From positions 1,709 through 65,708 of the forward strand of contig JAFSNT010000230.1 in NCBI GenBank assembly GCA_017443295.1: 64,000 nt of DNA, read 5' to 3'. Below are positions 1 through 64,000 of the stretch, piece by piece. The notes below the pieces were generated by a model that had not been told where the DNA came from, ran no database searches, and worked only from the letters and a program-made list of their open reading frames with translations. Origin of the DNA: Clostridia bacterium (GTDB lineage: Bacteria; Bacillota; Clostridia; Christensenellales; Aristaeellaceae). A program made the translations under genes and the position numbers. Within the stretch, counting starts at the first letter, position 1, and each line of letters starts with the position of its first letter.

Positions 1-57
1 AAGTTGCCCATTTTCAAGGCCGCATGGGCATATTGTCCCTTCCCGGCGTCTTCCGTA

Positions 58-1893
58 TCAGTCGGCCAGCGTACCGGCCCGTTCAAGCAGGGTGAGCAGG
101 TACACGAATTCCTCTTTGTAGGGGTCGCCGGTCACCAAGCCGCTGGAACGGGCCAGGGCCAGGGCGCTGGTCCAGGAAGCGCTGCCCGCGTAGGAGCTTT
201 GCCGCAGCAGCATGCCCGCTTCCGCCACGGCGGCGGCGAACTTCATCTGATCGGACAGGTCGGTTTTCGCCTCCCCCGTCAGGGGGTAGGACCACAATTG
301 GCTCTCTTTGGCGTCGGGCTGCTTGGCGCGAATGTTCAGCGTCAGCCATTCGTCGCTGCCCTCGGCGGCGGCGGGCTGCTGATATTTGCTCTGGGGCGCG
401 TCCACGGAAAAGGCGCTGCCCACGGGCACGATCTCATACAGCGCCGTGACCCGGTGCCCGCTGCCGATCTCGCCGCCGTCCACGGTATCGTCGGCAAAAT
501 CCTCCGCCGCCAGCAGCCGGTCTTCATAGCCGATGAGCCGGTAGGCGCTGACCTTGGCGGGGTTGAAGTCCAATTGGAGCTTCACGTCCTTCGCCACCTC
601 CAGGAAGGTGCCGCCCGCTTCCGTGACCAGCGCGCGCCGCGCTTCATAGACGGAATCCAGATAATAATAGTTGCCGTCGCCGTAATCCGCCAGGGCCTCC
701 AGCTTGTTGTCCTTGTAATTGCCGTAGCCCACGCCGAGCATGGTGAGGCGCACGCCGCTTTGCTTCTTTTCCATCACCAGCCGGGCCAAATCGCCCTCGC
801 TGGTCATACCCACGTTAAAGTCACCGTCCGTAGCCATGAGGATGCGGTTGACGCCGCCCTCCACGGCGTATTCCTCCGCCAGCTGATACGCCGTCTGAAT
901 ACCGGCGGCGCTGTTGGTGCTGCCCCTGGCCTGCAGGCCCGAAATGGCCTCCATGATGCGCACCTTGTCCGCGGCGGGTACGCCGGAAAGCACCACCTCG
1001 TCCCGGGAGGCGTAGGTCACGATGGATACGGTGTCCTGGGGCTGCAATTCGTCCAGCAGCAGCAGGAACGCCCGCTTCACCAGATCCAGCCGGTTTGAGC
1101 CGAACATGGAACCCGATACGTCGATGAGGAACACCAGATTGTGCCGGGGCCTGTCTTCCGCCATGACCGTTTTGGCCTGGAGGCCCACCTGCAAAAGCAG
1201 GGTATCTTCATTCCACGGACAGGGAGCCAGCTCCAGAAATACGCCGAAGGGGTCGCCGTCCTGGGGCTGGGGATAATCGTATTGGAAATAATTGAGCATT
1301 TCCTCGATGCGCACCGCGTCGGCGGGCGCCGCTTTGCCCGTCAGGAGCATGGAACGCAATTGAGCGTAGGACGCGGTGTCCACGTCGGCGGCGAAGGTGG
1401 AAAAGGGCGAAACGGACACGCTCTGGAAGCCGTTCTCCCGGATATAGGCGTACTCGTTAGTATTCCAATCGTAGCTGTTTCCCAGCCCTCTGCTCGCCCC
1501 AAGGGCGGCGGGCATGGAAGTGGCCATGGGGGCCATCATGTAATACGCGCCGCTTTCCTCCGCCTCTTCATAGTATTTCATCTCTGTGACGGGGTTGTTC
1601 TTTTTTGCGTTTTCGCTGAACAGGGCCTCCAGGGTGAGCCTGTCCCCCATGCCGGTGACCAGCAGGCCGTTATTCCGCTGGAAGGCCATGAGGGCGTTTT
1701 CCGTGGCTTCGTCAAAAACGCCGTGGGCGTCGCCCGTCAGATACGCTAATTCGATCAGCCGCGCCTGCAAAGCGGCCACTTCTTCCCCCGTATCGCCCTT
1801 TTGCAGCGTTTTGCCCTCCGCCAGGACGGGCAGCGCGGCGGTCAATAGCAGCACTATCGTCAGCAGCGCGGCCAGCAATTTTTTCCCTGTCAT
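58..1893 (-). CDS. secreted vWA-domain protein with N-terminal peptidoglycan-binding domain (YfbK-like)
   Basis: ORF 58..2148 trimmed to the ATG at 1893. MTGKKLLAALLTIVLLLTAALPVLAEG is a signal peptide preceded by GGAGGAAGG. PG-binding-like LQKGDTGEEVAALQARLIEL and the vWA MIDAS block NLVFLIDVSGSM are present. Family names by recall. Confidence 0.8.
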   Translation of the reverse strand: MTGKKLLAALLTIVLLLTAALPVLAEGKTLQKGDTGEEVAALQARLIELAYLTGDAHGVFDEATENALMAFQRNNGLLVTGMGDRLTLEALFSENAKKNNPVTEMKYYEEAEESGAYYMMAPMATSMPAALGASRGLGNSYDWNTNEYAYIRENGFQSVSVSPFSTFAADVDTASYAQLRSMLLTGKAAPADAVRIEEMLNYFQYDYPQPQDGDPFGVFLELAPCPWNEDTLLLQVGLQAKTVMAEDRPRHNLVFLIDVSGSMFGSNRLDLVKRAFLLLLDELQPQDTVSIVTYASRDEVVLSGVPAADKVRIMEAISGLQARGSTNSAAGIQTAYQLAEEYAVEGGVNRILMATDGDFNVGMTSEGDLARLVMEKKQSGVRLTMLGVGYGNYKDNKLEALADYGDGNYYYLDSVYEARRALVTEAGGTFLEVAKDVKLQLDFNPAKVSAYRLIGYEDRLLAAEDFADDTVDGGEIGSGHRVTALYEIVPVGSAFSVDAPQSKYQQPAAAEGSDEWLTLNIRAKQPDAKESQLWSYPLTGEAKTDLSDQMKFAAAVAEAGMLLRQSSYAGSASWTSALALARSSGLVTGDPYKEEFVYLLTLLERAGTLAD

Positions 1894-1983
1894 TTTTCCT
1901 TCCTCCTTTTTCCTGTGAAGTCCTTTCACTGTATTGGACGAACCGGAGGAAAAAAAGTTCCGGGAAAAAGAAAAAAATTTTGC

Positions 1984-2017
1984 GCAAAAAACGCCGGAAG
2001 CTTTTGGATTCCGGCGC
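1984..2017 (-). terminator. intrinsic terminator after the 2037..2849 gene
   Basis: gccggaa..ttccggc stem followed by a T-run on the minus strand. Confidence 0.65.
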
Positions 2018-2036
2018 ATCAATATCATTTTGAAAT

Positions 2037-2849
2037 TCAGTCGTCCGCTTCCCGGGATTCCGCGCCGTTGGCCAGGGCCTTGGCGTATTTCTCGGTCATG
2101 AGGTCGATGGAATAGAGGTACGGTTCGCCGTTGATGGCGGCCTCGCATTCCCGGATATCCTGATAGGCGGGATCGGTCTTCATCTGGGCGATGATGGCGC
2201 CCATGCGCTCCTTGTCCAGGTAGAAGGGCTGGCGGGCGAAGTAGTACACGGGGGTGGGGGTGGGGAAAGCCTTGCAGTTGAAGCGCACCATTTCCGCCAC
2301 AGTGCGGGCGTCGTCCTTTTCCAGGGTCAGCACGGCGATTTTGGCGTAATTGTTCGCCATCAGTTCGTCGGAATAGAAGTATTCGTCCTTCTGGCCCTTT
2401 ACGGACTGAATGTCCTTGCAGCTTTCGTCCGCTTTGAGCTGGGCCAGCAGGGCGTCAACGTCCTCCTCGTCCTTGGCGATGAGGGCCTTGGGGGTGATGA
2501 GGGCCGATTTGCAGCGCTCCCGAATGAATTCGGCCAACAGCTGGGCCTTGGTCTTTTCCGGCTCCGGGGGCTGCTCCGGTTCCGGCGCGGAGGGCGGGAA
2601 GGGGTCTTCCACGTCGGGCAGGGACTGCATGTAATCGAAGATATCCGGCTTTTCCGCCGGGGCGGCGGGCTGAGTTTCCCCGGCAGCCTCCATGGCCTGC
2701 TGCTGCATGACCCGTTTTTCCAGCTTGGGGTTGTCCAGCTCCTTGTTCACGGCGGGGTCCAGCGCGTCGCTGAATTCGCCGGGGATCTCGCTGGGCTTGA
2801 GCTCCACTTCCTTGGAGAAGCCGGGCTTGCGGCGTCCGAATAATGCCAT
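2037..2849 (-). CDS. hypothetical protein with internal duplicated C-terminal module
   Basis: ORF 2037..2876 trimmed to the ATG at 2849, with AAGGAGG about 8 nt upstream; the upstream ATGs sit on the RBS. A Pro/Glu-rich linker is followed by two similar modules (..DEYFYSDELMANNYAKI.. and ..GEPYLYSIDLMTEKYAKA..). No family recognised. Confidence 0.6.
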   Translation of the reverse strand: MALFGRRKPGFSKEVELKPSEIPGEFSDALDPAVNKELDNPKLEKRVMQQQAMEAAGETQPAAPAEKPDIFDYMQSLPDVEDPFPPSAPEPEQPPEPEKTKAQLLAEFIRERCKSALITPKALIAKDEEDVDALLAQLKADESCKDIQSVKGQKDEYFYSDELMANNYAKIAVLTLEKDDARTVAEMVRFNCKAFPTPTPVYYFARQPFYLDKERMGAIIAQMKTDPAYQDIRECEAAINGEPYLYSIDLMTEKYAKALANGAESREADD

Positions 2850-2862
2850 TTCCATGACCTCC

Positions 2863-3900
2863 TTATGCGTTGTCAAAGGTGATGGTCTGCCGTCCCGCGT
2901 CCACCGCAGCCTGCACCCCGAAAGGCAGGATGCACCGAGGCCGGGCGTGGCCGATGTTCAGGTTGCACAGGATGGGTAAGTCCGGCTTGCCAATCACTTC
3001 CGTCAGCAGCTTTTTATATTCCGTGTGGTAGGTTTCGTCCATGGGCTTGCCTGCCAGCACGCCGCTGATCGCGTCAAAGACGCCGGTGCTTTTCAGTTTC
3101 AGCAGCGCCTGTTCGTATTTTTCCGGCGGCATCTTTTCTTCGCAGGATTCCAGCAGCAGGATGCGGCCCCGCCAATCCTCCAGGGACGGGAACAGCCCGT
3201 ATTTTTTGCACAGAACGGGCATATCCCCGTACCGTTCGCCGTCAAAGAAATCATACAGGGAATCGATGCAGCCGCCGAGGATTTTCCCTGAAAACCGTTC
3301 CGGCCCTTGCAGCAGTTCAAAGCCCTGATTGGGATGATCGGGGGTCGGTTTTCCGACCTGATCCGGGCCGAAATTGGTTCTTTCCTCGTACCAAATATCG
3401 CTGGGCGTCACTTGCCGGATGGTGCCGGTTTCGATCAGTTCTTCAAAATACTTCCGGGTATACGGCAGCATTTCTTTGTCCATCTCGCACACGTCCGCCA
3501 GGAAGGACTGGCCGTAAAAGGACCTTGCGCCTACCTTGTGCAGCATCAAATGATTGATGGTTGTATCGGAAAAACCCAAAAACACCTTGTCCGTTACGGC
3601 TTTTTTTAATTCGTCATGGTCAAACAGGTACGGCAGCAGCCGGTAGGTATCGTCCCCACCGTTGGCGCACAGGATCATGTCCACCTCGGGATCCTGATAA
3701 GCTGCCAGCAGGTCCTCCGCCCGTTTTTCCGGGTGCTCCTTCACGTAATCGATCCCTTTCAGCGCATGGGGCATGAAACGCACCGATAAGCCGTAAGCCT
3801 CCAGGCGCTTGATCCCAATATCCAGTTCGTGTTTCACAAACGGCTCCCCGATGATGCCGCTGGACAGGCTGACAATGGCGACGGTTTTGATCTTTTGCAT
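2863..3900 (-). CDS. LD-carboxypeptidase / peptidase S66 (LdcA/MccF-like)
   Basis: 345-aa ORF starting MQKIKTVAIVSLSSGIIGE... Length and N-terminal pattern are typical of the S66 family. Assignment by recall. Confidence 0.65.
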   Translation of the reverse strand: MQKIKTVAIVSLSSGIIGEPFVKHELDIGIKRLEAYGLSVRFMPHALKGIDYVKEHPEKRAEDLLAAYQDPEVDMILCANGGDDTYRLLPYLFDHDELKKAVTDKVFLGFSDTTINHLMLHKVGARSFYGQSFLADVCEMDKEMLPYTRKYFEELIETGTIRQVTPSDIWYEERTNFGPDQVGKPTPDHPNQGFELLQGPERFSGKILGGCIDSLYDFFDGERYGDMPVLCKKYGLFPSLEDWRGRILLLESCEEKMPPEKYEQALLKLKSTGVFDAISGVLAGKPMDETYHTEYKKLLTEVIGKPDLPILCNLNIGHARPRCILPFGVQAAVDAGRQTITFDNA

Positions 3901-4054
3901 GTGCTCAACCCCTTTCCGGGAAGAATGTTCTTCATAACGGAAAAAAACTCCTGCACAGAGACTTGCACAGGAGTCACTTTTTACATTATTTGCTCAAATT
4001 GCCCATTTTCATTGAAATATCAAGCCATCCCTTATAGCTTTCTCGGAAGGGGGG

Positions 4055-4098
4055 CTGGGGGAAACCGCTCTTTGGCTACAAAGAGCGGTTTCCCCCAG
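4055..4098. repeat. perfect palindrome, 20-bp stem with 4-nt loop (REP-like)
   Basis: ctgggggaaaccgctctttg gcta caaagagcggtttcccccag. The arms are shared with 12681-12794. Confidence 0.9.
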
Positions 4099-4109
4099 AA
4101 AATATCTCC

Positions 4110-6305
4110 TTAGATCAGGCCCAGCTCTTCCAGCTTATCCGCGCAGTCCTTGAGGTCGAACTTTTCCAGGGTCTCGCGGGTGGGGATGCCGGTTTCCTTG
4201 TTCCAGCCCATGGCCTCGTACCACATATCCAGGCTCTTTTCCCAGTCTTCCCGATCCAGCTTCACGGTGCCCTGCTCGAAGGGCTTGAAGTCCGGCTCCT
4301 TATCGAAGACCCAATCGGAGACCCGGTCATGATCCTTGCGCAGGTTGGTGCTGCCTAAGTTCAGCTTGAAGCTCACGGCGGTCATGACGCGGAGCAGCTG
4401 GCTGATGCGCTCGGAATCCCGTTCCTGATCGTCCCGGGTGTAGGTTTCGCCCAGCACAGCGGACATGTACTTGGCGTCCAGATCCAAATCGCCGATGTAA
4501 TCGCGCTTCTTGCTGGTGGCGATGGTCATGGGGTACATCCAGTTGCACAGGGTGGCGCTGTCGTGCCACTGCTTGCCGATGAAGGCCCACTTCGCCAGCT
4601 TGATCTTGTTCTCGTTGATGGGGGTGTAGTTCTTCTGGGCGTCGGTGCAGCCTTCGCCGAAGAAATGCTCCAGCACGGGCTTGATGATCTCGTTGTATGG
4701 CGCGCCGGAGGAGCAGAAGTTGATCAGGTGATGAATCATGCAGTCACGGTTGTACATCATGCTGTACAGCGTGCCCGCCTGCCAGCAGTTTTCGGGGCCG
4801 TGATGGCGGGGATAGCCGTTGTGGCCGATGTTGAAGTTCTTGCCGTTGACGAAATCGTAGAAGCTGACGCCCGCCACGTTCTTTTCGGGATCGTCCATGC
4901 CCCACTTTTCGTAGAGGCGGTAGGTGCCAAGGCCCAGATCGGAGAACAGGCCCTTGCCTAAGGAAATGCGGCGGTAGACCTCCACGCACCAGCGCGGGTC
5001 GCCGGATTCCATGAGATCCCAGGGGATTTCGTCCCATTCGCCGGGATAGAGGCGATCCGCCACGTCCTTGAGGACGCCGGTGGTATAGGCCATGTTGAAG
5101 TCTTCGTAGAGGTTTCCGTAGTTGCACCACACGCCGTAATCGTCCGCCGCCCGGGAACCGGCGCCGCCCAAGATCATCTTGGCGTCGTTCTCGTCCACGA
5201 AGCTGTGGGTGGACTTGACCTTGTTGCCGTCGGCGTCCTTATGGTCGGGGTACCATTCCAGCATCTTGATGATGGGCATGCAGGTGTTGGAAACGTGGGT
5301 GGGCAGGTCGTAATCCGCCAGGGGATCCATATCGTATTCGGTGTAGCAGCGCACGGGGCAGGAGGAGCAGCCGCCCTGCTTCACGGTGTACTTTTCGGCG
5401 ATTTCGCCAAAGTCGAACACGCCCTTGTTGCAGCGCAGGGCCGCCACGTTGATCTGGCCGCTGGGCTGCTCGCCCATGTCGATGGGACCCTTGGGGGCCT
5501 TGTCCCAGGTGATGCCGGGAGCGCCCTGCCAGCGGTTGTTGGTGGCCACGTATTCGCTCCAGCTCTGGGCGTGGCAGGGAACGGTGTGGTTGTTGTTGCC
5601 GCCCACCAGATCCTTGATCATGTAGTTGGACAGCAGGCGGACCTTCAGAGGTTCGGCGATCTTCACCGCGCCGGTGCCGCGAACCACCACGGCCTTAACC
5701 TTCTTGCTGCCCAGCAGCGCGCCGATGCCAGCGCCGCCGCTGTTGCCGAAGGAGGTGATGATGTTGCTCATGGGCACCAGGTTTTCACCGGCGGGGCCGA
5801 TGGAGGCCACGTCGAATTCCGGGCCGTTTTCCTTGGACAGGGTGGCGTTGGTTTCAAAGGTGCCCTTGCCCCACACGTGGGAAGCGTCCTCGATGGTCAC
5901 CTTATCGTCCTCGATTTTGATATAAACGGGCTTGCTGCTCTGGCCTTCCACGATCATGGCGTCATAACCCGCGTACTTGAAGGCGTGGGCGATATGGCCG
6001 CCCATGTGGGCGTCCACGATGGAATAGCCTTTGCTCCAGCAGGAAAGCAGGGTGATGTTCATGCGGCCGGAGCAGGGCACGCCGGAGGCCGTCAGGGGGC
6101 CGACGCCGAACACGCACTTGGCGTCTGGGCCAAGAGGATCGGTGTCCAGGGGCACTTCGTCCCAAATCACTTTATAGCCAAGGCCCATGCCGCCGATATA
6201 GGGCTTATACTTGGGCAGGGTGTCTTCCTTGGTAATCGCGCCGGTGGTCAGGTTCACGCGGACGATCGTACCCGCCCAGCCGTTGATGCCATTTTTCACA
6301 GACAT
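4110..6305 (-). CDS. aldehyde:ferredoxin oxidoreductase family W/Mo-pterin enzyme (YdhV-like, 731 aa)
   Basis: AOR N-terminal signature MSVKNGINGWAGTIVRVNLTTG..YIGGMGLG. FeS motif GGCSSCPVRC. No signal peptide of its own. Confidence 0.85.
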   Translation of the reverse strand: MSVKNGINGWAGTIVRVNLTTGAITKEDTLPKYKPYIGGMGLGYKVIWDEVPLDTDPLGPDAKCVFGVGPLTASGVPCSGRMNITLLSCWSKGYSIVDAHMGGHIAHAFKYAGYDAMIVEGQSSKPVYIKIEDDKVTIEDASHVWGKGTFETNATLSKENGPEFDVASIGPAGENLVPMSNIITSFGNSGGAGIGALLGSKKVKAVVVRGTGAVKIAEPLKVRLLSNYMIKDLVGGNNNHTVPCHAQSWSEYVATNNRWQGAPGITWDKAPKGPIDMGEQPSGQINVAALRCNKGVFDFGEIAEKYTVKQGGCSSCPVRCYTEYDMDPLADYDLPTHVSNTCMPIIKMLEWYPDHKDADGNKVKSTHSFVDENDAKMILGGAGSRAADDYGVWCNYGNLYEDFNMAYTTGVLKDVADRLYPGEWDEIPWDLMESGDPRWCVEVYRRISLGKGLFSDLGLGTYRLYEKWGMDDPEKNVAGVSFYDFVNGKNFNIGHNGYPRHHGPENCWQAGTLYSMMYNRDCMIHHLINFCSSGAPYNEIIKPVLEHFFGEGCTDAQKNYTPINENKIKLAKWAFIGKQWHDSATLCNWMYPMTIATSKKRDYIGDLDLDAKYMSAVLGETYTRDDQERDSERISQLLRVMTAVSFKLNLGSTNLRKDHDRVSDWVFDKEPDFKPFEQGTVKLDREDWEKSLDMWYEAMGWNKETGIPTRETLEKFDLKDCADKLEELGLI

Positions 6306-6351
6306 GATGATGTCCCTCCTATTTTCTTATTGATAAAAGCGGGTACTGCGA

Positions 6352-6990
6352 TCAGATCGCCTGGGAAACGGACACGATGGCGTCCCAGGGAACGATGGAC
6401 AGCGCGCCGGAGGGGCAGCCCTCGGCACAGGCGCCGCACATGATGCACTTGGAGGATTTGTGGGTGACGGGGTTCACGGTGGGCATATGCCAGGGGCACG
6501 CCTGGGCGCACGCGCCGCAGCCGATGCACTTTTCGGTGTCCACCCGGCGGATGCCCAGGTCATCGGCGTAAATCGCGCCCATGGGGCAGGCGTTGCCGCA
6601 GGCCGGGTCTTCGCACTGGCGGCAGGTGTCCGGGAAGTACACCCAGTTGTTCTCGGTGTACAGGCCGTTGCCGTTGCGGCTGGAATACAGGTTGCGGGTC
6701 ACCTTCACGCGGGAAATGTAGCTGGAGCAGCAGCCGTCGTTGGTGAGCGTGCAGTTGATTTCGCAGCGCTGGCAGCCCACGCACCGATCCTCATTCACCA
6801 CCAGCAGGCCCTGGGGGAACGCCCACACCCGCACCTTGTCCTCGGCCACCGCTTCCTTTGTCACGCCCAGCACGCTGAGCAAGGAAGTGGAAATGGCCAG
6901 CCCGGCCAGACTCTTGCCCGACAGCTTCAGAAACTGGCGGCGGGTGTAGTCCTTGTCCAGGAAGCTCTTGCGATCCTTGGATTCAGTCAT
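6352..6990 (-). CDS. Tat-signal 4Fe-4S ferredoxin-type subunit (YdhX/YdhY-like)
   Basis: ORF 6352..7170 trimmed to the ATG at 6990, with GAGGAGGAG RBS upstream. Twin-arginine motif TRRQFLKLSG followed by a hydrophobic stretch. Several CxxCxxCxxxC clusters. Confidence 0.85.
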   Translation of the reverse strand: MTESKDRKSFLDKDYTRRQFLKLSGKSLAGLAISTSLLSVLGVTKEAVAEDKVRVWAFPQGLLVVNEDRCVGCQRCEINCTLTNDGCCSSYISRVKVTRNLYSSRNGNGLYTENNWVYFPDTCRQCEDPACGNACPMGAIYADDLGIRRVDTEKCIGCGACAQACPWHMPTVNPVTHKSSKCIMCGACAEGCPSGALSIVPWDAIVSVSQAI

Positions 6991-7275
6991 GTTCGATCTC
7001 CTCCTCACGATATGGATAGACTGGGAACGCCGGAGGCCCCTCCTCCCGGCGCAAACAAATACCCGCCGCACGCAAAACACGCGGATCATGCACCAAGAAA
7101 AGCACACCCTCGCGCGTTCCGTTCGACGGGCTCCTTCGCAAAAGGCAAGCGCTTCCGTTGCCGGAAACACTCATCGGTTTAGGCGGCCCCGTGGGTCATC
7201 CCAAACTCGGAGCATGTTTGAACTGGTTTCATTATAACAGATTAACACAGAATTGAAAAGAGTTTTTCAAAAAAA

Positions 7276-7854
7276 CTATTTCGCCAGCCGCGCGATGATC
7301 TCCGCGCAGGCTTCCAGGCCCAGGGCGCCGCTGTCCAGGGCCAGGTGGTAATTGTTCAGATCGCCCCACTTGCGGTCGGTATACAATTGGTAGTACGCCT
7401 TGCGCTTTTTATCCTTGTCCTTGAGGCGCTGGAAGGGATCCTCGGCGCGTTCGCCGTACTGGTGTACGATGCGCTCCGCCCGCTTTTCCATGGAGGCGTG
7501 AATGAACACCTTGAGCAGGTCGTCCCGGTCGTCTAAGATGTAATCGGCGCAGCGGCCGATGAGTACGCAGGGGCCTTTGTCCGCGATTTCCCGGATCACC
7601 TTGGTCTGGGCGCGGGTCAAATCGTCCTGGAGGGAATGGCCGTAGAAATCCCGCCCGGCGGTGAAGGACAGCCAGCCCCCCGTCACGTTTTCGGAATTTT
7701 CCTCCACATAGGCCCGGATCAGGCCGCTTTCCTCGGCGATTTTGTCGATCAGCTCCTGATCGTAGCAGGGAACGCCCAATTTTTCCGCCGCCATGCGGCC
7801 GATGGTTCGCCCGCCGCTGCCAAATTCGCGGCTGATGGTAACGATTTTGCTCAT
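7276..7854 (-). CDS. cytidylate kinase-like family protein
   Basis: MSKIVTISREFGSGGRTIG P-loop-like start, typical of the Cytidylate_kin2 family. 192 aa. Confidence 0.7.
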   Translation of the reverse strand: MSKIVTISREFGSGGRTIGRMAAEKLGVPCYDQELIDKIAEESGLIRAYVEENSENVTGGWLSFTAGRDFYGHSLQDDLTRAQTKVIREIADKGPCVLIGRCADYILDDRDDLLKVFIHASMEKRAERIVHQYGERAEDPFQRLKDKDKKRKAYYQLYTDRKWGDLNNYHLALDSGALGLEACAEIIARLAK

Positions 7855-7874
7855 AATAAAGCTCCCTTCTGGTC

Positions 7875-7955
7875 AGAGTTGAGAGTTGAAATTGTATGGC
7901 CTGATATATTCGGATTTTGAACGATTCGACTATCTAAATCTCAACTCTCAACTCT
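7875..7955. repeat. heptad-arm hairpin element A (AGAGTTG flavour, 15-bp perfect arms)
   Basis: agagttgagagttga at 7875-7889 is the exact reverse complement of 7941-7955. 51-nt AT-rich loop. Confidence 0.9.
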
Positions 7956-7960
7956 TTTTT

Positions 7961-8419
7961 TCATTTCGTTTCGCACAATACCTTCACCACGGCTTTCCGG
8001 CACACTGCCGGGCCTTTTTCCGGCAGGCCGGGGGCATGGGCCTCGCCGGGCAGGAAGATCACGAACTGATTTTCCCACAGGGTGAATTCCACCGCGTTCT
8101 CCACCTGGGTCACTTCCCGGAAATCCCCGTTCAGGGGACCCGGCACGCCTTTGCCCCACCGGAAGCGTTCGCTGCCCCGCAGGATCAGTTGGATATCGGC
8201 GTAGCGGTCGTGGGCCTCGAAGCCCGGCTCCTTCTCCTGCTGGGTGTATTCCTGCATGAGTACGAACACGTTTTCCCCGTCGATTTCGTGCTTTCCCACG
8301 GGCAGGGCGGCAAATTCGCCCGCCTCCAGGAATCGAACCGCGGCGGCGAAATGCTTCCCTAACCGGGCGTAATCAAAGGAAAACCCCTTTCCCTTTTCAG
8401 GCAACTGACCAATCAGCAT
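7961..8419 (-). CDS. yhcH: YhcH/YjgK/YiaL (EbgC-like, DUF386) family protein, sialic-acid associated
   Basis: MLIGQLPEKGKGFS..HDRYADIQLILRGSE pattern of the YhcH family. Start is ambiguous between 8419 and 8428. Sits in a nan-type neighbourhood. Confidence 0.7.
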   Translation of the reverse strand: MLIGQLPEKGKGFSFDYARLGKHFAAAVRFLEAGEFAALPVGKHEIDGENVFVLMQEYTQQEKEPGFEAHDRYADIQLILRGSERFRWGKGVPGPLNGDFREVTQVENAVEFTLWENQFVIFLPGEAHAPGLPEKGPAVCRKAVVKVLCETK

Positions 8420-8436
8420 AACAACCATCCTTTCAT

Positions 8437-8534
8437 AAAAAGTGGAAATTGGAAAGTGAAAAGTGAAAATTTGAACAGCCGAATGTAAGGGCAAAATAAA
8501 TCTTCACTTTCCACTTTTAACTTTTCACTTTTTT
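8437..8534. repeat. heptad-arm hairpin element B (AAAAGTG/GAAAGTG flavour, ~5 heptads per arm)
   Basis: Left arm 8437-8471 and right arm 8501-8534 are imperfectly complementary. The right arm touches the stop codon of the GntR gene. Confidence 0.85.
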
Positions 8535-9240
8535 ATAATTCTTCGTAGGAGTCCATCTTCAAATACTTCCCCGACGAGTAATGCGCCAGCATAGTCAGCA
8601 CGAACGCCTGATAATCGTAGGCCTCCAGGGCGTCCACGATTTTTTCGTGCTTGGTGACGGTGCTGGCCAGATGGGGCATTTTGGCCTCCAGCTGGAAGCC
8701 CGCGTCCGCCGCCCATATAGCCTCCAGCATGGAATTCAGCACCATATTATTGAGGGAACGGAACAGGGCCATATGGAAGCGGCGGTCCGCGTCGGCGAAC
8801 ATTTCGCCCTTTTCCCACTGGCTTCTGATCTCCCCGGCGCAGGCGCGCATTTCGGCGATATCTTCCTTTGTAATGGAAAGAAACGCCTCCCGCATGAAGC
8901 TCAGCTCCAGCGCCCGGCGGATGGCGAACATTTCCCGCACCGGCTTGTCCTGGCCGTCCATATGGAAAAACAGCACGTTCTGGAAGATGAAATCCAGGCT
9001 GAATTCCTGCACCTCCGTGCCCCGGCCCGGGCAGGCCCGCACCATGCCCATCAGCTCCATGCTTTTGATGGCTTCCCGAAGCACGTTGCGGCTCACCCCT
9101 AACTGGGTACACAGCTGCTGCTCCGTGGGCAGCAAGTCCCCCGCCGCCAGATGATTTTCCATGATATAGCTGCGAACCTCCCGGAACGCCTGGATGTACA
9201 GCTTTTCGTTCTTTCCAATGTCTGTCACGGACGATCCCAC
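8533..9240 (-). CDS. GntR/FadR-family transcriptional regulator (NanR-like by context)
   Basis: N-terminal winged-helix segment LPTEQQLCTQLGVSRNVLREAIKSLE.. plus a FadR-type all-helical C-domain. Divergent from the ABC/nanA operon. Confidence 0.8.
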   Translation of the reverse strand: MGSSVTDIGKNEKLYIQAFREVRSYIMENHLAAGDLLPTEQQLCTQLGVSRNVLREAIKSMELMGMVRACPGRGTEVQEFSLDFIFQNVLFFHMDGQDKPVREMFAIRRALELSFMREAFLSITKEDIAEMRACAGEIRSQWEKGEMFADADRRFHMALFRSLNNMVLNSMLEAIWAADAGFQLEAKMPHLASTVTKHEKIVDALEAYDYQAFVLTMLAHYSSGKYLKMDSYEEL

Positions 9241-9369
9241 CCCCGCAAGCAGAATGGTATTTGTAGGATATTTTGCAAGTTCATTATATTATAAGTTCCG
9301 CCAGTTTGTCAATAAAAAGTCGTTATTGGTAAAAATTTTGTCTGCCTGTCTATTTTTTTAAAAAAGCTA

Positions 9370-9398
9370 TTGACAAGCAGGATCATTTGTAGTACATT
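9370..9398 (+). promoter_or_regulatory. promoter of the sialic-acid ABC/nanA operon with overlapping GntR-type half-site palindrome
   Basis: TTGACA (9370-9375), 17 nt, TACATT (9393-9398). TGTAgTACA spans the spacer/-10 junction. The ATTTGTAG motif is repeated at about 9259. Confidence 0.5.
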
Positions 9399-9477
9399 TA
9401 GTGCAGAAGCAGCCGGGACCGGGGCACAAAGCCCGCCGCGCCGCAAAAAAACGATTATCTAAAAGGAGGAACCATTC

Positions 9478-10743
9478 ATGAAGAAACTGCTTGCTCTCCT
9501 TCTGTGCCTGATCCTGGCCCTGCCCGTTCTGGCGCTGGCCGAGGAAACCGAAATTACCCTGTGGACCTATCCCATCGGCAAATGGGGCAATGAAGAGACT
9601 GTGAACGAGATCATTGCCAACTTTAACGCCGTGCATCCCGAAATCAAGGTGAAGGTGCAGTATCTGGACTACACCTCCGGCGACGATCAGGTGACCACCG
9701 CCATCGAAGCCCACACCACCCCCGACATCGTGATGGAAGGCCCGGAACGCCTGGTTGCCAACTGGGGCGCCGCCGGCAAGATGCTGGACATCTCCGACCT
9801 GTGGGATGACGCCGTGAAAGCGGACATCATCGCCGCCAGCCCCGCCGTGGAAGCGGCCTGCCGGAATGACGCGGGCATCTATTATGAATATCCCCTGTGC
9901 ATGACCACCCACTGCATGGTCATCAACTACAACGACTTTGAAAAGGCGGGCGCTCTCCAGTACATCGACGAAGCCACCCATACCTGGACCACCGACGGCT
10001 TCCTGAAAGCTTTGGAAGCGCTGAATGCGGCGGGCTTCCAGCCTGCCGGTGTGGTGTACTGCGGCGGCCAGGGCGGCGACCAGGGCACCCGCGCGCTGGT
10101 GACCAACCTGTACTCCGGCCAGTTCACCAATGCTGATCACAGCGCCTACACCATGAACACCGAAGAAAACATCAAGGCCCTGAAGCTGCTCCAGACCCTG
10201 ACCAGCGACGGCCAGCTGGATGCTGATCCCAGTATCGTAGCCAGCGGCGAAATCGCCCTGTTCTGCAACAGCACCACCTCCATCGGCTTCTGCTGGAACG
10301 CTTCCGCCGCCGTGTCCAATAAGGCCAGTCTGGCGGACGATGTGAAGGTGTTCCCCATGGCTTTCCCCTCTGATGACGGCGTGCCCGAGCTGCAGGGCGG
10401 CATTTGGGGCTTCGGCCTGTTCGATAACGGCGACGAGGCCAAGGTGGCCGCCGCCAAGGCTTTCATCAAGTTCGTTTGCGACGATCCTTCCCAGGCCGCT
10501 GCCAGCGTGTACGCTTCCGGCTTCTTCCCCACCCGCGCTTCCCTGGGCGATGTGTACGCGGGCACCGAAATGGCTGAAAACGGCGATTATGCCATCTTCA
10601 TGCCGTACTTGGGCGACTATTATCAGGTCACGCCCAACTGGGCTGCGCAGCGCACCGAATGGTGGAACCTGCTCCAGCGCATCTTCGCGGGCGGCGACGT
10701 GGAAGCCGAAGTGGCTGTGTACGAAGCCAACGCCAATAAATAA
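9478..10743 (+). CDS. ABC transporter extracellular solute-binding protein (carbohydrate, family 1)
   Basis: AAAGGAGG RBS, signal peptide MKKLLALLLCLILALPVLALA, 421 aa. First gene of the SBP-permease-permease-nanA block. Confidence 0.85.
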   Translation: MKKLLALLLCLILALPVLALAEETEITLWTYPIGKWGNEETVNEIIANFNAVHPEIKVKVQYLDYTSGDDQVTTAIEAHTTPDIVMEGPERLVANWGAAGKMLDISDLWDDAVKADIIAASPAVEAACRNDAGIYYEYPLCMTTHCMVINYNDFEKAGALQYIDEATHTWTTDGFLKALEALNAAGFQPAGVVYCGGQGGDQGTRALVTNLYSGQFTNADHSAYTMNTEENIKALKLLQTLTSDGQLDADPSIVASGEIALFCNSTTSIGFCWNASAAVSNKASLADDVKVFPMAFPSDDGVPELQGGIWGFGLFDNGDEAKVAAAKAFIKFVCDDPSQAAASVYASGFFPTRASLGDVYAGTEMAENGDYAIFMPYLGDYYQVTPNWAAQRTEWWNLLQRIFAGGDVEAEVAVYEANANK

Positions 10744-10834
10744 TCTGCTCTGAATCACTGATCCAACCGGGTTTTGCGCCCCCATTCCCTCGCGGGGTGG
10801 GGGCGCTTGATTTCCGAAAGGAGGTTATTCCCCC

Positions 10835-11758
10835 GTGCAAAAAACCGCTGTCGCGCCCATCAGGAAGCCCAGCGTGAGCATGAAGCAGGCCCGCAGGCGG
10901 GAAAACGTCGCCGGGTATCTGTTCATGGCCCCCAGCCTGATCTTCTTCCTGGGCTTCGTGATTTTTCCCATGGTCATGTGTCTGGTGTACAGCTTTACGG
11001 ATTACACCATGTCCAGCTTCAGCTTTTCGGGTCTGAACAACTACAAGACCATGATCCAGGACGCCATTTTCGGCAAAGCCCTGTGGAACACCATCATCCT
11101 GGTGCTAGTCAGCGTGCCCATCACCTGCTTCTTTTCCCTGTGGGCGGCGTCCATTATTTCCAAGCTGCATGACCGCACCACGTCTTTCTTCCGCTGCGTG
11201 TTCTATCTGCCGGTGGTCACGGGTTCCGTGGCCGTGACGGTGGTATGGCGGTGGATCTTCAACCGGTACTACGGCGTGCTGAATTATGTGTGCATGAACC
11301 TGGGGCTGATCTCCCGGAACATGAACTGGTTAGGCGACGCCAGCACCGCCTTAGGCTGCATCATCACCATCCTGCTCACCACCTCCGTGGGCCAGCCCAT
11401 CGTGCTGTACGTGTCGGCCCTCAACAACGTGGATCAATCCCTGGTGGAAGCCGCCAGCGTGGACGGCGCCACCAACATGCAGACCTTCTGGCGCATCAAA
11501 TGGCCCCAGATCATGCCCACCACTCTGTATATCCTGGTCATCACCACCATCAACTCCTTCCAGTGCTTCGCCCTCATCCAGCTATTGACCTCCGGCGGCC
11601 CCAACCACGCCACGGAAACCATCATGTACTATATTTATTACAACGCCTTCAAGCTGCAAAATTACGGCTACGGCAGCGCTATGGGCATCATCCTGGCCCT
11701 GATCATCGCGGCGTTCAGCGCGCTGCAGTTCAAGCTGGCCAAGACCGATAACGGCTGA
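10835..11758 (+). CDS. carbohydrate ABC transporter permease
   Basis: GTG start with AAAGGAGG 9 nt upstream. Multi-TM protein of the MalF/BPD_transp_1 type. Confidence 0.8.
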   Translation: MQKTAVAPIRKPSVSMKQARRRENVAGYLFMAPSLIFFLGFVIFPMVMCLVYSFTDYTMSSFSFSGLNNYKTMIQDAIFGKALWNTIILVLVSVPITCFFSLWAASIISKLHDRTTSFFRCVFYLPVVTGSVAVTVVWRWIFNRYYGVLNYVCMNLGLISRNMNWLGDASTALGCIITILLTTSVGQPIVLYVSALNNVDQSLVEAASVDGATNMQTFWRIKWPQIMPTTLYILVITTINSFQCFALIQLLTSGGPNHATETIMYYIYYNAFKLQNYGYGSAMGIILALIIAAFSALQFKLAKTDNG

Positions 11759-11774
11759 GAAAGGAGGGACGGAC

Positions 11775-12668
11775 ATGAGCAATAATATCGCGGCCATCCA
11801 GAAACGCATGCAGCGCAAGCAGGAAAACACCGGCGGCGACCACAGCGTACACCAGATCACGCCCTATGAAATCGCGGCGCTGGTCGTGCTGATCATCATC
11901 GCCATCCTGTTCATTTTCCCGCTGTACTGGATCATTACCGGCTCCTTCAAGAACGCCCAGGACGTGATCGCCAAGGTACCCGTATGGTTCCCCCTGGCTC
12001 CCACCGTGGACAATTACGCCCGCCTGTTCGCCCGCCCCGCCTTCCGCTGGCTGTGGAACACGGTGTTCCTGTGCGCCATGAGCATGGCGCTCACCTGCGT
12101 TTCCGCCTCCATGGGCGGCTATGCCCTGGCAAAGAAGAAATTCGTGGGCCGGGGGCTGGTGTTCTCCATCTTCGTGTGCGCCATGGCCCTGCCCAAGCAG
12201 GTCATTTTGATCCCGCTGCTCAAGGAAATGGCGTTCCTCAAGCTGCATAACACCCTCTGGGCCGTCATTCTGCCCACCGTGGGCTGGCCCTTCGGCGTGT
12301 TCCTGATGAAGCAGTTCTCCGAAAACATTCCGGAATCCCTGCTGGAAGCCGCCCGCATCGACGGCGCCGGTGAAGCCCGCACCTTCATTGAAATCGTGCT
12401 GCCCATCATCAAACCCGGCATCGGCGCTCTGGCCATCTTCACCTTCATCACCACCTGGAACGATTATTTCCTCCAGCTGATTATGCTCAACGATACCGAC
12501 GTACTCACCATCTCCCTGGGCATCGCCAAGCTGCAAAGCGAGCTGAGCAACGATTTCGGCCTCATCATGGCCGGCGCGGCTTTAGGCTCCATCCCCATCA
12601 TCGTTATCTTCCTCATGTTCCAGAAATTCTTCACCCGCGGCATCACCATGGGCGCGGTGAAGGGGTAA
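11775..12668 (+). CDS. carbohydrate ABC transporter permease
   Basis: AAAGGAGGG RBS. MalG-type permease with the EAA-loop-like segment LLEAARIDGAGEARTF. Confidence 0.85.
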   Translation: MSNNIAAIQKRMQRKQENTGGDHSVHQITPYEIAALVVLIIIAILFIFPLYWIITGSFKNAQDVIAKVPVWFPLAPTVDNYARLFARPAFRWLWNTVFLCAMSMALTCVSASMGGYALAKKKFVGRGLVFSIFVCAMALPKQVILIPLLKEMAFLKLHNTLWAVILPTVGWPFGVFLMKQFSENIPESLLEAARIDGAGEARTFIEIVLPIIKPGIGALAIFTFITTWNDYFLQLIMLNDTDVLTISLGIAKLQSELSNDFGLIMAGAALGSIPIIVIFLMFQKFFTRGITMGAVKG

Positions 12669-12680
12669 CGGGAGAAAATA

Positions 12681-12794
12681 TCTGGGGGAAACCATTCTTT
12701 GCCGTCCGGGGCCTTCCGGCCCGGTCTCCGCTGAAAACCGGCCCAAGGGCAGGTTTTCCGGGCGCTTCGACCCCAAAGAATGGTTTCCCCCAGA
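12681..12794. repeat. same palindrome arms enclosing a 72-nt structured insert
   Basis: tctgggggaaaccattctttg (12681-12701) and caaagaatggtttcccccaga (12774-12794). Inner hairpins include ccggggccttccggcccgg. Confidence 0.85.
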
Positions 12795-12870
12795 CCCCCT
12801 TCCAAGAAAGCCATAAGGGAGATGTTATTATGATTATCCTGTTTGAATCAGTAACAAAGGAGTGATTTCT

Positions 12871-13785
12871 ATGAGCCTTGAAAAATATTGCGGCATCATT
12901 CCCGCCTTTTACGCCTGCTACGACGAGCAGAACGAAGTGAGCGAAAAGGCCGTCCGCGCCCTGGCCCGGCATATGGTGAACAAGGGCGTGAAAGGCCTCT
13001 ATGTGGGCGGCTCCTCCGGCGAATGCATCTACCTGGAAAAGGAAGAGCGCATGAAGAACTTAGAAGCCGTCATGGCCGAAGTGAAAAGCGAATGCACCAT
13101 CATCGCCCACGTGGGCTGCAACAACACCCGGGAATCCATGCAGCTGGCCGCCCACGCTGAAAGCCTTGGGGTAGATGCCATCGCCTCCATCCCGCCCATT
13201 TACTTCCACCTGCCGGAATACTCCATCGCCCAGTATTGGAACGATATTTCCTCCGCCGCGCCCAACACGGATTTCATCATCTACAACATTCCCCAGCTGG
13301 CGGGCGTGGCCCTCACCGCCCCCCTCTTCAAGGAAATGCTGAAAAATCCCAAGGTGGTCGGCGTGAAAAATTCCTCCATGCCCACCCAGGACATCGACAC
13401 CTTCGTGCGCATCGGCGGCGAGCGCTGCGTGGTCTTTAACGGCCCCGACGAGCAGTTCCTTTCGGGCCGCGCCATCGGCGCGGGCGGCGGCATCGGCGGC
13501 ACCTACGGGGCCATGCCCGAGCTGTTCCTGAAAATGGACGCCCTGGTGAAGGAAGGCCGCTACAAGGAAGCCGAACCCATCCAGCACGAGGTGAACGCCA
13601 TCATCACCGAGCTGTGTTCCTGCAAGGGCAACATGTACGCCGTCATCAAGGCCGTGCTGAAAATCAACGAGGGCTTAGAGCTTGGCTCCGTCCGCAAGCC
13701 CCTCACCGGCCTCCAGGACGGCGATATGCCCAAGGCGGAAATCGCCGCCAAGCACATCCGGGAAGCCATCAGGAAGTTCTGCTAA
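12871..13785 (+). CDS. nanA: N-acetylneuraminate lyase (DHDPS/NanA family)
   Basis: ATG at 12871, 8 nt after AAAGGAG. The sequence ..IIPAFYACYDEQNEVSEKAVRALARHMVNKGVKGLYVGGSSGE.. is typical of NanA. Context includes yhcH, a GntR regulator and a sugar ABC importer. Confidence 0.75.
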   Translation: MSLEKYCGIIPAFYACYDEQNEVSEKAVRALARHMVNKGVKGLYVGGSSGECIYLEKEERMKNLEAVMAEVKSECTIIAHVGCNNTRESMQLAAHAESLGVDAIASIPPIYFHLPEYSIAQYWNDISSAAPNTDFIIYNIPQLAGVALTAPLFKEMLKNPKVVGVKNSSMPTQDIDTFVRIGGERCVVFNGPDEQFLSGRAIGAGGGIGGTYGAMPELFLKMDALVKEGRYKEAEPIQHEVNAIITELCSCKGNMYAVIKAVLKINEGLELGSVRKPLTGLQDGDMPKAEIAAKHIREAIRKFC

Positions 13786-13796
13786 ATGATTCTCTG

Positions 13797-13834
13797 TCGG
13801 CAGCGCCGTTTCCGCACGGTGCTGCCGATTTTTT
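13797..13834 (+). terminator. intrinsic terminator of nanA
   Basis: 13-bp stem tcggcagcgccgt/acggtgctgccga followed by TTTTTT. Confidence 0.75.
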
Positions 13835-13949
13835 GGAAAAGTGAAAAGTGGAGAGTGAAAAGTGAAAATTTGAATAGAAAATGCCTTGTGTCTGCCGATT
13901 ATTTTCGGCCATATCTATTTCCACTTTCCACTTTTCACTTTCCACTTTC
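13835..13949. repeat. heptad-arm hairpin element C (AAAAGTG/GAGAGTG flavour)
   Basis: Left arm 13835-13871, right arm 13917-13949. Same flavour as B, and the loop starts with the same tttgaaNag. Confidence 0.85.
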
Positions 13950-14048
13950 AGCCAGCGAATCCTTCCTTCGCCGAGGCTGTACAAACCCAAATTATTATGA
14001 TATAATCACCAATGTGTTGCGAAAGATTTACGAACGCGGGAGGGACAC

Positions 14049-15497
14049 ATGAAGCGGGGATGGGGGATCCGGCTGATAGAGCTGATGGCGGCGGCGGTGC
14101 TGATGCTGTCCGTCCTGTTCCCTGTTGCCCTGGCGGACGAATACGATAAGAATTATCCCGAGCTGCTGGCCGAAGGCCACCTGACCGCCTCCTCGGTCAT
14201 CCTGATCGAAGCGGAAACGGATCAGGTGATTTTTGAAAAGAACCCGGATCAGCGCATGTACCCCGCCTCCACCACCAAGATTCTGACCGTGTGGCTGGCC
14301 CTGACCCTGGGCGAATCCTTGGAAAACGGCCTGGAAACCAAAATCACCCTGAGCGAAAACGCGGTGAACCTGGCCCCGGACGAATCCTCCGCCAAGTTCG
14401 CGGCGGGAGAAAACGTCAGGCTTATCGACCTGTGCTACGCCGCCATCCTCGTATCGGGCAACGACGCCGCCACCGCCATCGCAGAGGGCCTGGGCGGCTC
14501 GGTGGAATCCTACGCGGGCATGATGAACGAAGCGGCCTATGCTCTGGGCTGTTACAGCACCCATTTCGTGAACGCCAACGGCCTGCACGACGAAAACCAT
14601 TATACCACCGCCCGGGATCTGGCCACCCTGTCCCGCATTGCCATGGAGAACGAAGACTTCCGCATGATCGTCAGCGCCCCGGAATACAAGCTGCCCAAGG
14701 ACAACATTTACCGCGCCCGTTCCCTGATCAACGGCAACAATTTCGTGGCCGAATCCAAGGACGAAAACAAAAAAAGCCGCTATTATCCCGATTCCACCGG
14801 CATCAAAACCGGCACCACCTCGGCGGCGGGCAACTGTCTGGTGGCCTCCGCCACCCGGGACGGGGTGAGCCTGATCGCCGTGGTGCTGGGCGCCACCTCG
14901 GACACCAGCCGCTACGAGGACGCCATCAAGCTGATGGATTACGGCTTTTCCCAGTTTTTGAGTACCAGCATCGCCGAAATCTACCTGCGCAATCCCCGAA
15001 TCGTGGATATTCGGGGCTTCGATCTGGACGACCCCCAGGTGGGGCGGCTGACCCTGGAAATCCGCCTGCAATCCACCGGCGTGTCCGACGTGATCGTGAC
15101 CAGCCGGGAAGAAATGGAATACTGGGTGCAGAATTTTTCCAGCTACACCGTCACTGAATTTACCCGGGAGTTGAAAGCCCCCATCTCCCAGGGCGAGGTC
15201 ATGGGCACCCTGACCTATTACGGCGACGCCGGCCAGCCGGTGGTATACGATCTGGTGGCCTCCCGCTCCATCGCCGCCCGGGAACAGCTTTTCCCCTCGC
15301 TGGAGCAGCTCATTTCCGAGGCGGAAAACGACCCCAACCCCTTCCCCCGCATCACCGTGGAGCTGGTGGTGCTGTACCTGATTCTGCCCGTCCTTTCCGT
15401 GATCGTCGCGGTGCGCCTGCTGAAAGCCCTGTTCCGCCTCGGCCGAAAACGCAAAAAAGTAAAGGCCTTCAAGCCCACCAGCCGGTATTACCGGTAA
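14049..15497 (+). CDS. D-alanyl-D-alanine carboxypeptidase (peptidase S11, PBP5-type) with C-terminal membrane anchor
   Basis: Signal/TM at the N-terminus, SxxK motif PASTTKILT, SGN motif VSGNDAA, and a C-terminal TM (VVLYLILPVLSVIVAV). Confidence 0.85.
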   Translation: MKRGWGIRLIELMAAAVLMLSVLFPVALADEYDKNYPELLAEGHLTASSVILIEAETDQVIFEKNPDQRMYPASTTKILTVWLALTLGESLENGLETKITLSENAVNLAPDESSAKFAAGENVRLIDLCYAAILVSGNDAATAIAEGLGGSVESYAGMMNEAAYALGCYSTHFVNANGLHDENHYTTARDLATLSRIAMENEDFRMIVSAPEYKLPKDNIYRARSLINGNNFVAESKDENKKSRYYPDSTGIKTGTTSAAGNCLVASATRDGVSLIAVVLGATSDTSRYEDAIKLMDYGFSQFLSTSIAEIYLRNPRIVDIRGFDLDDPQVGRLTLEIRLQSTGVSDVIVTSREEMEYWVQNFSSYTVTEFTRELKAPISQGEVMGTLTYYGDAGQPVVYDLVASRSIAAREQLFPSLEQLISEAENDPNPFPRITVELVVLYLILPVLSVIVAVRLLKALFRLGRKRKKVKAFKPTSRYYR

Positions 15498-15510
15498 AAG
15501 GCATATATAT

Positions 15511-15561
15511 GGGGGCTTCTTCAGCCCCCAAACCCCCGAACCAGGGAGGTGACCTCCCTGG
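15511..15561. repeat. twin GC-rich hairpins (REP-like)
   Basis: gggggcttcttcagccccc and ccagggaggtgacctccctgg. The reverse complement resembles 60316-60370. Confidence 0.8.
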
Positions 15562-15586
15562 ACCCTCACTCATGTCGTAAATTACC

Positions 15587-15707
15587 GCTCCTGGGCAGGC
15601 GGCAAAGCCGCCTACGGTGCGCGAAGCGCACCTGAAAAACGAGGATATGACCAGGAAAAAGCTCGCTTTTTCCCTGGCATATGCCTCGTTTTTCTTTGCC
15701 CAGGAGC
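15587..15707. repeat. cloverleaf-like composite element, copy 1 (outer stem plus 3 hairpins)
   Basis: Outer stem gctcctgggca/tgcccaggagc. Hairpins ggcggcaaagccgcc, ggtgcgcgaagcgcacc and the long hairpin containing ccaggaaaaagctcgctttttccctgg. Confidence 0.8.
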
Positions 15708-15912
15708 TTGCAATATTTCTTTTCCAAACAGGCGCAAACTGTTTGTTTTCGTGCGTTTGCTGTTCGCCTGATGGGGCGCAGGGGGCGAAGTCCCCTGCCG
15801 CACAGACGAACCGCCGATGACCGCCTGTGGCGGAAATTTCATCGGCGGTGAGATCAGCCGAAAGGGAGCAATCTCCCCATGAAGGGGAGTTGCGACCTTT
15901 GAGGCTGCGGAA

Positions 15913-15935
15913 TCAGGGGCCGCGGAGGCCCCTGA
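15913..15935. repeat. GGGGCCGCGGAGGCCCC hairpin
   Basis: tcaggggccgcggaggcccctga. Same core as 37397-37421 and 43080-43104. Confidence 0.85.
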
Positions 15936-15941
15936 CCTCAT

Positions 15942-17936
15942 TTACCACAACGCCTTTTCCGCGTCTTTACCATCGGCAAAGGGGCCGGGCAGGGCGGAAA
16001 GGCCCCGGTGATTGCCGAAATAGTCCCGATCGAACAGGATATCGGTGCCGTCGGGGTTCTCGAAGCGCTGTTCCGGCTCGAACGCCTTGCCCAGGGTGTC
16101 GCTGGAAACCAGGCCCACCCGGAAATCCTTGATGATGTCGTAGACGTTGGTGTTCAGGCAGGGCTTCCCGTCCTTTTCGGTCAGTTCCACGGTAGCGGGC
16201 AGTTTTTCGTCCGCCACGAAGCCCTGATCCTCATGCTTGCTGACGGTGGCCCCGGCCAAATAGGCGTTGCCATGCACCCTCACAGGCAGATGACCGAAGT
16301 GGTACTGCGCCAGCGCGCCCATATCCGGCTCCCGATCCATCATGAAATGGGAAATCCACTCATCGTAGGAGGGGAAAATGTCCATGGGCGCGGTGCCCAC
16401 CCGTTCATAATCGCTGGCCGTGGGCTGGCGGTCGGGGTCGGTGATGGGATAGTGCTGCACGAAAATGTTGTTGTAAATGCGGTCGTCGCCGTGGAGGATG
16501 GTCATGAACCCGGCCACCTCCGTGCGGTGGCGGATGTGGTAGGGGGTATAGCGGGGTTCCCGCTGACCGTTCACCACGCTGTCCACGCCGGAATTCACCA
16601 GGCCGAAGCCGCCGAGCATCAGGTTATGCACGCAGGCCAGGCCCTCGCTGGGCATGACCACGGAGACCTTGGAAAGCAGCACGTTGTTGTCGATCAAGGT
16701 CGGGCCGTGGCCCACCTCGATGAACACGTCGCAGTTGAACATGGCCCCCTGGGCCTTGCTCCGGCCTTCGGGCATCATGTTATCGTGCATCAGGTTCTGG
16801 GAAATGCGCGCGCCCTGGGCCTGCCAGTCGCACCACACGCCCATGATGCAGTGGTGAATGTGGTTGCGGCGGATGGTCACGTCGATGGCGGCGTGCAGCT
16901 TGATCCCGGCGGTTTCCGCACCGCCTAACTGCTGGGAATTGCAGACGTGGTGAATGTGGCAGTCCTCAATGGTGGAGAACACACCGCCCATGCGGCCCAC
17001 GATGCCAGTCTGCTCGCAATGGTGTACCTCGCAGCGGCGGATGATGTGGCCGCCCACCTTTTCCTTGAGCCAGCCGTGATACTGGCCCCGGCACACGGCG
17101 TCCCGCTCCATCTGGGTGGGGGATTTCACGTGCTTGGTGTAGAAGTACATATCGTTTTCCGGGTCGAGATATTTGCCCAGGGAAATGCCGCAGCACTTGC
17201 TGTTGCTGATCTCGCAGTCCTCGATGATCCAGCCACGGCTCCAGTGGGGGCCGATCATGCCGTCCTGGTACGCGGCGGGCGGCGCCCAGGTGGTGGCCGC
17301 CTTGTCGATTTTAAAACCGCTGACGGTGATATAGCCCACGCCGGTTTTGTCCGGCATGAAACAGTTGCGCCGCACGGTGATTTCCACCTTTTCCCGGTTG
17401 GGGTCCTTGCCCTGGAAATTGGCGTACAATACGGTTTCGCCGCCGTCCTGCTCGGTGTACCAGAGGTACTTGGCTTCCTCCTGGTTCCAGGCGCAGGGGT
17501 CGGGCTTTCCGGCCATACATTCTTCCAAACTGACGGTTTCATACAGCATCCGGTCGTTCAGGAACACCGCGCCGGTATGCCGCACGGTGGGGGCGAAGTA
17601 CCAGTCGCCGCAGACCATAGTAGTGTAAGGATTGTAGTTGGCAAACACGCCGTTGTCCACCCGGTTCACCCACACGGTGCCCTGATAGGGCTTCCAGCCG
17701 GTGAGCGTTTCCGCGCCGGTGATCACCGCGCCTAAGGGCTGTTCCGAACGGTACACGATGCGCATTTCTTCCGTGCCGGCGTTCTGGGGATTCACATATT
17801 CCCGGTAAATGCCTGGGGCCACGATGATTTCATCCCCGGGCAGGGCAATTTGCGCCGCGTCGTTGATGCGGCGGAAGGGGGTTTCCTTGCTGCCGTTGCC
17901 CTCTTTGGGCGCGGCGGTGTTGACATAATAAAGCAT
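15942..17936 (-). CDS. right-handed parallel beta-helix (pectin-lyase fold) protein, function unknown
   Basis: 664 aa with AAAGGAG RBS and no signal peptide. The N-terminus GSKETPFRRINDAAQIALPGDEIIVAPGIYRE is typical of DUF1565/beta-helix proteins. Repeated Hxx/IxN beta-helix turns. Confidence 0.55.
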   Translation of the reverse strand: MLYYVNTAAPKEGNGSKETPFRRINDAAQIALPGDEIIVAPGIYREYVNPQNAGTEEMRIVYRSEQPLGAVITGAETLTGWKPYQGTVWVNRVDNGVFANYNPYTTMVCGDWYFAPTVRHTGAVFLNDRMLYETVSLEECMAGKPDPCAWNQEEAKYLWYTEQDGGETVLYANFQGKDPNREKVEITVRRNCFMPDKTGVGYITVSGFKIDKAATTWAPPAAYQDGMIGPHWSRGWIIEDCEISNSKCCGISLGKYLDPENDMYFYTKHVKSPTQMERDAVCRGQYHGWLKEKVGGHIIRRCEVHHCEQTGIVGRMGGVFSTIEDCHIHHVCNSQQLGGAETAGIKLHAAIDVTIRRNHIHHCIMGVWCDWQAQGARISQNLMHDNMMPEGRSKAQGAMFNCDVFIEVGHGPTLIDNNVLLSKVSVVMPSEGLACVHNLMLGGFGLVNSGVDSVVNGQREPRYTPYHIRHRTEVAGFMTILHGDDRIYNNIFVQHYPITDPDRQPTASDYERVGTAPMDIFPSYDEWISHFMMDREPDMGALAQYHFGHLPVRVHGNAYLAGATVSKHEDQGFVADEKLPATVELTEKDGKPCLNTNVYDIIKDFRVGLVSSDTLGKAFEPEQRFENPDGTDILFDRDYFGNHRGLSALPGPFADGKDAEKALW

Positions 17937-17980
17937 GGATAGAACTCCTTTTCATTGTCATTTCATTGGCGGAAAACCGT

Positions 17981-18505
17981 CTATTTCGCCGGAGGGCATT
18001 TTTCTTTCAAAAACGCGAGCAGGGCGTCCTTTTCATCGCCTAAGCAGCGAACCGGAAGGATGTATGCCCGATAAAGGCCGTCGTACAAGTACAGGCGGAA
18101 GGGCGTTTCCACGATGCGGATGATGTCGCCATAGGCGACCCGCCGCATGGATTTTTCCGTTGTTTGGATCATTTCCGTATCGGTGAATTCTATATCCGCC
18201 TCCGGTTCATAAGGCAGTTTGCCTTCCTTCGCGGCACGCTCGATCTTCCTGCGGACACCCCTTTCCCGCATGCTGGGAAAACGGAAAAAGGATACCGCCG
18301 AAAAGTACGCCAAAATGATCCCGCCAATCACCAAAACCGTTTCCGACGCTCGAAACGCCAGCAGTACCAGCATGACAAACGCGGAAAGAAACAATGCTGT
18401 CAGCCTGCCGAGCAGCAGGTTCTTTTTTGCATCCGAGTGATGGCGCATAGCGTCCAGGTTAAAAGCAATATAATCTTCTTCCGTTACAGTAACATGAAAC
18501 TTCAT
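17981..18505 (-). CDS. YcxB-like membrane protein
   Basis: Two central TM helices followed by a YcxB-like C-domain (..FRLYLYDGLYRAYILP..). By recall. Confidence 0.5.
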   Translation of the reverse strand: MKFHVTVTEEDYIAFNLDAMRHHSDAKKNLLLGRLTALFLSAFVMLVLLAFRASETVLVIGGIILAYFSAVSFFRFPSMRERGVRRKIERAAKEGKLPYEPEADIEFTDTEMIQTTEKSMRRVAYGDIIRIVETPFRLYLYDGLYRAYILPVRCLGDEKDALLAFLKEKCPPAK

Positions 18506-18557
18506 GGCGTTCTCTTTCTTTAATTACAATTCAATTGACCGATCATGCGGCGTGAAG

Positions 18558-18815
18558 CTAAAAGTTCGTCCAGAAGAAAGCTTTCAGCTTGAGGACGGCT
18601 TCGTATTCGTCCTCGCCCTCCAAGGTCACCTTCACCGTGTCGCCCTGACGGATGCCCAGGCCCATGAGCCCTAAGATGTTCTTGGCGTCGGCTGTTTTTT
18701 CATCCTTGGCAACGGAAACGGCGCAGGCGTACTGCCGCGCTTCCTTCACCAAAATCCCCGCGTGGCGGGCGTGCATCCCCACGGGGGCCTTGATGGTGTA
18801 CATGAAGGACTGCAT
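18558..18815 (-). CDS. ptsH: HPr-family phosphocarrier protein (His15 present, Ser46 replaced by Asn)
   Basis: 85 aa. GMHARHAG corresponds to GIHARPA. The regulatory-site region reads ADAKNILGLMGLG instead of ..KSIMGVMSLG. Confidence 0.8.
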   Translation of the reverse strand: MQSFMYTIKAPVGMHARHAGILVKEARQYACAVSVAKDEKTADAKNILGLMGLGIRQGDTVKVTLEGEDEYEAVLKLKAFFWTNF

Positions 18816-18848
18816 AGGACGCCCCCTTTCACGTGAACCCGTTATAGT

Positions 18849-18958
18849 AGAGTTGAGAGTTAAGAGTTGAGAGTTGAGATCATATAGTGGTCATCATGGA
18901 AGAATCGCATTTGATGCACTATATACATCTCAACTCTCCGCTCTCAACTCTCAACTCT
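18849..18958. repeat. heptad-arm hairpin element D (AGAGTTG flavour, 32-nt arms)
   Basis: agagttgagagttaagagttgagagttgagat versus the reverse complement of 18927-18958. Mismatches occur only in the central heptad. 46-nt loop. Confidence 0.9.
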
Positions 18959-18969
18959 ATTTGACCCAA

Positions 18970-20553
18970 TCAGATTTCCAAGAGATTACTAAACGCCTTT
19001 AACGCCCCGTCGGTATCGTGGGCCAGGACGCGCTTGGCCAGCACCTTGCCTAACTGCACGCCCTCCTGGTCGAAGCTGTTCAGGTTCCACACAAAGCCTT
19101 GGAACATGACCTTGTTTTCAAAATGGCTGAGCAGCGCGCCAAGGGCTTCCGGGGTGAGCTGTTTGCCGATGATGATGGAGGAGGGCCGTCCGCCCGCAAA
19201 ATTCTTGTTGGGATTGGCGTCGGTCTTGCCGCAGGCGAAGGCCATGATCTGGGCCGCTACGTTGGCGCACAGCTTCTGCTGGCTGGTGCTGCCCTGGATA
19301 TCCACGTCCATGCCCGCCTGATTCTGGCTGAAGCCCACGAACTGGAGCGGCACGATGTCGGTGCCCTGGTGCAAAAGCTGATAGAAAGAGTGCTGGCCAT
19401 TGGTGCCCGGTTCGCCGAAGATGATGGGGCCGGTCACGCAGGACACGGGCTCGCCGAAGCGGTTCACGCTCTTGCCGTTGCTCTCCATATCCAGCTGCTG
19501 CAAGTGGGCGGGGAAGCGGGAAAGGGCCTGGGAGTAGGGCAGCACGGCGGTGGCGGGATAACCCTGCACGTTGCGCTCGTACACGCCGATGAGGGCGTCC
19601 AGCATGGCGGGGTTCTGTTTGATGTCGGCGTTCTTGGCGAGGGCATCTTCTTCCGCCGCGCCGCTTAAGAACCGGGCGAACACCTCCGGCCCAAAGGCCA
19701 GGGACAGCACCGCGCCGCCTACGCAGGAGGTGGAGGAATAGCGGCCGCCGATGTAATCGTCCATGAAGAAAGCGGCCAGGTAATCACTGCTGCTGGCCAG
19801 GGGGCTGGTTTCGCTGGTGACGGCCACCATATGATTGGCAGGATCCAACCCGGCGTTTTTCAGCGCGTCCTTCACGAAGGCTTCGTTGGTCAGGGTTTCC
19901 AGGGTGGTGCCGGATTTGCTCACCAGCACGAACAGGGAATGGGGCAGGTCGATGGACTTTAACACGCTGGCCGCGTCGTCGGGGTCCACGTTGCTGATGA
20001 ACCGGGCTTCCATTTTGAAGCACCCGTTCTGCTTAGCCCAGTTTTCCAGCGCCAGATACATGGCACGGGGGCCCAAATCGCTGCCGCCGATGCCGATCTG
20101 CACCACGGTGGTGAACTTTTCACCGGCCGCGTTGGTGATTTCCCCCGCGTGTACCTTCTTGGCGAATTCCGCCGCTTTCTGCTGCTGGGCCACGTAGAAG
20201 TCCCGCTTGTTCACACCGTCGGCAGTCACGTCGCTGCCAAGCTGACCACGGGTCAATTGATGCAGCACCAGGCGCTTTTCGCCGGTGTTGATCACCGCGC
20301 CGTCGTACAGCGCTTCGTACTTTTGCGTGAGCTGGGCTTCGTCGGCCAGGGCCTGCAGTGCGGACAGCACTTCATCGTCCACCTGCTTGGCGGCGTAATG
20401 GTAGGTCAGCCCTGCGGCCATGGGCGCGGCGTATTCCGCAACGCGCTTGGCCCCGTTTTCCCCGGCCATGGCTTCTTGCAGGTTCACATGGTTTTTCAGT
20501 TCGTTCAGCTTGCCGTAGGCGGGCAGCATATCAAGATTTTTCCAGGAAATCAT
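18970..20553 (-). CDS. pgi: glucose-6-phosphate isomerase
   Basis: ORF trimmed to the ATG at 20553 (MISWKNLDMLPAYGKLNELK, RBS AAAGGAAAG). Long-type PGI, ~527 aa, with ..GIGGSDLGP.. and ..FDQEGVQLGK.. motifs. Confidence 0.9.
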   Translation of the reverse strand: MISWKNLDMLPAYGKLNELKNHVNLQEAMAGENGAKRVAEYAAPMAAGLTYHYAAKQVDDEVLSALQALADEAQLTQKYEALYDGAVINTGEKRLVLHQLTRGQLGSDVTADGVNKRDFYVAQQQKAAEFAKKVHAGEITNAAGEKFTTVVQIGIGGSDLGPRAMYLALENWAKQNGCFKMEARFISNVDPDDAASVLKSIDLPHSLFVLVSKSGTTLETLTNEAFVKDALKNAGLDPANHMVAVTSETSPLASSSDYLAAFFMDDYIGGRYSSTSCVGGAVLSLAFGPEVFARFLSGAAEEDALAKNADIKQNPAMLDALIGVYERNVQGYPATAVLPYSQALSRFPAHLQQLDMESNGKSVNRFGEPVSCVTGPIIFGEPGTNGQHSFYQLLHQGTDIVPLQFVGFSQNQAGMDVDIQGSTSQQKLCANVAAQIMAFACGKTDANPNKNFAGGRPSSIIIGKQLTPEALGALLSHFENKVMFQGFVWNLNSFDQEGVQLGKVLAKRVLAHDTDGALKAFSNLLEI

Positions 20554-20772
20554 AGCGCACTTTCCTTTCTTTTCGCCCGCCGGAACCTCGCCCGGCAGAA
20601 CGTTTATTTCCCTTCCATTATTGCATAAAAACCTCATACTTGCAACAGAAAAAAAGGCGATATTTCCTCATTGTATTTTATTTGTTTTCCTCTTGACTTT
20701 AATGCTTTTATGCGCTAAAGTGTAAATCGTTAAAGCGAAAGCCGCATTTGCGCGGAGAAGGAAGGACAAACA

Positions 20773-22368
20773 ATGATTCTCAAAATCCTGCTGCTGATCG
20801 TATTCTTTGGGCTGATGGTGGGCATCGGCCTGTACTGCCGCCGCAACGCCACCGACGTGAACGGCTTCGTACTGGGCGGCCGGGCGGTAGGCCCGTGGCT
20901 GACGGCCTTCGCCTATGGCACCTCATATTTTTCCGCCGTTATTTTTGTCGGCTATGCGGGCCAGTTCGGCTGGAAGTTCGGCATTGCCGCCACGTGGATC
21001 GGCATCGGCAACGCGGTGATCGGGTCGCTAATGGCCTGGGCGGTGCTGGGGCGCCGCACCCGGATCATGACCCAGCACCTGCAAAGCGCCACCATGCCGG
21101 ATTTCTTTGCAAAGCGGTTCAATTCCCAGTCCCTTAAAATCATTTCCGCCGTGGTGATCTTCGTTTTCCTCATCCCCTACACCGCCAGTTTGTACAATGG
21201 CCTGAGCCGCCTGTTTGAAATGGCTTTCGGCATCCCCTACATCTGGTGCGTCATAGCCATGTCTGTACTGACGGCCATTTACGTGATCGCCGGCGGCTAT
21301 ATGGCCACCGCCATCAACGATTTCATTCAGGGCATCATCATGATCTTCGGCATCATCGCCGTGATCGCCGCGGTGCTGGGCTACAAAGGCGGGTTCATGG
21401 GCGCCCTGGAGGGCCTGGCCAACGCCAAGGTGACGGAAGCGGAAGTGGCTGCCACCCCGGCCGTGGGCATCAAGGGCATCTTCAATTCCTTCTTCGGCCC
21501 CGATCCCCTGGGGCTGCTGGGTGTGGTGATCCTCACCTCCCTGGGCACCTGGGGCCTGCCCCAGATGGTGGGCAAGTTCTACGCCATCAAGCGCGAAGGC
21601 GATATCCATAAGGGCACCATCATTTCAACCGCCTTCGCGGTGATCGTGGCCGGCGGGTGCTATTTCCTGGGCGGCTTCGGGCGGCTGTTCACCGGGGATC
21701 CCGGCATCCAGTTCAACGACAAGGGCGGCATCATTTATGACTCCATCGTTCCCGCCATGCTCCAGTCCAGTTTGGGAGACCTGCTCATCGCGGTGGTGAT
21801 CATCCTGGTGCTGTCCGCCTCCATGAGTACCCTGTCCTCCCTGGTACTCACCTCCTCCTCTACCCTGACGCTGGACCTGCTCAAGGGCCACGCGGTCAAG
21901 AAAATGGATGAAAAGAACCAACTGCTGACTATGCGCGTACTCATCGTGGTGTTCATCGCCATTTCCGCCGTCATCGCCATCATTCAGGTCAAATCCCCGG
22001 TGGCCTTCATCGCCCAGGCCATGGGCGTCAGCTGGGGGGCCATGGCCGGTGCGTTCCTTGCGCCCTTCCTGTACGGGCTGTACTGGAAAAGGGCCACGGC
22101 CCTTTCCTGCTGGGCATCCATTCTGTTCTCCAGCATTTTCATGACCCTGGTAATGTTCAACCAGCTGGGCGTACTGACGCTGAATCTGGGGCTGCTTGCC
22201 TCCCCCATCAATTCCGGCGCGTTCTGCATGCTGGCCGGTTTGGTGCTGGTGCCGCTGGTCAGCCTCATCACCCCCGCTCCGGACAAGAAGTTGGTGGACA
22301 ATGCCTTCTCCTGCTACAGCCAGAAGGTGCTGGTCAAGCAGAGCGAAGCCCTGGCCGACCCCGAATAA
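20773..22368 (+). CDS. sodium:solute symporter (SSS) family transporter
   Basis: 531 aa, about 13 TM helices, N-terminal pattern ..GFVLGGRAVGPWLTAFAYGTSYFSAV.. typical of PutP/PanF-type SSS. Substrate unknown. Confidence 0.8.
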   Translation: MILKILLLIVFFGLMVGIGLYCRRNATDVNGFVLGGRAVGPWLTAFAYGTSYFSAVIFVGYAGQFGWKFGIAATWIGIGNAVIGSLMAWAVLGRRTRIMTQHLQSATMPDFFAKRFNSQSLKIISAVVIFVFLIPYTASLYNGLSRLFEMAFGIPYIWCVIAMSVLTAIYVIAGGYMATAINDFIQGIIMIFGIIAVIAAVLGYKGGFMGALEGLANAKVTEAEVAATPAVGIKGIFNSFFGPDPLGLLGVVILTSLGTWGLPQMVGKFYAIKREGDIHKGTIISTAFAVIVAGGCYFLGGFGRLFTGDPGIQFNDKGGIIYDSIVPAMLQSSLGDLLIAVVIILVLSASMSTLSSLVLTSSSTLTLDLLKGHAVKKMDEKNQLLTMRVLIVVFIAISAVIAIIQVKSPVAFIAQAMGVSWGAMAGAFLAPFLYGLYWKRATALSCWASILFSSIFMTLVMFNQLGVLTLNLGLLASPINSGAFCMLAGLVLVPLVSLITPAPDKKLVDNAFSCYSQKVLVKQSEALADPE

Positions 22369-22376
22369 ACAGTTTT

Positions 22377-22476
22377 CAGAGTACAGAGTGCAGAGTTCAG
22401 ATTATTTAGTCAATATCATCAGCGTACCTGCAATAATGTAAACTATCTTCATCTGAACTCTGTACTCTGAACTCTC
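22377..22476. repeat. heptad-arm hairpin element E (CAGAGTN flavour, 26-nt arms)
   Basis: Left arm 22377-22402 versus right arm 22451-22476, 23/26 complementary. Wedged between convergent genes. Confidence 0.9.
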
Positions 22477-23017
22477 TATCTCCCATCACATGGTATTCTT
22501 TCCCCTCCAGTGTCTTCCACCGGAACACGCCGTCCTTCAGCGTCATATAGCCGCGGGCGGTGTTTTCTTTTGGGATAGATACTGAGCCGGGGTTCAGATA
22601 CCAGTATTCCCCCCGGTTTTCCCAGGCGGGCACGTGGGTGTGGCCGTGGAGCAGGATATCCCCCTTTTTCAGGGGCGGCGGGTTTTGCGTGTTGAAATGG
22701 TGCCCGTGGGTGGCAAACAGCACCCGGCCCTCCACCTCCAGCAGAGCGTAATCCGCCATTATAGGAAATTGCAGCACCATCTGGTCCACCTCCGTGTCGC
22801 AATTGCCGCGCACGCACAGGATATCCTGCCTGCGCTCGTTCAGCAGGGCGATCACTTCCTTGGGCGCGTACCCTTCCGGCAGATCGTTCCGGGGGCCATG
22901 ATACAGCACGTCGCCCAACAACAGCAGCCGATCCGCCTTTTCCCGATCATAGGCTTCCAGCATTTCCCTGCAAAATACCGCCGATCCGTGAATATCCGAC
23001 GCGATAAACAGCTTCAT
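22406..23017 (-). CDS. yfcE: YfcE-family metallophosphoesterase with repeat-encoded C-terminal tail
   Basis: ORF 22406..23254 trimmed to MKLFIASDIHGS at 23017. Motifs GDVLYHGPRN, GNCD and GHTH are present. The last ~25 codons run through the heptad hairpin at 22377-22476. Confidence 0.8.
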   Translation of the reverse strand: MKLFIASDIHGSAVFCREMLEAYDREKADRLLLLGDVLYHGPRNDLPEGYAPKEVIALLNERRQDILCVRGNCDTEVDQMVLQFPIMADYALLEVEGRVLFATHGHHFNTQNPPPLKKGDILLHGHTHVPAWENRGEYWYLNPGSVSIPKENTARGYMTLKDGVFRWKTLEGKEYHVMGDREFRVQSSDEDSLHYCRYADDID

Positions 23018-23243
23018 ATTCCTTTTCCCCCTTCTGAATAACCCTTCGTTCCGCGTCTTTTTATTGTAACCGGATCGGAATAAACCGTCAAGCGTTCGGC
23101 TGAAAACAACCGTCGGCGGCAAACGTGAATCGTTGATTCTTTTTCCCCATCCCGTCATTTGGGACTGGGCAGGAGAGGCAAAATGTGGTATACTGGGGAT
23201 GTTCATTCCACCCCGCATTATCACCGGATGAGGAGCGATCATT

Positions 23244-25844
23244 TTGAGGAGCATAGAAAAAGGACTCGTCTACACCAACGACAAATGCATCGGCTGCAAC
23301 AAGTGCATCCGCGCGTGCAGCTGCATCGGGGCCTGCGTATCCACGGAGCCGGACGAAAACGGTAATTCAAGGATCATGGTGGACGGCAGCCTCTGCGTGG
23401 CCTGCGGCGCCTGCTTTGATATCTGCGAGCATAACGCCCGCGATTTTGTGGACGATACCGAACGGTTCTTTGACGATCTGAAAAAAGGCGAAAAGATTTC
23501 GCTGCTGGTTGCTCCCGCCTTCCCCGCCAATTATCCGGATACCTGCGCCAGGGTTTTGGGCAAGCTGAAAGAATTGGGCGTGAACCGCATCATCAGCGTT
23601 TCCTTCGGCGCGGACATCACCACCTGGGGATATATCAATTACATTCAGCAGCATGATTTTTCAGGCGGCATTTCCCAGCCCTGCCCGGCGGTGGTGGGCT
23701 ATATCGAGCGGTATTTGCCGGAGCTGCTGCCCAAGCTCTTCCCCGTGCAAAGCCCCCTCATGTGCGCCGCTATTTACGCGAAAAAGGAATTAGGCGTCAC
23801 GGATAAGCTGGCCTTTATCAGCCCGTGCATCGCCAAAAAGTTAGAAATCGACGACCCCAACAATCACGGGTACGTCAGCTATAACGTGACCTTCAAGCAC
23901 CTGATGGATTACGCCGAAAAATTCAATTTGTACGGGGAACCCTGCCGGGATGAAATGGAATACGGCCTCGGCTCCATCTATCCCATGCCGGGGGGGCTCA
24001 AGGAAAACGTGCTGTGGCTCCTGGGCCAGGACGCGTTCATCCGTCAGGTGGAGGGCGAAAAAAGGCTGTTCCACTACCTGGAAAAAAACAAGGAGCTGCT
24101 GCGGGACGGAAAGACGCCCTTCCTGTTCGTGGACGCGCTCAACTGCGAAAAGGGCTGCATCTGCGGCACGGGCACCGATATGGCCCTGGCCGTCACCGAT
24201 CATTCGCTGTACCATCTGCACGACATCAAGGAGGCCGTGGAAAAGGATACGGCCGGCAGCGCCTGGTCCCGGAACGCCGCGCCGGAGGAAAGGCTGGCCT
24301 GCCTCAACAAACAGTTTGAACACCTGAACCTGGAAGACTATCTGCGCTCCTATACGGACCGGTCGGCCCAATGCACCCTGCGCATTCCCGATCCCGAAGA
24401 GCTGGAAGCCATCTTCCTGGAAATGAACAAGACCGACGAAGCCTCCCGGCACATCAACTGCTCCTGCTGCGGCTATGACACCTGCACGGAAATGGCGACG
24501 GCGATCCACAACGGCTTCAATCACAAGGAAAACTGCATCCATTACTTGAAGGACATGTATGTGAAGAAGGCCGCCGAAACCGACATCATGACCGGCCTGC
24601 CCAACGCCGCCGGGTTCAGAACCTTCGTCAACAGAATGTGGGCGGCGGGAAAGCTCACGTCCTACAACGCGTTCTACCTGAACGTAAAGAGCTTCGGCCT
24701 GATCAATAAAAAGTACGGAAAGCAGGAGGCGGACCATATCATCATCCGCTTCGCGGAGCTGCTTTTATCGTATACCGACGATGACGAGTGCGCGGGCCGC
24801 CTGTCCGGCGACACGTTCATCCTCATGGTGCATAAAGAAAAGACCGACGCCGTGCTGAAGCTGACCTCCGGCGTGGATATCCGCGCCTCCCTGAACGGCC
24901 AGGAAGAAATGGCGACCCTGCAGGCCATCGCGGGCTGCCTGGATATCGACGACGACGAAATGGACAGCGAGGGGATCATCGGCAGATGCTCCACGGCGCT
25001 GAACGTGGCAAGATACGACAAGCACGCGCCCTATTTATTCTCAACGCCTGAAATGCACAAAAAGGCCATTCATCAAAAGCAAATTCTTTCCGTGTTCGCC
25101 GAGGCTTTGGAAAAGGGCGAGTTCCAGCCCTACTATCAGCCTAAGGTCAACACCAAGACCAAGACCCTGGCCGGCGCGGAAGCCCTGGTGCGCTGGATCA
25201 GAGACGGAAAGACCATCACCCCCGGCGAATTTATTCCGATTCTGGAGACCGGCGACAGCATTTGCATGCTGGATTTCTATATTTTCGAGCAGGTGTGCAA
25301 GGATATCCGCCGGTGGATGGACGCGGGCATCGAGCCGGTGCGCGTGTCGACGAATTTCTCCCGCAAAAACTTGGCCGATCCCGAGTTTTCCCAAAAAATC
25401 AGGAAGATCCTGACCGCCTATAACATCCCCAAGCAGCTGATCGAGGTGGAAATCACCGAAACCATGAGCGAGGAAGACAACGAGCGGCTGAGAAGGTTCA
25501 TCAGCGATATGCACGATTCCTCCATCGCCATGGCCATCGACGACTTTGGAACGGGGTATTCTTCTTTGAATATCCTGCGGGATTTCTCCGCCGACGTGCT
25601 GAAATTGGATAAATCCTTCATTGACGGCCACACGGGCACCAAACGCGACAGCGTGGTGGTTTCCAACGTGGCAAAAATGGCCAACGAGCTGAACATGAGC
25701 GTGATCACCGAGGGCGTGGAGAACTGGGATCAGGTCAACTTCCTGAAAAGCGTCAATATTGATATGGTGCAGGGCTTCCTGTTCGACAAACCCCTCCCGA
25801 AGGGAGATTTTGAACAGCGGCTGAGAAATAAAACGTATGACTGA
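23244..25844 (+). CDS. [FeFe]-hydrogenase-like FeS sensor domain fused to degenerate GGDEF and intact EAL (putative c-di-GMP phosphodiesterase)
   Basis: TTG start 8 nt after GAGGAG. Two CxxCxxCxxxC ferredoxin motifs. Hydrogenase large-subunit-like motifs SQPCPAV, SPCIAKKLE and NCEKGCICGTG. CSCCGYDTC FeS domain. GGDEF slot reads RLSGDTF. EAL-domain motifs AEALVRW, EVEITE, DDFGTGYSSL, KLDKSF, EGVE and QGF. Confidence 0.85.
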   Translation: MRSIEKGLVYTNDKCIGCNKCIRACSCIGACVSTEPDENGNSRIMVDGSLCVACGACFDICEHNARDFVDDTERFFDDLKKGEKISLLVAPAFPANYPDTCARVLGKLKELGVNRIISVSFGADITTWGYINYIQQHDFSGGISQPCPAVVGYIERYLPELLPKLFPVQSPLMCAAIYAKKELGVTDKLAFISPCIAKKLEIDDPNNHGYVSYNVTFKHLMDYAEKFNLYGEPCRDEMEYGLGSIYPMPGGLKENVLWLLGQDAFIRQVEGEKRLFHYLEKNKELLRDGKTPFLFVDALNCEKGCICGTGTDMALAVTDHSLYHLHDIKEAVEKDTAGSAWSRNAAPEERLACLNKQFEHLNLEDYLRSYTDRSAQCTLRIPDPEELEAIFLEMNKTDEASRHINCSCCGYDTCTEMATAIHNGFNHKENCIHYLKDMYVKKAAETDIMTGLPNAAGFRTFVNRMWAAGKLTSYNAFYLNVKSFGLINKKYGKQEADHIIIRFAELLLSYTDDDECAGRLSGDTFILMVHKEKTDAVLKLTSGVDIRASLNGQEEMATLQAIAGCLDIDDDEMDSEGIIGRCSTALNVARYDKHAPYLFSTPEMHKKAIHQKQILSVFAEALEKGEFQPYYQPKVNTKTKTLAGAEALVRWIRDGKTITPGEFIPILETGDSICMLDFYIFEQVCKDIRRWMDAGIEPVRVSTNFSRKNLADPEFSQKIRKILTAYNIPKQLIEVEITETMSEEDNERLRRFISDMHDSSIAMAIDDFGTGYSSLNILRDFSADVLKLDKSFIDGHTGTKRDSVVVSNVAKMANELNMSVITEGVENWDQVNFLKSVNIDMVQGFLFDKPLPKGDFEQRLRNKTYD

Positions 25845-25857
25845 TTGAGGAAAAAGC

Positions 25858-27360
25858 ATGGACGGCCGAATGAAGATCAGAGATACGCTGCGGCACGTGA
25901 GCGTGAAATCCATTGTATTGGCGATCATCGTGATTCTGTTCGCCAATATCACCGCCGCCTTTATTGGAAACAGCTTTTACGCGACGGAGAAAGAAACCCT
26001 GCGGCAGCAATGCGAGCTGAACGCCAAGGATTCCGCCAGGGAATACGACCATATTCTTCTGACGCGGGTGAACATCGTCACGCTGGTGGGGCGCACGGTG
26101 GATAGCATGCTGTCTTCCGGCACGGGCAGCAAAAAGATCGAAAAGTACCTGGTGGAGCAGACGAACAACATCGCCGCCACCCTGGATCCCACCACCACCG
26201 GCCTGTACGGCTGGGTGGGCGGCGTGTATCTCGACGGCGCGGGCTGGGTGCCTGAAGACGATTATGTGCCCACCGAACGGCCCTGGTATATCCAGACCAT
26301 GGCATCCGACCAGGAAATCACCTTTGTGGAACCCTACCTGGATTTGCAGACGTATACGGTGATGATGACTGTGTCCGATCTTTTGAGCGACGGGCAAAGC
26401 GTGATCGCCATGAACGTGAGCCTCGACCCCTTGCAGGCCATTGTGGAGCGCATCGCCGCCGCCACGGAGGGCGGCCAGGCCCTCGTGCTGGACGGCAGCG
26501 GCATCGTGGTGGCCCATTCCGATAAGAATCAGCTGGGCCGGAACTATCTGAACGAACCGGAGAGCCTCGGCGGCGCCGTGGCACGCAAAATCCTTGCGGA
26601 CGGGGAAAAGCAGTTTGATCTCAACGCCAAAGAGGGAAATTTCTCCGTTTATGTGGAACAGCTGGAAGGCAGCTGGTACAGCGTCAGCCTGATCAACGCC
26701 GACGTTTGGTACCGCCCCCTGCGATACACCATTCTTGCGTTTTCCGCCATTGTGGCGCTGGTCAGTCTTTTCCTGGTGGCGGTGTTTCTCCGCCTCAGCG
26801 CCAAAAACGTGGCGCTGCAGGCGCTTCATACGCGCATCGACCAGGAGGAGAAGCGGGGCGAGGCCCTGCAGGCGCTGTCCGAAACGGACCGCATGACCGG
26901 CCTGCTGGACCGCGTCAGCGGCCAAAACAAGGTGAACGAGCTGCTGGCCTCCGGCAGCGGCGGCATGTTCCTGGAGCTGGATATCGACCATTTCAAAACC
27001 ATCAACGATACCTACGGGCATCAGACGGGCGATACCGTCATCATCGCCGTGGCCGATTCCATGCGCGGCATTTTCCGTTCCAACGATTTATGCATGCGGC
27101 TGGGCGGCGACGAGTTCGGCGTTTTCGCGGTGGGCATTGTGAAGCGGGAAATGGCCGAGGCCATTATCCGCCGGCTGTTTGAAAGGCTCGAAAAAACGGA
27201 GATACCGGAGTTGCGCGGGGAAAAAATCGCCGTCAGCGTGGGCGTAGCCCTGCACGCGGGAGAAAACGCGGCCTCCTTTGACGCGCTCTACGCCCGGGCG
27301 GACACCGCTATGTATGCAAGCAAAAAGATACCCGGCAACAGCATGACCTTCAGCGGCTGA
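25858..27360 (+). CDS. membrane diguanylate cyclase with extracytoplasmic Cache-like sensor domain
   Basis: TM1, then a ~270-aa periplasmic-type domain, then TM2, then GGDEF with RLGGDEF and an I-site RSND five residues upstream. Confidence 0.85.
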   Translation: MDGRMKIRDTLRHVSVKSIVLAIIVILFANITAAFIGNSFYATEKETLRQQCELNAKDSAREYDHILLTRVNIVTLVGRTVDSMLSSGTGSKKIEKYLVEQTNNIAATLDPTTTGLYGWVGGVYLDGAGWVPEDDYVPTERPWYIQTMASDQEITFVEPYLDLQTYTVMMTVSDLLSDGQSVIAMNVSLDPLQAIVERIAAATEGGQALVLDGSGIVVAHSDKNQLGRNYLNEPESLGGAVARKILADGEKQFDLNAKEGNFSVYVEQLEGSWYSVSLINADVWYRPLRYTILAFSAIVALVSLFLVAVFLRLSAKNVALQALHTRIDQEEKRGEALQALSETDRMTGLLDRVSGQNKVNELLASGSGGMFLELDIDHFKTINDTYGHQTGDTVIIAVADSMRGIFRSNDLCMRLGGDEFGVFAVGIVKREMAEAIIRRLFERLEKTEIPELRGEKIAVSVGVALHAGENAASFDALYARADTAMYASKKIPGNSMTFSG

Positions 27361-27376
27361 CCGAAAGGAGACGCCC

Positions 27377-28606
27377 ATGCAGTATAAAACCGTGACCATC
27401 GTGATCCTGTCCGCCGTATTCCTGTACAACATGCTGCTCCGGCTGATCGAATACCGGTCGGCCCAAAATCCCATTCCCCTGAACGTGCTGGACGTGTACG
27501 ACCTGGACACCTACAAAAAGTGGCGGGCCTATCACGGGGAAAAGTGCCGCTTAGGGGCGTTCAGCGCCCTGGCGGGATTCATGGTGGATCTCATTCTGAT
27601 CCTGCCCAACCTCTACGCCGCCTTTGCCCGTCTGTTTCCCGATACGGCCTTTTGGCAGATGCTGGCCGTGATCCTGTTATCCATGGCGGGCCTCGTGACG
27701 GAGCTGCCCATCGAATACTACGACACCATGGTCATCGAGGAAAAGTACGGCTTCAACCGTTCCACCAAGAAAACCTTCTGGCTGGATCAATTGAAGGGTC
27801 TGCTGATCAATCTGGCCCTGGTGATCGCGGTAAGCTCCCTGCTGCTGGGGGCGCACACCTGGCTTGGGGACTGGCTGATCGTGGTCTTCGCCGGGGCCAT
27901 GACGCTTTTGACCCTGGGTATTTCCTTCCTCTATCCCTTTTTCAGCCGGATCTTCAACAAGTTCACGCCCCTGGAGGACGGGGAGCTGAAGGACAAGCTC
28001 ACCGGCCTGCTGGAAAAGCACGGCTTCAAGGTGCGCGCCATTCAGGTAATGGACGCCTCCCGGCGCTCCACCAAGTCCAACGCCTATTTTACGGGCTTCG
28101 GCAAAATGAAAACCATCGTGCTGTACGACAATATGGTGCAGGCCATGACGACGGATGAAATCTGCGCGGTGTTCGCCCATGAAATGGGCCACGGCCTGCA
28201 TAAGGACACCCTGAAAAGCCAAATCTTTTCCTTTGTGCAAATGCTTTTCATAGGCGCGCTGGCCTGGCTGACCCTGCGCACGCCGGAAGTTTTCACCGCC
28301 TTCGGCTTTCCGGGTGTGAATTACGGCTTTGCCTTCTTCCTGATCACCAGCGTGGAATTTGCCCTGATCGCCCCGCTCTTCGGCCTGCTGGTGAACGGGC
28401 TTTCCCGGCGGGCGGAATACCGGGCGGACGCCCAGGCCGTTCAGGAGGGCTACGGCGAAGCGCTGATTTCGGGCCTGAAAAAGCTGAGGCGGGAAAACTT
28501 TGGGGAATTGGCCCCCTCTCCCCTGCTGGTGAAGCTGGAATATTCCCATCCCACCCTGAGCCAGCGCATTGCGGCCATTGAAAAATTGGGAGGTAAAGCG
28601 GAATGA
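27377..28606 (+). CDS. M48-family (Ste24/HtpX-like) membrane metalloprotease
   Basis: AAAGGAG RBS, multi-TM N-terminal half, HEMGH zinc motif (VFAHEMGHGLHKD). Confidence 0.8.
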   Translation: MQYKTVTIVILSAVFLYNMLLRLIEYRSAQNPIPLNVLDVYDLDTYKKWRAYHGEKCRLGAFSALAGFMVDLILILPNLYAAFARLFPDTAFWQMLAVILLSMAGLVTELPIEYYDTMVIEEKYGFNRSTKKTFWLDQLKGLLINLALVIAVSSLLLGAHTWLGDWLIVVFAGAMTLLTLGISFLYPFFSRIFNKFTPLEDGELKDKLTGLLEKHGFKVRAIQVMDASRRSTKSNAYFTGFGKMKTIVLYDNMVQAMTTDEICAVFAHEMGHGLHKDTLKSQIFSFVQMLFIGALAWLTLRTPEVFTAFGFPGVNYGFAFFLITSVEFALIAPLFGLLVNGLSRRAEYRADAQAVQEGYGEALISGLKKLRRENFGELAPSPLLVKLEYSHPTLSQRIAAIEKLGGKAE

Positions 28607-29541
28607 CCGTGGATTACAAGCTTTTGAACGAGCAAATGGAAGCCCTGGCCCAAGCGGAGGGCTGGTACGTGTCCCTGTTCGCCAACGCCTCGGCCCTGCT
28701 GTGGGAAATGCTGCCCGATATCAACTGGGCCGGGTTTTATACTGTGGAAGGCCCCGATCTGGTGCTGGGTCCCTTCCACGGCAAAGTGGCCTGCATTCGC
28801 ATCCCCCGGGAAAAGGGCGTATGCGGCGCGGCCCTGCGGGAAGGACGCACCATGCTGGTGCCGGACGTACACGCTTTCCCCGGCCACATCGCCTGCGACA
28901 GCGCATCCCGTTCCGAACTCGTGATTCCCCTGCGGGATGGGCGGGGCCGGGTGGCCGCCGTGCTGGACATGGACAGCCCCATGCTCAACCGTTTTTCCGA
29001 TCAGGACCGGCAAGGGCTGGAAGCCTTCGCCCATATCATCGAAAAAGCCATGAAAGGACTGTCCCCCATGGAAAAGACCGTTTATTTGGCGGGCGGCTGC
29101 TTCTGGGGCTGCCAGAAATATTTTGACCTGATGGACGGCGTGATCGAAACGGAGGTGGGCTACGCCAACGGCGAAGCCGAAAACCCCACCTACGAGCAGG
29201 TGAAGCACGGGGCGGGCCACGCGGAAACCGTTCGGGTAGTATATGATCCCGCTAAGCTTCCCCTGCGGGAGCTGCTGGAACGCTATTTCCAGGTGATCGA
29301 CCCCACCGCCGTCAATCACCAGGGGGAGGATTTCGGCGTTCAGTACCGCACCGGCATTTATTTCGCCGACCCCGCCGACGCCCCCACCGTCGCCGCCGCC
29401 CTTCACGACCTGGCCCGCCGCTATGACAAGCCCCTGGCGGTGGAAAACCTGCCCTTGCAGAACTTCTATTCGGCGGAGGAATACCACCAGAAATACTTGG
29501 AAAAGCATCCGGGCGGCTACTGCCACATCCATTTTGACTGA
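28603..29541 (+). CDS. msrA: fusion of GAF-domain free methionine-(R)-sulfoxide reductase (fRMsr/YebR-like) and peptide methionine-(S)-sulfoxide reductase MsrA
   Basis: ATGA overlap with the M48 gene. The N-terminal half is a YebR-like GAF domain (..GFYTVEGPDLVLGPFHGKVACIRIPREKGVCG..). The C-terminal half is MsrA with GGCFWGCQ. Confidence 0.8.
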   Translation: MTVDYKLLNEQMEALAQAEGWYVSLFANASALLWEMLPDINWAGFYTVEGPDLVLGPFHGKVACIRIPREKGVCGAALREGRTMLVPDVHAFPGHIACDSASRSELVIPLRDGRGRVAAVLDMDSPMLNRFSDQDRQGLEAFAHIIEKAMKGLSPMEKTVYLAGGCFWGCQKYFDLMDGVIETEVGYANGEAENPTYEQVKHGAGHAETVRVVYDPAKLPLRELLERYFQVIDPTAVNHQGEDFGVQYRTGIYFADPADAPTVAAALHDLARRYDKPLAVENLPLQNFYSAEEYHQKYLEKHPGGYCHIHFD

Positions 29542-29553
29542 TTTCTTTCTTGG

Positions 29554-29582
29554 TTGACAAACGGCCGCGGACAAAATATAAT
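29554..29582 (+). promoter_or_regulatory. sigma-A type promoter upstream of the third c-di-GMP gene
   Basis: TTGACA, 17 nt, TATAAT. Confidence 0.55.
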
Positions 29583-29655
29583 GATTCCGTCGGGGTTTAA
29601 TTCGTTTTTTCAATATGCAAGCAGCGCATCCCACGCAGCGAGGGAGGTTACGCCC

Positions 29656-31056
29656 ATGAAGCACCACAAGAGGCCCCTGAACCGCAGCATCACCGTGGGA
29701 TGCGTTCTGTTTATCCTCGCCCTGTGCGTGCTGCTGAGCTTCGCCAATCTGACGATGTATAAAAACTACGTTTATGAGGATTACCGCAATTATATCGACG
29801 ATATCCTGAACTATACCCTGTCCGAAATCGACGGGGACGATCTGAAAGCCTGCATCGAAACGGGCGAGGAAAGCGAGCGGTACAAGAAAACCCTGCTTTT
29901 CATGGATCATATGATGGATCATTTCGACGATATCCATTATTTCTACGCCATCCTGCCCCTGAATACCGAGGAAACGGGCAACGTGATGAGCGTGCTTTCG
30001 GCGGAGCGGTATCAAGACCGGTATATCGACACGGAAGGAAATCTCTATTTGGGCTGGATCTCGGACGACGAATTCGACGCGGCCACCGCCGCCCAGTTTT
30101 TTGAGATCATGAAGGGCAAGGGCATCGTTTACTTTGAGGAAGCCACGGAATGGGGCATTGATTATACCGGCGCCGTGCCCATCCGGGACGCCAAGGGAAA
30201 CAGCGTGGCCGTGCTGGCGGTGGATATTGATATTTCCTTCATCAACGGCATGGTTTGGCAGTACGCCGCCGTGAATATCCTGGTGATCCTGCTGGCGGGC
30301 GCGGTGTTCATCGCCATTTTCCTGTTCTGGTCCCGCAGGAACATCACCCAGCCCATCCTGCGCCTGGAGGAAAGCGCCGTGGGCTTTGCGGACCGCAGCC
30401 ACGGCCAGCGGGACGTGAACGCCCTGACCTTCGACGCGCCTCCCATGAAAACGGACAACGAAATCAAATCCCTGTCCGACGCGGTGGTGAAAATGACCGA
30501 GGACATGCGGGATTACGTGACCGACATCATCACCGCCGAGAAAAAAGCCGCCAACATGCAGGAGCTGGCCAACCGGGACGCCCTCACCGGCATCCGCAAC
30601 AAAACGGCCTACGACAACGAAATGAAGCGCGTGGCCGTGAAGTTAGAGGACGGGATTGCCCAGGTGGGCCTGGCCATCGTGGATCTGAACTTCCTGAAAA
30701 AAATCAACGATACTTACGGCCACGACATGGGCAATATCGCCATCCGCAAGCTCAGCCGCATGGTGTGCGTGATCTTCGACCACTCCCCCGTGTTCCGCAT
30801 CGGCGGCGACGAATTCGCCGTGATCCTGCGCGGCACCGATTTCGACCATTACGGCGAGCTGGAAGCCCGCTTTAACGCGGAAATGGCCGCCCTGGCCCGG
30901 GATGATTCCCTGCCGCCCTGGGAAAAAGTGTCGGCGGCCATCGGCGCGGCGTTCTATGACCCGGAGCTGGACGACGGCGTGGACAGTCTGTTTAAGCGGG
31001 CAGACCATGTGATGTACGACCGCAAGAAGGAAATGAAAGCAACCCGAAAAGATTGA
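29656..31056 (+). CDS. membrane diguanylate cyclase (two TM helices flanking a sensor domain, GGDEF)
   Basis: ORF trimmed to the ATG at 29656 (AGGGAGG RBS). MKHHKRPLNRSITVGCVLFILALCVLL. RIGGDEF active site with no RxxD I-site. Confidence 0.85.
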   Translation: MKHHKRPLNRSITVGCVLFILALCVLLSFANLTMYKNYVYEDYRNYIDDILNYTLSEIDGDDLKACIETGEESERYKKTLLFMDHMMDHFDDIHYFYAILPLNTEETGNVMSVLSAERYQDRYIDTEGNLYLGWISDDEFDAATAAQFFEIMKGKGIVYFEEATEWGIDYTGAVPIRDAKGNSVAVLAVDIDISFINGMVWQYAAVNILVILLAGAVFIAIFLFWSRRNITQPILRLEESAVGFADRSHGQRDVNALTFDAPPMKTDNEIKSLSDAVVKMTEDMRDYVTDIITAEKKAANMQELANRDALTGIRNKTAYDNEMKRVAVKLEDGIAQVGLAIVDLNFLKKINDTYGHDMGNIAIRKLSRMVCVIFDHSPVFRIGGDEFAVILRGTDFDHYGELEARFNAEMAALARDDSLPPWEKVSAAIGAAFYDPELDDGVDSLFKRADHVMYDRKKEMKATRKD

Positions 31057-31070
31057 CGCTTTGCACGGCA

Positions 31071-31112
31071 ACAGCGCCCGCCAGCCGGTGTTTATCGGTT
31101 GGCGGGCGCTGT
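31071..31112. terminator. hairpin between convergent genes (DGC and M18 peptidase)
   Basis: acagcgcccgccagccg .. cggttggcgggcgctgt long stem. Confidence 0.6.
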
Positions 31113-31128
31113 TTGCATCGGAACGTTT

Positions 31129-32433
31129 TTATTCCAGGGCGTAAGCTCCATTGCCTAAGCTGCGGATCTCCGTTTCATAGAAGGCCCGCATGCCGTCGAT
31201 CATAGAAGCCACGTCCTTAGCCCCGGCGGTTTCGTAGCTGCTGTGCATGGCCAGCTGGGCCAGGCCGATATCCAGCGTGTTGACGGACACGTGGCTGCCG
31301 GAAATGTTGCCTAAAGTGCCGCCCCCCGGCAGATCGGACCGGTTGGCGTAATGCTGCACCGGCACCCCGGCCTTTTCGCAGATGTGATGGAATACCGCCT
31401 CGCTGACCCCGTCGGTGGTGTATTTCTGGTTGGCGTTGAACTTGATCACAATGCCCTTGTTCATTTCCGTCATATTCAGGGGATCGGAATATTCCGGATG
31501 ATTGGGGTGCATGGCGTGGGCGTTGTCGGCGGACAGCATGAAGCTGTGGGCAAGCAGGGTGTAATAATCCTCCTCCTGGCGGCCCAGGGCCAGCACGACG
31601 CGGCGCAGCACGTCGGAAAGGAAGGTGGAATCCGCGCCCTGCTTGGTGGTGCTGCCTACTTCCTCGTTATCGAACACGCAGCACACGTTGGCGTGACTGC
31701 CGGGCTTGGCGGCTTTCATAGCTTCCACGGAGGCGAAGGCGCATTCCAAATCGTCCAGCCGGGGGGCGGAAATGAATTCCTCCTTCACGCCCCACACCTT
31801 ACCCTCCATCCGGTTATACAGGAACAGGTCAGCCCCCAACAGGCCTTTTTCCGAAACCCCCGCCGCCTTTGCGATTTCCGCCCGGAAGGTATCTTTGGCT
31901 TCTCCCGTTCCCCACAGGGGATAGGTGTCCACCGCCGGATTGAACTTGTAGCCATCGTTCACCTGCCGGTTCATGTGAATGGCCACGTTGGGAATCACGC
32001 ACGTATCCCGATCCAAATTCACCAGCACGGTGGCGACGCCCGTTTCTGTGCGCACCAGGGCGCGGCCCGCGATGGACAGGGGCCGATCGAACCAGCTGGA
32101 CATGATCATGCCGCCGTAGCGTTCCGTGTCCAGCTGCACGTACTTGTCCCTGACCGCCACTTCGGCGTTTTCCTTGATCTTGAAGGTGGGGGAATCGGCG
32201 TGGCTGGCGACGATCTGGAAGCCGGTGCAATCCCCTTGTGGCAAGGTGAAGGCGATCACGCTGCTGCCGTTGCGGATCACAAGGTATTTCCCGCCCGGCT
32301 TAAGATTCCATTTTTCCCCCTCGTTCAGCAGGGTATAATCGCTGAACGCCCGCCGGATGGTATCAATGGCGTGGTAACAGGTGGGGCTTTGCCCGATGAA
32401 TTCGATCAGCTTCTGCACACAGTTTTCTTTCAT
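31129..32433 (-). CDS. M18-family aminopeptidase
   Basis: 434 aa. The N-terminus ..LIEFIGQSPTCYHAIDTIRR.. and overall pattern are typical of aspartyl aminopeptidase/M18. Confidence 0.8.
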   Translation of the reverse strand: MKENCVQKLIEFIGQSPTCYHAIDTIRRAFSDYTLLNEGEKWNLKPGGKYLVIRNGSSVIAFTLPQGDCTGFQIVASHADSPTFKIKENAEVAVRDKYVQLDTERYGGMIMSSWFDRPLSIAGRALVRTETGVATVLVNLDRDTCVIPNVAIHMNRQVNDGYKFNPAVDTYPLWGTGEAKDTFRAEIAKAAGVSEKGLLGADLFLYNRMEGKVWGVKEEFISAPRLDDLECAFASVEAMKAAKPGSHANVCCVFDNEEVGSTTKQGADSTFLSDVLRRVVLALGRQEEDYYTLLAHSFMLSADNAHAMHPNHPEYSDPLNMTEMNKGIVIKFNANQKYTTDGVSEAVFHHICEKAGVPVQHYANRSDLPGGGTLGNISGSHVSVNTLDIGLAQLAMHSSYETAGAKDVASMIDGMRAFYETEIRSLGNGAYALE

Positions 32434-32445
32434 GGGAATCCTTTC

Positions 32446-33951
32446 TTACTGCAAATCGGTGCGGATCACGTATACGGTGACGGCCTGCATGCCCTCGGGG
32501 CGGAGATCGTAGCCCCCGTTCCGGGCCTGATCCCGGGTCTGCTCGTACAATTCAAGAATATGAAGCGCGTCGCGCTGCACGTAGGGCAGGGCCAGGGCGG
32601 CCAGCTGCTTTTCCGCGGTCTGCACGGTGGATTTCACCTTGGCGGTGCCGTTCTTTTGCAGCTTTTCCGCGTCCTTTTGCAGCGCCGCCGCGCTGTCCTT
32701 GAGGGCGATGAGACCGGCGTTCAGGGCGTCGGCGCTCTGGGCCGCCTGGGCCGCGGATTCGGTATAGGCTTTCAGGCTGTTCACGAGCTGCACGGTCTGC
32801 TCCAACTGGGCTTTCAGGGCGGCGAGCTTGGCGGTTGTGTTTTCATCCTGGCCCTGGGCGGCATTGTCCAGCGCCTGGGCGTAGTTTTCCGCCGTCAGCT
32901 CGGACACGGTGACGCCGAAAGCGGCCAATTGCGTTTGGGTAGACTGGAAAGCGGCGGAAAGCAGGGCATTGGCCTGGGCGTTCAGGGCGTCGCCGCTGGT
33001 CTGCAAGCCGTTCAGGGCGGTTTGCAGCGTTCCGGCGTTGGTCTTAGCTTCCCCGGCGCGGTTTGTCAATTCCTCCGCGCTGCCCTTGAGGGCCTGGGCG
33101 CTTTCGTCCAGCTTGACCACATTATGGTTAAAGTCGTTCACCTGGCCCAGCACGATATTGGTCTTCAGGTTTTTCAGGCCCGGCTGCATGGGCACGTCCT
33201 CCCCGTTTTTCAGGGCGGTGAGCAGGGATTCGGCCAGGGTCAGGGTGTCCCGCAGATCAATGGGCAGCCTTTCGTCGATTTCCTGGGCGGCCAGCCGGAT
33301 GGGGTCGGCGGAAATCAGGGTCATCATCCAGCTCAGATCGGCGTGATCGGCGTGGAAGGACACGGTGAAGTGATCCGGCAGGCCCAAATCCGCGTCCACC
33401 CCCGGCGCGGCGTACCCCACCAGCACCCGCTGGCCCGCTTCGGACAGGATCATGGCGTTTTCCGCATGGATATTCGTCATGCCTGCGCCGTCCAGGGGCA
33501 GCAGGGTCACGGCCAGGGCGGGCAGGGCGCTTACGGAACGGTAGGAAACGGTGAGTACCGCTTCGCCGGTCTTGTTTTTCAATTCGGCGGCGGTGACCGT
33601 TTCTCCTTCCAGGGTCAGGGAGACTGTCGGCAGGATGGCCGGAGTCTGATCGGAGGTTCCCTGGTAAACGATATCGTTCCCCTGGGCCTGCCAGATCAGG
33701 GCGTCCCCGTCCCGGGTGAAGGCTTCGTCGCCGCTCATGTTTTCAATGCCGGTCAGCAGGGAAACGTCGGCGATTTCCGAAAGCCCCTCCTTGTTTTCCA
33801 GGCGGACGCTGTCGGTCAGGCTCCGGATTTCCCCGTCGGGTCCGGCCACGATATACACCCGTTCATGCTTGATGTTTTCCCCTAAGGCGGGCGCGCAGCA
33901 GCCCATCAGAAACGCGGCGGCCAGCAGCGCGGCAAGCAGCTTTTTCATCAT
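32446..33951 (-). CDS. lipoprotein with YhgE/Pip-like coiled-coil (xxxLxxG heptad) region
   Basis: Signal peptide with lipobox FLMGC. Central Ala/Gln/Leu-rich repeats (..AGTLQTALNGLQTSGDALNAQANALL..). Downstream of the MMPL gene on the same strand. Confidence 0.6.
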   Translation of the reverse strand: MMKKLLAALLAAAFLMGCCAPALGENIKHERVYIVAGPDGEIRSLTDSVRLENKEGLSEIADVSLLTGIENMSGDEAFTRDGDALIWQAQGNDIVYQGTSDQTPAILPTVSLTLEGETVTAAELKNKTGEAVLTVSYRSVSALPALAVTLLPLDGAGMTNIHAENAMILSEAGQRVLVGYAAPGVDADLGLPDHFTVSFHADHADLSWMMTLISADPIRLAAQEIDERLPIDLRDTLTLAESLLTALKNGEDVPMQPGLKNLKTNIVLGQVNDFNHNVVKLDESAQALKGSAEELTNRAGEAKTNAGTLQTALNGLQTSGDALNAQANALLSAAFQSTQTQLAAFGVTVSELTAENYAQALDNAAQGQDENTTAKLAALKAQLEQTVQLVNSLKAYTESAAQAAQSADALNAGLIALKDSAAALQKDAEKLQKNGTAKVKSTVQTAEKQLAALALPYVQRDALHILELYEQTRDQARNGGYDLRPEGMQAVTVYVIRTDLQ

Positions 33952-33990
33952 TCAGTCCTTCTTTCTCAATCATTTCAAGGAAGCTTTACC

Positions 33991-34100
33991 GAAGGTAGGA
34001 GGTAGGAAGTAGGAGGTAGGAGGTTTTATTATGTTCATAAAAGTGCAGGGTTTCTTCCTTTTGTGGACTATATATGCTTCCTACCTCCTACTTCCTACCT
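33991..34100. repeat. heptad-arm hairpin element F (GGTAGGA/AGTAGGA flavour)
   Basis: aggtaggaagtaggaggtaggagg (34000-34023) versus the reverse complement of 34077-34100, 23/24. Confidence 0.9.
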
Positions 34101-34135
34101 GATTAAAGAGTTCTTTTCAGTGCATCTGCCAACAG

Positions 34136-36202
34136 TTACCTCGCGGCTTTCATGTCAAAAGTCGTATGAACGATCAGTTTATCCAGCAGCAGCAGCACGG
34201 CGGGCAGCAGCAGCAACACCACCGCCACAGAAATCAGCGCGCCCCGTGCGATGAGGCGGCACATGGTGGAAATGATCGCCACGTTGGAATACAGGCCCAC
34301 GCCGTAGGTGGCGGCGAAGAACCCGATGCCGCTGACCAGCACGCTTTGGGCCGAGGACGCGGTGGCCTGGTTCACGGCTTCCGCCTTATTCATGCCATTC
34401 AGGCGGTTCTGCTTGTAGCGGGTGGTGAGCAGGATGGCGTAGTCCACCGTCGCGCCCAATTGAATGGTGGAAATCAGGATCGGCCCCACGAAGGGCAATT
34501 CCTCATGCAGATAGCAGGGCACGCACAGGTTGGCGGCGATAGCCAGCTCGATGATGGCCACCAGCAGCACCGGCAGGGTCAGGGATTTTTGCACCAGCAG
34601 GATAATGACGAAAATGGCGGCGATGGAAACGAGGCTGACCACCGTGAAATCGTGGTCGGTACAGGCGATCAGGTCCTTGGTGCAGGGAGCCTCGCCGATG
34701 AGCATGCCGCCCTGGTCGTATTTCTTCAAAATCCCGTTCAGCACGTCGATCTGGGCGTTCACCTCGTCGGTGGAAATGACGTAGGCGGAATTGATCAGCA
34801 TGAGCTGATAGCGGTCGCTTTTGATAAGGGAAAGCACGTCCCCGGGCACGATGGATTCCGGGATGCCCGCGCCCAGCAGGCTGTCCACGCCGATCACGGC
34901 CTTCACCCCGTCCACCTGCCGCATTTCCTCCGTCATGGCCCGCACGTTCTTCTGGGACACGTCGGCGTCCACCAGCAGCAGGTGGGTGGTGGCCATATCG
35001 AAGGTTTCGGCCAGCTTTTTGTTGGCGATGATGGAGGGCAGCTCCTGGGGCATGACCTTGCTCATGTCGTAATACACGGGCGCGTTCATGTAGCCGTAAA
35101 ACGCCGGAACGATCATCAGGGCCAGCACCGCGCACAGCGCCTTATAATGCTTGCTGACGAAGCTGCCTAAGAAATGCAGGTTGGGCAGCAGGGGCTTGTG
35201 GCTGGTTTTTTCGATGGCCCCGTCCAGGGCGCGAATCACGCAGGGCAGCAGCACCACCGTGCCCAGCACGCCCAGCACCACGCCCTTGCTCATGACCACG
35301 CCCAGATCCCGGCCTAAGGTGAAGCTCATGAAGCAGATGGAAATGAAGCCCGCCACGGTGGTCAGGCTGGAGCCGAGGATGGAGGTGAAGGTCAGGCGGA
35401 TGGCGTTTGCCATGGCCTCGTCCTTATCGTTGGTCAATTGCTTTTGCTCCTTGTAGCTGTGCCACAGGAAAATGGAATAGTCCAACGTGACGCCCAGTTG
35501 CAGCACAGCGGCCACGGCCTTGGTGATGTAGCTGATTTCCCCGAAGAAGTAATTGGTGCCCATGTTGTACAGCACGGAAACGCCGATGCAGCACAGGAAA
35601 ATCAGCGGCAGCAAGAAGGAATCCATGGTGAGCGTCAGCACCAGGGCGCACAGCGCCACGGCGATGCCCACGTAGATGGCTTCCTGATCCTCCACCAATT
35701 GCTTGGTATCCGTCACCACGGCGGACAGGCCGCACACGAAGCACTTTTCCCCCGCCACGGCCCGCACCCGCCGAATGGCCTCCATGGTTTCCTCGGCGGA
35801 GGAGCCCGAATCAAAGAACACGGCGGACAGCATGCAGTCCCCCCGCTGAAACAGCTCCCGGTAGTCGGTGGGAATGATTTCCACCGGCAGCGCGCCCTTT
35901 GTGATGGAGGCATAGCCGATCACCGATTCCACGTGGGGGATCTCCCGGATGGCGTTTTCCATTTGCTCCTGCTCCCGAAGGGGCATGCCCTCCGTGATCA
36001 GCAGGGAGAAAGCGCCCTTGCCGAAATCCTGCAACAGGATTTCCTGCCCCCGCACCGTTTCCAGCTCCTGGGGCAGATAATACAGCAGATCGTATTTGGT
36101 CTTGGTGGCGGCCATACCCAGCGCCGAGGGGATCATAAGCAGCAGGCATATCACGATCACCAGCGCGCGGCGTCGCACCAGCCATTTGGCAAAGCCCTTC
36201 AC
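34136..36202 (-). CDS. MMPL-family (RND superfamily) membrane transporter
   Basis: GTG start with AGGGAGG 8 nt upstream. 688 aa, two 6-TM bundles each preceded by a large loop. Confidence 0.85.
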   Translation of the reverse strand: MKGFAKWLVRRRALVIVICLLLMIPSALGMAATKTKYDLLYYLPQELETVRGQEILLQDFGKGAFSLLITEGMPLREQEQMENAIREIPHVESVIGYASITKGALPVEIIPTDYRELFQRGDCMLSAVFFDSGSSAEETMEAIRRVRAVAGEKCFVCGLSAVVTDTKQLVEDQEAIYVGIAVALCALVLTLTMDSFLLPLIFLCCIGVSVLYNMGTNYFFGEISYITKAVAAVLQLGVTLDYSIFLWHSYKEQKQLTNDKDEAMANAIRLTFTSILGSSLTTVAGFISICFMSFTLGRDLGVVMSKGVVLGVLGTVVLLPCVIRALDGAIEKTSHKPLLPNLHFLGSFVSKHYKALCAVLALMIVPAFYGYMNAPVYYDMSKVMPQELPSIIANKKLAETFDMATTHLLLVDADVSQKNVRAMTEEMRQVDGVKAVIGVDSLLGAGIPESIVPGDVLSLIKSDRYQLMLINSAYVISTDEVNAQIDVLNGILKKYDQGGMLIGEAPCTKDLIACTDHDFTVVSLVSIAAIFVIILLVQKSLTLPVLLVAIIELAIAANLCVPCYLHEELPFVGPILISTIQLGATVDYAILLTTRYKQNRLNGMNKAEAVNQATASSAQSVLVSGIGFFAATYGVGLYSNVAIISTMCRLIARGALISVAVVLLLLPAVLLLLDKLIVHTTFDMKAAR

Positions 36203-36238
36203 TTTGTTTTCCTCCCTTTCGAGTTACAAAACATTGTG

Positions 36239-36267
36239 TTGACTTTCTCAACGTTAAGTATTATAAT
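36239..36267 (+). promoter_or_regulatory. promoter of the TetR gene
   Basis: TTGACT, 17 nt, TATAAT. Confidence 0.55.
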
Positions 36268-36283
36268 ATATCTCGCGGTGGAA

Positions 36284-36308
36284 ATCAATAACCAATTTGA
36301 TTATTGAT
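36284..36308. promoter_or_regulatory. candidate TetR operator (8-bp perfect inverted repeat, 9-nt spacer)
   Basis: ATCAATAA ccaatttga TTATTGAT, between the promoter and the tetR start in the MMPL/tetR divergent region. Confidence 0.45.
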
Positions 36309-36390
36309 CGTCCGATAAGCGGCATGCAGTTGGAATCGTGGCTGTTATCCGACACATATGCCGCGCATTGTTGAGAAAGAAGGCCAAACC

Positions 36391-36972
36391 ATGGAGCAGG
36401 AAAAAAAGGAAGACAGGCGCGTGCGCCGCACCAAAAAGCTGCTGACCCAGGCCCTGACCCAGCTTTTGCAGGAAAAGCAGGCCAAGGAAATCACGGTCAA
36501 GGAGCTGACCGAGCTGGCGGACATGAACCGGGGCACCTTTTACCTATACTATAAAGACATTTTCGATATGCTGGAAAAAATCGAGGACAGCTTATTTGAA
36601 GCCCTGGACGCCATTGTGGCCCGCCACGAGGAAGAAGCCTTTTCCGCGAAAACCAAGCCCATGCTGCTGGACTTGTTCACCTTCGTTCAGGAAAACCAGG
36701 AAATGTGCCGGGTGCTGCTCAGCGCCAACGGCGATATGAATTTCCTGCACCGGCTGAACGAGGTGGTGCGGGAAAAATGCCGCAGCGTCTGGCTGGCCCT
36801 GCGCAAAGGCCGGGACGACGACGCTTTTGACTACCATTACAGCTTCGTCGTCTTCGGCTGCGCCGGGCTGATCCGCGCCTGGGTGAACCGGGGCTGCCCC
36901 GAAACGGCGGCGGAAATGGCTGAGCTGGCTGACCGCATGATCCAGCGCGGCAGCCTGACGGATATGGAATAA
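36391..36972 (+). CDS. TetR/AcrR-family transcriptional regulator
   Basis: MEQEKKEDRRVRRTKKLLTQALTQLLQEKQAKEITVKELTELADMNRGTFYLYY is a TetR HTH. Divergent from the MMPL gene. Confidence 0.85.
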   Translation: MEQEKKEDRRVRRTKKLLTQALTQLLQEKQAKEITVKELTELADMNRGTFYLYYKDIFDMLEKIEDSLFEALDAIVARHEEEAFSAKTKPMLLDLFTFVQENQEMCRVLLSANGDMNFLHRLNEVVREKCRSVWLALRKGRDDDAFDYHYSFVVFGCAGLIRAWVNRGCPETAAEMAELADRMIQRGSLTDME

Positions 36973-37158
36973 AACCTCCGGGGGCACGGCTCACGCACGA
37001 ATGAGAAATTGAAATATGACGGGGATACGCTGGGCGCTCCGCGCGCCCAGACCTGCGTCAGGGGCGTGACGCCCCTGAACCCCCACCTGGCGAAGCAGCT
37101 TGCAAGACTATACCGAACAAGCGCCGCCTGCCGCGCTGGGGTTTACGAAAGCATGACG

Positions 37159-37284
37159 GCTTCTGGCCCAAGAAAGCCGGGAAAATCCCAGGGAAAAAGC
37201 TCGCTTTTTCCTCGGGATTATTCCCTGGCTTTCCCCGGATGCTTCGCATCCGGGTTGGCCGCCAAAGGCGGCCGGGCCAGAAGC
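37159..37284. repeat. cloverleaf-like composite element, copy 2 (inverted relative to copy 3)
   Basis: Outer stem gcttctggccc/gggccagaagc. The same three hairpin modules appear in reversed order. Confidence 0.85.
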
Positions 37285-37396
37285 ACAAGACCGTCAAGTT
37301 TTGCTATCCTTTTCATGCAACAGCGGGAACCATGTTGTCTCTACCCATCGAGTAATTTCCGCAGGAGAAGGTGCAGGGGATCATCCCCTGCCGCCG

Positions 37397-37421
37397 GGTC
37401 TGGGGCCGCGGAGGCCCCAGC
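37397..37421. repeat. GGGTCTGGGGCCGCGGAGGCCCCAG hairpin
   Basis: 25-mer identical to 43080-43104. Confidence 0.9.
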
Positions 37422-37494
37422 GGTTCCCTCTCTCCAACAAATCTCAACAGGCCGCGCCCGAAACGGACGCGGCCTGTTGTTTGCTGTAAAGAGC

Positions 37495-38313
37495 TTATTC
37501 GGCGGGCACGGTGAACACGGGGGCGAAGCCGCTGTCCACGATCAGATCGTACACTTTCTGGGTGTAAACGACCTTTTCCAGGGCCTTGACGAAATCGGCC
37601 TCGGCGTTTTCGGGCCGCACGGCGAAGATATTCACATAGGCTTCGGCAGCTTGGGAGCCGGGCTGTTCAAAGTACACGGCGTCCTTACCGGGGTTCAGGC
37701 CGTTCTGGGAGGCGTAGTTGCCGTTGATGACGGCGAAAGCGCCGCCTTCACGCAGACGGGGGGTCAGCTCGGCGTTCACATCCTGGAACTCCAGGCCCTT
37801 GGGGTTGCCCACGTCGTACTTGGTCACGGTGCTTTCCAGGGTGGTGCCTTCGGGCAGTTCCACCAGACCGGCGTCCGCCAGCAGAATGAAAGCGCGGGTC
37901 ATGTTCACGGGATCGTTGGGCACATAGATGATGTCGCCTTCGGTCAGTTCGTCCAGGCTGGTCTTCTGGCCGGGATAGATGCCCATGGGTTCAAAGTGGG
38001 TGGGCACCACCATGACGAGCTGTTTGTCCGCTTCCACGGATTCATTGTAGCCGTTCAGATAGGGGATGTGCTGGAAGAAGTTGGCCAGGGTGTCGCCCGC
38101 GGCAGTGGAAGGATTCTCGGTGGTGTAGTCGTTGCAGGGCGCGCCCAGCTCCAGTTCAAAGCCCAGGGCAGCCAGATCGTCCCGCACCAGCTCCAGGATC
38201 TCATAGTGGGGGTTGGCGGTAGCGATAATGGGCAGGGTTTCCGCCACGGCGGACGCGGCGCCCAGCGCCAGGATCAGGGCCAGCAGGATGGCAAGAGTCT
38301 TTTTCATAGTCAT
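37495..38313 (-). CDS. metQ: methionine ABC transporter substrate-binding protein (MetQ/NlpA family)
   Basis: Signal peptide MTMKKTLAILLALILALGAASAVA. NlpA-family pattern. Last gene of the metN-metI-metQ order. Confidence 0.85.
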   Translation of the reverse strand: MTMKKTLAILLALILALGAASAVAETLPIIATANPHYEILELVRDDLAALGFELELGAPCNDYTTENPSTAAGDTLANFFQHIPYLNGYNESVEADKQLVMVVPTHFEPMGIYPGQKTSLDELTEGDIIYVPNDPVNMTRAFILLADAGLVELPEGTTLESTVTKYDVGNPKGLEFQDVNAELTPRLREGGAFAVINGNYASQNGLNPGKDAVYFEQPGSQAAEAYVNIFAVRPENAEADFVKALEKVVYTQKVYDLIVDSGFAPVFTVPAE

Positions 38314-38358
38314 ATCCTCCTTAAATATTTATATTCAAGCTTGCGCTTAAATAACGGT

Positions 38359-39117
38359 TTATCGAATGCGGTGGTCGTGCTTGCGGGACAGTGACGTGCC
38401 CAGCATGGTGATGATCTGCACCAGCACCACCAGCAAAATACTGGCGGCATACATGATGTCGTACTGGCGGTAGGACAGGCCGTACACCACCGCCGTAGCG
38501 CCTAAGCCGCCGCCGGCGGCCACGCTGGCCATGGTGGTGTAGCCAAGGATGGTGGTCATGCAGATGGCAAAGCCGTTGATGAGGGAGGGCTTGGCCTCCG
38601 GCAGCAGCACCTTATGCACGATTTGCCACGTGCTGCTTCCCATGGCCTTGGCCGCCTCGATCACGCCGCCGTCCACCTCCATCAGGCTCCCTTCCACCAT
38701 GCGCGCCACGTAGGGGAAGGCGGAAATGGTGAGGGGGAAGGAGATGGTGACGGTGCCGGTCATGCGGCCGGTGACCGCCAGGGTGGTATCCAGCAGCATC
38801 ACCAAAAGGATAATGAACGGGATGGAGCGCAGGAAATTTACCACGGTGCCCAGCACCATATTCAGCCGGGGCATGGGCTTGATGCCGTTTTTCCGGGTGA
38901 TCACCAGCACCACGCCCAAGGCCAGGCCGATGATGTAGGAAAGGATGGTGGAAAGCAGCATCATGTAAATGGTTTCGCCGAAGGCGGGCCACAGGATCTT
39001 CCAGGAGCGCTGATAGACGAAGCTGAACACCGTGCGGTACAGGAAATCGCCTAAGCCGTTCCAGCCGTCCATGCACACCTTGTAGGGCGCCTGCCAGAAA
39101 ATGTGGGACCAGTTCAT
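38359..39117 (-). CDS. metI: methionine ABC transporter permease
   Basis: 5-TM MetI-type permease. ATGA overlap with the metN stop. Confidence 0.85.
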   Translation of the reverse strand: MNWSHIFWQAPYKVCMDGWNGLGDFLYRTVFSFVYQRSWKILWPAFGETIYMMLLSTILSYIIGLALGVVLVITRKNGIKPMPRLNMVLGTVVNFLRSIPFIILLVMLLDTTLAVTGRMTGTVTISFPLTISAFPYVARMVEGSLMEVDGGVIEAAKAMGSSTWQIVHKVLLPEAKPSLINGFAICMTTILGYTTMASVAAGGGLGATAVVYGLSYRQYDIMYAASILLVVLVQIITMLGTSLSRKHDHRIR

Positions 39118-40181
39118 GCTTCCCCCACCTCCTTCACGGTCAGGCCCTGTTCCTTCAAATAGGAAATTACCTGATTTTTCACCACGGGATCGTCCGGCGA
39201 TTCGATCAGCATTTGGCCGTAGGGCTTGCCGTTGATGGGCTTGATGTCGGCGGACAGGATGTTCACGTCCACCCCGCAGTTTTTCACCAGCCCGGCGATG
39301 ATAGGCATGCCCTCCTGGCCGCCCTCAAACACGATGCGCAGGGCGGGCACGTCGGAAACGGCGTCGTCCTCCTGGGCGGGCAGGATGCCGAAGAGCCGCT
39401 TGCCCGCCGCGCTGCGGGTGTGAACGAACACGTCGTCCACCGTGCCTTCCTCGGCGATGCGGCCCCCGTCTAAGATCGCCACCCGGTTGCAGATTTGCCG
39501 GATGACCGCCATTTCATGGGTGATCAGCACCACGGTGATGCCCATGTTCCTGTTGATGTCCTGGAGCAGGGCTAAGATGGATTGGGTGGTCATGGGGTCC
39601 AGGGCGCTGGTGGCCTCGTCGCACAGCAGCACTTCGGGATCGGAGGCCAGGGCACGGGCGATGGCCACGCGCTGGCGCTGGCCGCCGGACAATTGGATGG
39701 GATAAGCGTCGGCCTTGCTTTCCAGCTCCACCAGGGAGAGAAGGGCCTTAACCCGGGTATTGGCTTTGGCCTTGGGCACTCCCGCCAAATCCAGGGGGTA
39801 ACGCACGTTCTGGGCCACGGTTTTCTGCATCAGCAGATTGAAGGACTGGAAGATCATGCTCACCTTGCGGCGCATAGCCATGAGCTGTTTGCCGTTCATG
39901 GTCAGGATATTCTGGCCGTCGATGAGGATTTCGCCGTCGGTGGGCGTGTCCAGCCGGTTCAGGCACCGGATCAGGGTGCTTTTCCCCGCGCCGCTCATGC
40001 CGATGATGCCGTAAATGGAGCCGCGCTGGATGTTCAGGTCGATACCGTCCAGGGCCACGACCTCGCCCCCGGGCACGGCGTACACCTTGCGCAGGCCCTT
40101 TACCTGAATCAGGGGCTTACAGGGGGCTTCCGCCTCCAAGATTTCCGGGACTTCCTGGGTATTCGCTTCGGACAAATGCAT
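39114..40181 (-). CDS. metN: methionine ABC transporter ATP-binding protein with C-terminal NIL domain
   Basis: Walker A GMSGAGKST, signature LSGGQRQR, NIL-like C-terminus. Confidence 0.9.
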   Translation of the reverse strand: MHLSEANTQEVPEILEAEAPCKPLIQVKGLRKVYAVPGGEVVALDGIDLNIQRGSIYGIIGMSGAGKSTLIRCLNRLDTPTDGEILIDGQNILTMNGKQLMAMRRKVSMIFQSFNLLMQKTVAQNVRYPLDLAGVPKAKANTRVKALLSLVELESKADAYPIQLSGGQRQRVAIARALASDPEVLLCDEATSALDPMTTQSILALLQDINRNMGITVVLITHEMAVIRQICNRVAILDGGRIAEEGTVDDVFVHTRSAAGKRLFGILPAQEDDAVSDVPALRIVFEGGQEGMPIIAGLVKNCGVDVNILSADIKPINGKPYGQMLIESPDDPVVKNQVISYLKEQGLTVKEVGEA

Positions 40182-40247
40182 GCATTCCTTTCGGATTCTG
40201 TGTTCCTCTCCGGCCAGGGCACGTCTGCCCCGGCGCGGCCCGCATCC

Positions 40248-40280
40248 AGAAAAACCCGCTCCGCGCAGCTGCGAAGCGGG
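40248..40280 (-). terminator. leader terminator (attenuator) inside the metNIQ 5' UTR
   Basis: On the minus strand: cccgcttcgc agctgc gcggagcggg, a 10-bp stem followed by TTTTTCT, about 70 nt upstream of the metN ATG. Confidence 0.6.
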
Positions 40281-40413
40281 CTTAACGAACGAAATCGGGC
40301 GTCAAGCGGCGCAAAGCAAACAGCGCGTGGGGCAGTGCCCGCGCAGGGACATTCGCATCATACACCGTTCCATGGGGCACGCTCCTTTCCGGCTGTCGCC
40401 GCTGACTGGGTCT

Positions 40414-40443
40414 ATTATAAGGGATGGGGGCTTTTTGTGTCAA
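40414..40443 (-). promoter_or_regulatory. promoter of the metNIQ operon
   Basis: On the minus strand: TTGACA, 18 nt, TATAAT. Predicts a leader of about 225 nt. Confidence 0.6.
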
Positions 40444-40504
40444 GGGCTTGAAGCTGTACTATAATTGTATTACCAGCTATAGATTTTAGCTATATGTTTT
40501 AGCG

Positions 40505-40518
40505 CACAGAGTTCAGAT
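40505..40518. repeat. truncated heptad hairpin (left-arm end of E flavour only)
   Basis: cacagagttcagat plus the loop start atttatatggtc resembles 22389-22412. No right arm nearby. Lies at the left edge of the low-GC segment. Confidence 0.55.
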
Positions 40519-40569
40519 TTATATGGTCGATCAATTTGAGCATTTTCGCGTCACAAAACCCGCATGGGC

Positions 40570-41235
40570 TTATTCTTCCATCAACTCATGCGAAGCCAGC
40601 TTTGCTTCACCCGCGTCAATTTGGGAAGTAATGCGTTCCAAATGGGCAAGGTTCGCATCCGAGCAAAATGGGTCAATGGATTCTTTTAGAACTTTTCGCA
40701 TGACCGCCTGCCCGTTTTCCCTCGCCACCTCAACAAATCCTGCTTTTTGATAAAGGCGAACAGGTCCTTGATAATCGAAGTCATTCCGTTTATCAGAAAG
40801 TTTAGGGTATCCTTCAACAGCCGCGTATCCCTTTGCTTTCGCGTCCTTGCAAACGCTGTCGATCAACGCGGAAGCGACGCCCATACCTCGATATGCGGGC
40901 GCGATTTCAAAGCAAACAATGGAAACGGTTTTTCCGCAGGGATTCTTCCTGGCGAATTCCGGAACGAACCCGGCATAGCTTTCCATATCCGCCGCGTTGC
41001 ACCATCCAACGGGCAGCTTTCCGTCATAAGCCAAATAGCCTTGAATCTTGTTCCTGTTCAGCATGTCCACGGCGTATTTCCGCAGCGTAGCTTTTACGCC
41101 AAAGGTTTGAAACTCGCTGACCATCCGCTTGATTTCTTCTTCATCCTGATTGGGGGACGTGCAATAGCATGGCCCGTTGGGATTATCATCCGTAAACGCG
41201 CGATGATCGAAAAAATCCAGATAATCCGCATACAA
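40570..41235 (-). CDS. GNAT-family N-acetyltransferase (low-GC gene)
   Basis: 221 aa with a GNAT core (..FEIAPAYRGMGVASALI..). Clearly more AT-rich than the flanking genes. Confidence 0.7.
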   Translation of the reverse strand: MYADYLDFFDHRAFTDDNPNGPCYCTSPNQDEEEIKRMVSEFQTFGVKATLRKYAVDMLNRNKIQGYLAYDGKLPVGWCNAADMESYAGFVPEFARKNPCGKTVSIVCFEIAPAYRGMGVASALIDSVCKDAKAKGYAAVEGYPKLSDKRNDFDYQGPVRLYQKAGFVEVARENGQAVMRKVLKESIDPFCSDANLAHLERITSQIDAGEAKLASHELMEE

Positions 41236-41798
41236 TGCCGGGGGTCAAAGGTTTGATAACGATTTCTTTCACGAACGTATGCCCTCCGAAGTAAATTCCG
41301 CTTCATCCGACAGCATTTTAGCACATCTTCCCCCGCCCCGCAAGGCGCCGCAAAAAAAGCATGGGAACGGTTTTCTGTGCATTGCCGCAAGCACGGATGG
41401 CAGTATAGAAAACCGCCTTCTATCCATGCGAAAAAAAAATTCATTCTCCCATGCTACAAAAAAAGCGCCACTGGCTGAACAGTGACGCAGCTTTCAAATA
41501 CTTGCAATTATAGGTCGTTGTTTCTCCGTTGATTAGATTCTTCTTGTATGGTAATATCTTTTCCAATCAAAGTTTGAAATTCAGCCTTACTGAAAAGCCT
41601 ATACCCGATATGCAAGAATGGATTGCTCGTAGAACTATAAACGGAAATATGCATGTCAATCAGCAAATAGCAATCATCAAAATGCACAGGGGACGGTTCT
41701 CTGTGTTGACCACCGTACTTGCGGCAATGCACATAGAACCGTCCCCTGTGTTCCTTTTCAAGATTCTACACAACAATAACTGAAAAAGAATAAGGAGC

Positions 41799-42251
41799 TT
41801 ATGGCTGGGCTAACTTTCTTGTTCCTGCATTATCACCTGTTGCAAGATAGCCTTCCGCGAATACACCAACAGATTCAGGGAGACTGAATTGTCCTGTAGC
41901 ATTTATAACAGTCCATAATCCGTTTATTATTCCCCATATAGGTACTGCTACATATGTCGCAACCGTAATTGCTGCCCCAGTTAGCTTTCCTGTCCAGTTT
42001 CCTTTTCCGGCGGTAATGGCGACTTTGCCGTCACCATTGTTCTTGATAGTCACATAACACTTAGTGTCCCCACCCAAAAGACCATTGTAAAATCCCACTT
42101 CCCTGGTATTTGCGTTAAGAACATGAATCCCTTTTTCTGGGTCATATTCATGTGCTACTGACATGCCTTTTTTATCAAAAAACCCAACAATTGCATCGCA
42201 TAATTCGTTTTCGGTATGTCCGTTCAATTCTAATGTCCTGTCCATGCTCAA
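41799..42251 (-). CDS. hypothetical protein with C-terminal hydrophobic segment (low-GC gene)
   Basis: 150-aa ORF, no family recognised. Probable TM region LTGAAITVATYVAVPIWGIINGLWTVI. Divergent from the XRE regulator. Confidence 0.5.
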   Translation of the reverse strand: MSMDRTLELNGHTENELCDAIVGFFDKKGMSVAHEYDPEKGIHVLNANTREVGFYNGLLGGDTKCYVTIKNNGDGKVAITAGKGNWTGKLTGAAITVATYVAVPIWGIINGLWTVINATGQFSLPESVGVFAEGYLATGDNAGTRKLAQP

Positions 42252-42598
42252 TACCTCCAGTCCTTTTTTTGAATAAATACGTATGTCATTTCACGTAACT
42301 GTTTGAAGTTCATTCTGACATGTTAAAAATAGCAGAAAGAAATTCAGTTTTCCAACTCTGTATCCTATCTTTGTACGATCCTGTAATCAAGAAAATCGAG
42401 AACAATCACCTTCCCTTTTTTATCATCCTGAATCGTATTGATGAATTTTCCTTTTACATTTTTCTCTCCCTCCCTAACTGCTACTTGTCATGTAATTCGT
42501 CTTCTCTAAATTATCACATTTCGTGATTTTTGTCAATATCCCGTTTTGTGATAAATATAATGAAATAGATTACTGAATGTCGGAAGGGGGAAATTGCC

Positions 42599-42829
42599 TT
42601 GCGTCTACGCGACCTTCGGGAAGATCACGACTTGACGCAGACAGAACTGGCAAGGCAACTTCATATTCGACAAAGCACGTATTCCCAATACGAAAACGGG
42701 CAACGACAGATTCCTTTAGAAGCGTTGATAAAACTTGCGCTTTACTATCACACATCAGTTGATTATATCCTGGAATTAACAGATGAGGTTACTCCCTATC
42801 CATTGTCAAAGCGATACATAAAAGTATGA
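42599..42829 (+). CDS. XRE-family helix-turn-helix transcriptional regulator
   Basis: TTG start after GGAAGGGGG. LRDLREDHDLTQTELARQLHIRQSTYSQYENGQRQIPLEALIKLALYY is a Cro/C1 HTH. Confidence 0.8.
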   Translation: MRLRDLREDHDLTQTELARQLHIRQSTYSQYENGQRQIPLEALIKLALYYHTSVDYILELTDEVTPYPLSKRYIKV

Positions 42830-42851
42830 ATCATTAAAACTATCTGCTTAT

Positions 42852-42976
42852 GCTTCTGGCCCGGCGGCTGAAAGCCGCCTGACCGGATGCAAAGCATCCG
42901 GTGAAAGCCAAAGAGAACCCCCAGGGGAAAGCTCGATTTCCCTTGGGGGTTCCCTGGCTTTCATGGGGCCAGAAGC
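42852..42976. repeat. cloverleaf-like composite element, copy 3
   Basis: Outer stem gcttctggccc/gggccagaagc. Hairpins ggcggctgaaagccgcc, ccggatgcaaagcatccgg and the long hairpin gaaagcc..ggctttc. Confidence 0.85.
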
Positions 42977-43079
42977 CCACTATCTGTTATTTCTCCCAGC
43001 GACAGGCGAACGTTGTCTGTTTTATTCGTTCAAGTCAATTCGCCTAATGGTGTCCAGAGGACGAAGTCCTTTGGCGCGG

Positions 43080-43104
43080 GGGTCTGGGGCCGCGGAGGCC
43101 CCAG
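43080..43104. repeat. GGGTCTGGGGCCGCGGAGGCCCCAG hairpin
   Basis: 25-mer identical to 37397-37421. Confidence 0.9.
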
Positions 43105-43111
43105 TATAGCC

Positions 43112-46100
43112 CTACAGCTGGAACAGCGTCACTTGGTTGGTTTCGGCCAAATCTTTCAGGCAGCCGTGCTCCCGCAAAAGGTCGATGACGGCGCTGGAGG
43201 CCTTGCCCCGGTTTTTCAGGTCTTCCACGGAAATGAAGGGATCGCTGCGGGCGTCCACGATGCCCTGGGCGGCGGCTTCGCCCAGGCCCCCAAGGGCGGT
43301 GAAGGGCACGCGGAGGCCTCTGTCGCCCTCGGGAATGAAGCGCTTCACATCGCTCTTGTAGAGGTCGGCGGGCAGGAAATAGTAGCCCCTCGCCATCATT
43401 TCCAACACCAGCTCCATGGCGGTGATGGCGTCCTTGTCCTTGGCGGTGGTTTTCTTTTCCTGGTCGGCCTGATAGGCTTCTTTCAGCTTCTGGCGAAGCT
43501 GGTCGATGGGCAGGATCATGGTGCAGGCGTCGAAGCCGTCGCCGCGAATGGTGAAGTAGGCGGCGTAGTAGGCCTGGGGGTAGTATACCTTGTAGTAGGC
43601 CACGCGCAGGGCCATGGTCACGTAGGCGGCGGCGTGGCCCTTGGGGAACATGTACTTGATTTTGCGGCAGCTTTCCTCAAACCAGGCGGGCACGTTGTGC
43701 TCGTGCATGGCGTCGGCCATTTCGGGCTTTAAGCCCTTGCCCTTGCGCACAAATTCCATGGTGTCAAAGGCCATTTTGGCGGGGACGCCCTGCTGCATGA
43801 GCTGGTTCATGATGTCCTCGCGGGTGCAGAGGCATTGACTTAAAGGCACGATGCCCTTGTCGATCAGGTCTTTGGCGTTGCCTAACCACACGTCGGTGCC
43901 GTGGGACAGGCCGGAAATGCGGATCAGCTCCTGCATGGTTGAGGGGTGGGTGTCCTCTAACATCTGGCGCACAAAGGCGGTGCCGAATTCAGGCACGCCG
44001 AAGGTGCCGGTGTTGCAGTTGATTTCCTCCTTGGTGACGCCCAGGGCCTTGGGGGAGGAAAAGAGGCTCATTACGCCCTTATCGTCCAGGGGGATCTTTT
44101 TGAAGTTCACCCCGGTCAATTCCTCTAACATATGCAGCATGGTGGGATCGTCGTGGCCTAAGATGTCCAGCTTGACCAAAATGTCGTGCATGGAGTTGAA
44201 ATCGTAGTGGGTGGTGACGGTGGTGGATTCCACGTCGTCCGCCGGGTGCTGCACGGCGGTGAACTGGCAAATGTCGTATTGCTGGGGCAGCACCACCATG
44301 CCCGCCGGGTGCTGGCCCGTGGTGCGCTTCACGCCTACGCAGCCCGCCGCCAGGCGCTCCTTTTCCGCGTCGGAGACGGTCATGTTCCGTTCTTCCAAGT
44401 ATTTCAATACGTAGCCGTAAGCCGTTTTTTCCGCTAAGGTGCCGATGGTGCCCGCGCGGAACACGTATTCCGGGCCGAACAGCTCTTTCACGTAGTTGTG
44501 GGCGGTGGGCTGGTATTCGCCGGAGAAGTTCAGGTCGATATCCGGCACCTTGTCGCCCTTGAAGCCAAGGAAGGCTTCAAAAGGAATGTCGAAGCCGTCC
44601 TTGACCAACGGATTGCCGCAGACCGGGCATTTTTTGTCCGGCAAATCCACGCCGATGGTGTACTGGGGCGGAATGTCAAAATCGGCCTTGCGGCAGGTTT
44701 CGCAGCGGTAATGGGGCGGCAGGGAATTGATTTCCGTGATGCCGGTGAGGAAGGCCACGAAGGAGGAACCCACCGACCCACGGCTGCCCACCACGTACCC
44801 GTCCGCCAGGGATTTTTTCACCAGCTTTTGGGCGATGGAATAAAGCGTGCAGTAGCCGTAGCCCACGATGGCGTTCAATTCCTTGTCGATGCGCTTCTGT
44901 ACGATGTCCGGCAAATCGTCCCCGTACAGGCGGTGGGCGGTGCCGTAGGTGAGATTTTTGATATCGTCCTCCGCTTCGGGCCAGAAGGGGGAGAAGGTGG
45001 TTTTGCCCTCCGGGTGCTTGGGGAACAGGCCCACTTCGCCGATGCGGGAGGCGACGAGCTTGGGGTTTTTGACGACCACCTCGTAGGCCTTTTCCTTGCC
45101 CAGATAGGAGAATTCCTTCAGCATTTCGTCGGTGGTCTTGAAGTACAGGGGCGGCTGATTGTCGGCGTCGGAAAAGCCCTGGCCCGCCTGGATGATGGAG
45201 CGGAAAACCGCGTCCTCCGGGTCGAGAAAATGCACGTCCCCGGTAGCGCACACGGGCAGGCCCAGCTTTTCGCCTAAGCGCACGATGCGGCGGTTGTATT
45301 CCCGCAAATCCTCCTCGCTGCCTACCCGGCCCTCCCGGAGCAGGAATTCATTGTTGCCGATGGGCTGAATCTCCAAATAATCGTAGAACCGGGCGATTTT
45401 GCCGAGCTTTTCATCGCTGGCCCCGTCCACCATAGCGGAAAACAGCTCGCCCGATTCGCAGGCGCTGCCCACGATCACGTCCTTGCGGTACTTTTGCAGC
45501 ACGGCCCGCGGAATGTGGGGTTTGCGGCGGAAGTATTTCAGGTGGCTTTCCGAAATCATGTGGTTCAGGTTGGTCATGCCGTCCTGGCTGGCGGCCAGCA
45601 GTACGATATGCCAGGAATTGCCCAGGGTGTAGCCGGTGGACACGTCGTTTAAGTCCCGCAGCTTTTCCGCGCCCTTCTTCTTTGCGTCGTCGATCATGCG
45701 GGCCAGACACTGGGCGGTGGCGGCGGCGTCGTTGACGGCCCGGTGGGCGTCCTTCAAGGACACGCCCAAGCGCTTGCACACGCTGCCGAGCTTGTGGGTT
45801 TTCAGTTCGGGGTACAGCTTCCGGGCCAGGGTGAGGGTGTCCAGGTGGGGCACGTCGTAGGTCATCCCCAAACGCTTCAATTCGCTGTCCAGCACGGCGC
45901 AGTCGAACTTGGCGTTGTGGGCGGCGATGGGGCAGCCGTCCATGAAGGCCAGCAATTTGGGCATAGCCTCCGCGATGGTGGGCTGACCGCGGAGCATTTG
46001 ATCGGTGATGTGGGTGATTTCGGTGATCTTGGGCGGCAGCAGCATGCCGGGGTCGATCAGCTCCCCGTAGCTGTCCACCACCTGGCCGTTGGCCAATTTC

Positions 46101-47446
46101 ACCGCGCCGATTTCGATGATGCGGTCCTTGGCGGTGTTCAGGCCCGTGGTTTCAAAGTCCAGCACGATCACGGGGGTGTCGATGGGCAAATCGCTGTCCC
46201 CCGTCACCACGTCGTCGTCGTCGGTCAGGTAGCCTTCCACGCCGGGCAGCAGCTTGATGCCGTTTTTCTTGGCCGCGCCGAAGGCTTCGGGAAACGCCTG
46301 CACCACGCCGTGGTCCGTAACGGCGATGGCCTCGTGGCCCCATTTGGCCGCCCGCTCGATGAGGGCGGTGGCGGAGGCCACGGCGTCCATGTTGCTCATT
46401 TGAGTGTGCAGGTGCAGCTCGATGCGCTTTTCTTCGGCGGTGTCCATACGCACGGGCAGATCGCAGGCGGACATATCCCGCACCATGACCACCGTTTCAT
46501 GGGAAAACTTATCGTACTGGGTATCGCCCCGCACGATGATGCCCATGCCGGGCTTCACGGCTTTGACGACCTTTTTCACCACTTCCCGTTCCTCGTCGGT
46601 GATGGGCGGCGCTTCCTCGTCCTTCCGCGCGCGGGCGTGATAGCGCAGGAACGCCTTGCAGCGGATGGTGGAGGTGAAGTCCGTGACCAGGAAGGAGAGC
46701 AGCACCATTTCGCCGCCGGAAATTTCCTTGTCCTCGGCGGACAGCACCTTGCCCCGGATGACCACCAGGCCCGTATCGTCCGTCAGGCCCTTGATGGGCA
46801 CCGGCGGATCGTTGATGGGGCGGCCCTTGATGCGGTTATCCTTTTCCTTGGGCTTTTCTGCCTGGGCCGCCTGAGCGGCGATTTCCTCATACCGCTGGGC
46901 GCGCTCGGCGGCCACCCGGTCCTGCTCCGCCCGTTCCTGCTTCAATTCCTGCAAACGCTTTTCCTCGTCGCCGCACACCCGCAGGGCCACTTCCGTGTCC
47001 ACCCGGAACACGTCGTGAATCACGGCGGCCAGCTGCTCCCGCACGCCCTGCTTTTCCAGGTAACGGGCGGAAAACTCGTCCGGCATTTCCAGGGTGACTC
47101 GGCCGTTGCCCGGCGTCCAGCGCATATCGAATTCCCAGGACGCCGCCGCCGGATAGTGGCGGATCAGGAAATGATTCAGCGGCGCGCAGTATTTATCGGG
47201 GTTTTCCAAAAATTCCTTCGCCAGCGACGGGCTGGCCACCCGCAGGGAGAATTTCAGCCCCGGGAACGCTTTGCCCAGGGCGTTCTTCATGATGAAAAAG
47301 CCCTTCTCCCCGATCAGCACGTCGGAGAGAAAGGAGAAATACGCTTTGTTCTCGCTTTTGCAAAACCGCACCCGTTCAATGGCGAGCTTGCCTTCCGTTT
47401 CGGGCAATGCCTGGGTGACGCTGCGGAGTAATTCTTCGTAGGTCAT
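43112..47446 (-). CDS. polC: DNA polymerase III alpha subunit, PolC type
   Basis: 1444 aa with an internal 3'-5' exonuclease block (VLDFETTGL.. HNAKFDCAVL) inside PHP/pol III alpha, the Gram-positive PolC architecture. Confidence 0.95.
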   Translation of the reverse strand: MTYEELLRSVTQALPETEGKLAIERVRFCKSENKAYFSFLSDVLIGEKGFFIMKNALGKAFPGLKFSLRVASPSLAKEFLENPDKYCAPLNHFLIRHYPAAASWEFDMRWTPGNGRVTLEMPDEFSARYLEKQGVREQLAAVIHDVFRVDTEVALRVCGDEEKRLQELKQERAEQDRVAAERAQRYEEIAAQAAQAEKPKEKDNRIKGRPINDPPVPIKGLTDDTGLVVIRGKVLSAEDKEISGGEMVLLSFLVTDFTSTIRCKAFLRYHARARKDEEAPPITDEEREVVKKVVKAVKPGMGIIVRGDTQYDKFSHETVVMVRDMSACDLPVRMDTAEEKRIELHLHTQMSNMDAVASATALIERAAKWGHEAIAVTDHGVVQAFPEAFGAAKKNGIKLLPGVEGYLTDDDDVVTGDSDLPIDTPVIVLDFETTGLNTAKDRIIEIGAVKLANGQVVDSYGELIDPGMLLPPKITEITHITDQMLRGQPTIAEAMPKLLAFMDGCPIAAHNAKFDCAVLDSELKRLGMTYDVPHLDTLTLARKLYPELKTHKLGSVCKRLGVSLKDAHRAVNDAAATAQCLARMIDDAKKKGAEKLRDLNDVSTGYTLGNSWHIVLLAASQDGMTNLNHMISESHLKYFRRKPHIPRAVLQKYRKDVIVGSACESGELFSAMVDGASDEKLGKIARFYDYLEIQPIGNNEFLLREGRVGSEEDLREYNRRIVRLGEKLGLPVCATGDVHFLDPEDAVFRSIIQAGQGFSDADNQPPLYFKTTDEMLKEFSYLGKEKAYEVVVKNPKLVASRIGEVGLFPKHPEGKTTFSPFWPEAEDDIKNLTYGTAHRLYGDDLPDIVQKRIDKELNAIVGYGYCTLYSIAQKLVKKSLADGYVVGSRGSVGSSFVAFLTGITEINSLPPHYRCETCRKADFDIPPQYTIGVDLPDKKCPVCGNPLVKDGFDIPFEAFLGFKGDKVPDIDLNFSGEYQPTAHNYVKELFGPEYVFRAGTIGTLAEKTAYGYVLKYLEERNMTVSDAEKERLAAGCVGVKRTTGQHPAGMVVLPQQYDICQFTAVQHPADDVESTTVTTHYDFNSMHDILVKLDILGHDDPTMLHMLEELTGVNFKKIPLDDKGVMSLFSSPKALGVTKEEINCNTGTFGVPEFGTAFVRQMLEDTHPSTMQELIRISGLSHGTDVWLGNAKDLIDKGIVPLSQCLCTREDIMNQLMQQGVPAKMAFDTMEFVRKGKGLKPEMADAMHEHNVPAWFEESCRKIKYMFPKGHAAAYVTMALRVAYYKVYYPQAYYAAYFTIRGDGFDACTMILPIDQLRQKLKEAYQADQEKKTTAKDKDAITAMELVLEMMARGYYFLPADLYKSDVKRFIPEGDRGLRVPFTALGGLGEAAAQGIVDARSDPFISVEDLKNRGKASSAVIDLLREHGCLKDLAETNQVTLFQL

Positions 47447-47509
47447 GCGTTCTTCCTTTTCGTTCGTTTTTTCAACTGGGCGAGAGAGCCAATTACTTAG
47501 TTTTCAAAT

Positions 47510-47971
47510 TTATTTTATATTGATCCAGATTCCGGTATCGTGAATAGAAGCATCTTCCATATTGTTATAAAAGTTTTTCGCTTCATCATTATTTGCCATC
47601 AATGCAATCAATAAGCCTACGCCCTGTTCTTTGCATTTCGTGCGTAATGCGTTCAACAGTGCCTGCGCTGTTCTGTGGTGTCTTTCACTTTTCAGCACGC
47701 AAATCCAATCAAGGTAAGCGCTAAAGCAGGTCGCATCACTTCGGCTGCTGATAAGAGAAGCATCAATTCTACCAATAACCCTATTATCTTTCAGCGCGAT
47801 AAGGGATAACGCTGTGTTAAACCTTGGATCATCAAAGCTCTGCTCTAATTGTTTTTCATACGCTTCATCAGGTTCCCAGTAATAGGTGTCCGGCTCCTGC
47901 TTTCTTAATTCCAATTCAAAGGCAATTACTTTCTGAATGTCTTCTTTTTCAAGTTCCTTTATCTCAAACAT
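47510..47971 (-). CDS. GNAT-family N-acetyltransferase (low-GC gene)
   Basis: 153 aa with a GNAT core (..LDWICVLKSERHHRTAQALLNAL..). AT-rich. Confidence 0.7.
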   Translation of the reverse strand: MFEIKELEKEDIQKVIAFELELRKQEPDTYYWEPDEAYEKQLEQSFDDPRFNTALSLIALKDNRVIGRIDASLISSRSDATCFSAYLDWICVLKSERHHRTAQALLNALRTKCKEQGVGLLIALMANNDEAKNFYNNMEDASIHDTGIWINIK

Positions 47972-48059
47972 ACGGTTCCTCTTGCTCTACTGTATGAAGG
48001 AATAACGAATTTTTTCTGCGCAAATCATCCCGGCAGATCGCTCACAAGCACGAAAATGC

Positions 48060-48087
48060 TTGACAATCCTGCCAAAGGGGATATAAT
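48060..48087 (+). promoter_or_regulatory. promoter of the orphan structured RNA
   Basis: TTGACA, 16 nt, TATAAT, followed by AAAGACGAGGAGT. Confidence 0.6.
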
Positions 48088-48093
48088 AAAGAC

Positions 48094-48455
48094 GAGGAGT
48101 GAACCACGCACGCGGTTCCTCTTTGAAGTTCTTACCTAACTTGCGATTCGCATCGCAAGAACAGTCGTCACTTGGCCGAGTGGCGGCTGTTCTTTTGTTT
48201 GCGATGCGTTTCGCTGATGACGATGGTCACAGTGTACTTTCCAATATGGAATGTAATACGCTTTCGCACCACCCCCCTTTTCAGAAGGTGTCCGAGCATT
48301 CCGCAACCTCAATCGGCGCAACTCCGCACTGCGGAGATTGCTTGTTTCGGTTGACCAAAGCGCTGACGATATACCCGCCACTGGCGGTCGTCAGCGCTTT
48401 GTCCACCTGCGCGTTTGTTGTTCACTCCCGGCCCTGACGGATCAGGGCTTTTTTA
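48094..48455 (+). ncRNA. orphan ~360-nt structured RNA candidate, class unknown
   Basis: TTGACA-16 nt-TATAAT promoter at 48060-48087. Several long hairpins (48140-48159, 48157-48194, 48358-48401). GC-rich stem plus T-run terminator at 48431-48455. The only ORF (48099..48437) starts inside the GAGGAG with no spacing. Confidence 0.5.
48431..48455 (+). terminator. intrinsic terminator of the orphan RNA
   Basis: gccctga cgga tcagggc followed by TTTTTTAT. Confidence 0.7.
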
Positions 48456-48624
48456 TTGTATGAAAAACCCCGAAATTTGTCAATAGTGGCTTGTTAGACC
48501 GAAAACGGCATGCGGTAATACGTCCACATCATGAACGAAGATTTTGAACTCACTGAGTACAAAATTTGCGGACTTTCCAACAACAGCATTTGCTGTAGCC
48601 TGTCCTTCGCTAAACTGGAATTTG

Positions 48625-49227
48625 TTATTCTGTATCAATTTTTACCTTTATTTCCGTGTCGTTTTGCTCTCTCATTTCGTAAATCATTTCCAGTTCTGCT
48701 ATAACATCTTCTTTTCTTCGAATAAACCCCTCAAAATGACTGACTAACAAGAAGGTAGCGTTTAGTTTTTTCAAAACCGCTATTTCTTCCTGCAAAAGCC
48801 GGGCATCGTATATATAACAGCCATCTCTCACTTTGCTGTAAAGTGCATCGCCCACAAATGCATAAGTATTGTCTACTTCCAAGCCCAAACTGCCTTTTGT
48901 ATGGCTGGAAGGTAAGGGAAAAATATGCAGATTTCCGATATAGAGGCTTCCACACACAATTTTCCCTTTGGAAATATATTCATACGTTTCTTTTGATAAG
49001 TAGAGTTCCCTGGTTTGAATCTTATTAATATTTCCAATATGGTCCTGATGAAAGTGAGATAAAACTATGTTATAGCCTCCATCCAAATCAGTTATATGAT
49101 TCTCTCCGTTGCCCACATCATAGAGCCAAGTGACGCCGTTATCTCGAATAATCCCAATTTCTGCAGAGAGAGGGTTTTCAGAGGATGCAATGTAACTGAT
49201 CTTATCATTTATTTTTATTTCGTCCAT
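48625..49227 (-). CDS. MBL-fold metallo-hydrolase (low-GC gene)
   Basis: HxHxDH motif LSHFHQDHIGN. 200 aa. Confidence 0.75.
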   Translation of the reverse strand: MDEIKINDKISYIASSENPLSAEIGIIRDNGVTWLYDVGNGENHITDLDGGYNIVLSHFHQDHIGNINKIQTRELYLSKETYEYISKGKIVCGSLYIGNLHIFPLPSSHTKGSLGLEVDNTYAFVGDALYSKVRDGCYIYDARLLQEEIAVLKKLNATFLLVSHFEGFIRRKEDVIAELEMIYEMREQNDTEIKVKIDTE

Positions 49228-49251
49228 TTATCGCCACCACCAAACTTCGAT

Positions 49252-50313
49252 TTATGCATCAGTTGCTGAAAGCCTGAGGTATTCCCGCACCGCCTGCACA
49301 AACCCTTCCGCCAGATCGCCCGTCAGCTTTTTCACGGGCTTGCCGTGGATGAACAATTCGCCGCAGTCCTTGCCGCCGCACAGGGCGATGTCCGCGTCCC
49401 TGGCTTCGCCGGGGCCGTTGACCACGCAGCCCATCACCGCCACAGTAACAGGCAAATCAATATCGGAAAACTCCTTGGTCACCCGCTGGGCGATGCCCAT
49501 GACGTTGATTTGCGTGCGGCCGCAGGTGGGGCATGACACGAACCGGATGCCCTTGCGCAGCCCCAAAGCGCGAAGGATTTCCAGGGCGGCTCTCGGTTCG
49601 TCCACCGGGTCGCTGGTCAGGGACACGCGCACCGTGTCGCCGATGCCGTCCAGCAGCAGCGACCCGATGCCGATGGCGCTTTTCACCGTGCCCTGGCCCG
49701 GCAGGCCCGCTTCGGTGACGCCCAAATGCAGGGGATAATCGCACACCTTGTGCATCAGCCGGTAGGCCGCCACGGTGGTGGGCACGTCGCTGGCTTTCAG
49801 GGAAATCACGATATCGTCAAAGCCCGCTTCCTCCAGCAGCTTCACGTGATTCAGGGCGCTGTCCACCATGCCCTGGGGGGTAAGGCCGCCGTACTTGGCC
49901 AGGATGTCCTTTTCCAGGGAACCGGCGTTGACCCCGATGCGGATGGGCACATGGTGCATCTTGGCGCAGTCCGCCACCCGGCGCACCTTCTCCGCGCTGC
50001 CGATGTTGCCGGGGTTGATGCGCATTTTGTGAATGCCGTTTTCCATGGAGGCGATGGCCAGCGTGTGGTCAAAATGAATGTCCGCCACCAACGGCACCGG
50101 GCTTTGATCCACCAGCCGCCGCACCGCCCCGGCGCACGCCCGATCGTACACCGAAACGCGCACCAAATCGCACCCCGCCGCCGCCAATTGCCTGATCTGC
50201 TCCAGGGTGGCGGCCACGTCCCGGGTGTCCGTATTGGTCATGGATTGAATGGAAACAGGCGCGCCGCCGCCGATCAATACGCTGCCCGCCTTTATCTGTT
50301 TTGCTGCGCCCAT
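49252..50313 (-). CDS. ispG: 4-hydroxy-3-methylbut-2-en-1-yl diphosphate synthase
   Basis: ORF trimmed to the ATG at 50313 (GGAGGG upstream). ..PVSIQSMTNTDTRD.. and a C-terminal CPTCGR FeS motif. Confidence 0.9.
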   Translation of the reverse strand: MGAAKQIKAGSVLIGGGAPVSIQSMTNTDTRDVAATLEQIRQLAAAGCDLVRVSVYDRACAGAVRRLVDQSPVPLVADIHFDHTLAIASMENGIHKMRINPGNIGSAEKVRRVADCAKMHHVPIRIGVNAGSLEKDILAKYGGLTPQGMVDSALNHVKLLEEAGFDDIVISLKASDVPTTVAAYRLMHKVCDYPLHLGVTEAGLPGQGTVKSAIGIGSLLLDGIGDTVRVSLTSDPVDEPRAALEILRALGLRKGIRFVSCPTCGRTQINVMGIAQRVTKEFSDIDLPVTVAVMGCVVNGPGEARDADIALCGGKDCGELFIHGKPVKKLTGDLAEGFVQAVREYLRLSATDA

Positions 50314-50348
50314 AATGCCCTCCGTTTGTCTTTCGGTTGCTGTTGTAC

Positions 50349-50377
50349 TTGACATTTTTCAACGATATGCATATAAT
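50349..50377 (+). promoter_or_regulatory. promoter of the sRNA candidate
   Basis: TTGACA, 17 nt, TATAAT, followed by AAAGACAGGGAGT. Confidence 0.55.
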
Positions 50378-50383
50378 AAAGAC

Positions 50384-50470
50384 AGGGAGTTGGTAGCTCG
50401 CGGAGTTTATCGCCTGCCGGTGATAAAATCATGAAAGCCACCGCGTATGCCAGTACGCGGTGGCTTTCTC
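50384..50470 (+). ncRNA. ~85-nt sRNA candidate convergent with the 30-aa toxin-like gene (putative type I antitoxin)
   Basis: TTGACA-17 nt-TATAAT at 50349-50377. Ends at the bidirectional terminator 50436-50465, so the 3' ends of the two transcripts would overlap. Confidence 0.4.
50436..50465. terminator. bidirectional terminator shared by the sRNA and the toxin-like mRNA
   Basis: agccaccgcgta tgccag tacgcggtggct, with T-rich tracts on both strands. Confidence 0.6.
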
Positions 50471-50475
50471 ATTGC

Positions 50476-50568
50476 TTATTTGTGATTCTGATTCAGAATG
50501 AATTCGATCAGTTTCAGCAAGAGAGTCATGGACGCGATACAAATCATGGTGATTTCATACCCGCTCAT
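50476..50568 (-). CDS. 30-aa hydrophobic peptide, BsrG/Hol-Tox-like type I toxin candidate
   Basis: Read by eye; below the ORF-track length cutoff. ATG at 50568 preceded by AGGCAGGTGAT. Peptide MSGYEITMICIASMTLLLKLIEFILNQNHK. Own consensus promoter at 50652-50680 and a shared bidirectional terminator. Confidence 0.5.
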   Translation of the reverse strand: MSGYEITMICIASMTLLLKLIEFILNQNHK

Positions 50569-50651
50569 GTGCATCACCTGCCTTTCGTTCAGCAGGTGCA
50601 AGCTCCGCGTATTGTCTCCCTGTCTGCCATGGATCGCTCCACGGCAGATTT

Positions 50652-50680
50652 ATTATATGGGATAAGATATATGTTGTCAA
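50652..50680 (-). promoter_or_regulatory. promoter of the 30-aa toxin-like gene
   Basis: On the minus strand: TTGACA, 17 nt, TATAAT. Confidence 0.55.
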
Positions 50681-50711
50681 GAAAGCGCATCCATTGTTGT
50701 GCTGCCGTTTC

Positions 50712-51827
50712 CTACCGGAAAATGTTCAGCACGTCCTTACATGTCATCACGATCATGAAGCCGAACAGCAGCACGTACCCCGCCGTATGTACATAGGCCT
50801 CCACCTTCTGGGGCACGGGCTTGCGGCGGATGGCCTCGATGAGCAGGAACACCAGGCGGCTGCCGTCTAAGCCCGGAATGGGGATCAGGTTGAACAGCCC
50901 CAAATTCACCGAAATCAGCACCAGCAGCTGGCCGTAGGTGATCAAAGCGCTCCCTGCGGATTCCGCGGCGGACTTCTCCGTTTCCTCGGCGATCAGCTTC
51001 ACGATCCCCACCGGGCCGGAGGTTTGATCCAGCCCCGCGCCGGTGGTGACCAGGTTTTTCAATGCCTCGATGATGGCACCCGCCGCCCGCACGCAGTAAT
51101 CCGCGCCCAACTCCACGGCCCGGGGCAGGCTCACGGGGCTATATACCGGCACGTATCCGGGGTTCAGGCTCACGCCCATGAGATAGCGCTTTTCCGTTTC
51201 GCTGAACTTGGGCGCGATCCGCACGGACAGCAGTTCCTCGCCCCTGCGAACCCCCAGCGTCAGCGGTTCCCCGCCCTCCTGATAGGCATTGATCAACACC
51301 GTCAGGTTCCAGGCCTTTCCGTCCTCCGTGACTCCCACGGCGCTCTGGCCGTTCACCGTTTCCAGGCCGTCGCCGGGCAGGATGCCCGCCTGCTCCGCCG
51401 GGCTTCCCGCGTCCACGGTCAGCACCTTCGGCGCGACGAAATACCCGTTATCCTCCCCCACGGCCCCGAACAGCGCCGCCGCCACGATCAGCGCCAGCAC
51501 GAAATTCATGGCGGGACCCATGAAAATGGTCACCATCCGCCGCCACGGGGCGAACTTGCCGATGGAACGGGGGTCTTCCTTCGCTTCCTTGCCCTCCGTA
51601 TCGTCCTCGCCGTAAAACATGCAGTAGCCCCCGGCGGGGATCAACCGCACCGAAAACTGGGTTTCATGCTTTTTCCGCTTCCAGGACAGGAGCTTGGGCC
51701 CCATGCCGATGGAAAACTCCTTCACCGGAATGCCCGTCAGCCGGGCCGCAAAAAAATGCCCCGCCTCGTGTACCGTCACCATCACGCCTAACATCACGAT
51801 GGCGGCCAACACATACAAAATTGTCAT
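50712..51827 (-). CDS. rseP: RIP metalloprotease RseP/RasP (M50, site-2 protease)
   Basis: HEAGHFFAAR zinc motif in TM1, PDZ region, C-terminal ..NLIPIPGLDG... Confidence 0.9.
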   Translation of the reverse strand: MTILYVLAAIVMLGVMVTVHEAGHFFAARLTGIPVKEFSIGMGPKLLSWKRKKHETQFSVRLIPAGGYCMFYGEDDTEGKEAKEDPRSIGKFAPWRRMVTIFMGPAMNFVLALIVAAALFGAVGEDNGYFVAPKVLTVDAGSPAEQAGILPGDGLETVNGQSAVGVTEDGKAWNLTVLINAYQEGGEPLTLGVRRGEELLSVRIAPKFSETEKRYLMGVSLNPGYVPVYSPVSLPRAVELGADYCVRAAGAIIEALKNLVTTGAGLDQTSGPVGIVKLIAEETEKSAAESAGSALITYGQLLVLISVNLGLFNLIPIPGLDGSRLVFLLIEAIRRKPVPQKVEAYVHTAGYVLLFGFMIVMTCKDVLNIFR

Positions 51828-51858
51828 ACAATCTCCTTACTATTCCGAAAAACAGAAG

Positions 51859-52359
51859 CTATCCTTGTCTTTCAATATAATCAAGGGCATATTCAAGCAG
51901 CTCTTTAGAAATCCACCGCTTTGACTGACGCAGTTTTTCGATCGCCGTCCTTACATCCCCCGCGGTGATAATCCCTTCATCATACGCGCCAAGCAGAACG
52001 CCGATAGTGCCCATGATATGAATCCCCATAGATTTTGCCACTCTTCTGCCTGCGCCTTCATCCATGAGCAGCGTGTCCGCTTTATTTTCGTCCGCAAAAA
52101 TGATGGCTTCACTCTCGCCAAGGTTCAACCCTGTAGCGCGCTGTAAAACATCCACCGCACGGGGTTCGCTTACAGCCACCACCTTGATAAACGGGCAGCG
52201 TCTGATTTCTTCCGACTCTTCCTGAAATTCGTGATTCTCCGTCAATTCGGCAAAAACTGCTTCAGGAATCAGGATTTCACCGTACAAGCCTTGCAGCGTA
52301 TGAAGCTGGGAAGCTTTCATCAATGAAATCAGAGGCGTCGTATCAGATACAACGATCAT
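51859..52359 (-). CDS. PIN-like DUF3368 family protein (putative toxin)
   Basis: MIVVSDTTPLISL...ILIPEAVFAEL is the typical DUF3368 start. Low GC. Overlaps the upstream UPF0175 gene by 4 nt. Confidence 0.75.
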   Translation of the reverse strand: MIVVSDTTPLISLMKASQLHTLQGLYGEILIPEAVFAELTENHEFQEESEEIRRCPFIKVVAVSEPRAVDVLQRATGLNLGESEAIIFADENKADTLLMDEGAGRRVAKSMGIHIMGTIGVLLGAYDEGIITAGDVRTAIEKLRQSKRWISKELLEYALDYIERQG

Positions 52360-52637
52360 TCCGCATTCCCTCTCATCCGGTGGAAATCCGCAAGCTCTTC
52401 TTCCAAATCCGATATGGACTGATTCAGATAAGGCAGACCCATCCCACAGTAAAAATCAATCAGATCAAGCTTGTTCACGCCGAGAATGTCCGCCGCTTTA
52501 CCGTGAGAAATCGTCAGATCCTGAATATACGGATAAAGCATCATGGCGTTTCGCTCAAAGGATCGGTCCCGCTCCGTGTCAGATAAATAAGGCACCATTC
52601 CTTTCGGAAGCTTCATCGGTACAGATACCATTTCCAT
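52356..52637 (-). CDS. UPF0175-family protein (putative antitoxin)
   Basis: ORF 52356..52871 trimmed to the ATG at 52637. ..ERNAMMLYPYIQDLTISHGKAADILGVNKLDLIDFY.. is the UPF0175 pattern. Confidence 0.7.
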   Translation of the reverse strand: MEMVSVPMKLPKGMVPYLSDTERDRSFERNAMMLYPYIQDLTISHGKAADILGVNKLDLIDFYCGMGLPYLNQSISDLEEELADFHRMRGNAE

Positions 52638-52690
52638 TTTTACACCGCCTTTCCCTAAGACCTTTTCCGAAATACACATCGAGAAAACAG

Positions 52691-52713
52691 TATATGAACT
52701 CTCAACTCTTAAC
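52691..52713. repeat. truncated heptad hairpin (loop end plus right arm of AGAGTTG flavour only)
   Basis: tatatgaactctcaactcttaac. The reverse complement of the arm, gttaagagttgagagttc, matches the left arm of element D at 17/18. Contains the dxr stop codon. No left arm. Confidence 0.6.
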
Positions 52714-53851
52714 CATTCAGCAGTTTTCTCGCTTCTTCCCTCGCCAGCGCGTCGGCCCGGTCGATATCGTCCAAATCCCGGGCGGGCAGGCCGCCGTGCA
52801 TCTGCAATGTAGCTTCCACGATTTCGGGGATGCGGCCGAAGGGGATTTCTCCCCGCAGGAAGGCGTAGCACGCTTCTTCGTTGGCGGCGTTCAGCACGCA
52901 GCAGGCCGCGCCGCCAGCCCGGAGCGCTTCATACGCCATGCGAATGGCCGGGAATTTTTCCGGGTCGGGCCGCTCGAAGGTCAGTTGACCCAAAGCGAAC
53001 AAATCCAGGGGCTTGCTACCCGTTTCCAGCCGTTCCGGGTACGTCATGGCGTACAGGATGGGCAGCTTCATATCCGGCACGCCCATCTGCGCGATCACCG
53101 CCCCGTCCCTGAATTCCACGGCGGAATGGACGATGCTTTGCGGGTGTACCACCACCTGAATCTGCTCGGGCCGGGCGCTGAACAGCCATTTGGCCTCGAT
53201 GATTTCCAACGCCTTATTGAACATGGACGCCGAATCAATGGTGATTTTCGCGCCCATATTCCAGGTGGGATGGCCCAAGGCCTGCCCCACCGTGGCGGTT
53301 TTGACCCGCTCCCTATCCCACGTGCGGAAAGGCCCGCCGGAGGCCGTCAGCAGGATTTTTTCATACTGGTTCGGCCCCGCCCCCTGCAAACACTGGAAAA
53401 TGGCGCTGTGTTCGCTGTCCACAGGCAATAGTGTGCCCGTCGGGCAGGCGTTCATCACCATTTCTCCCCCGGCCACCAAGGTTTCCTTGTTCGCCAGCAG
53501 CACCCGCTTGCCTGCCTGCCGGGCGGCCATGACGGATTTGAGGCCCACCATGCCCACCACGGCGGCCAGCACGTCCTGCCCCTCGGTTTCCCGCGCAACC
53601 TCCGCCAGGGCCTTTGGCCCGAAGCGGAATTCGCAGAATTTCAGATCGTCGGGTACATCCACCGGCTCCGAAACGCCCGTCAGCGCCGCAAGCCGGGGCC
53701 GGAGCGCCCGCACCTGCTCAAACAGCAGCGCCGCGTTTTTGTGGGCGGTGAGCGCCGTTACAAAAAAGCGGTCGGGATGCAGCCCGATCACTTCAATGGC
53801 CTGTTTGCCGATGGAACCGGTGCTTCCCAAAATGGCGATGCCGCGTTTCAT
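52709..53851 (-). CDS. dxr: 1-deoxy-D-xylulose 5-phosphate reductoisomerase
   Basis: Trimmed to MKRGIAILGSTGSIGKQ at 53851. Dxr motifs throughout. Confidence 0.9.
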   Translation of the reverse strand: MKRGIAILGSTGSIGKQAIEVIGLHPDRFFVTALTAHKNAALLFEQVRALRPRLAALTGVSEPVDVPDDLKFCEFRFGPKALAEVARETEGQDVLAAVVGMVGLKSVMAARQAGKRVLLANKETLVAGGEMVMNACPTGTLLPVDSEHSAIFQCLQGAGPNQYEKILLTASGGPFRTWDRERVKTATVGQALGHPTWNMGAKITIDSASMFNKALEIIEAKWLFSARPEQIQVVVHPQSIVHSAVEFRDGAVIAQMGVPDMKLPILYAMTYPERLETGSKPLDLFALGQLTFERPDPEKFPAIRMAYEALRAGGAACCVLNAANEEACYAFLRGEIPFGRIPEIVEATLQMHGGLPARDLDDIDRADALAREEARKLLNG

Positions 53852-53873
53852 GACCTCACCCATCCCTTTGCCG

Positions 53874-54692
53874 TCACGCCGCGAACCAATGCGCGGCAAA
53901 ATTGTAATACACGTAGATAATGACCGCCGTCCAGTATACGCTGTCCAGCCGGTCCATCATGCCGCCGTGGCCGGGAATAATGTTGCTGAAATCCTTGATG
54001 CCGCAGTGGCGCTTCACCAGAGAAGCAAACAGATCGCCCATCTGCCCGGCCACGCCGCCCAGCAATCCCAGCGCCAGGAAATGCCACAGGGGCGGAATGG
54101 AAGTGAACGCGGAGAAAACGCCCGCCGTCGCCAGCGCCCAGAGCATGCTGCCTCCCAGGCCCGCCACCGCGCCCTCAATGGATTTATTGGGGCTTACCGC
54201 GGGGCACAGCTTCCGCTTGCCGAAATGGCTGCCGATAAAGTAGGCCAGGGTATCCCCGAACAGGGGTACGCCGAAGGCCAGCACCAGCAGCATGGATTGG
54301 TTCAGCTGTCCCGGCGCTTTTTGCAGCCCCAACATGCACATGCCGGGCAGCAGCACGCTCACCAGCGGCAGGCAGGATACGGTGATGTCCTCCAATTTGG
54401 GTTCCTTGCGGAAGATCACCGTCATGGAAATGAGCATGAACGTACCGCCCACCAGCGGCATCATCAGCATTACGCTGCCGTAATAGTGGTACAGGGGAAT
54501 GGACAGGGCGAAGCACAGCCAGCAGGGCCACTGCACGGGATCGTGCCCCGCCTGCACCGTGGCCCGGATCATTTCATAGAAGGATAGGCTGGTGGTGATG
54601 ACGCAGGGCACGGCGAACCACAGCCCGCCGCCCCACAGGGCAAGAAACAGAAAAGCGGTCAAGGCAAGGCCGGTGATCGTTCGCTTAATCAT
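53874..54692 (-). CDS. cdsA: phosphatidate cytidylyltransferase
   Basis: 272-aa multi-TM protein with the C-terminal CTP-transferase signature ..SLVKRHCGIKDFSNIIPGHGGMMDRLDS... Confidence 0.9.
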   Translation of the reverse strand: MIKRTITGLALTAFLFLALWGGGLWFAVPCVITTSLSFYEMIRATVQAGHDPVQWPCWLCFALSIPLYHYYGSVMLMMPLVGGTFMLISMTVIFRKEPKLEDITVSCLPLVSVLLPGMCMLGLQKAPGQLNQSMLLVLAFGVPLFGDTLAYFIGSHFGKRKLCPAVSPNKSIEGAVAGLGGSMLWALATAGVFSAFTSIPPLWHFLALGLLGGVAGQMGDLFASLVKRHCGIKDFSNIIPGHGGMMDRLDSVYWTAVIIYVYYNFAAHWFAA

Positions 54693-55402
54693 GTTTTCCG
54701 TCCTCCAAAACGCCGGTCCCGGCTGCCGAAAGCGGCCAGCGCTTCATGATAGGCGGCCAGATCGAAGTCCGGCCACAGCACCGTGGGAAACACAAACTCC
54801 GCGTAGGCGCACTGGTACAAAAGGAAATTGCTCAGCCGCATTTCCCCGCTGGTGCGGATCAAAAGATCCACATCCGGCAGGCCCCTGGTGTACAGCTCGT
54901 CCGCAAGGGCCTGTTCGGTGATGTCCTCGGGGCGGATTTCCCCCCGGACGGCCTTTTCCGCCAGGATGCGCGCTGCCCGGGCCAGTTCCGCCCGCGCACC
55001 GTAGTTGATGGCGATATTGAGCTTTAAGCCCGTGTTGTTTTTGGTTCGCTCCTCGGCCTTGACCAGCGCCTGGCGCTGCTTTTCCGGCATACCGTCCTTA
55101 TCGCCTAAGATGCGGATGCACACCCGGTTTTCGTCCAGCTCGTCGATTTCCTTGGTAAAATACTCCAGCAGCAGCCCCATCAGCGCTTCCACCTCTTCCG
55201 GGGAGCGCCGCCAGTTTTCCGTGGAAAAGGCGTACAGCGACAGGGCCTCGATGCCGATATCGCTGCTTTCCCGGATGATGGCGCGCAGGGCTTCCACGCC
55301 CTTGCGATGGCCCAAAGCCACCCGCAGGGCGTTCTTCTTGGCCCAGCGCCCGTTGCCGTCCATGATGATGGCTACGTGCCGGGGAAGGGCGGATGTATTC
55401 AT
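54689..55402 (-). CDS. uppS: isoprenyl transferase (undecaprenyl diphosphate synthase)
   Basis: HVAIIMDGNGRWAKK, ..YAFSTENWRR.., ..RTSGEMRLSNFLLYQ... Confidence 0.9.
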   Translation of the reverse strand: MNTSALPRHVAIIMDGNGRWAKKNALRVALGHRKGVEALRAIIRESSDIGIEALSLYAFSTENWRRSPEEVEALMGLLLEYFTKEIDELDENRVCIRILGDKDGMPEKQRQALVKAEERTKNNTGLKLNIAINYGARAELARAARILAEKAVRGEIRPEDITEQALADELYTRGLPDVDLLIRTSGEMRLSNFLLYQCAYAEFVFPTVLWPDFDLAAYHEALAAFGSRDRRFGGRKT

Positions 55403-55608
55403 GCTTCGTTTTTCCTTTCTGGATTTGCGTCAAGGAACCGGGCCGCGATCCATACCCCTTCCCGGCAGGCCACCACCCGCAGGGTGCCCTCCTGCCGCGT
55501 TTGGCCGTCCCGTCGGGGGGCGGCGGTTTCCACAACGCGGGGCGGCGCTTCATCCGGGGAAAGGGAAGAAAGGGCCTCCCCCAGCGGGCGGCCCAAAATA
55601 TTCCGCAT
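55399..55608 (-). CDS. small hypothetical protein (69 aa) translationally coupled between frr and uppS
   Basis: Its ATG overlaps the frr TGA (TGATG) and its TGA overlaps the uppS ATG (ATGA). Third-position GC is high by eye. In the ORF track it is hidden inside the longer out-of-frame ORF 55399..56184. Confidence 0.4.
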   Translation of the reverse strand: MRNILGRPLGEALSSLSPDEAPPRVVETAAPRRDGQTRQEGTLRVVACREGVWIAARFLDANPERKNEA

Positions 55609-56165
55609 CAGACTTCCATGATCTCCTTTTCTTTTTCCGCCGCGATCTTGTCCACGTCCTTGATCTGGGCGTCGGTCAGCTTCTGCAGCTCGTCCTCGGC
55701 CTTGCGCTGATCGTCCTCGGTGATCTGGGAATCCTTCTTGAGCTTCTTGATCTGCTCCATGGCGTCGCGCCGGGTGTTGCGCATGGCCACCTTGGCTTCC
55801 TCCGCGCCCTTGCGAACGACCTTGGTCAGCTCCTTGCGGCGTTCCTCGTTCAGCTCCGGCACCACCAGACGGATCAGCTTGCCGTCGTTGGAGGGGTTCA
55901 TGCCTAAGTCGCTCTTCTGGATGGCCTTTTCCACCAGGGGAATGGCCTTGGGATCCCACAGGGCGATGGTCAGCAGGCGGGGTTCGGGACTGTTGATGTT
56001 GCCCATCTGCTTGAGCGGGGTGGCGGTTCCGTAATAATCCACCACGATGCGATCCAGGATCTGGGGATTGGCGCGGCCCGCCCGCAGGGACAGCATATCC
56101 TTCTGATAGAATTCCTTGGTTTTCACCATTTTTTCCTTGGCGGTGTCGATAACCTTCTTGTACAT
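55608..56165 (-). CDS. frr: ribosome recycling factor
   Basis: 185 aa, ..LRAGRANPQILDRIVVDYYG.. RRF signature. Confidence 0.95.
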   Translation of the reverse strand: MYKKVIDTAKEKMVKTKEFYQKDMLSLRAGRANPQILDRIVVDYYGTATPLKQMGNINSPEPRLLTIALWDPKAIPLVEKAIQKSDLGMNPSNDGKLIRLVVPELNEERRKELTKVVRKGAEEAKVAMRNTRRDAMEQIKKLKKDSQITEDDQRKAEDELQKLTDAQIKDVDKIAAEKEKEIMEV

Positions 56166-56276
56166 ACCCGTTCCTCCTGTTCAATTGATTTGCTGATACT
56201 TATTTTACTCTGTTTTTGCTGATTAAGCAAGCGTTTCCTTGCTGTTTTTGCAATTATGCGGCACAGCTGCAAGAAA

Positions 56277-56385
56277 GTGGGAGGTAGGAGGTAGGAAGTA
56301 GGAGGTTTTATCTTGTTCACAAAAGCGAAAAGCTGCCGTTCTCGACAATAATATACCTCCTACTTCCTACCTCCTACCTCCTACT
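56277..56385. repeat. heptad-arm hairpin element G (GGTAGGA/AGTAGGA flavour, 30-nt arms)
   Basis: Left arm 56277-56306 versus right arm 56356-56385, 29/30. The right arm contains the stop codon of the FMNAT gene. Arms are nearly identical to element F. Confidence 0.9.
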
Positions 56386-56938
56386 TTTTATTCGTCAATT
56401 CTCGCAGCTTAGGGGATAAAGGCCGTCCTAACATTTCTTCCGCCAAAGCGGCATCTCCAGCCAAAATGGCCTTGCGGATAGCGGTGCTGGACACGCGGGT
56501 GCCGTCCAACAGGGCAACCGGCGGGCACACCGTCAGCCCCACGCCCGCTTCCCGGCACAGCGTTTCCAGCTCCTTCACGCCCCAGCCGCCCCGGTAGCCG
56601 AAGCGGTGATCGTCGCCGCAGACCACGTGGCTGGCGTTCAGGCTGCCCAGCACGATGCCGCGGAAAAAAACGTCGCCGGACATGCGGCGCATGTCCTCAT
56701 TGAACGCGCTCACCGCCACCCGGTCCGCCCCCGCCGCTTTGAGCAGCGTTTCCCGCTCGCTTAGGGTGGTCAGGGCAAAATCCTTTTCTCCCGGCGCCCG
56801 GTCAAAGGTGTGGGCGCAAACGATCAGCCCTTTGTCCCGGGCGATGTCCGCCGCCGCCCGCAGCAGCGACAGGTGCCCCTTGTGTACCCCGTCAAAAAAG
56901 CCCAAACATACAACGCTTGGCGCGTTGAGTTCATCCAT
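56381..56938 (-). CDS. FMN adenylyltransferase (FAD synthetase domain only, no riboflavin kinase domain)
   Basis: ORF 56381..57478 trimmed to the ATG at 56938 (AAAGGAGA RBS). GFFDGVHKGH and SSTAIRKAI motifs. Only 185 aa. Confidence 0.75.
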   Translation of the reverse strand: MDELNAPSVVCLGFFDGVHKGHLSLLRAAADIARDKGLIVCAHTFDRAPGEKDFALTTLSERETLLKAAGADRVAVSAFNEDMRRMSGDVFFRGIVLGSLNASHVVCGDDHRFGYRGGWGVKELETLCREAGVGLTVCPPVALLDGTRVSSTAIRKAILAGDAALAEEMLGRPLSPKLRELTNKK

Positions 56939-57127
56939 CGGTATGTCTCCTTTGATGCCGCATTGCTTCCCGCCCGCCGCATCTGGCCATATTCTACCAC
57001 AGTTTTTCAACCCGCGCAACCTGCGCCTTTCGCTTCCAATTGTAACACTTTGCGGCGCGAATTGACTTTTCTCCATCCCTTTCCTATACTGTACGTGCTG
57101 GCACCCGATTACCAAAGAAGGCGTGGG

Positions 57128-57682
57128 ATGGAATTGATACCCCTTGTGTTTCTGCTGATCGAAAACGAGGACGACCGGCTGTTTCTGGAAAACGTATATC
57201 TGCAATACCACAGGCTGATGTACGTGCAGGCCCTGCAAATATTGAAGCAAAGCCAGGCGGCGGAGGACGCGGTGAGCGACAGCCTGCTGGCGCTGATAAA
57301 AAAAATTTCTCTGCTGCGCACTTTTGACTGCAACAAACTGCGCTCCTACGTTGTCATTACTGTCAGGCATACTGCCGTCACCCACCTGAACCGGGGGAAG
57401 CGGGAGCGTCTGCCGGGAGATGCCACCCTGGAGGAAATGGCGGGCACGGCCAAAGTTGACGCCCGTTTGCTTTCCCATGCGGGGGTCGAGGGCATCAAAG
57501 ACGCCATCCGCGCCCTGTCTCCCCGGGAAAAAGACCTGATGCTGATGAAGTATTTCCGGGAGATGACGGAGCAGGAAATCGCCGATGAAATGAGGCTAAA
57601 GCCCGTATCGGTGCGGACGTGCCTGAGCCGGGCACGGAAGCATTTGACCCAATTGCTGAAAGAAAGGGGGGAGAGTATATGA
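57128..57682 (+). CDS. sigma-70 family (ECF-like) RNA polymerase sigma factor
   Basis: Trimmed to the ATG at 57128. Region 2 (..YLQYHRLMYVQALQIL..) and region 4 HTH (..MTEQEIADEMRLKPVSVRTCLSRARKHL..). Confidence 0.8.
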   Translation: MELIPLVFLLIENEDDRLFLENVYLQYHRLMYVQALQILKQSQAAEDAVSDSLLALIKKISLLRTFDCNKLRSYVVITVRHTAVTHLNRGKRERLPGDATLEEMAGTAKVDARLLSHAGVEGIKDAIRALSPREKDLMLMKYFREMTEQEIADEMRLKPVSVRTCLSRARKHLTQLLKERGESI

Positions 57683-58554
57683 AACGCGAGGAAGACTGGC
57701 TGCGGGAAGCCTGCGCCCAATTGGCTCAGGAAGAAACAGCGCAGTTAGAGCAAAATCTCACCCGCGCCGAACTGCTTAAGGCGGAGGAAGCCTACCGCCG
57801 CCACCGGCGGAAGGCCCTTGCCCTGATTCGCCGGAACACGCGGAAGCAGTCCCCCGCCCGGATCATCCTGCGGGCCGCCGCCGTGCTTCTGGTGCTGGCT
57901 GGGGCGGTCTATCTGTCCCTGCGTCAGCCGCCGCCGGATACGGTGCGGCAAACCCATCTTTCCGCCGTCACCGCCGCCCCCTATTATTCCCCCACGCCTT
58001 CACCAAATCCAACCACGAATTTAGAAATTCCCCCCACTCCATCCACAAATTCAGCCGAAATAAGCACAGTAATTCCCACTGAACAGCCACCTTCCTGGCC
58101 TTCTCCCACAGTCATCCCCACTTTGGCGCCCACCGCTGAACCGACGCCCACCCCCGAACCCACCGCGACGCCCTCTCCCGAGCCGACGCCCACTCCGCTT
58201 CCCACGCCCGCGCCCAGCGCCGTTCCTTCCCCGCCTGAGGGCTGGACAGGCACCCTTTTCCCCATGGGCCTGCTGGACGCGGACAAGCCGGATATTTCGT
58301 GGGGCGACGGCTGGCAGCAGGCGGCCTGGGACGGATGGGTATTTACCGAATACACGGACGGCCGGGTGCTGGACGTACCCGAAGACTCCGAAATTTCCTA
58401 CGTCCAATGGGCGGATACGGTGGCCCTGCGGGCGGAAACAGCCGGGGGCGTCACCCTGATCTGGGTGCAGGACGGCCGCAGCCTGCGCCTGTTCACGACT
58501 TCGGGGGACGCGGTGGAAATGGCAAAAACCGTGGTCAGCGTCCCGATCAACTGA
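57679..58554 (+). CDS. putative anti-sigma factor: cytoplasmic N-domain, one TM, Pro/Thr-rich linker, extracytoplasmic C-domain
   Basis: ATGA overlap with the sigma gene. TM IILRAAAVLLVLAGAVYLSL. About 110 aa of PT-rich low complexity. Confidence 0.6.
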   Translation: MKREEDWLREACAQLAQEETAQLEQNLTRAELLKAEEAYRRHRRKALALIRRNTRKQSPARIILRAAAVLLVLAGAVYLSLRQPPPDTVRQTHLSAVTAAPYYSPTPSPNPTTNLEIPPTPSTNSAEISTVIPTEQPPSWPSPTVIPTLAPTAEPTPTPEPTATPSPEPTPTPLPTPAPSAVPSPPEGWTGTLFPMGLLDADKPDISWGDGWQQAAWDGWVFTEYTDGRVLDVPEDSEISYVQWADTVALRAETAGGVTLIWVQDGRSLRLFTTSGDAVEMAKTVVSVPIN

Positions 58555-58674
58555 ACAGCTGCAAACCGTGAAATTTTTTCGCGGAATGAAACAATCGGAA
58601 CATCTCCCATGTCTTTATGGATGAACGCCGCTGAAAAACCGAGGCGGCGGAACCACCGAAAGGAGATGGATTTC

Positions 58675-60171
58675 ATGAAACGCTTTTTATCCCTGCTGCT
58701 GTGCCTTACGCTGATCGCCCTTCCCCTGTTGCCGCGGTGTGCCCCCGCCCTGGCGGAGGGGGCGTACATCCAAGCCGCCAGCATGCCCGACGAGGTAAAA
58801 AAATTCTTCGCTTCCTCCCAGTTCGACGGCTGGACCATTGGGGCGGCTTCCGCCTGCGTGATCGAAAGCGGCGCGGGCAGCTTCTGCTTCGCCGTTGTTC
58901 AGAAGGACAGCCATAACGTACTCTACGGCTTTGAAAAGAAAAACGGCCAGTACAATTACTGGCTGAAAACGGAGAAGTGCCTGCCCCAGGGGAAGGGCGG
59001 CTTCGACCTGTTCCACACTTACGGGAAACATGAATTTGCCAGCGGGGCCACCGCCACCTACGGCGACGCCCTGGAAATCATTTTTTACAAAGCCGATTAC
59101 GAGGAACAGGGCGACACGGGCCTGATCGCCGAAGTGAACAAAAACGGCCAATTCCTCGTGCGGGCGGTGTTCTTTAATTTCATGTGGGATGAAGCCTACC
59201 TGACCTCGGATTCCATCACCTATTATTTGGACGAGGGCGGCAAAAAAGCCACCGTCTACGGCACGGTGGAAACCAATCTGCGGTATTTCAGCCTGTCCGC
59301 ATTCCCCCGCACCATCCAGGAAGCCCGGAACAAGCTGACCCAGGCCCCCGCCATCCCCGCCGGGGAGCTGACCGCAAAGAAAATCAAGTTCACCGGCGGG
59401 CAGAAATACCCGGTGTACTCCGGCCCCGGCATGGAATACGAGCGGGCGGCTAACGGCAAGGCCAGCGTGTCCACTAACGATTGGATTCAGGTGTTCGGCA
59501 GCGAAAGCGGCTATATCATGATTCAGTACGCCCTTTCCTCCAGCCAGATGCGCATCGGCTACATCGACCAAAGCTCCCTGCCCAAGAGCGCCAGCGTCAG
59601 CCCCCTGCGGTTCGCCTGGGAGGACGCGGAAATCACTTCTTCCACTTTCCTGACCGACGATCCCCTGAACAGCCAAACTCGCGTCCGCACGCTGAACGCC
59701 GGGCAGCAGGTGAAATGGCTGTCCACCATGGGCAATTGGGTGTATGTGGAGCTCACCGGCACCGGCCAGCCCATCCGGGGCTTTGTGCCCGCCAACGCCA
59801 TCCGGAAAGCGTCCGCTTATTGGCAGGACTACGCGAGTTTCCGTAACAGTACCTATTCCGCCGACGCTACCGTGGCTGTGAGGAACGGCGTTACGGCGGA
59901 AATCATCATTGTCGTCACCGGCCCCGCCGCCTGGTCGCAGGCGGGCGCGGATAATGTGACCGGCTATCAGGTATACGCCAACAACGTGCCGCTGTTTATA
60001 GCCTCCGCTTCCAAGGTGGAAATGAACAGCGCCGGGCACTACACCTACGTTGACGGCACCGCCACGCTGCCCACCGGCACCACAGTGCTTGGCCTGTGCC
60101 CCGTGCATGCCCAAAGCGGCCTTCAGGCCGGGGAAATGATCACGGTGATCCTGAACGATACTACGAAATAA
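58675..60171 (+). CDS. secreted protein with two SH3-like (SH3_3-type) modules
   Basis: Trimmed to MKRFLSLLLCLTLIALPLLP at 58675. SH3-like segments ..YPVYSGPGMEYER..WIQVFGSESGYIMIQY.. and ..VRTLNAGQQVKWLSTMGNWVYVEL... Confidence 0.6.
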   Translation: MKRFLSLLLCLTLIALPLLPRCAPALAEGAYIQAASMPDEVKKFFASSQFDGWTIGAASACVIESGAGSFCFAVVQKDSHNVLYGFEKKNGQYNYWLKTEKCLPQGKGGFDLFHTYGKHEFASGATATYGDALEIIFYKADYEEQGDTGLIAEVNKNGQFLVRAVFFNFMWDEAYLTSDSITYYLDEGGKKATVYGTVETNLRYFSLSAFPRTIQEARNKLTQAPAIPAGELTAKKIKFTGGQKYPVYSGPGMEYERAANGKASVSTNDWIQVFGSESGYIMIQYALSSSQMRIGYIDQSSLPKSASVSPLRFAWEDAEITSSTFLTDDPLNSQTRVRTLNAGQQVKWLSTMGNWVYVELTGTGQPIRGFVPANAIRKASAYWQDYASFRNSTYSADATVAVRNGVTAEIIIVVTGPAAWSQAGADNVTGYQVYANNVPLFIASASKVEMNSAGHYTYVDGTATLPTGTTVLGLCPVHAQSGLQAGEMITVILNDTTK

Positions 60172-60187
60172 CCTACGCACACATAAA

Positions 60188-60235
60188 AACAGGACATTCC
60201 TTCCTGCATTACCAGTTAGGGATGTCCTGTTTTTT
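60188..60235 (+). terminator. intrinsic terminator after the secreted SH3-like protein gene
   Basis: aacaggacat..atgtcctgtt stem followed by TTTTT. Confidence 0.65.
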
Positions 60236-60323
60236 GTAAATGATACGAGGAATTTAAGTTTGTTCAAGCATCAGCGGAAACAACGTTTTTTCGACGTGTC
60301 AGGAAATATCCGCTATTGAGGGT

Positions 60324-60370
60324 CCAGGGGCATCATGCCCCTGGTCGGGGTCTGGGGCGGATAGCCCCAG
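60324..60370. repeat. twin GC-rich hairpins (REP-like)
   Basis: ccaggggcatcatgcccctgg followed by ggggtctggggcggatagccccag. Same family as 15511-15561 in the opposite orientation. Confidence 0.8.
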
Positions 60371-60385
60371 GGTATCCCCGTCTCG

Positions 60386-61399
60386 TTATTTCTCCTCGTA
60401 ATCGAATCCCCGCAGCCGCATTTCATCGGCGAAATGGCAGGCCACCATGCGGCCGTCCACCTCACGGAGGTTGGGCACGTCGTGCTTGCATTTTTCCTGG
60501 CAGTACTTGCAGCGCTCGTGGAAATAGCAGCCGGAGGGCGGATTGGCGGGATTGGGGATTTCGCCCTGGAGGGGGATACGCTCGTTCTGGATGTCCGGGT
60601 CCGCGATGGGCACGGCGGACAGCAGGGCTTCGGTATAGGGATGGCAGGGGCGGGAAAACAGCTTTTCCGTCTCGCCGAATTCCACCAGCCGCCCTAAGTA
60701 CATCACGCCCACCTTGTCGCTGATGTGCTCCACCACGGACAGATCGTGGCTGATGAAGATGTAGGTGAGCTGCAGTTCCTTCTGCAAATCCTTGAGCAGA
60801 TTGATGATCTGGGCTTGGATGGACACGTCCAAAGCGCTGACCGCCTCGTCGCACACGATCACCTGGGGGTTCAGGATCAGGGCGCGGGCGGTGCCGATGC
60901 GCTGGCGCTGGCCGCCGGAGAAGGCGTGGGGGTAGCGCTTCAAATAGGTGGTGTTCAGGCCCACCTTCTTGGCGATCTCGATGACCTTCTGCTCCACTTC
61001 CGCCTTGGGCATTTTGGGAAAATTGGCTTTCAGGGGCTCCGCGATGATGTCGATGACGGTCATGCGGGGGTCCAGGGAAGAATAGGGGTCCTGGAAAACC
61101 ATCTGGATTTCCTTGCGGACTTTCTTCATTTCCTTTTTGTCCAGCTTGAGGAAATCATAGGTGACGCCGTCCCGGGCGGTGTACTTCACTTCGCCCTCGC
61201 TGGCGTTGATGGCGCGCACGATGCACCGGCCCAGGGTGGTTTTGCCGCAGCCCGATTCGCCCACGATGCCGATGGTCTCCCCCTTGCGCACGTCGAAGGA
61301 CACGTCCGTCACGGCGCGCACGCACACGCCCTTGGAGGTAAAGCGCTTGGAAATATGCTTCACTTGCAGAATGAGATCTTTTTCAACTTTTTCGCTCAT
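60386..61399 (-). CDS. oppF: oligopeptide/dipeptide ABC transporter ATP-binding protein (OppF-type)
   Basis: Walker [18 protein letters not shown]-like FSGGQRQR, C-terminal oligopeptide TOBE-like Cys motif. Confidence 0.8.
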
Positions 61400-62412
61400 T
61401 TCTCCGCGCCTCCTTTCCGGCAGTGTACGCAGGCCGCGCAGTGGGTGCCCTCAATGCAGCAGGTTTCCGGCTCGGCCTGATTGCACACGCCCTCCACCCG
61501 CACGTCGCACCGGTCGTAGAAGCCGCAGCCAGGGCGCAGGTTCAGGGCAAGGGGCACGGTGCCCTCGATGGAGAACAGGCGGTCCAGCTTCCTGCTGCCG
61601 ATCTTGTGCACGCTGCCCATGAGGCCTCGGGTGTAGGGGTGCTGGGGATTCTTGTAGATTTCCCGGGCGGTGCCGGTTTCCACGATGCGGCCTAAGTACA
61701 TGACCGCCACCCGGTCGCACATCTTGGCCACGGTGCCCAAATCGTGGGTGATAAAGAGGATGGCCATGCCCAGTTCCTTCTGCAATTGCTGCATCAGCTC
61801 CAGAATTTGGGCCTGAATGGTCACGTCCAGGGCGGTGGTGGGTTCGTCGGCAATCAGCAGCCGGGGCTTGCACACCAGGGCCATGGCGATGAGGGCGCGC
61901 TGGAGCATGCCGCCGGAAAACTCGTGGGGGTATTGGTCGTAGCGCTTTTCCGCGTTGGCGATGCCCACCTTTTTCATCATTTCTAAGGTGATGGCCTTGG
62001 ATTCCTTCTTGTCCTTGGTGATGTGCAGGCGGGTACATTCGTTGATCTGGTTGCCGATGGTGTACATGGGCGAGAAGGCCACCATGGGCTCCTGAAAGAT
62101 CATGGAAATCTGCTTGCCCCGGATGGCGCGGATGGGCTTGCCCGTGGGGTTCAGTTTCAGCAGGTCGATCACCTTGCCGTCGTCCCCCTGGAACAGGATT
62201 TCGCCGCCGGAATGGCATTTCTTGTCGTTGATGCCCAAAATGGCCTTGCTGGTCAGGCTCTTGCCGCAGCCCGATTCGCCCACCAGGCCTAAGGTTTCGC
62301 CGGGCTTGATTTCAAAGGACACGCCGCGAACGGGGGTCAGGGTGCCTTCATCCATTTTGATGCTCACATGGAGATCGTTGACCCGGATGATGGGTTCCGT
62401 TTTTTCACTCAT
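61396..62412 (-). CDS. oppD: oligopeptide/dipeptide ABC transporter ATP-binding protein (OppD-type)
   Basis: Walker [22 protein letters not shown] overlap with the downstream gene. Confidence 0.8.
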
Positions 62413-62426
62413 TCAGCGCGCCTCCC

Positions 62427-63626
62427 TTACTTGTACGGATCGGCCGCGTCGCGCATGCCGTCGCCTAAGAAATTGAACGCCAGCACGGTGAGTACCACGA
62501 AGAACAGGGGGATCAGGCACCAGGGATGGCTGACGATGTTGGTCACGTTCTGCGCTTCCTTGAGCAGCACGCCCCAGCTGGTGGCGGGAGCCTGAATGCC
62601 CAGGCCCAAGAAGCTCATGCTGGTTTCGCCGATGATCATGGAGGGGATGCCCAGGGTGAGGCTCACGATCAGGTAGCTCATGAAGCCGGGCACCATGTGC
62701 TTCATGATGATCTTCATATCGCTGACCCCGGCAAGCCGGGCGGCCATGACGTAATCCTCGTTTTTCAGCGACATGAACTTGCCGCGCACCACCCGGGCCA
62801 GGCCCGTCCAGCCGATGAGGGAGAGGATGACGGTAATCAGCAGATACATCTGCACCGGCGGGATGCCGGCGGGAATGGCGGCGGAAAGGGCCATCCACAG
62901 GGGCAGGGAGGGCAGGGAGTTCAGCACCTCGATGATGCGCTGGATCACGTTGTCCACCGTGCCGCCGAAGTAGCCCGAAACGGAGCCGATGAGCAGGCCC
63001 AGCACGAAGCTGATAAGCGTGCCCGCAAAGGGAATGGTAAGCGACACCTGACTGCCGAGGATGATGCGGCTGAACAAATCGCGGCCTAAGCTGTCGGAGC
63101 CGAAGAGGAAGATTTTCCCCCCTTCGATGCCGAACAGGTGCAAATCGCTGCCGAAGATGCCTAAGATTTTATAGGAGGAGCCGTGGACGAACCAATGCAG
63201 CTTCAAGGGCTGGGTTTCGTCGGTGACGATCTGCCGGGTGGAGAAGGTTTCGCCCCGGGCTTCCGCCTCCTTCTTGGCCTTGCTCATTTCGGCCACGCTC
63301 ATTTTCAGGGTGCCCCATTCCGATTTGAACACGTAGGGGCCGATATACTCGCCCTCGTACATGAAATGAATGGCGGTGGGGGGCAGATCCTTGGAATTGG
63401 CGTCGTATTCCGTCAGGTTGTAGGGGGCCAGGAAATCGCCGAACAGGGCCACAATGTACAGGAAGCCCAAAATCACCAGGGAGATGCGGGCCAGCTGGTG
63501 CTTGCCCAGCTTCCGGGCCATCAATTGCCATTGGGAAGCAAGGTAGTATTTTTCTTCCTTGATTCTTGCTTTTTCCGCTTTTTTCGCGGCGCGCAGGGCT
63601 TTTTTGTCAGGATTGGACATGGTCAT
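62427..63626 (-). CDS. oppC: oligopeptide ABC transporter permease (OppC-type, long N-terminal extension)
   Basis: 399 aa. N-terminal TM, a large loop, then a BPD_transp_1 core. Confidence 0.8.
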   Translation of the reverse strand: MTMSNPDKKALRAAKKAEKARIKEEKYYLASQWQLMARKLGKHQLARISLVILGFLYIVALFGDFLAPYNLTEYDANSKDLPPTAIHFMYEGEYIGPYVFKSEWGTLKMSVAEMSKAKKEAEARGETFSTRQIVTDETQPLKLHWFVHGSSYKILGIFGSDLHLFGIEGGKIFLFGSDSLGRDLFSRIILGSQVSLTIPFAGTLISFVLGLLIGSVSGYFGGTVDNVIQRIIEVLNSLPSLPLWMALSAAIPAGIPPVQMYLLITVILSLIGWTGLARVVRGKFMSLKNEDYVMAARLAGVSDMKIIMKHMVPGFMSYLIVSLTLGIPSMIIGETSMSFLGLGIQAPATSWGVLLKEAQNVTNIVSHPWCLIPLFFVVLTVLAFNFLGDGMRDAADPYK

Positions 63627-64000
63627 TCAGCCCTCCTTCCGGAAAAACGGATGCGGGGATCGAGCCACGCCAGCATGATATCGGAAAGCAGGGTGCCCAG
63701 CACGATCAGGAAGCCCATGACCAGCAGGATGGTGCCCGCTAAATACATATCCTGGGCCTTCAAAGCGCTGTACAGGCGGGGGCCCACCAATTGCAGGTTC
63801 ATCACGATGGCGGAGATGGTGGAGCCGTTGAAGATGTGGGACAGCACGCCGCTCAGACCCGACACCGTGGGGTTCAGGGCGGCCCGCAGGCAGTACTTAT
63901 AGATGATGCGCCGCTCGGAAACGCCCTTGGCCCTGGCGCAGAGCACGTAGTTCCTGCCCAACTCGTCCAGCATCTGGGCGCGCATGGAGCGCAGGGTGCC
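63623..64000 (-). CDS. oppB: oligopeptide ABC transporter permease (OppB-type), C-terminal part only
   Basis: The reading frame is open to the window edge, so the 5' end lies outside the window. The C-terminus ..DIMLAWLDPRIR is typical of OppB/DppB. Confidence 0.75.
   Translation of the reverse strand, partial: GTLRSMRAQMLDELGRNYVLCARAKGVSERRIIYKYCLRAALNPTVSGLSGVLSHIFNGSTISAIVMNLQLVGPRLYSALKAQDMYLAGTILLVMGFLIVLGTLLSDIMLAWLDPRIRFSGRRAE

Follow-up and report, generated by a model that had tools for sequence, protein, structure and literature searches.

A segment between convergent tetR and metQ genes as a probable copy of a composite palindromic DNA repeat, not previously described, from rumen Clostridia

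The segment between the tetR and metQ genes (approximately positions 37022-37422 of the window, by which we mean the whole 64-kb stretch of DNA analyzed here) is probably one copy of a palindromic DNA repeat that is composite in structure, non-coding, and high in copy number. The repeat is present at roughly 50 copies per genome in an uncultured lineage of rumen Clostridia, and on balance we favor the view that it constitutes an undescribed family whose hairpins are maintained at the DNA level; our literature search found no description of such a repeat. It most likely belongs with the selfish or mosaic palindromes of which REP, BIME, REPIN, and MITE sequences are examples. Pairing within the hairpins is truly preserved through compensatory changes, and tests that compare the two strands point to a REP/BIME/MITE-like DNA palindrome and against a gene for a one-strand RNA.

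The copy between tetR and metQ (copy A) is flanked, as a first sequence-only reading of this DNA had described, by convergent genes, one for a TetR_C_8 protein (36358-36972, plus strand) and the other for an NlpA/MetQ lipoprotein (37495-38313, minus strand). Its ends are ragged, with extensions to 36985 and 37447, and other copies in contigs from DNA metagenomes part from A at 37021/37022 and at 37422. The outermost feature on the tetR side, motif X, is found again, inverted, at the termini of many copies and adjoins the arms in L017, L018, L031, L043, L046, and others; the homology between A and L018 in a BLAST comparison starts at the first base of the motif, 36985. Many copies carry the motif, which reads …CAAATCCCAATTTCTCATTCATGCGTGAGCC; in copy A it occupies 36985-37029. 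A small open reading frame in motif X was dismissed as a gene because the reading frame differs between copies. Coordinates of all features are collected in Table 1.

Table 1. Repeat copies, their parts, and an adjoining terminator in the 64-kb window.
Feature	Positions	Strand	Details
Copy A, outer motif X	36985-37029	-	cacggctcacgcacgaatgagaaattgaaatatgacggggatacg; optional, outside the terminal hairpin
Copy A, downstream arm, hpT	37030-37053	-	GGTCTGGGCGCGCGGAGCGCCCAG on the minus strand; covarying variant of the 25-mer
Copy A, downstream arm, hpS	37058-37078	-	tcaggggcg-tga-cgcccctga
Copy A, downstream spacer	37079-37158	-	minus-strand reading ...tttcgtaaaccccagcgcggcaggcggcgcttgttcgg...ttcgccaggtggg
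Copy A, module (four-way junction)	37159-37284	-	outer stem 37159-37169 / 37274-37284
Module A, long hairpin	37172-37233		
Module A, hairpin 2	37234-37254		
Module A, hairpin 1	37257-37273		
Copy A, upstream spacer	37285-37372	-	module orientation; consensus of copies
Copy A, upstream arm, hpS	37373-37391	+	gcagggga-tca-tcccctgc
Copy A, upstream arm, hpT	37396-37420	+	25-mer GGGTCTGGGGCCGCGGAGGCCCCAG; exact match
metQ intrinsic terminator	37445-37479	-	outside the repeat; from terminator scan; hairpin kept at composite-free metQ orthologs
Copy B, module	42852-42976	+	outer stem 42852-42862 / 42966-42976
Module B, hairpin 1	42863-42879	+	
Module B, hairpin 2	42883-42901	+	
Module B, long hairpin	42903-42962	+	
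Copy B, downstream spacer	42977-43053	+	aligns with the minus-strand spacer of A and the family consensus
Copy B, downstream arm, hpS	43054-43074	+	ccagaggac-gaa-gtcctttgg; arm-profile match 43035-43114
Copy B, downstream arm, hpT	43080-43104	+	25-mer; same in ortholog L021
Composite C	15503-15935	+	subfamily C
Composite C, upstream arm	15510-15561		
Composite C, module	15588-15706	+	
Composite C, hpS	15778-15798	+	
Composite C, inserted element E2	15806-15913		
Composite C, hpT	15913-15935	+	
Solo arm	60308-60380	+	module-free
Solo arm, hpS	60324-60344	+	
Solo arm, hpT	60349-60370	+	

Read in the orientation of the central module, a unit consists of hpT', hpS', the upstream spacer, the module, the downstream spacer, hpS, and hpT. 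It measures ~400 bp (340-420 bp), and the consensus of 49 copies is conserved over ~410 nt. The module accounts for 125 nt, the upstream spacer for ~85 or ~30 nt and the downstream spacer for ~75 nt, the last of these being conserved in module orientation in the 49-copy consensus. The hpT hairpin (GGTCTGGG...CCCAG) occurs reverse-complemented upstream of the module at -132 to -136, or at -78 to -82 in the short form, and in direct orientation at +97 to +103 downstream of the module; in the 49-copy consensus GGGAAACG/CGTTTCCC stand immediately outside the terminal hairpins. The arms (~80 nt) are inverted copies of one another, and the polarity of the module between them is fixed: a profile of the arm found left arms always on the minus and right arms always on the plus strand relative to the module, with matches on copy A at 37019-37098 (minus, downstream side) and 37357-37431 (plus, upstream side). 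The arm hairpins hpS and hpT are 19-25 nt long, share the conserved lead GG(G)T, and come in interchangeable variants. Within one element the arms frequently have unlike stems, as with hpT in composite A (CTGGGGCC..GGCCCCAG vs. CTGGGCGC..GCGCCCAG), so that the hairpins pair locally, not arm with arm.

Most of the structural description given in the sequence-only reading was borne out. The shared outer stem (GCTTCTGGCCC / GGGCCAGAAGC) is exact at the stem coordinates of modules A and B and has no other exact site in the window. Module A is the reverse complement of B with its inner hairpins in reversed order: a repeat finder paired 37206-37289 with 42847-42930 in inverted orientation (74%), and a covariance model placed the two on opposite strands, A on the minus (131.9 bits, vs. 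37 bits on the plus) and B on the plus (116.1 bits). It is on the minus strand of A that the family order of hairpin 1, hairpin 2, and long hairpin is found. Stems that differ between the two modules stay paired, both in hairpin 1 (ggccgcc-aaa-ggcggcc in A vs. ggcggc-tgaaa-gccgcc in B) and in an inner helix (aatccc/gggatt vs. aaccccc/gggggtt). The proposed cloverleaf was obtained from four of four strands as a four-way junction of -93.5 to -95.1 kcal/mol (z -10.0 to -11.7), with values of -93.5 to -93.9 kcal/mol and z -10 to -11 for module A, and the description of the block as a composite of REP-like palindromes is likewise supported. The 25-mer GGGTCTGGGGCCGCGGAGGCCCCAG does occur twice in identical form, at 43080-43104 as described and, one position away from the coordinates originally given (37397-37421), at 37396-37420; its duplication was never expected by chance (0/100 shuffles).

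One part of that description, the inverted placement of the module with respect to the 25-mer as an event, did not survive. Copy A has its module on the minus strand with the plus-strand 25-mer on the upstream arm and copy B has its module on the plus strand with the 25-mer downstream, which accounts for the apparent inversion; there was no inversion event, as the unit has two inverted arms and either may end in that hairpin. An invertible DNA switch with a module that flips between the arms was rejected because arm distances and spacers keep one polarity wherever an arm hairpin was detected. Copy B has no upstream arm, and its module is adjoined by a low-GC island (35-50% vs. ~60%) that carries an HTH gene; on the other side, its hpT lies 7 nt from the polC stop codon (43112-43114, minus strand), on the 3' side of polC. 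A third module in the window, in composite C, had been overlooked; its architecture is that of A and B, but the outer stem (ctcctgggca/tgcccaggag) and hairpin 2 are not the same.

Copies of the repeat were collected in three ways. When a genome collection was scanned for a 24-mer, the core of the 25-mer, 46 loci were recovered. They belong to five MAGs of rumen Clostridia (RUG10975, Red_deer_4_mag_93, RGIG3226, RGIG7947, and SRR873601_bin.84), of which one is labelled Christensenellaceae. A covariance model built from four modules then identified 54 strong modules in 376 kb from the five MAGs, each scoring 60-144 bits on one strand and ~35 on the other. A scan of metagenomes with the long-hairpin tip as query added 48 full-length modules on metagenome contigs, and the total set of 100 copies (99 distinct) comprises three subfamilies. 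Subfamily D, which comes from the metagenomes, differs from the others in the sequence and length of the outer stem and of hairpins 1 and 2 and keeps the hairpin order and junction geometry. The arm profile gave 197 matches in 96 sources. In four DNA metagenomes the word depth of the module was 40-70x that of the flanks, and that of the arms in DNA runs was 8-36x. Near-identical whole units occur in unrelated gene contexts; copy A, for example, matches L044:5794-6214, a locus of another MAG in an unrelated context, at 92.9% identity over 421 nt, and the homology stops at the element borders.

In an alignment of 52 copies, 95.9% of the cells are paired, and both sides have changed in 29 of 50 pairs. 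A loss of the bias toward pairing with more copies, which the sequence-only reading had named as the outcome that would speak against it, was not seen: in the 100-copy alignment, which was fitted to the covariance model, 95.8% of cells are paired and double changes occur in 35 of 50 pairs (471 cells). None of 500 shuffled versions of this alignment reached any of the measures, and moving the partners by 1-3 columns lowered pairing to 40-58%. A model-free check (MAFFT alignment of 18 diverse copies, folded with RNAalifold) recovered the outer stem and the long hairpin in addition to portions of hairpins 1 and 2, with compensatory changes in 26 of 39 pairs. The helices differ among the three subfamilies and the architecture is common to all; a fixed hairpin order and junction geometry in three diverged subfamilies suggests more constraint than self-correction of palindromes alone would impose. 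Mobile REPINs often have changes of this compensatory type (PMC3116915), and template switching during replication can produce compensatory changes together with loop inversion in a single step, homogenizing the arms of inverted repeats and inverting their spacers (PMC8604942, PMC8794818).

The comparison of strands bears on whether the covariation reflects a one-strand RNA. When both strands of the 100 copies were folded, the sense strand was more stable in 48 and the antisense strand in 50, with a mean difference of -0.8 ± 3.7 kcal/mol. G-U pairs numbered 109 in sense vs. 87 in antisense folds, and in the cells of the model alignment there were 79 G-U/U-G combinations against 57 A-C/C-A combinations (p = 0.07). 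Loops occur in complementary forms in copies that are alike elsewhere: at the tip of the long hairpin 25 copies have CTCG and 19 have CGAG, and the loops of hairpin 2 include AAA (20) and TTT (10) as well as GAA (9) and TTC (2). Owing to such flips, the tip of A reads GCTCGC on the plus strand, as do those of B and C, despite the reversed order of its hairpins. Loop inversion together with homogenized arms is the expected product of template switching between inverted repeats.

These results weigh on the proposal, implied by the sequence-only reading, that the modules are trans-acting or processed small RNA genes, i.e., a structured non-coding RNA with its own expression. The strong covariation is in keeping with such genes, and so is the representation of the repeat in RNA, which we assessed in assembled metatranscriptome contigs. 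Module word depth over copy A was 110-507 in RNA runs, with flanks at 5-13, and 400-4800 in DNA runs, with flanks at 8-90. Relative to arms and spacers, words of the consensus module were ~10x better represented in the RNA contigs of one study than in DNA runs (a comparison across different studies in which depth is a poor measure), which could reflect a stable RNA fragment. However, the RNA-to-flank ratio over the module (10-100x) is no higher than the DNA-to-flank ratio (40-70x); the surplus is in line with copy number and not peculiar to RNA. The RNA contigs had a depth of 0 for copies B and C, which can be told apart by unique words. Also against small RNA genes are the absence of strand preference in folding and G-U content, the free inversion of loops, the random orientation of the modules with respect to genes (see below), and the lack of a promoter-like site between 36900 and 37560. 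The comparison with Rfam that had been recommended was carried out and yielded no match at gathering thresholds across the whole window. The best sub-threshold match, to the Brucella RNA BSR0739 (32.8 bits, E 3e-5), is a weak resemblance in topology only and falls far short of the required 191 bits; microRNA precursors and the His leader were other sub-threshold shape matches in a permissive Rfam mode, and identity with a known RNA family was therefore discarded. We consider small RNA genes of this kind extremely unlikely. Given the strand symmetry, loop flips, random orientation, and RNA depth, the step, taken in the sequence-only reading, from covariation to a functional structure of the RNA type is not supported.

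A role in cis that rests on structure alone, whatever the orientation, is compatible with the strand tests. All copies are intergenic. Among the 36 elements with both neighbors called by codon-usage score, 12 lie between convergent, 20 between tandem, and four between divergent genes; the neighbors are housekeeping genes such as those for TetR, MetQ, PolC, RimM, and TrmD. Of the 36, 32 face the 3' end of at least one gene, usually 0-50 nt past its stop codon, with larger distances at 5' ends. With respect to incoming transcription the modules are oriented at random, 32 of them sense and 22 antisense (p = 0.22), and in tandem contexts the transcribed strand was the more stable one in 9 of 20. 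E. coli REPs act as 3' barriers, and read-through from a neighboring gene of the Clostridia repeat would produce a very stable RNA in either orientation that could serve as a 3' barrier, possibly as a side effect.

If this were more than a side effect, the repeat would be a cis-acting RNA element, retained by selection, whose stable helices at gene 3' ends block 3'-5' exonucleases or insulate transcription units, a role that would depend on structure only, in either orientation, and would be compatible with an origin as selfish DNA. The position at gene 3' ends fits this explanation, as do the hpT of copy B, with no further hairpin behind the polC stop, the equal folding of both orientations, and the reach of RNA contigs, one end of which is at 37021 for those coming from tetR and 14 nt inside module B for the one coming from the HTH gene. 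On the other hand, the only terminator with a real T tail between 36900 and 37560 is that of metQ itself (37479-37445), and a U tract is absent after every hairpin of the element, none of which therefore qualifies as an intrinsic terminator; terminator or promoter function of the element was ruled out by the same scan. Contigs of metQ RNA stop at the metQ terminator, before the element is reached. The cis-acting explanation also leaves it unexplained why a barrier should need a four-way junction, and we regard it as unlikely.

Comparison of orthologous loci adds to this picture. At those loci of metQ orthologs (95, 92, 91, and 82% identity) that reach past the stop codon, the terminator hairpin of metQ is kept and the composite is absent in all, so the element is not part of the expression signals of metQ; the orthologs manage with their own terminator, which again disfavors a cis-acting RNA. 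The gene downstream of metQ is different in each ortholog lineage, and copy A sits at a synteny breakpoint; with different downstream genes, the metQ orthologs document absence of the composite without a precise empty site. The region upstream of polC is likewise not syntenic. In the orthologous pair of copy B and L021, the four-fold sites of polC are 85.1% identical, the module ~90%, and the spacer ~80%, and a single indel is the sole difference in the 57 nt of hpS and hpT. Arms that are better conserved than four-fold sites would be expected of a cis-acting RNA, but gene conversion explains their conservation equally well, as illustrated by the orthologous copies L003 and L007, which have flanks, upstream arm, and module in common and differ in the downstream spacer and in their hpS variants. 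Taken together, these comparisons indicate that copies exchange pieces by gene conversion, that the arms are under purifying selection, or a combination of the two.

Protein-binding or topological DNA sites, at which cruciform-prone palindromes would organize supercoiling or the nucleoid between transcription units, are a further candidate by analogy. E. coli BIMEs bind gyrase, IHF, and Pol I, and their function is debated. The regular GC-rich palindrome mosaic with its fixed spacing, the intergenic location with enrichment at convergent and tandem junctions, and the strand symmetry would all suit such sites. The lineage-specific presence at metQ and the piecewise exchange between copies speak against a site-specific need, and this function seems to us very unlikely.

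If the repeat is selfish or mosaic DNA, its hairpins would act at the DNA level, forming in single strands while the element is replicated or transposed. The pairing may be kept up by two processes. The first would be recognition of the structure by a trans-acting enzyme, for which the leading guess is an HUH/Y1 RAYT-like transposase, not found here; the second would be template switching during replication, by which one hairpin arm is copied from the other and loops are inverted. A stronger version of the first process, in which the four-way junction is a true recognition structure, i.e., the folded ssDNA (or RNA) substrate of a dedicated trans-acting enzyme, strikes us as distinctly improbable. 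Its candidate enzymes may be a RAYT-like HUH transposase that acts on a clover substrate or a reverse transcriptase that acts on a retron-like fold, and the module might persist as a stable RNA fragment, as is hinted at by the depths in RNA contigs. Were it true, the repeat would represent a new type of structure-addressed mobile element system in Firmicutes. For a cognate enzyme, should there be one, the four-way junction would make an uncommon substrate that merits biochemical study.

Signs of turnover and of mobility were sought among the copies and their surroundings. In addition to the solo arm in the window (60308-60380), solo arms occur at L012, L025, L034, and L040, and module-free arm doublets at L022 and L002. 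Modules are partly deleted at L019 and L042, through loss of the long hairpin or of the long hairpin and hairpin 2, and the L031 module is split by another small element. One full copy (L001) is on a contig listed in IMG/VR; plasmid and phage collections gave no match to the repeat. In ~1 Mb of DNA examined, no arm pair more than 400 bp apart, as expected of an autonomous parent, was found, and a tblastn search of ~1 Mb for IS200 TnpA, a weak test, returned no match. Twenty neighboring ORFs were ordinary or had no Pfam match, and none was a transposase. The ends of the composites, ragged as they are, show no consistent direct repeat that would qualify as a target-site duplication, and no clean pair of an occupied and an empty site was seen for the composite. 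Two candidates for one were rejected: a ACTATCTG..TTAT repeat around module B turned out to be the normal start of the downstream spacer plus a remnant of the upstream spacer, and CAAACTT, a weak direct repeat near module borders, is neither adjacent to them nor consistent.

The repeat resembles several known systems, each in part. Like the REP/BIME repeats of enterobacteria and pseudomonads, it consists of short GC-rich imperfect palindromes that are extragenic, mostly after gene 3' ends, and number from tens to hundreds of copies. It also has their mosaics of alternating orientation, with conserved linkers, fixed spacing, and interchangeable hairpin variants. It differs in its host, which belongs to the Clostridia and not to the Proteobacteria, in its unit of ~400-490 bp, and in its 125-nt four-way-junction core, which is present in no BIME. 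Furthermore, a GTAG-type tetranucleotide like the one conserved at the 5' end of REPs is not apparent in the Clostridia repeat, whose conserved lead is GG(G)T, and no RAYT (Y1/HUH) gene was found, either by the weak tblastn search of ~1 Mb or among the neighboring genes. REPINs (Bertels and Rainey, 2011; PMC3116915) share with it two inverted REP-like ends around a spacer, non-autonomous and lineage-persistent behavior, compensatory changes, and remnants in the form of solo arms (singlets), and a "clover" alternative fold has been proposed for recognition in the manner of IS200 (PMC3116915). Unlike the Clostridia repeat, REPINs are ~70-110 nt long and form one long hairpin in which the left end pairs with the right end, whereas the Clostridia composite has local pairing in its arms and an asymmetric branched center.

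MITEs such as Correia/NEMIS, ERIC/IRU, BOX, RUP, and bcr1 are, like the present repeat, non-coding, shorter than 600 bp, bounded by terminal inverted repeats, and dispersed between genes; they can be modular (BOX consists of boxA-boxB-boxC), are co-transcribed with their neighbors, and have strong predicted structure. Many of them are AT-rich, whereas the Clostridia repeat is GC-rich and has no sequence similarity to the named families (no Rfam hit); no consistent target-site duplication and, in ~1 Mb, no parent IS with matching ends was seen for it. The retron msr-msd RNA offers a likeness in shape, with an outer stem (a1/a2) around one to three short hairpins followed by a long hairpin. Retron RNAs, however, are single-copy beside a reverse transcriptase gene, in contrast to a repeat with ~50 copies per genome, housekeeping genes as neighbors, and modules that fold equally on both strands with flipping loops; on these grounds of copy number, neighbors, and strand symmetry, identity with a retron RNA was rejected. 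With structured RNAs of the Rfam type the repeat shares helix covariation, but strand-specific constraint and defined expression were not found.

REP/REPIN-type interspersed palindromes are best known from Proteobacteria. The family described here, from uncultured rumen Clostridia, is a composite of large size and strict order in which hairpin cassettes can be exchanged around a branched core. It also provides a worked example of strong covariation that by itself does not amount to a functional RNA, in which strand symmetry and loop inversion tell DNA palindromes apart from RNA genes. The hairpins of the repeat are targets of a second small element, E2. The repeats also mark synteny breakpoints and island junctions and so probably shape genome rearrangement in this lineage of rumen Clostridia. 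Assembly breaks at these repeats matter for MAG quality in rumen data. Contigs of metagenome assemblies were seen to end at the repeat borders.

The intergenic composite between the convergent tetR and metQ genes (36972–37495) coincides with a synteny breakpoint. The window and the related loci L168–L175 share a conserved metNIQ operon with its terminator. Each related lineage has its own gene downstream of metQ: tetR in the window, and in the relatives a PGA_cap or an Fe-ADH gene, or an unidentified convergent ORF. At module B, a forward-strand copy of the four-way-junction module, an island of low GC content (35–50% vs. ∼60%) terminates exactly at the first base of the module. The orthologous locus L021 (1–2142) carries a different AT-rich segment with its terminus at the same base. 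The edge of module B therefore looks like a hot spot of recombination or integration.

A contig linking 37289 to 37385, thereby skipping 95 nt and placing the hpS hairpin almost directly after the module, was found in all four DNA runs and in one RNA run; the locus itself has probably not undergone a deletion, the joint being more likely to derive from other, short-spacer copies. In subfamily D of the module, sampled from copies in L057, L061, L066, L073, L098, L120, L121, L142, L154, and L160 (metagenome contigs, mostly Ga0079305), the downstream arm consists of the usual hpS and hpT, whereas the upstream arm is a different, AT-richer hairpin, GTTTCTCTCTTTGAGTCAAAGAGAGAAAC, so that not all copies have two symmetric arms.

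A second small repeat of ∼108 nt, E2, starts with GACGAACC and ends with TTGAGGCTGCGGAA. It comprises three covarying helices (compensatory pairs, 13 of 30) and conserved single-stranded motifs (GAGATCA, CGAAA, GAGCAAT, and TTGCGAC), and had no match in Rfam. Copies are inserted directly 3′ of a G run on the 5′ side of an hpT hairpin, apart from one in hairpin 1 of a module and one in another repeat. The joint lacking E2, from 15801 to 15913, was present in one DNA contig. Depth over E2 reached 40–80 times that of its flanks in DNA and RNA contigs alike, and RNA contigs contained an odd back-joint at E2, from 15910 to 15835 with CCAG in between. E2 looks like a hairpin-targeting miniature element.

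Locations of E2, other repeats and the low-GC island
Feature	Location	Strand	Content
E2	window 15806–15913	+	repeat copy
E2	window 48298–48402	−	repeat copy
E2	L031:3646–3752		repeat copy
E2, further copies	L015, L016, L017, L027, L030, L037, L039, L051, L072, L080, L093, L102, L103, L120, L061		
Short-period repeat blocks	window 8445–8532, 13837–13949, 18848–18959, 33991–34043, 56273–56387; L029:360–420		
Further inverted repeat family (GGAAGGGGGGCTGGGGGAAACCGCTCTTTGG/CAAAGAGC)	window 4028–4109 vs. 12671–12820; L030:4795–4965		
Low-GC island	window 40400–42850		GNAT acetyltransferase, small unknown ORFs, XRE-type HTH gene

The short-period blocks, a repeat class other than the composite, are built of CACTTT/CACTTTT, CTCAACT, and GGTAGGA units arranged as inverted pairs 28–46 nt apart. 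Several intergenic regions carry such blocks, and related MAGs contain them too. A further inverted repeat family has the form …GGAAGGGGGGCTGGGGGAAACCGCTCTTTGG…CAAAGAGC; its L030 copy has E2 inserted. A full composite also occupies positions 1826–2227 of L001 (IMGVR_UViG_3300028591_007245), a 4.3-kb contig listed as viral in IMG/VR, a label that may be wrong.

Follow-up and report, generated by a model that had tools for sequence, protein, structure and literature searches.

A probable type I toxin-antitoxin-like module, with an atypical candidate toxin, at a supposed 360-nucleotide orphan RNA of Clostridia

The region at 48060-48455 of a 64,000-nucleotide stretch of Clostridia DNA (the window, by which the whole stretch analyzed is meant throughout) had been described as one highly structured orphan RNA of 360 bases. 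Comparison of about 75 related copies, found in rumen and gut Clostridia genomes, in metagenomes and on six viral contigs, indicates that this supposed RNA is probably two overlapping genes facing each other, one for an antisense RNA of about 106 bases and the other for the mRNA of a 31-residue peptide. The region is best explained, with reasonably good confidence, as a type I toxin-antitoxin-like module composed of two convergent, overlapping transcription units. As a classification, it is best filed as a new family within a known kind, that of the type I toxin-antitoxin-like modules, although its candidate toxin is atypical. Based on the comparisons, the family is undescribed and common in rumen Clostridia. 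It is well delimited and open to sequence comparison, and its RNA architecture is unusually easy to read. Here, sRNA refers to the plus-strand antisense RNA and mRNA to the minus-strand transcript that would carry the small open reading frame (ORF).

Most of the individual features reported in the initial annotation were confirmed. The promoter TTGACA-16-TATAAT on the plus strand at 48060-48087 is present and scores 12/12; only eight promoter-like sites scoring at least 11/12 occur within the 64 kb. The long hairpins at 48140-48159, 48157-48194 and 48356-48401 are present as well, and the G+C content of the region (0.50-0.54) is indeed higher than that of both flanking genes (0.36-0.46). The G+C content of the genome background is about 0.62, and the entire stretch from 47.4 to 49.25 kb, between polC and ispG, is therefore a low-GC islet. 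The earlier statement that the region belongs to no known RNA class (RNase P, tmRNA, SRP RNA, 6S RNA and riboswitches) also held: a search of the entire 64 kb window against Rfam at gathering thresholds gave no match, known antitoxin sRNAs included, and a local search of 47950-48650 with E-values up to 10 returned sub-threshold chance matches only, the best of them at 20.8 bits where the gathering score is 49.5. A BLASTN comparison of the 431-nt region with the phage and plasmid collections likewise found nothing. Three features were absent from the initial annotation, namely a minus-strand promoter (48483..48455), a minus-strand ORF (48263..48168) and an internal plus-strand terminator (48157-48201).

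The conserved small ORF at 48168..48263 on the minus strand encodes KRITFHIGKYTVTIVISETHRKQKNSRHSAK, followed by a stop codon, with the core RITFHIGKYTVTIV. It comprises 31 conserved codons in the window and encodes 25-37 residues in intact relatives. The mean entropies at the three codon positions of an 18-codon core, calculated from 35 distinct copies, were 0.56, 0.17 and 1.32, a pattern that marks a translated sequence kept by purifying selection. By this comparative measure the minus-strand ORF is protein-coding and under purifying selection. The initial annotation had named three-nucleotide periodic substitutions in homologs as an observation that would speak against a structured non-coding RNA; such substitutions were found, but on the opposite strand. 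A 96%-identical variant (L013, L014 and L020) differs from the ORF read as 48299..48168 by three synonymous and two non-synonymous changes and by one in-frame 3-nt deletion. The long plus-strand ORF (112 aa), which had already been discounted as a gene, was considered again and rejected. Across loci the frame that lies antisense to the peptide ORF and in register with it ranges from 35 to 220 codons, and therefore this ORF is not a gene; its most variable base would be at codon position 1.

The start codons of the minus-strand ORF among the relatives are ATG, GTG or TTG, of which GTG and TTG are common. The window copy has AAG at the family start position (48263..48261), and its peptide gene may for this reason be weakened or inactive. 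Possible in-frame alternative starts in the window copy are GTG at 48272 or 48269, both of which abut the Shine-Dalgarno (SD) sequence, and ATG at 48299. The sRNA gene of the window is intact.

The promoter of the peptide mRNA, TTGACA-17-TACAAT (48455..48483, minus strand), scores 11/12 and points into the region. Most relatives have a sense promoter ahead of the peptide motif, at a distance of about 115-135 nt in the short forms and about 220-235 nt in the long ones, to which the window copy belongs. Except in one truncated copy, the sense promoters score 10-11/12, and their -10 box is always slightly off consensus (TACAAT, TAAAAT or TAGAAT). A hairpin follows about 6 nt after the sense -10 box in nearly every relative, and its sequence varies with the pairing kept (GCCCUGA..UCAGGGC, GUCCCGAAAGGGAC, GCCUCGCAAGAGGU). 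In the window this hairpin occupies 48430..48449. Its plus-strand reading, with a T6 tail, is the strong terminator of the initial annotation; the hairpin and the T6 are present as described, but the structure is assigned to the 5' end of the minus-strand mRNA and not to the end of a 360-nt plus-strand RNA.

The predicted structure of the mRNA is closed by an end-to-end helix between a 5' segment of 30-45 nt and the very 3' terminus; its energy is -34 to -61 kcal/mol, and its sequences differ between subfamilies. The 5' arm in the window is 48403..48429 (inverted repeat I1), which pairs with the 3' arm at 48094..48121; the latter could alternatively form a local hairpin that is followed by GUCUUUAUUAUAU and is, by its sequence, a candidate mRNA terminator. 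Between the 5' arm and the coding part lies an extra structured domain of about 110 nt in the 5' untranslated region (UTR) (48292..48402), which characterizes the long variant and contains the hairpins 48356-48401 and 48322-48336. This domain occurs in L030 and L039 as well as in the window copy, and both of its hairpins show compensatory changes; it is deleted in L004 and absent from the short-UTR relatives. The SD sequence is sequestered in a predicted hairpin (48270..48290, CACCUUCU-GAAAA-GGGGGGUG), and the same order of an anti-SD arm, a GAAA-type loop and an SD arm directly upstream of the start codon recurs, with arms of varying sequence, in almost all 35 distinct copies. Based on these comparisons, the hairpins 48322-48336, 48356-48401 and 48430-48449, together with the end-to-end helix, belong to the minus-strand mRNA.

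The plus-strand promoter faces this mRNA, and what begins there is probably an antisense sRNA about 106 nt long that belongs to no class in Rfam. An equivalent of the promoter is present in nearly all intact relatives, where its -35 box begins 107-116 nt beyond the stop codon of the ORF. Most of the 37 copies made up of the genome set and the earlier loci have it, at 109-116 nt and usually with a score of 12/12. The metagenome copies, which constitute a set independent of the genome copies, gave the same picture: the promoter was detected in 34 of the 35 evaluable copies, 32 of them scoring 12/12, and in intact copies it lies at +107 to +114. Compared with the 10-11/12 of the sense promoters, these mostly perfect scores mean that the antisense promoter is consistently the stronger of the two.

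The candidate antitoxin sRNA (48094..48201, plus strand) is composed of a 5' hairpin, SL1 (48094-48121; GAAGAGC...GCUCCUC), a variable linker, and the hairpins SL2 (48140-48159) and SL3 (48157-48194), and ends in the U-tract TTTTGTTT. The fold with all three hairpins and the U-tract recurs in about 25 of 30 copies. The sequence of SL2 is freely variable with its pairing retained; 26 distinct hairpins were collected, with changes on both sides at all six pairs, a count that is biased upward by the pre-selection of hairpins by folding. A covariance model matches 48094-48203 at 90.5 bits (E = 2e-20), partly by construction, as the copy of the window is one of the 30 from which the model was built. 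SL3 and the following U-tract form an intrinsic terminator about 106 nt past the plus-strand start, and this terminator is conserved in all relatives. Against the two-gene reading, a plus-strand RNA could read through SL3 as far as the second terminator at 48449.

The strand on which SL3 is selected was deduced from its wobble pairs. One U-G wobble is present in 30 of 30 copies and a second in 26 of 30, and the equivalents on the mRNA strand are C-A mismatches; the hairpin is therefore selected on the antisense RNA, as a terminator. For the hairpins in general, which form on both strands, G-U asymmetry is the single criterion of strand assignment. The final codons of the ORF, its stop codon included, are overlapped by SL3, whose nucleotides are conserved even where the peptide frame differs: the window copy reads AGC CGC CAC TCG GCC AAG TGA (SRHSAK), and the L047 group reads GCC GCC ACT CCG CAT AAG TGA (AATPHK). 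The C-terminal residues of the peptide are therefore largely dictated by the RNA. By virtue of the overlap, the sRNA is perfectly complementary to the last 110 nt or so of the mRNA, among them the 3' arm of the end-to-end helix. The description of the transcript as an orphan thus does not stand, since the predicted sRNA is antisense to the 3' part of a minus-strand mRNA for a conserved small peptide.

The relatives were collected by several searches. An exhaustive HMMER search with the 43-aa translation retrieved 15 cluster representatives, which are 30-86 aa long when two proteins of more than 2,000 aa are left out and which share the core MRITFHIGKYTVTIIV.ETHRK..NSRHSAK. Scans with back-translated patterns located 31 loci in species-representative genomes, all of them rumen- or gut-metagenome-assembled Clostridia (Clostridiales, Christensenellaceae, Oscillospiraceae, Ruminococcaceae, and Lachnospiraceae), together with 40 metagenome contigs and six IMG/VR viral contigs. 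A word-indexed protein search returned only six close relatives, none named beyond "hypothetical protein", because such small ORFs are rarely called as genes. The shortest natural peptide, with 25 aa (MRITFHIGKFTVTIIVKSNSRHSGK), is encoded on viral contigs.

Tandem or multiple copies were found within single genomes, with three in L098 and two each in L046, L032 and L041. The ORF is damaged in about 8 of 36 copies, most of which retain the antisense promoter; copies with a decayed ORF and the promoter kept include L039, L055, L056, L057 and the second copies of L041 and L046. Some copies adjoin type II toxin-antitoxin genes, recombinases or an IS110 transposase. The occurrence of tandem and multiple copies, ORF decay with the antisense promoter kept, mobile contexts, viral contigs, and GTG or TTG starts are habits typical of toxin-antitoxin loci.

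Type I systems have been defined, and a convergent arrangement with a long overlap has been described for them in Clostridioides difficile (PMC6563280). Type I toxins are usually, though not necessarily, hydrophobic peptides for which a transmembrane helix is predicted and whose C-terminus is charged (PMC6563280). In the 48-kb module, a small protein-coding gene of the expected size (usually < 60 aa) is present on one strand, and a cis-encoded antisense RNA gene that overlaps the toxin mRNA is predicted from the sequence. The peptide departs from the usual hydrophobic, transmembrane type (hydropathy 0.4-0.6, predicted beta-hairpin), and a charged C-terminus is present.

The comparisons establish the architecture, the coding status of the ORF and the assignment of each structure to a strand; the transcription of both units, the repression by the sRNA and the toxicity of the peptide are inferred, and a mechanism can be proposed. 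An mRNA of about 360 nt would run from the promoter at 48483..48455 on the minus strand and would be made in a folded, poorly translated state, held by the end-to-end helix and the SD-sequestering hairpin. The sRNA would be made in excess from its perfect-consensus promoter at 48060-48087 and would form a duplex of about 100 bp with the 3' part of the mRNA. The duplex would then lead to degradation of the mRNA, with RNase III, the usual nuclease for sRNA-mRNA duplexes, as the likely enzyme, and/or would lock the mRNA in an inactive form. The peptide would be produced only once the sRNA runs out.

The arrangement can be compared with two groups of known systems. In bsrG/SR4 and txpA/RatA of Bacillus subtilis, a toxin mRNA and an antitoxin sRNA are convergent and overlap at their 3' ends, and the systems encode small peptides with a charged C-terminus at prophage or island loci. 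The 3'-overlap arrangement of the 48-kb module is like theirs, and by analogy it suggests control by duplex-dependent degradation. The C. difficile systems of the CD2517.1/RCd8 type are likewise comparable, with a convergent toxin mRNA and antitoxin sRNA, a long overlap at the 3' end of the mRNA, small peptides with a charged C-terminus, and loci in prophages or islands (PMC6563280). In contrast to all three, the 48-kb module has no RNA or peptide sequence similarity to them, its peptide is predicted to form a beta-hairpin and has no transmembrane segment, and the terminator of its sRNA lies inside the coding region and dictates the last residues of the peptide.

In the second group, hok/Sok and aapA1/IsoA1 of Helicobacter pylori, a long-range interaction of the two mRNA ends, 5' and 3', combines with SD sequestration to hold the full-length toxin mRNA in an inactive state. 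Analogous end-to-end and SD helices are conserved in the 48-kb module. The antisense RNAs of hok/Sok and aapA1/IsoA1 are directed at the 5' part of their mRNAs, and hok is overlapped by the mok reading frame. In the 48-kb module it is the 3' end of the mRNA that the antisense RNA covers, together with the 3' arm of the helix; the peptides are unrelated.

A second locus of the same RNA design occurs in the window at 50349-50680. The initial annotation had pointed out that the beginning of the 48-kb transcript resembles two small transcripts at 50.4-50.6 kb, and this proved correct: a 19-nt similarity to 50372-50390 with two mismatches was found, and two matches occurred in 0 of 100 shuffles. 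The transcripts at 50.4-50.6 kb are also related in design, with convergent 12/12 promoters, a 5' hairpin, an end-to-end mRNA helix and a GAAA-loop SD hairpin, and the SD and start sequence (CGAAAGG.GGUGAUG.GCAUG) is similar. The two loci differ in that the 50-kb locus encodes a hydrophobic peptide of 32 aa (MHMSGYEITMICIASMTLLLKLIEFILNQNHK), whose best 19-residue Kyte-Doolittle window is 2.05, and has a bidirectional terminator common to its two RNAs. The covariance model of the 48-kb sRNA family does not detect the sRNA at 50.38 kb, and the two loci are therefore not one sequence family. A Pfam search of the hydrophobic peptide gave no match to the expected holin-like toxin family. The same design combined with a classic hydrophobic peptide at 50349-50680 supports the type I reading of the 48-kb module, as judged from sequence.

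The peptide of the 48-kb module is, by prediction, atypical for a type I toxin, as it appears to be a cationic beta-hairpin and not a transmembrane helix. Its net charge is +7/+8, its C-terminus is charged, and its best 19-residue Kyte-Doolittle window is 0.4-0.6, against > 2 for classic type I toxins. AlphaFold2 predicted, from a shallow alignment of seven sequences, a beta-hairpin formed by residues 3-10 and 13-20 (block-mean pLDDT 87 and 92 over residues 1-20) and a disordered basic tail. Neither the peptide of the window nor five homologs had a match in Pfam, NCBIfam or PHROGs, the ORFs of the window had none in PADLOC, and the plus- and minus-strand ORFs of the region had none in any of the four. 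A literature search of incomplete coverage turned up no publication that describes the peptide or a type I system from the rumen.

A tentative proposal, which we regard as conceivable and no stronger than that, is that the peptide represents a new mechanistic class of type I toxin. Such a toxin would consist of a cationic beta-hairpin of about 17 residues and a disordered basic tail in place of a transmembrane helix, and it might act by self-assembly, by damaging the membrane from within, like a beta-hairpin antimicrobial peptide, or through binding to nucleic acids or ribosomes; its C-terminal residues would be set by the terminator hairpin of the antitoxin and not by protein function. The candidate toxin breaks the hydrophobic-helix rule on which most prediction pipelines rely. 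If it is toxic, searches for type I toxins would need to go beyond hydrophobic peptides, and the module would offer a compact counter-selection or containment cassette for anaerobes.

The same properties of the peptide bear on the question of whether it is a toxin at all. The region could be a small-protein gene under antisense-RNA control whose product is non-toxic, for example a regulatory, nucleic-acid-binding or phage-related peptide. Its cationic character, a hydrophobicity too low for a transmembrane helix, the predicted beta-hairpin with a basic tail, and the lack of a match to known toxin or defence models all agree with such a role, and the RNA architecture says nothing on what the peptide does. 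A harmless product is thus a real alternative, but the less likely one in view of how the gene is kept and controlled: translation appears to be held very tightly by SD sequestration, the end-to-end helix and weak start codons; of the two promoters, the antisense one is the stronger in all cases; tandem and multiple copies are found, as are mobile contexts, with frequent decay of the ORF and retention of the antisense promoter; and at the sister locus the same design goes with a classic hydrophobic peptide that resembles a toxin.

The single structured non-coding RNA of about 360 nt, proposed to extend from 48088 to 48455 on the plus strand, is largely refuted by the comparative data and must be considered very improbable. 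This proposal accounts for the perfect plus-strand promoter and for the hairpin and T6 at 48430-48455, which would halt plus-strand read-through, and the entire stretch does fold well, with z = -10.05 against shuffles for 48089-48456. However, the opposite strand is equally stable (z = -9.90). The supposed unit is interrupted by the conserved terminator, which in every copy lies about 106 nt past the start and would stop the sRNA there, with the remainder belonging to the mRNA; its middle encodes the conserved peptide on the other strand; and about 110 nt of it are missing from L004 and from most relatives. The helix that was to close the long RNA was compared between strands in 29 loci, and in 28 of them the mRNA strand gives the more stable end-to-end duplex (Wilcoxon p = 3e-6). 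The mean energies are -49.7 kcal/mol on the mRNA strand and -40.0 kcal/mol on the antisense strand, with 146 and 64 G-U pairs, respectively. The helix that had seemed to close the "360-nt RNA" is therefore part of the minus-strand mRNA. As a lesson for annotation, what looks like a "highly structured orphan RNA" can turn out to consist of two convergent genes that overlap, with the structures divided between the strands.

It had been stated that no gene lies downstream on the same strand, which is true for the plus strand, but a minus-strand GNAT acetyltransferase gene (47971..47510) is located downstream of the minus-strand promoter. The promoter at 48483 points through the region towards this gene with no strong minus-strand terminator between them, and the region could accordingly be read as a minus-strand 5' leader, riboswitch-like or an attenuator, that controls it. 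Such a leader is highly improbable and was rejected because the downstream genes differ between relatives, or sit on the other strand (MazE, DUF7698 and others), and consistent linkage of the element to GNAT genes was not seen across the relatives. The module is moreover found in tandem arrays, and the supposed leader harbors a coding ORF that is conserved, as is the antisense promoter it faces. The idea of a miniature mobile element, in which the 19-nt terminal inverted repeats (48096-48114 and 48410-48428) near the unit ends serve as DNA-level signals and not as RNA helices, would suit the many genomic contexts and the several copies per genome but is scarcely credible, as the strand asymmetry of G-U wobbles in the repeat arms makes sense for RNA only, the arm sequences vary between loci with complementarity kept, and the promoters, the SD hairpin and the coding ORF indicate an expressed module.

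A link of the type I-like module to the neighboring MBL-like gene of 200 aa was also considered and rejected. This gene is a separate cassette, which is found elsewhere without the RNA and is absent from L004, a locus that retains the RNA.

In the window copy of the type I toxin-antitoxin-like module, which pairs a minus-strand small-peptide mRNA (candidate toxin) with a convergent plus-strand antisense sRNA (candidate antitoxin), the canonical start position of the peptide family is occupied by AAG (window 48261-48263, minus strand). The same position carries ATG in the 96%-identical variant L013; almost every other intact copy has ATG, GTG or TTG there. Since the sRNA gene is intact in the window copy despite the AAG, this copy may represent a candidate toxin gene whose start codon was lost and whose candidate antitoxin was kept. 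Within its 5' UTR, the peptide mRNA carries an additional domain of ~110 nt (48292-48402, minus strand), consisting of two hairpins and the linker AUCAACCGAAACAAGCAAUCUCC. This domain is confined to the window and two relatives with a long 5' UTR (L030 and L039); its hairpins show compensatory changes, and the linker is invariant in all three copies. It is deleted in L004, a deletion variant that retains the module.

The module was found several times per genome and in tandem arrays, some members of which are frameshifted or truncated. Among the related loci, such arrays or multiples are present in L098 (three copies within ~1.1 kb), L046 (positions 3004 and 3384), L032 (3016 and 4394) and L041 (2138 and 3004).

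A second type I toxin-antitoxin-like locus is located in the window, in the gap between ispG and rseP (50349-50680). It is bounded by convergent promoters at 50349 (plus strand) and 50680 (minus strand), both matching the -35 TTGACA and -10 TATAAT consensus at 12/12 bases, and contains a bidirectional terminator (50433-50468) and a minus-strand ORF (50574..50476) for the hydrophobic peptide MHMSGYEITMICIASMTLLLKLIEFILNQNHK, for which no Pfam match was obtained. A 5' hairpin, a helix that pairs the two mRNA ends and an SD hairpin with a GAAA loop are common to its mRNA and that of the studied locus. Only eight promoter-like sites scoring at least 11/12 were detected in the 64 kb, and half of them are the two convergent promoter pairs of these loci. 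Neither a riboswitch nor a known sRNA was detected in the window, as no Rfam family reached the gathering score over all 64 kb (1-64000).

The studied module lies in a low-GC islet in the polC/ispG gap (47400-49250), together with a GNAT gene and a cassette carrying a 200-aa gene; the G+C content is 0.36-0.46 in the islet versus ~0.62 in the flanks. A query of 441 nt that covers the module (window 48040-48480) matched the contigs of L003 and L018 at 100% identity. On these contigs the flanking rseP and ispG are of different lengths, and the encoded GNAT and 200-aa proteins are identical, which suggests that an exchange between strains or species took place recently.

The 200-aa MBL-fold-like gene is carried on a ~643-nt stretch (48611-49253) that looks like a single-gene mobile cassette. 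It recurs at 99.8% identity in a quite different genomic context (L011, L012, L016 and L019), with AhpC or GNAT genes on one side and cysE-cysS on the other, and L004 is collinear with the window apart from the missing cassette. A short candidate ORF is situated immediately upstream of the peptide-mRNA promoter (window 48480-48638, minus strand; L004 3400-3560). Its start is directly adjoined by the cassette in the window; in the cassette-free L004, as read by eye, it would comprise ~50 aa and open with MRKSHFSEEQV...
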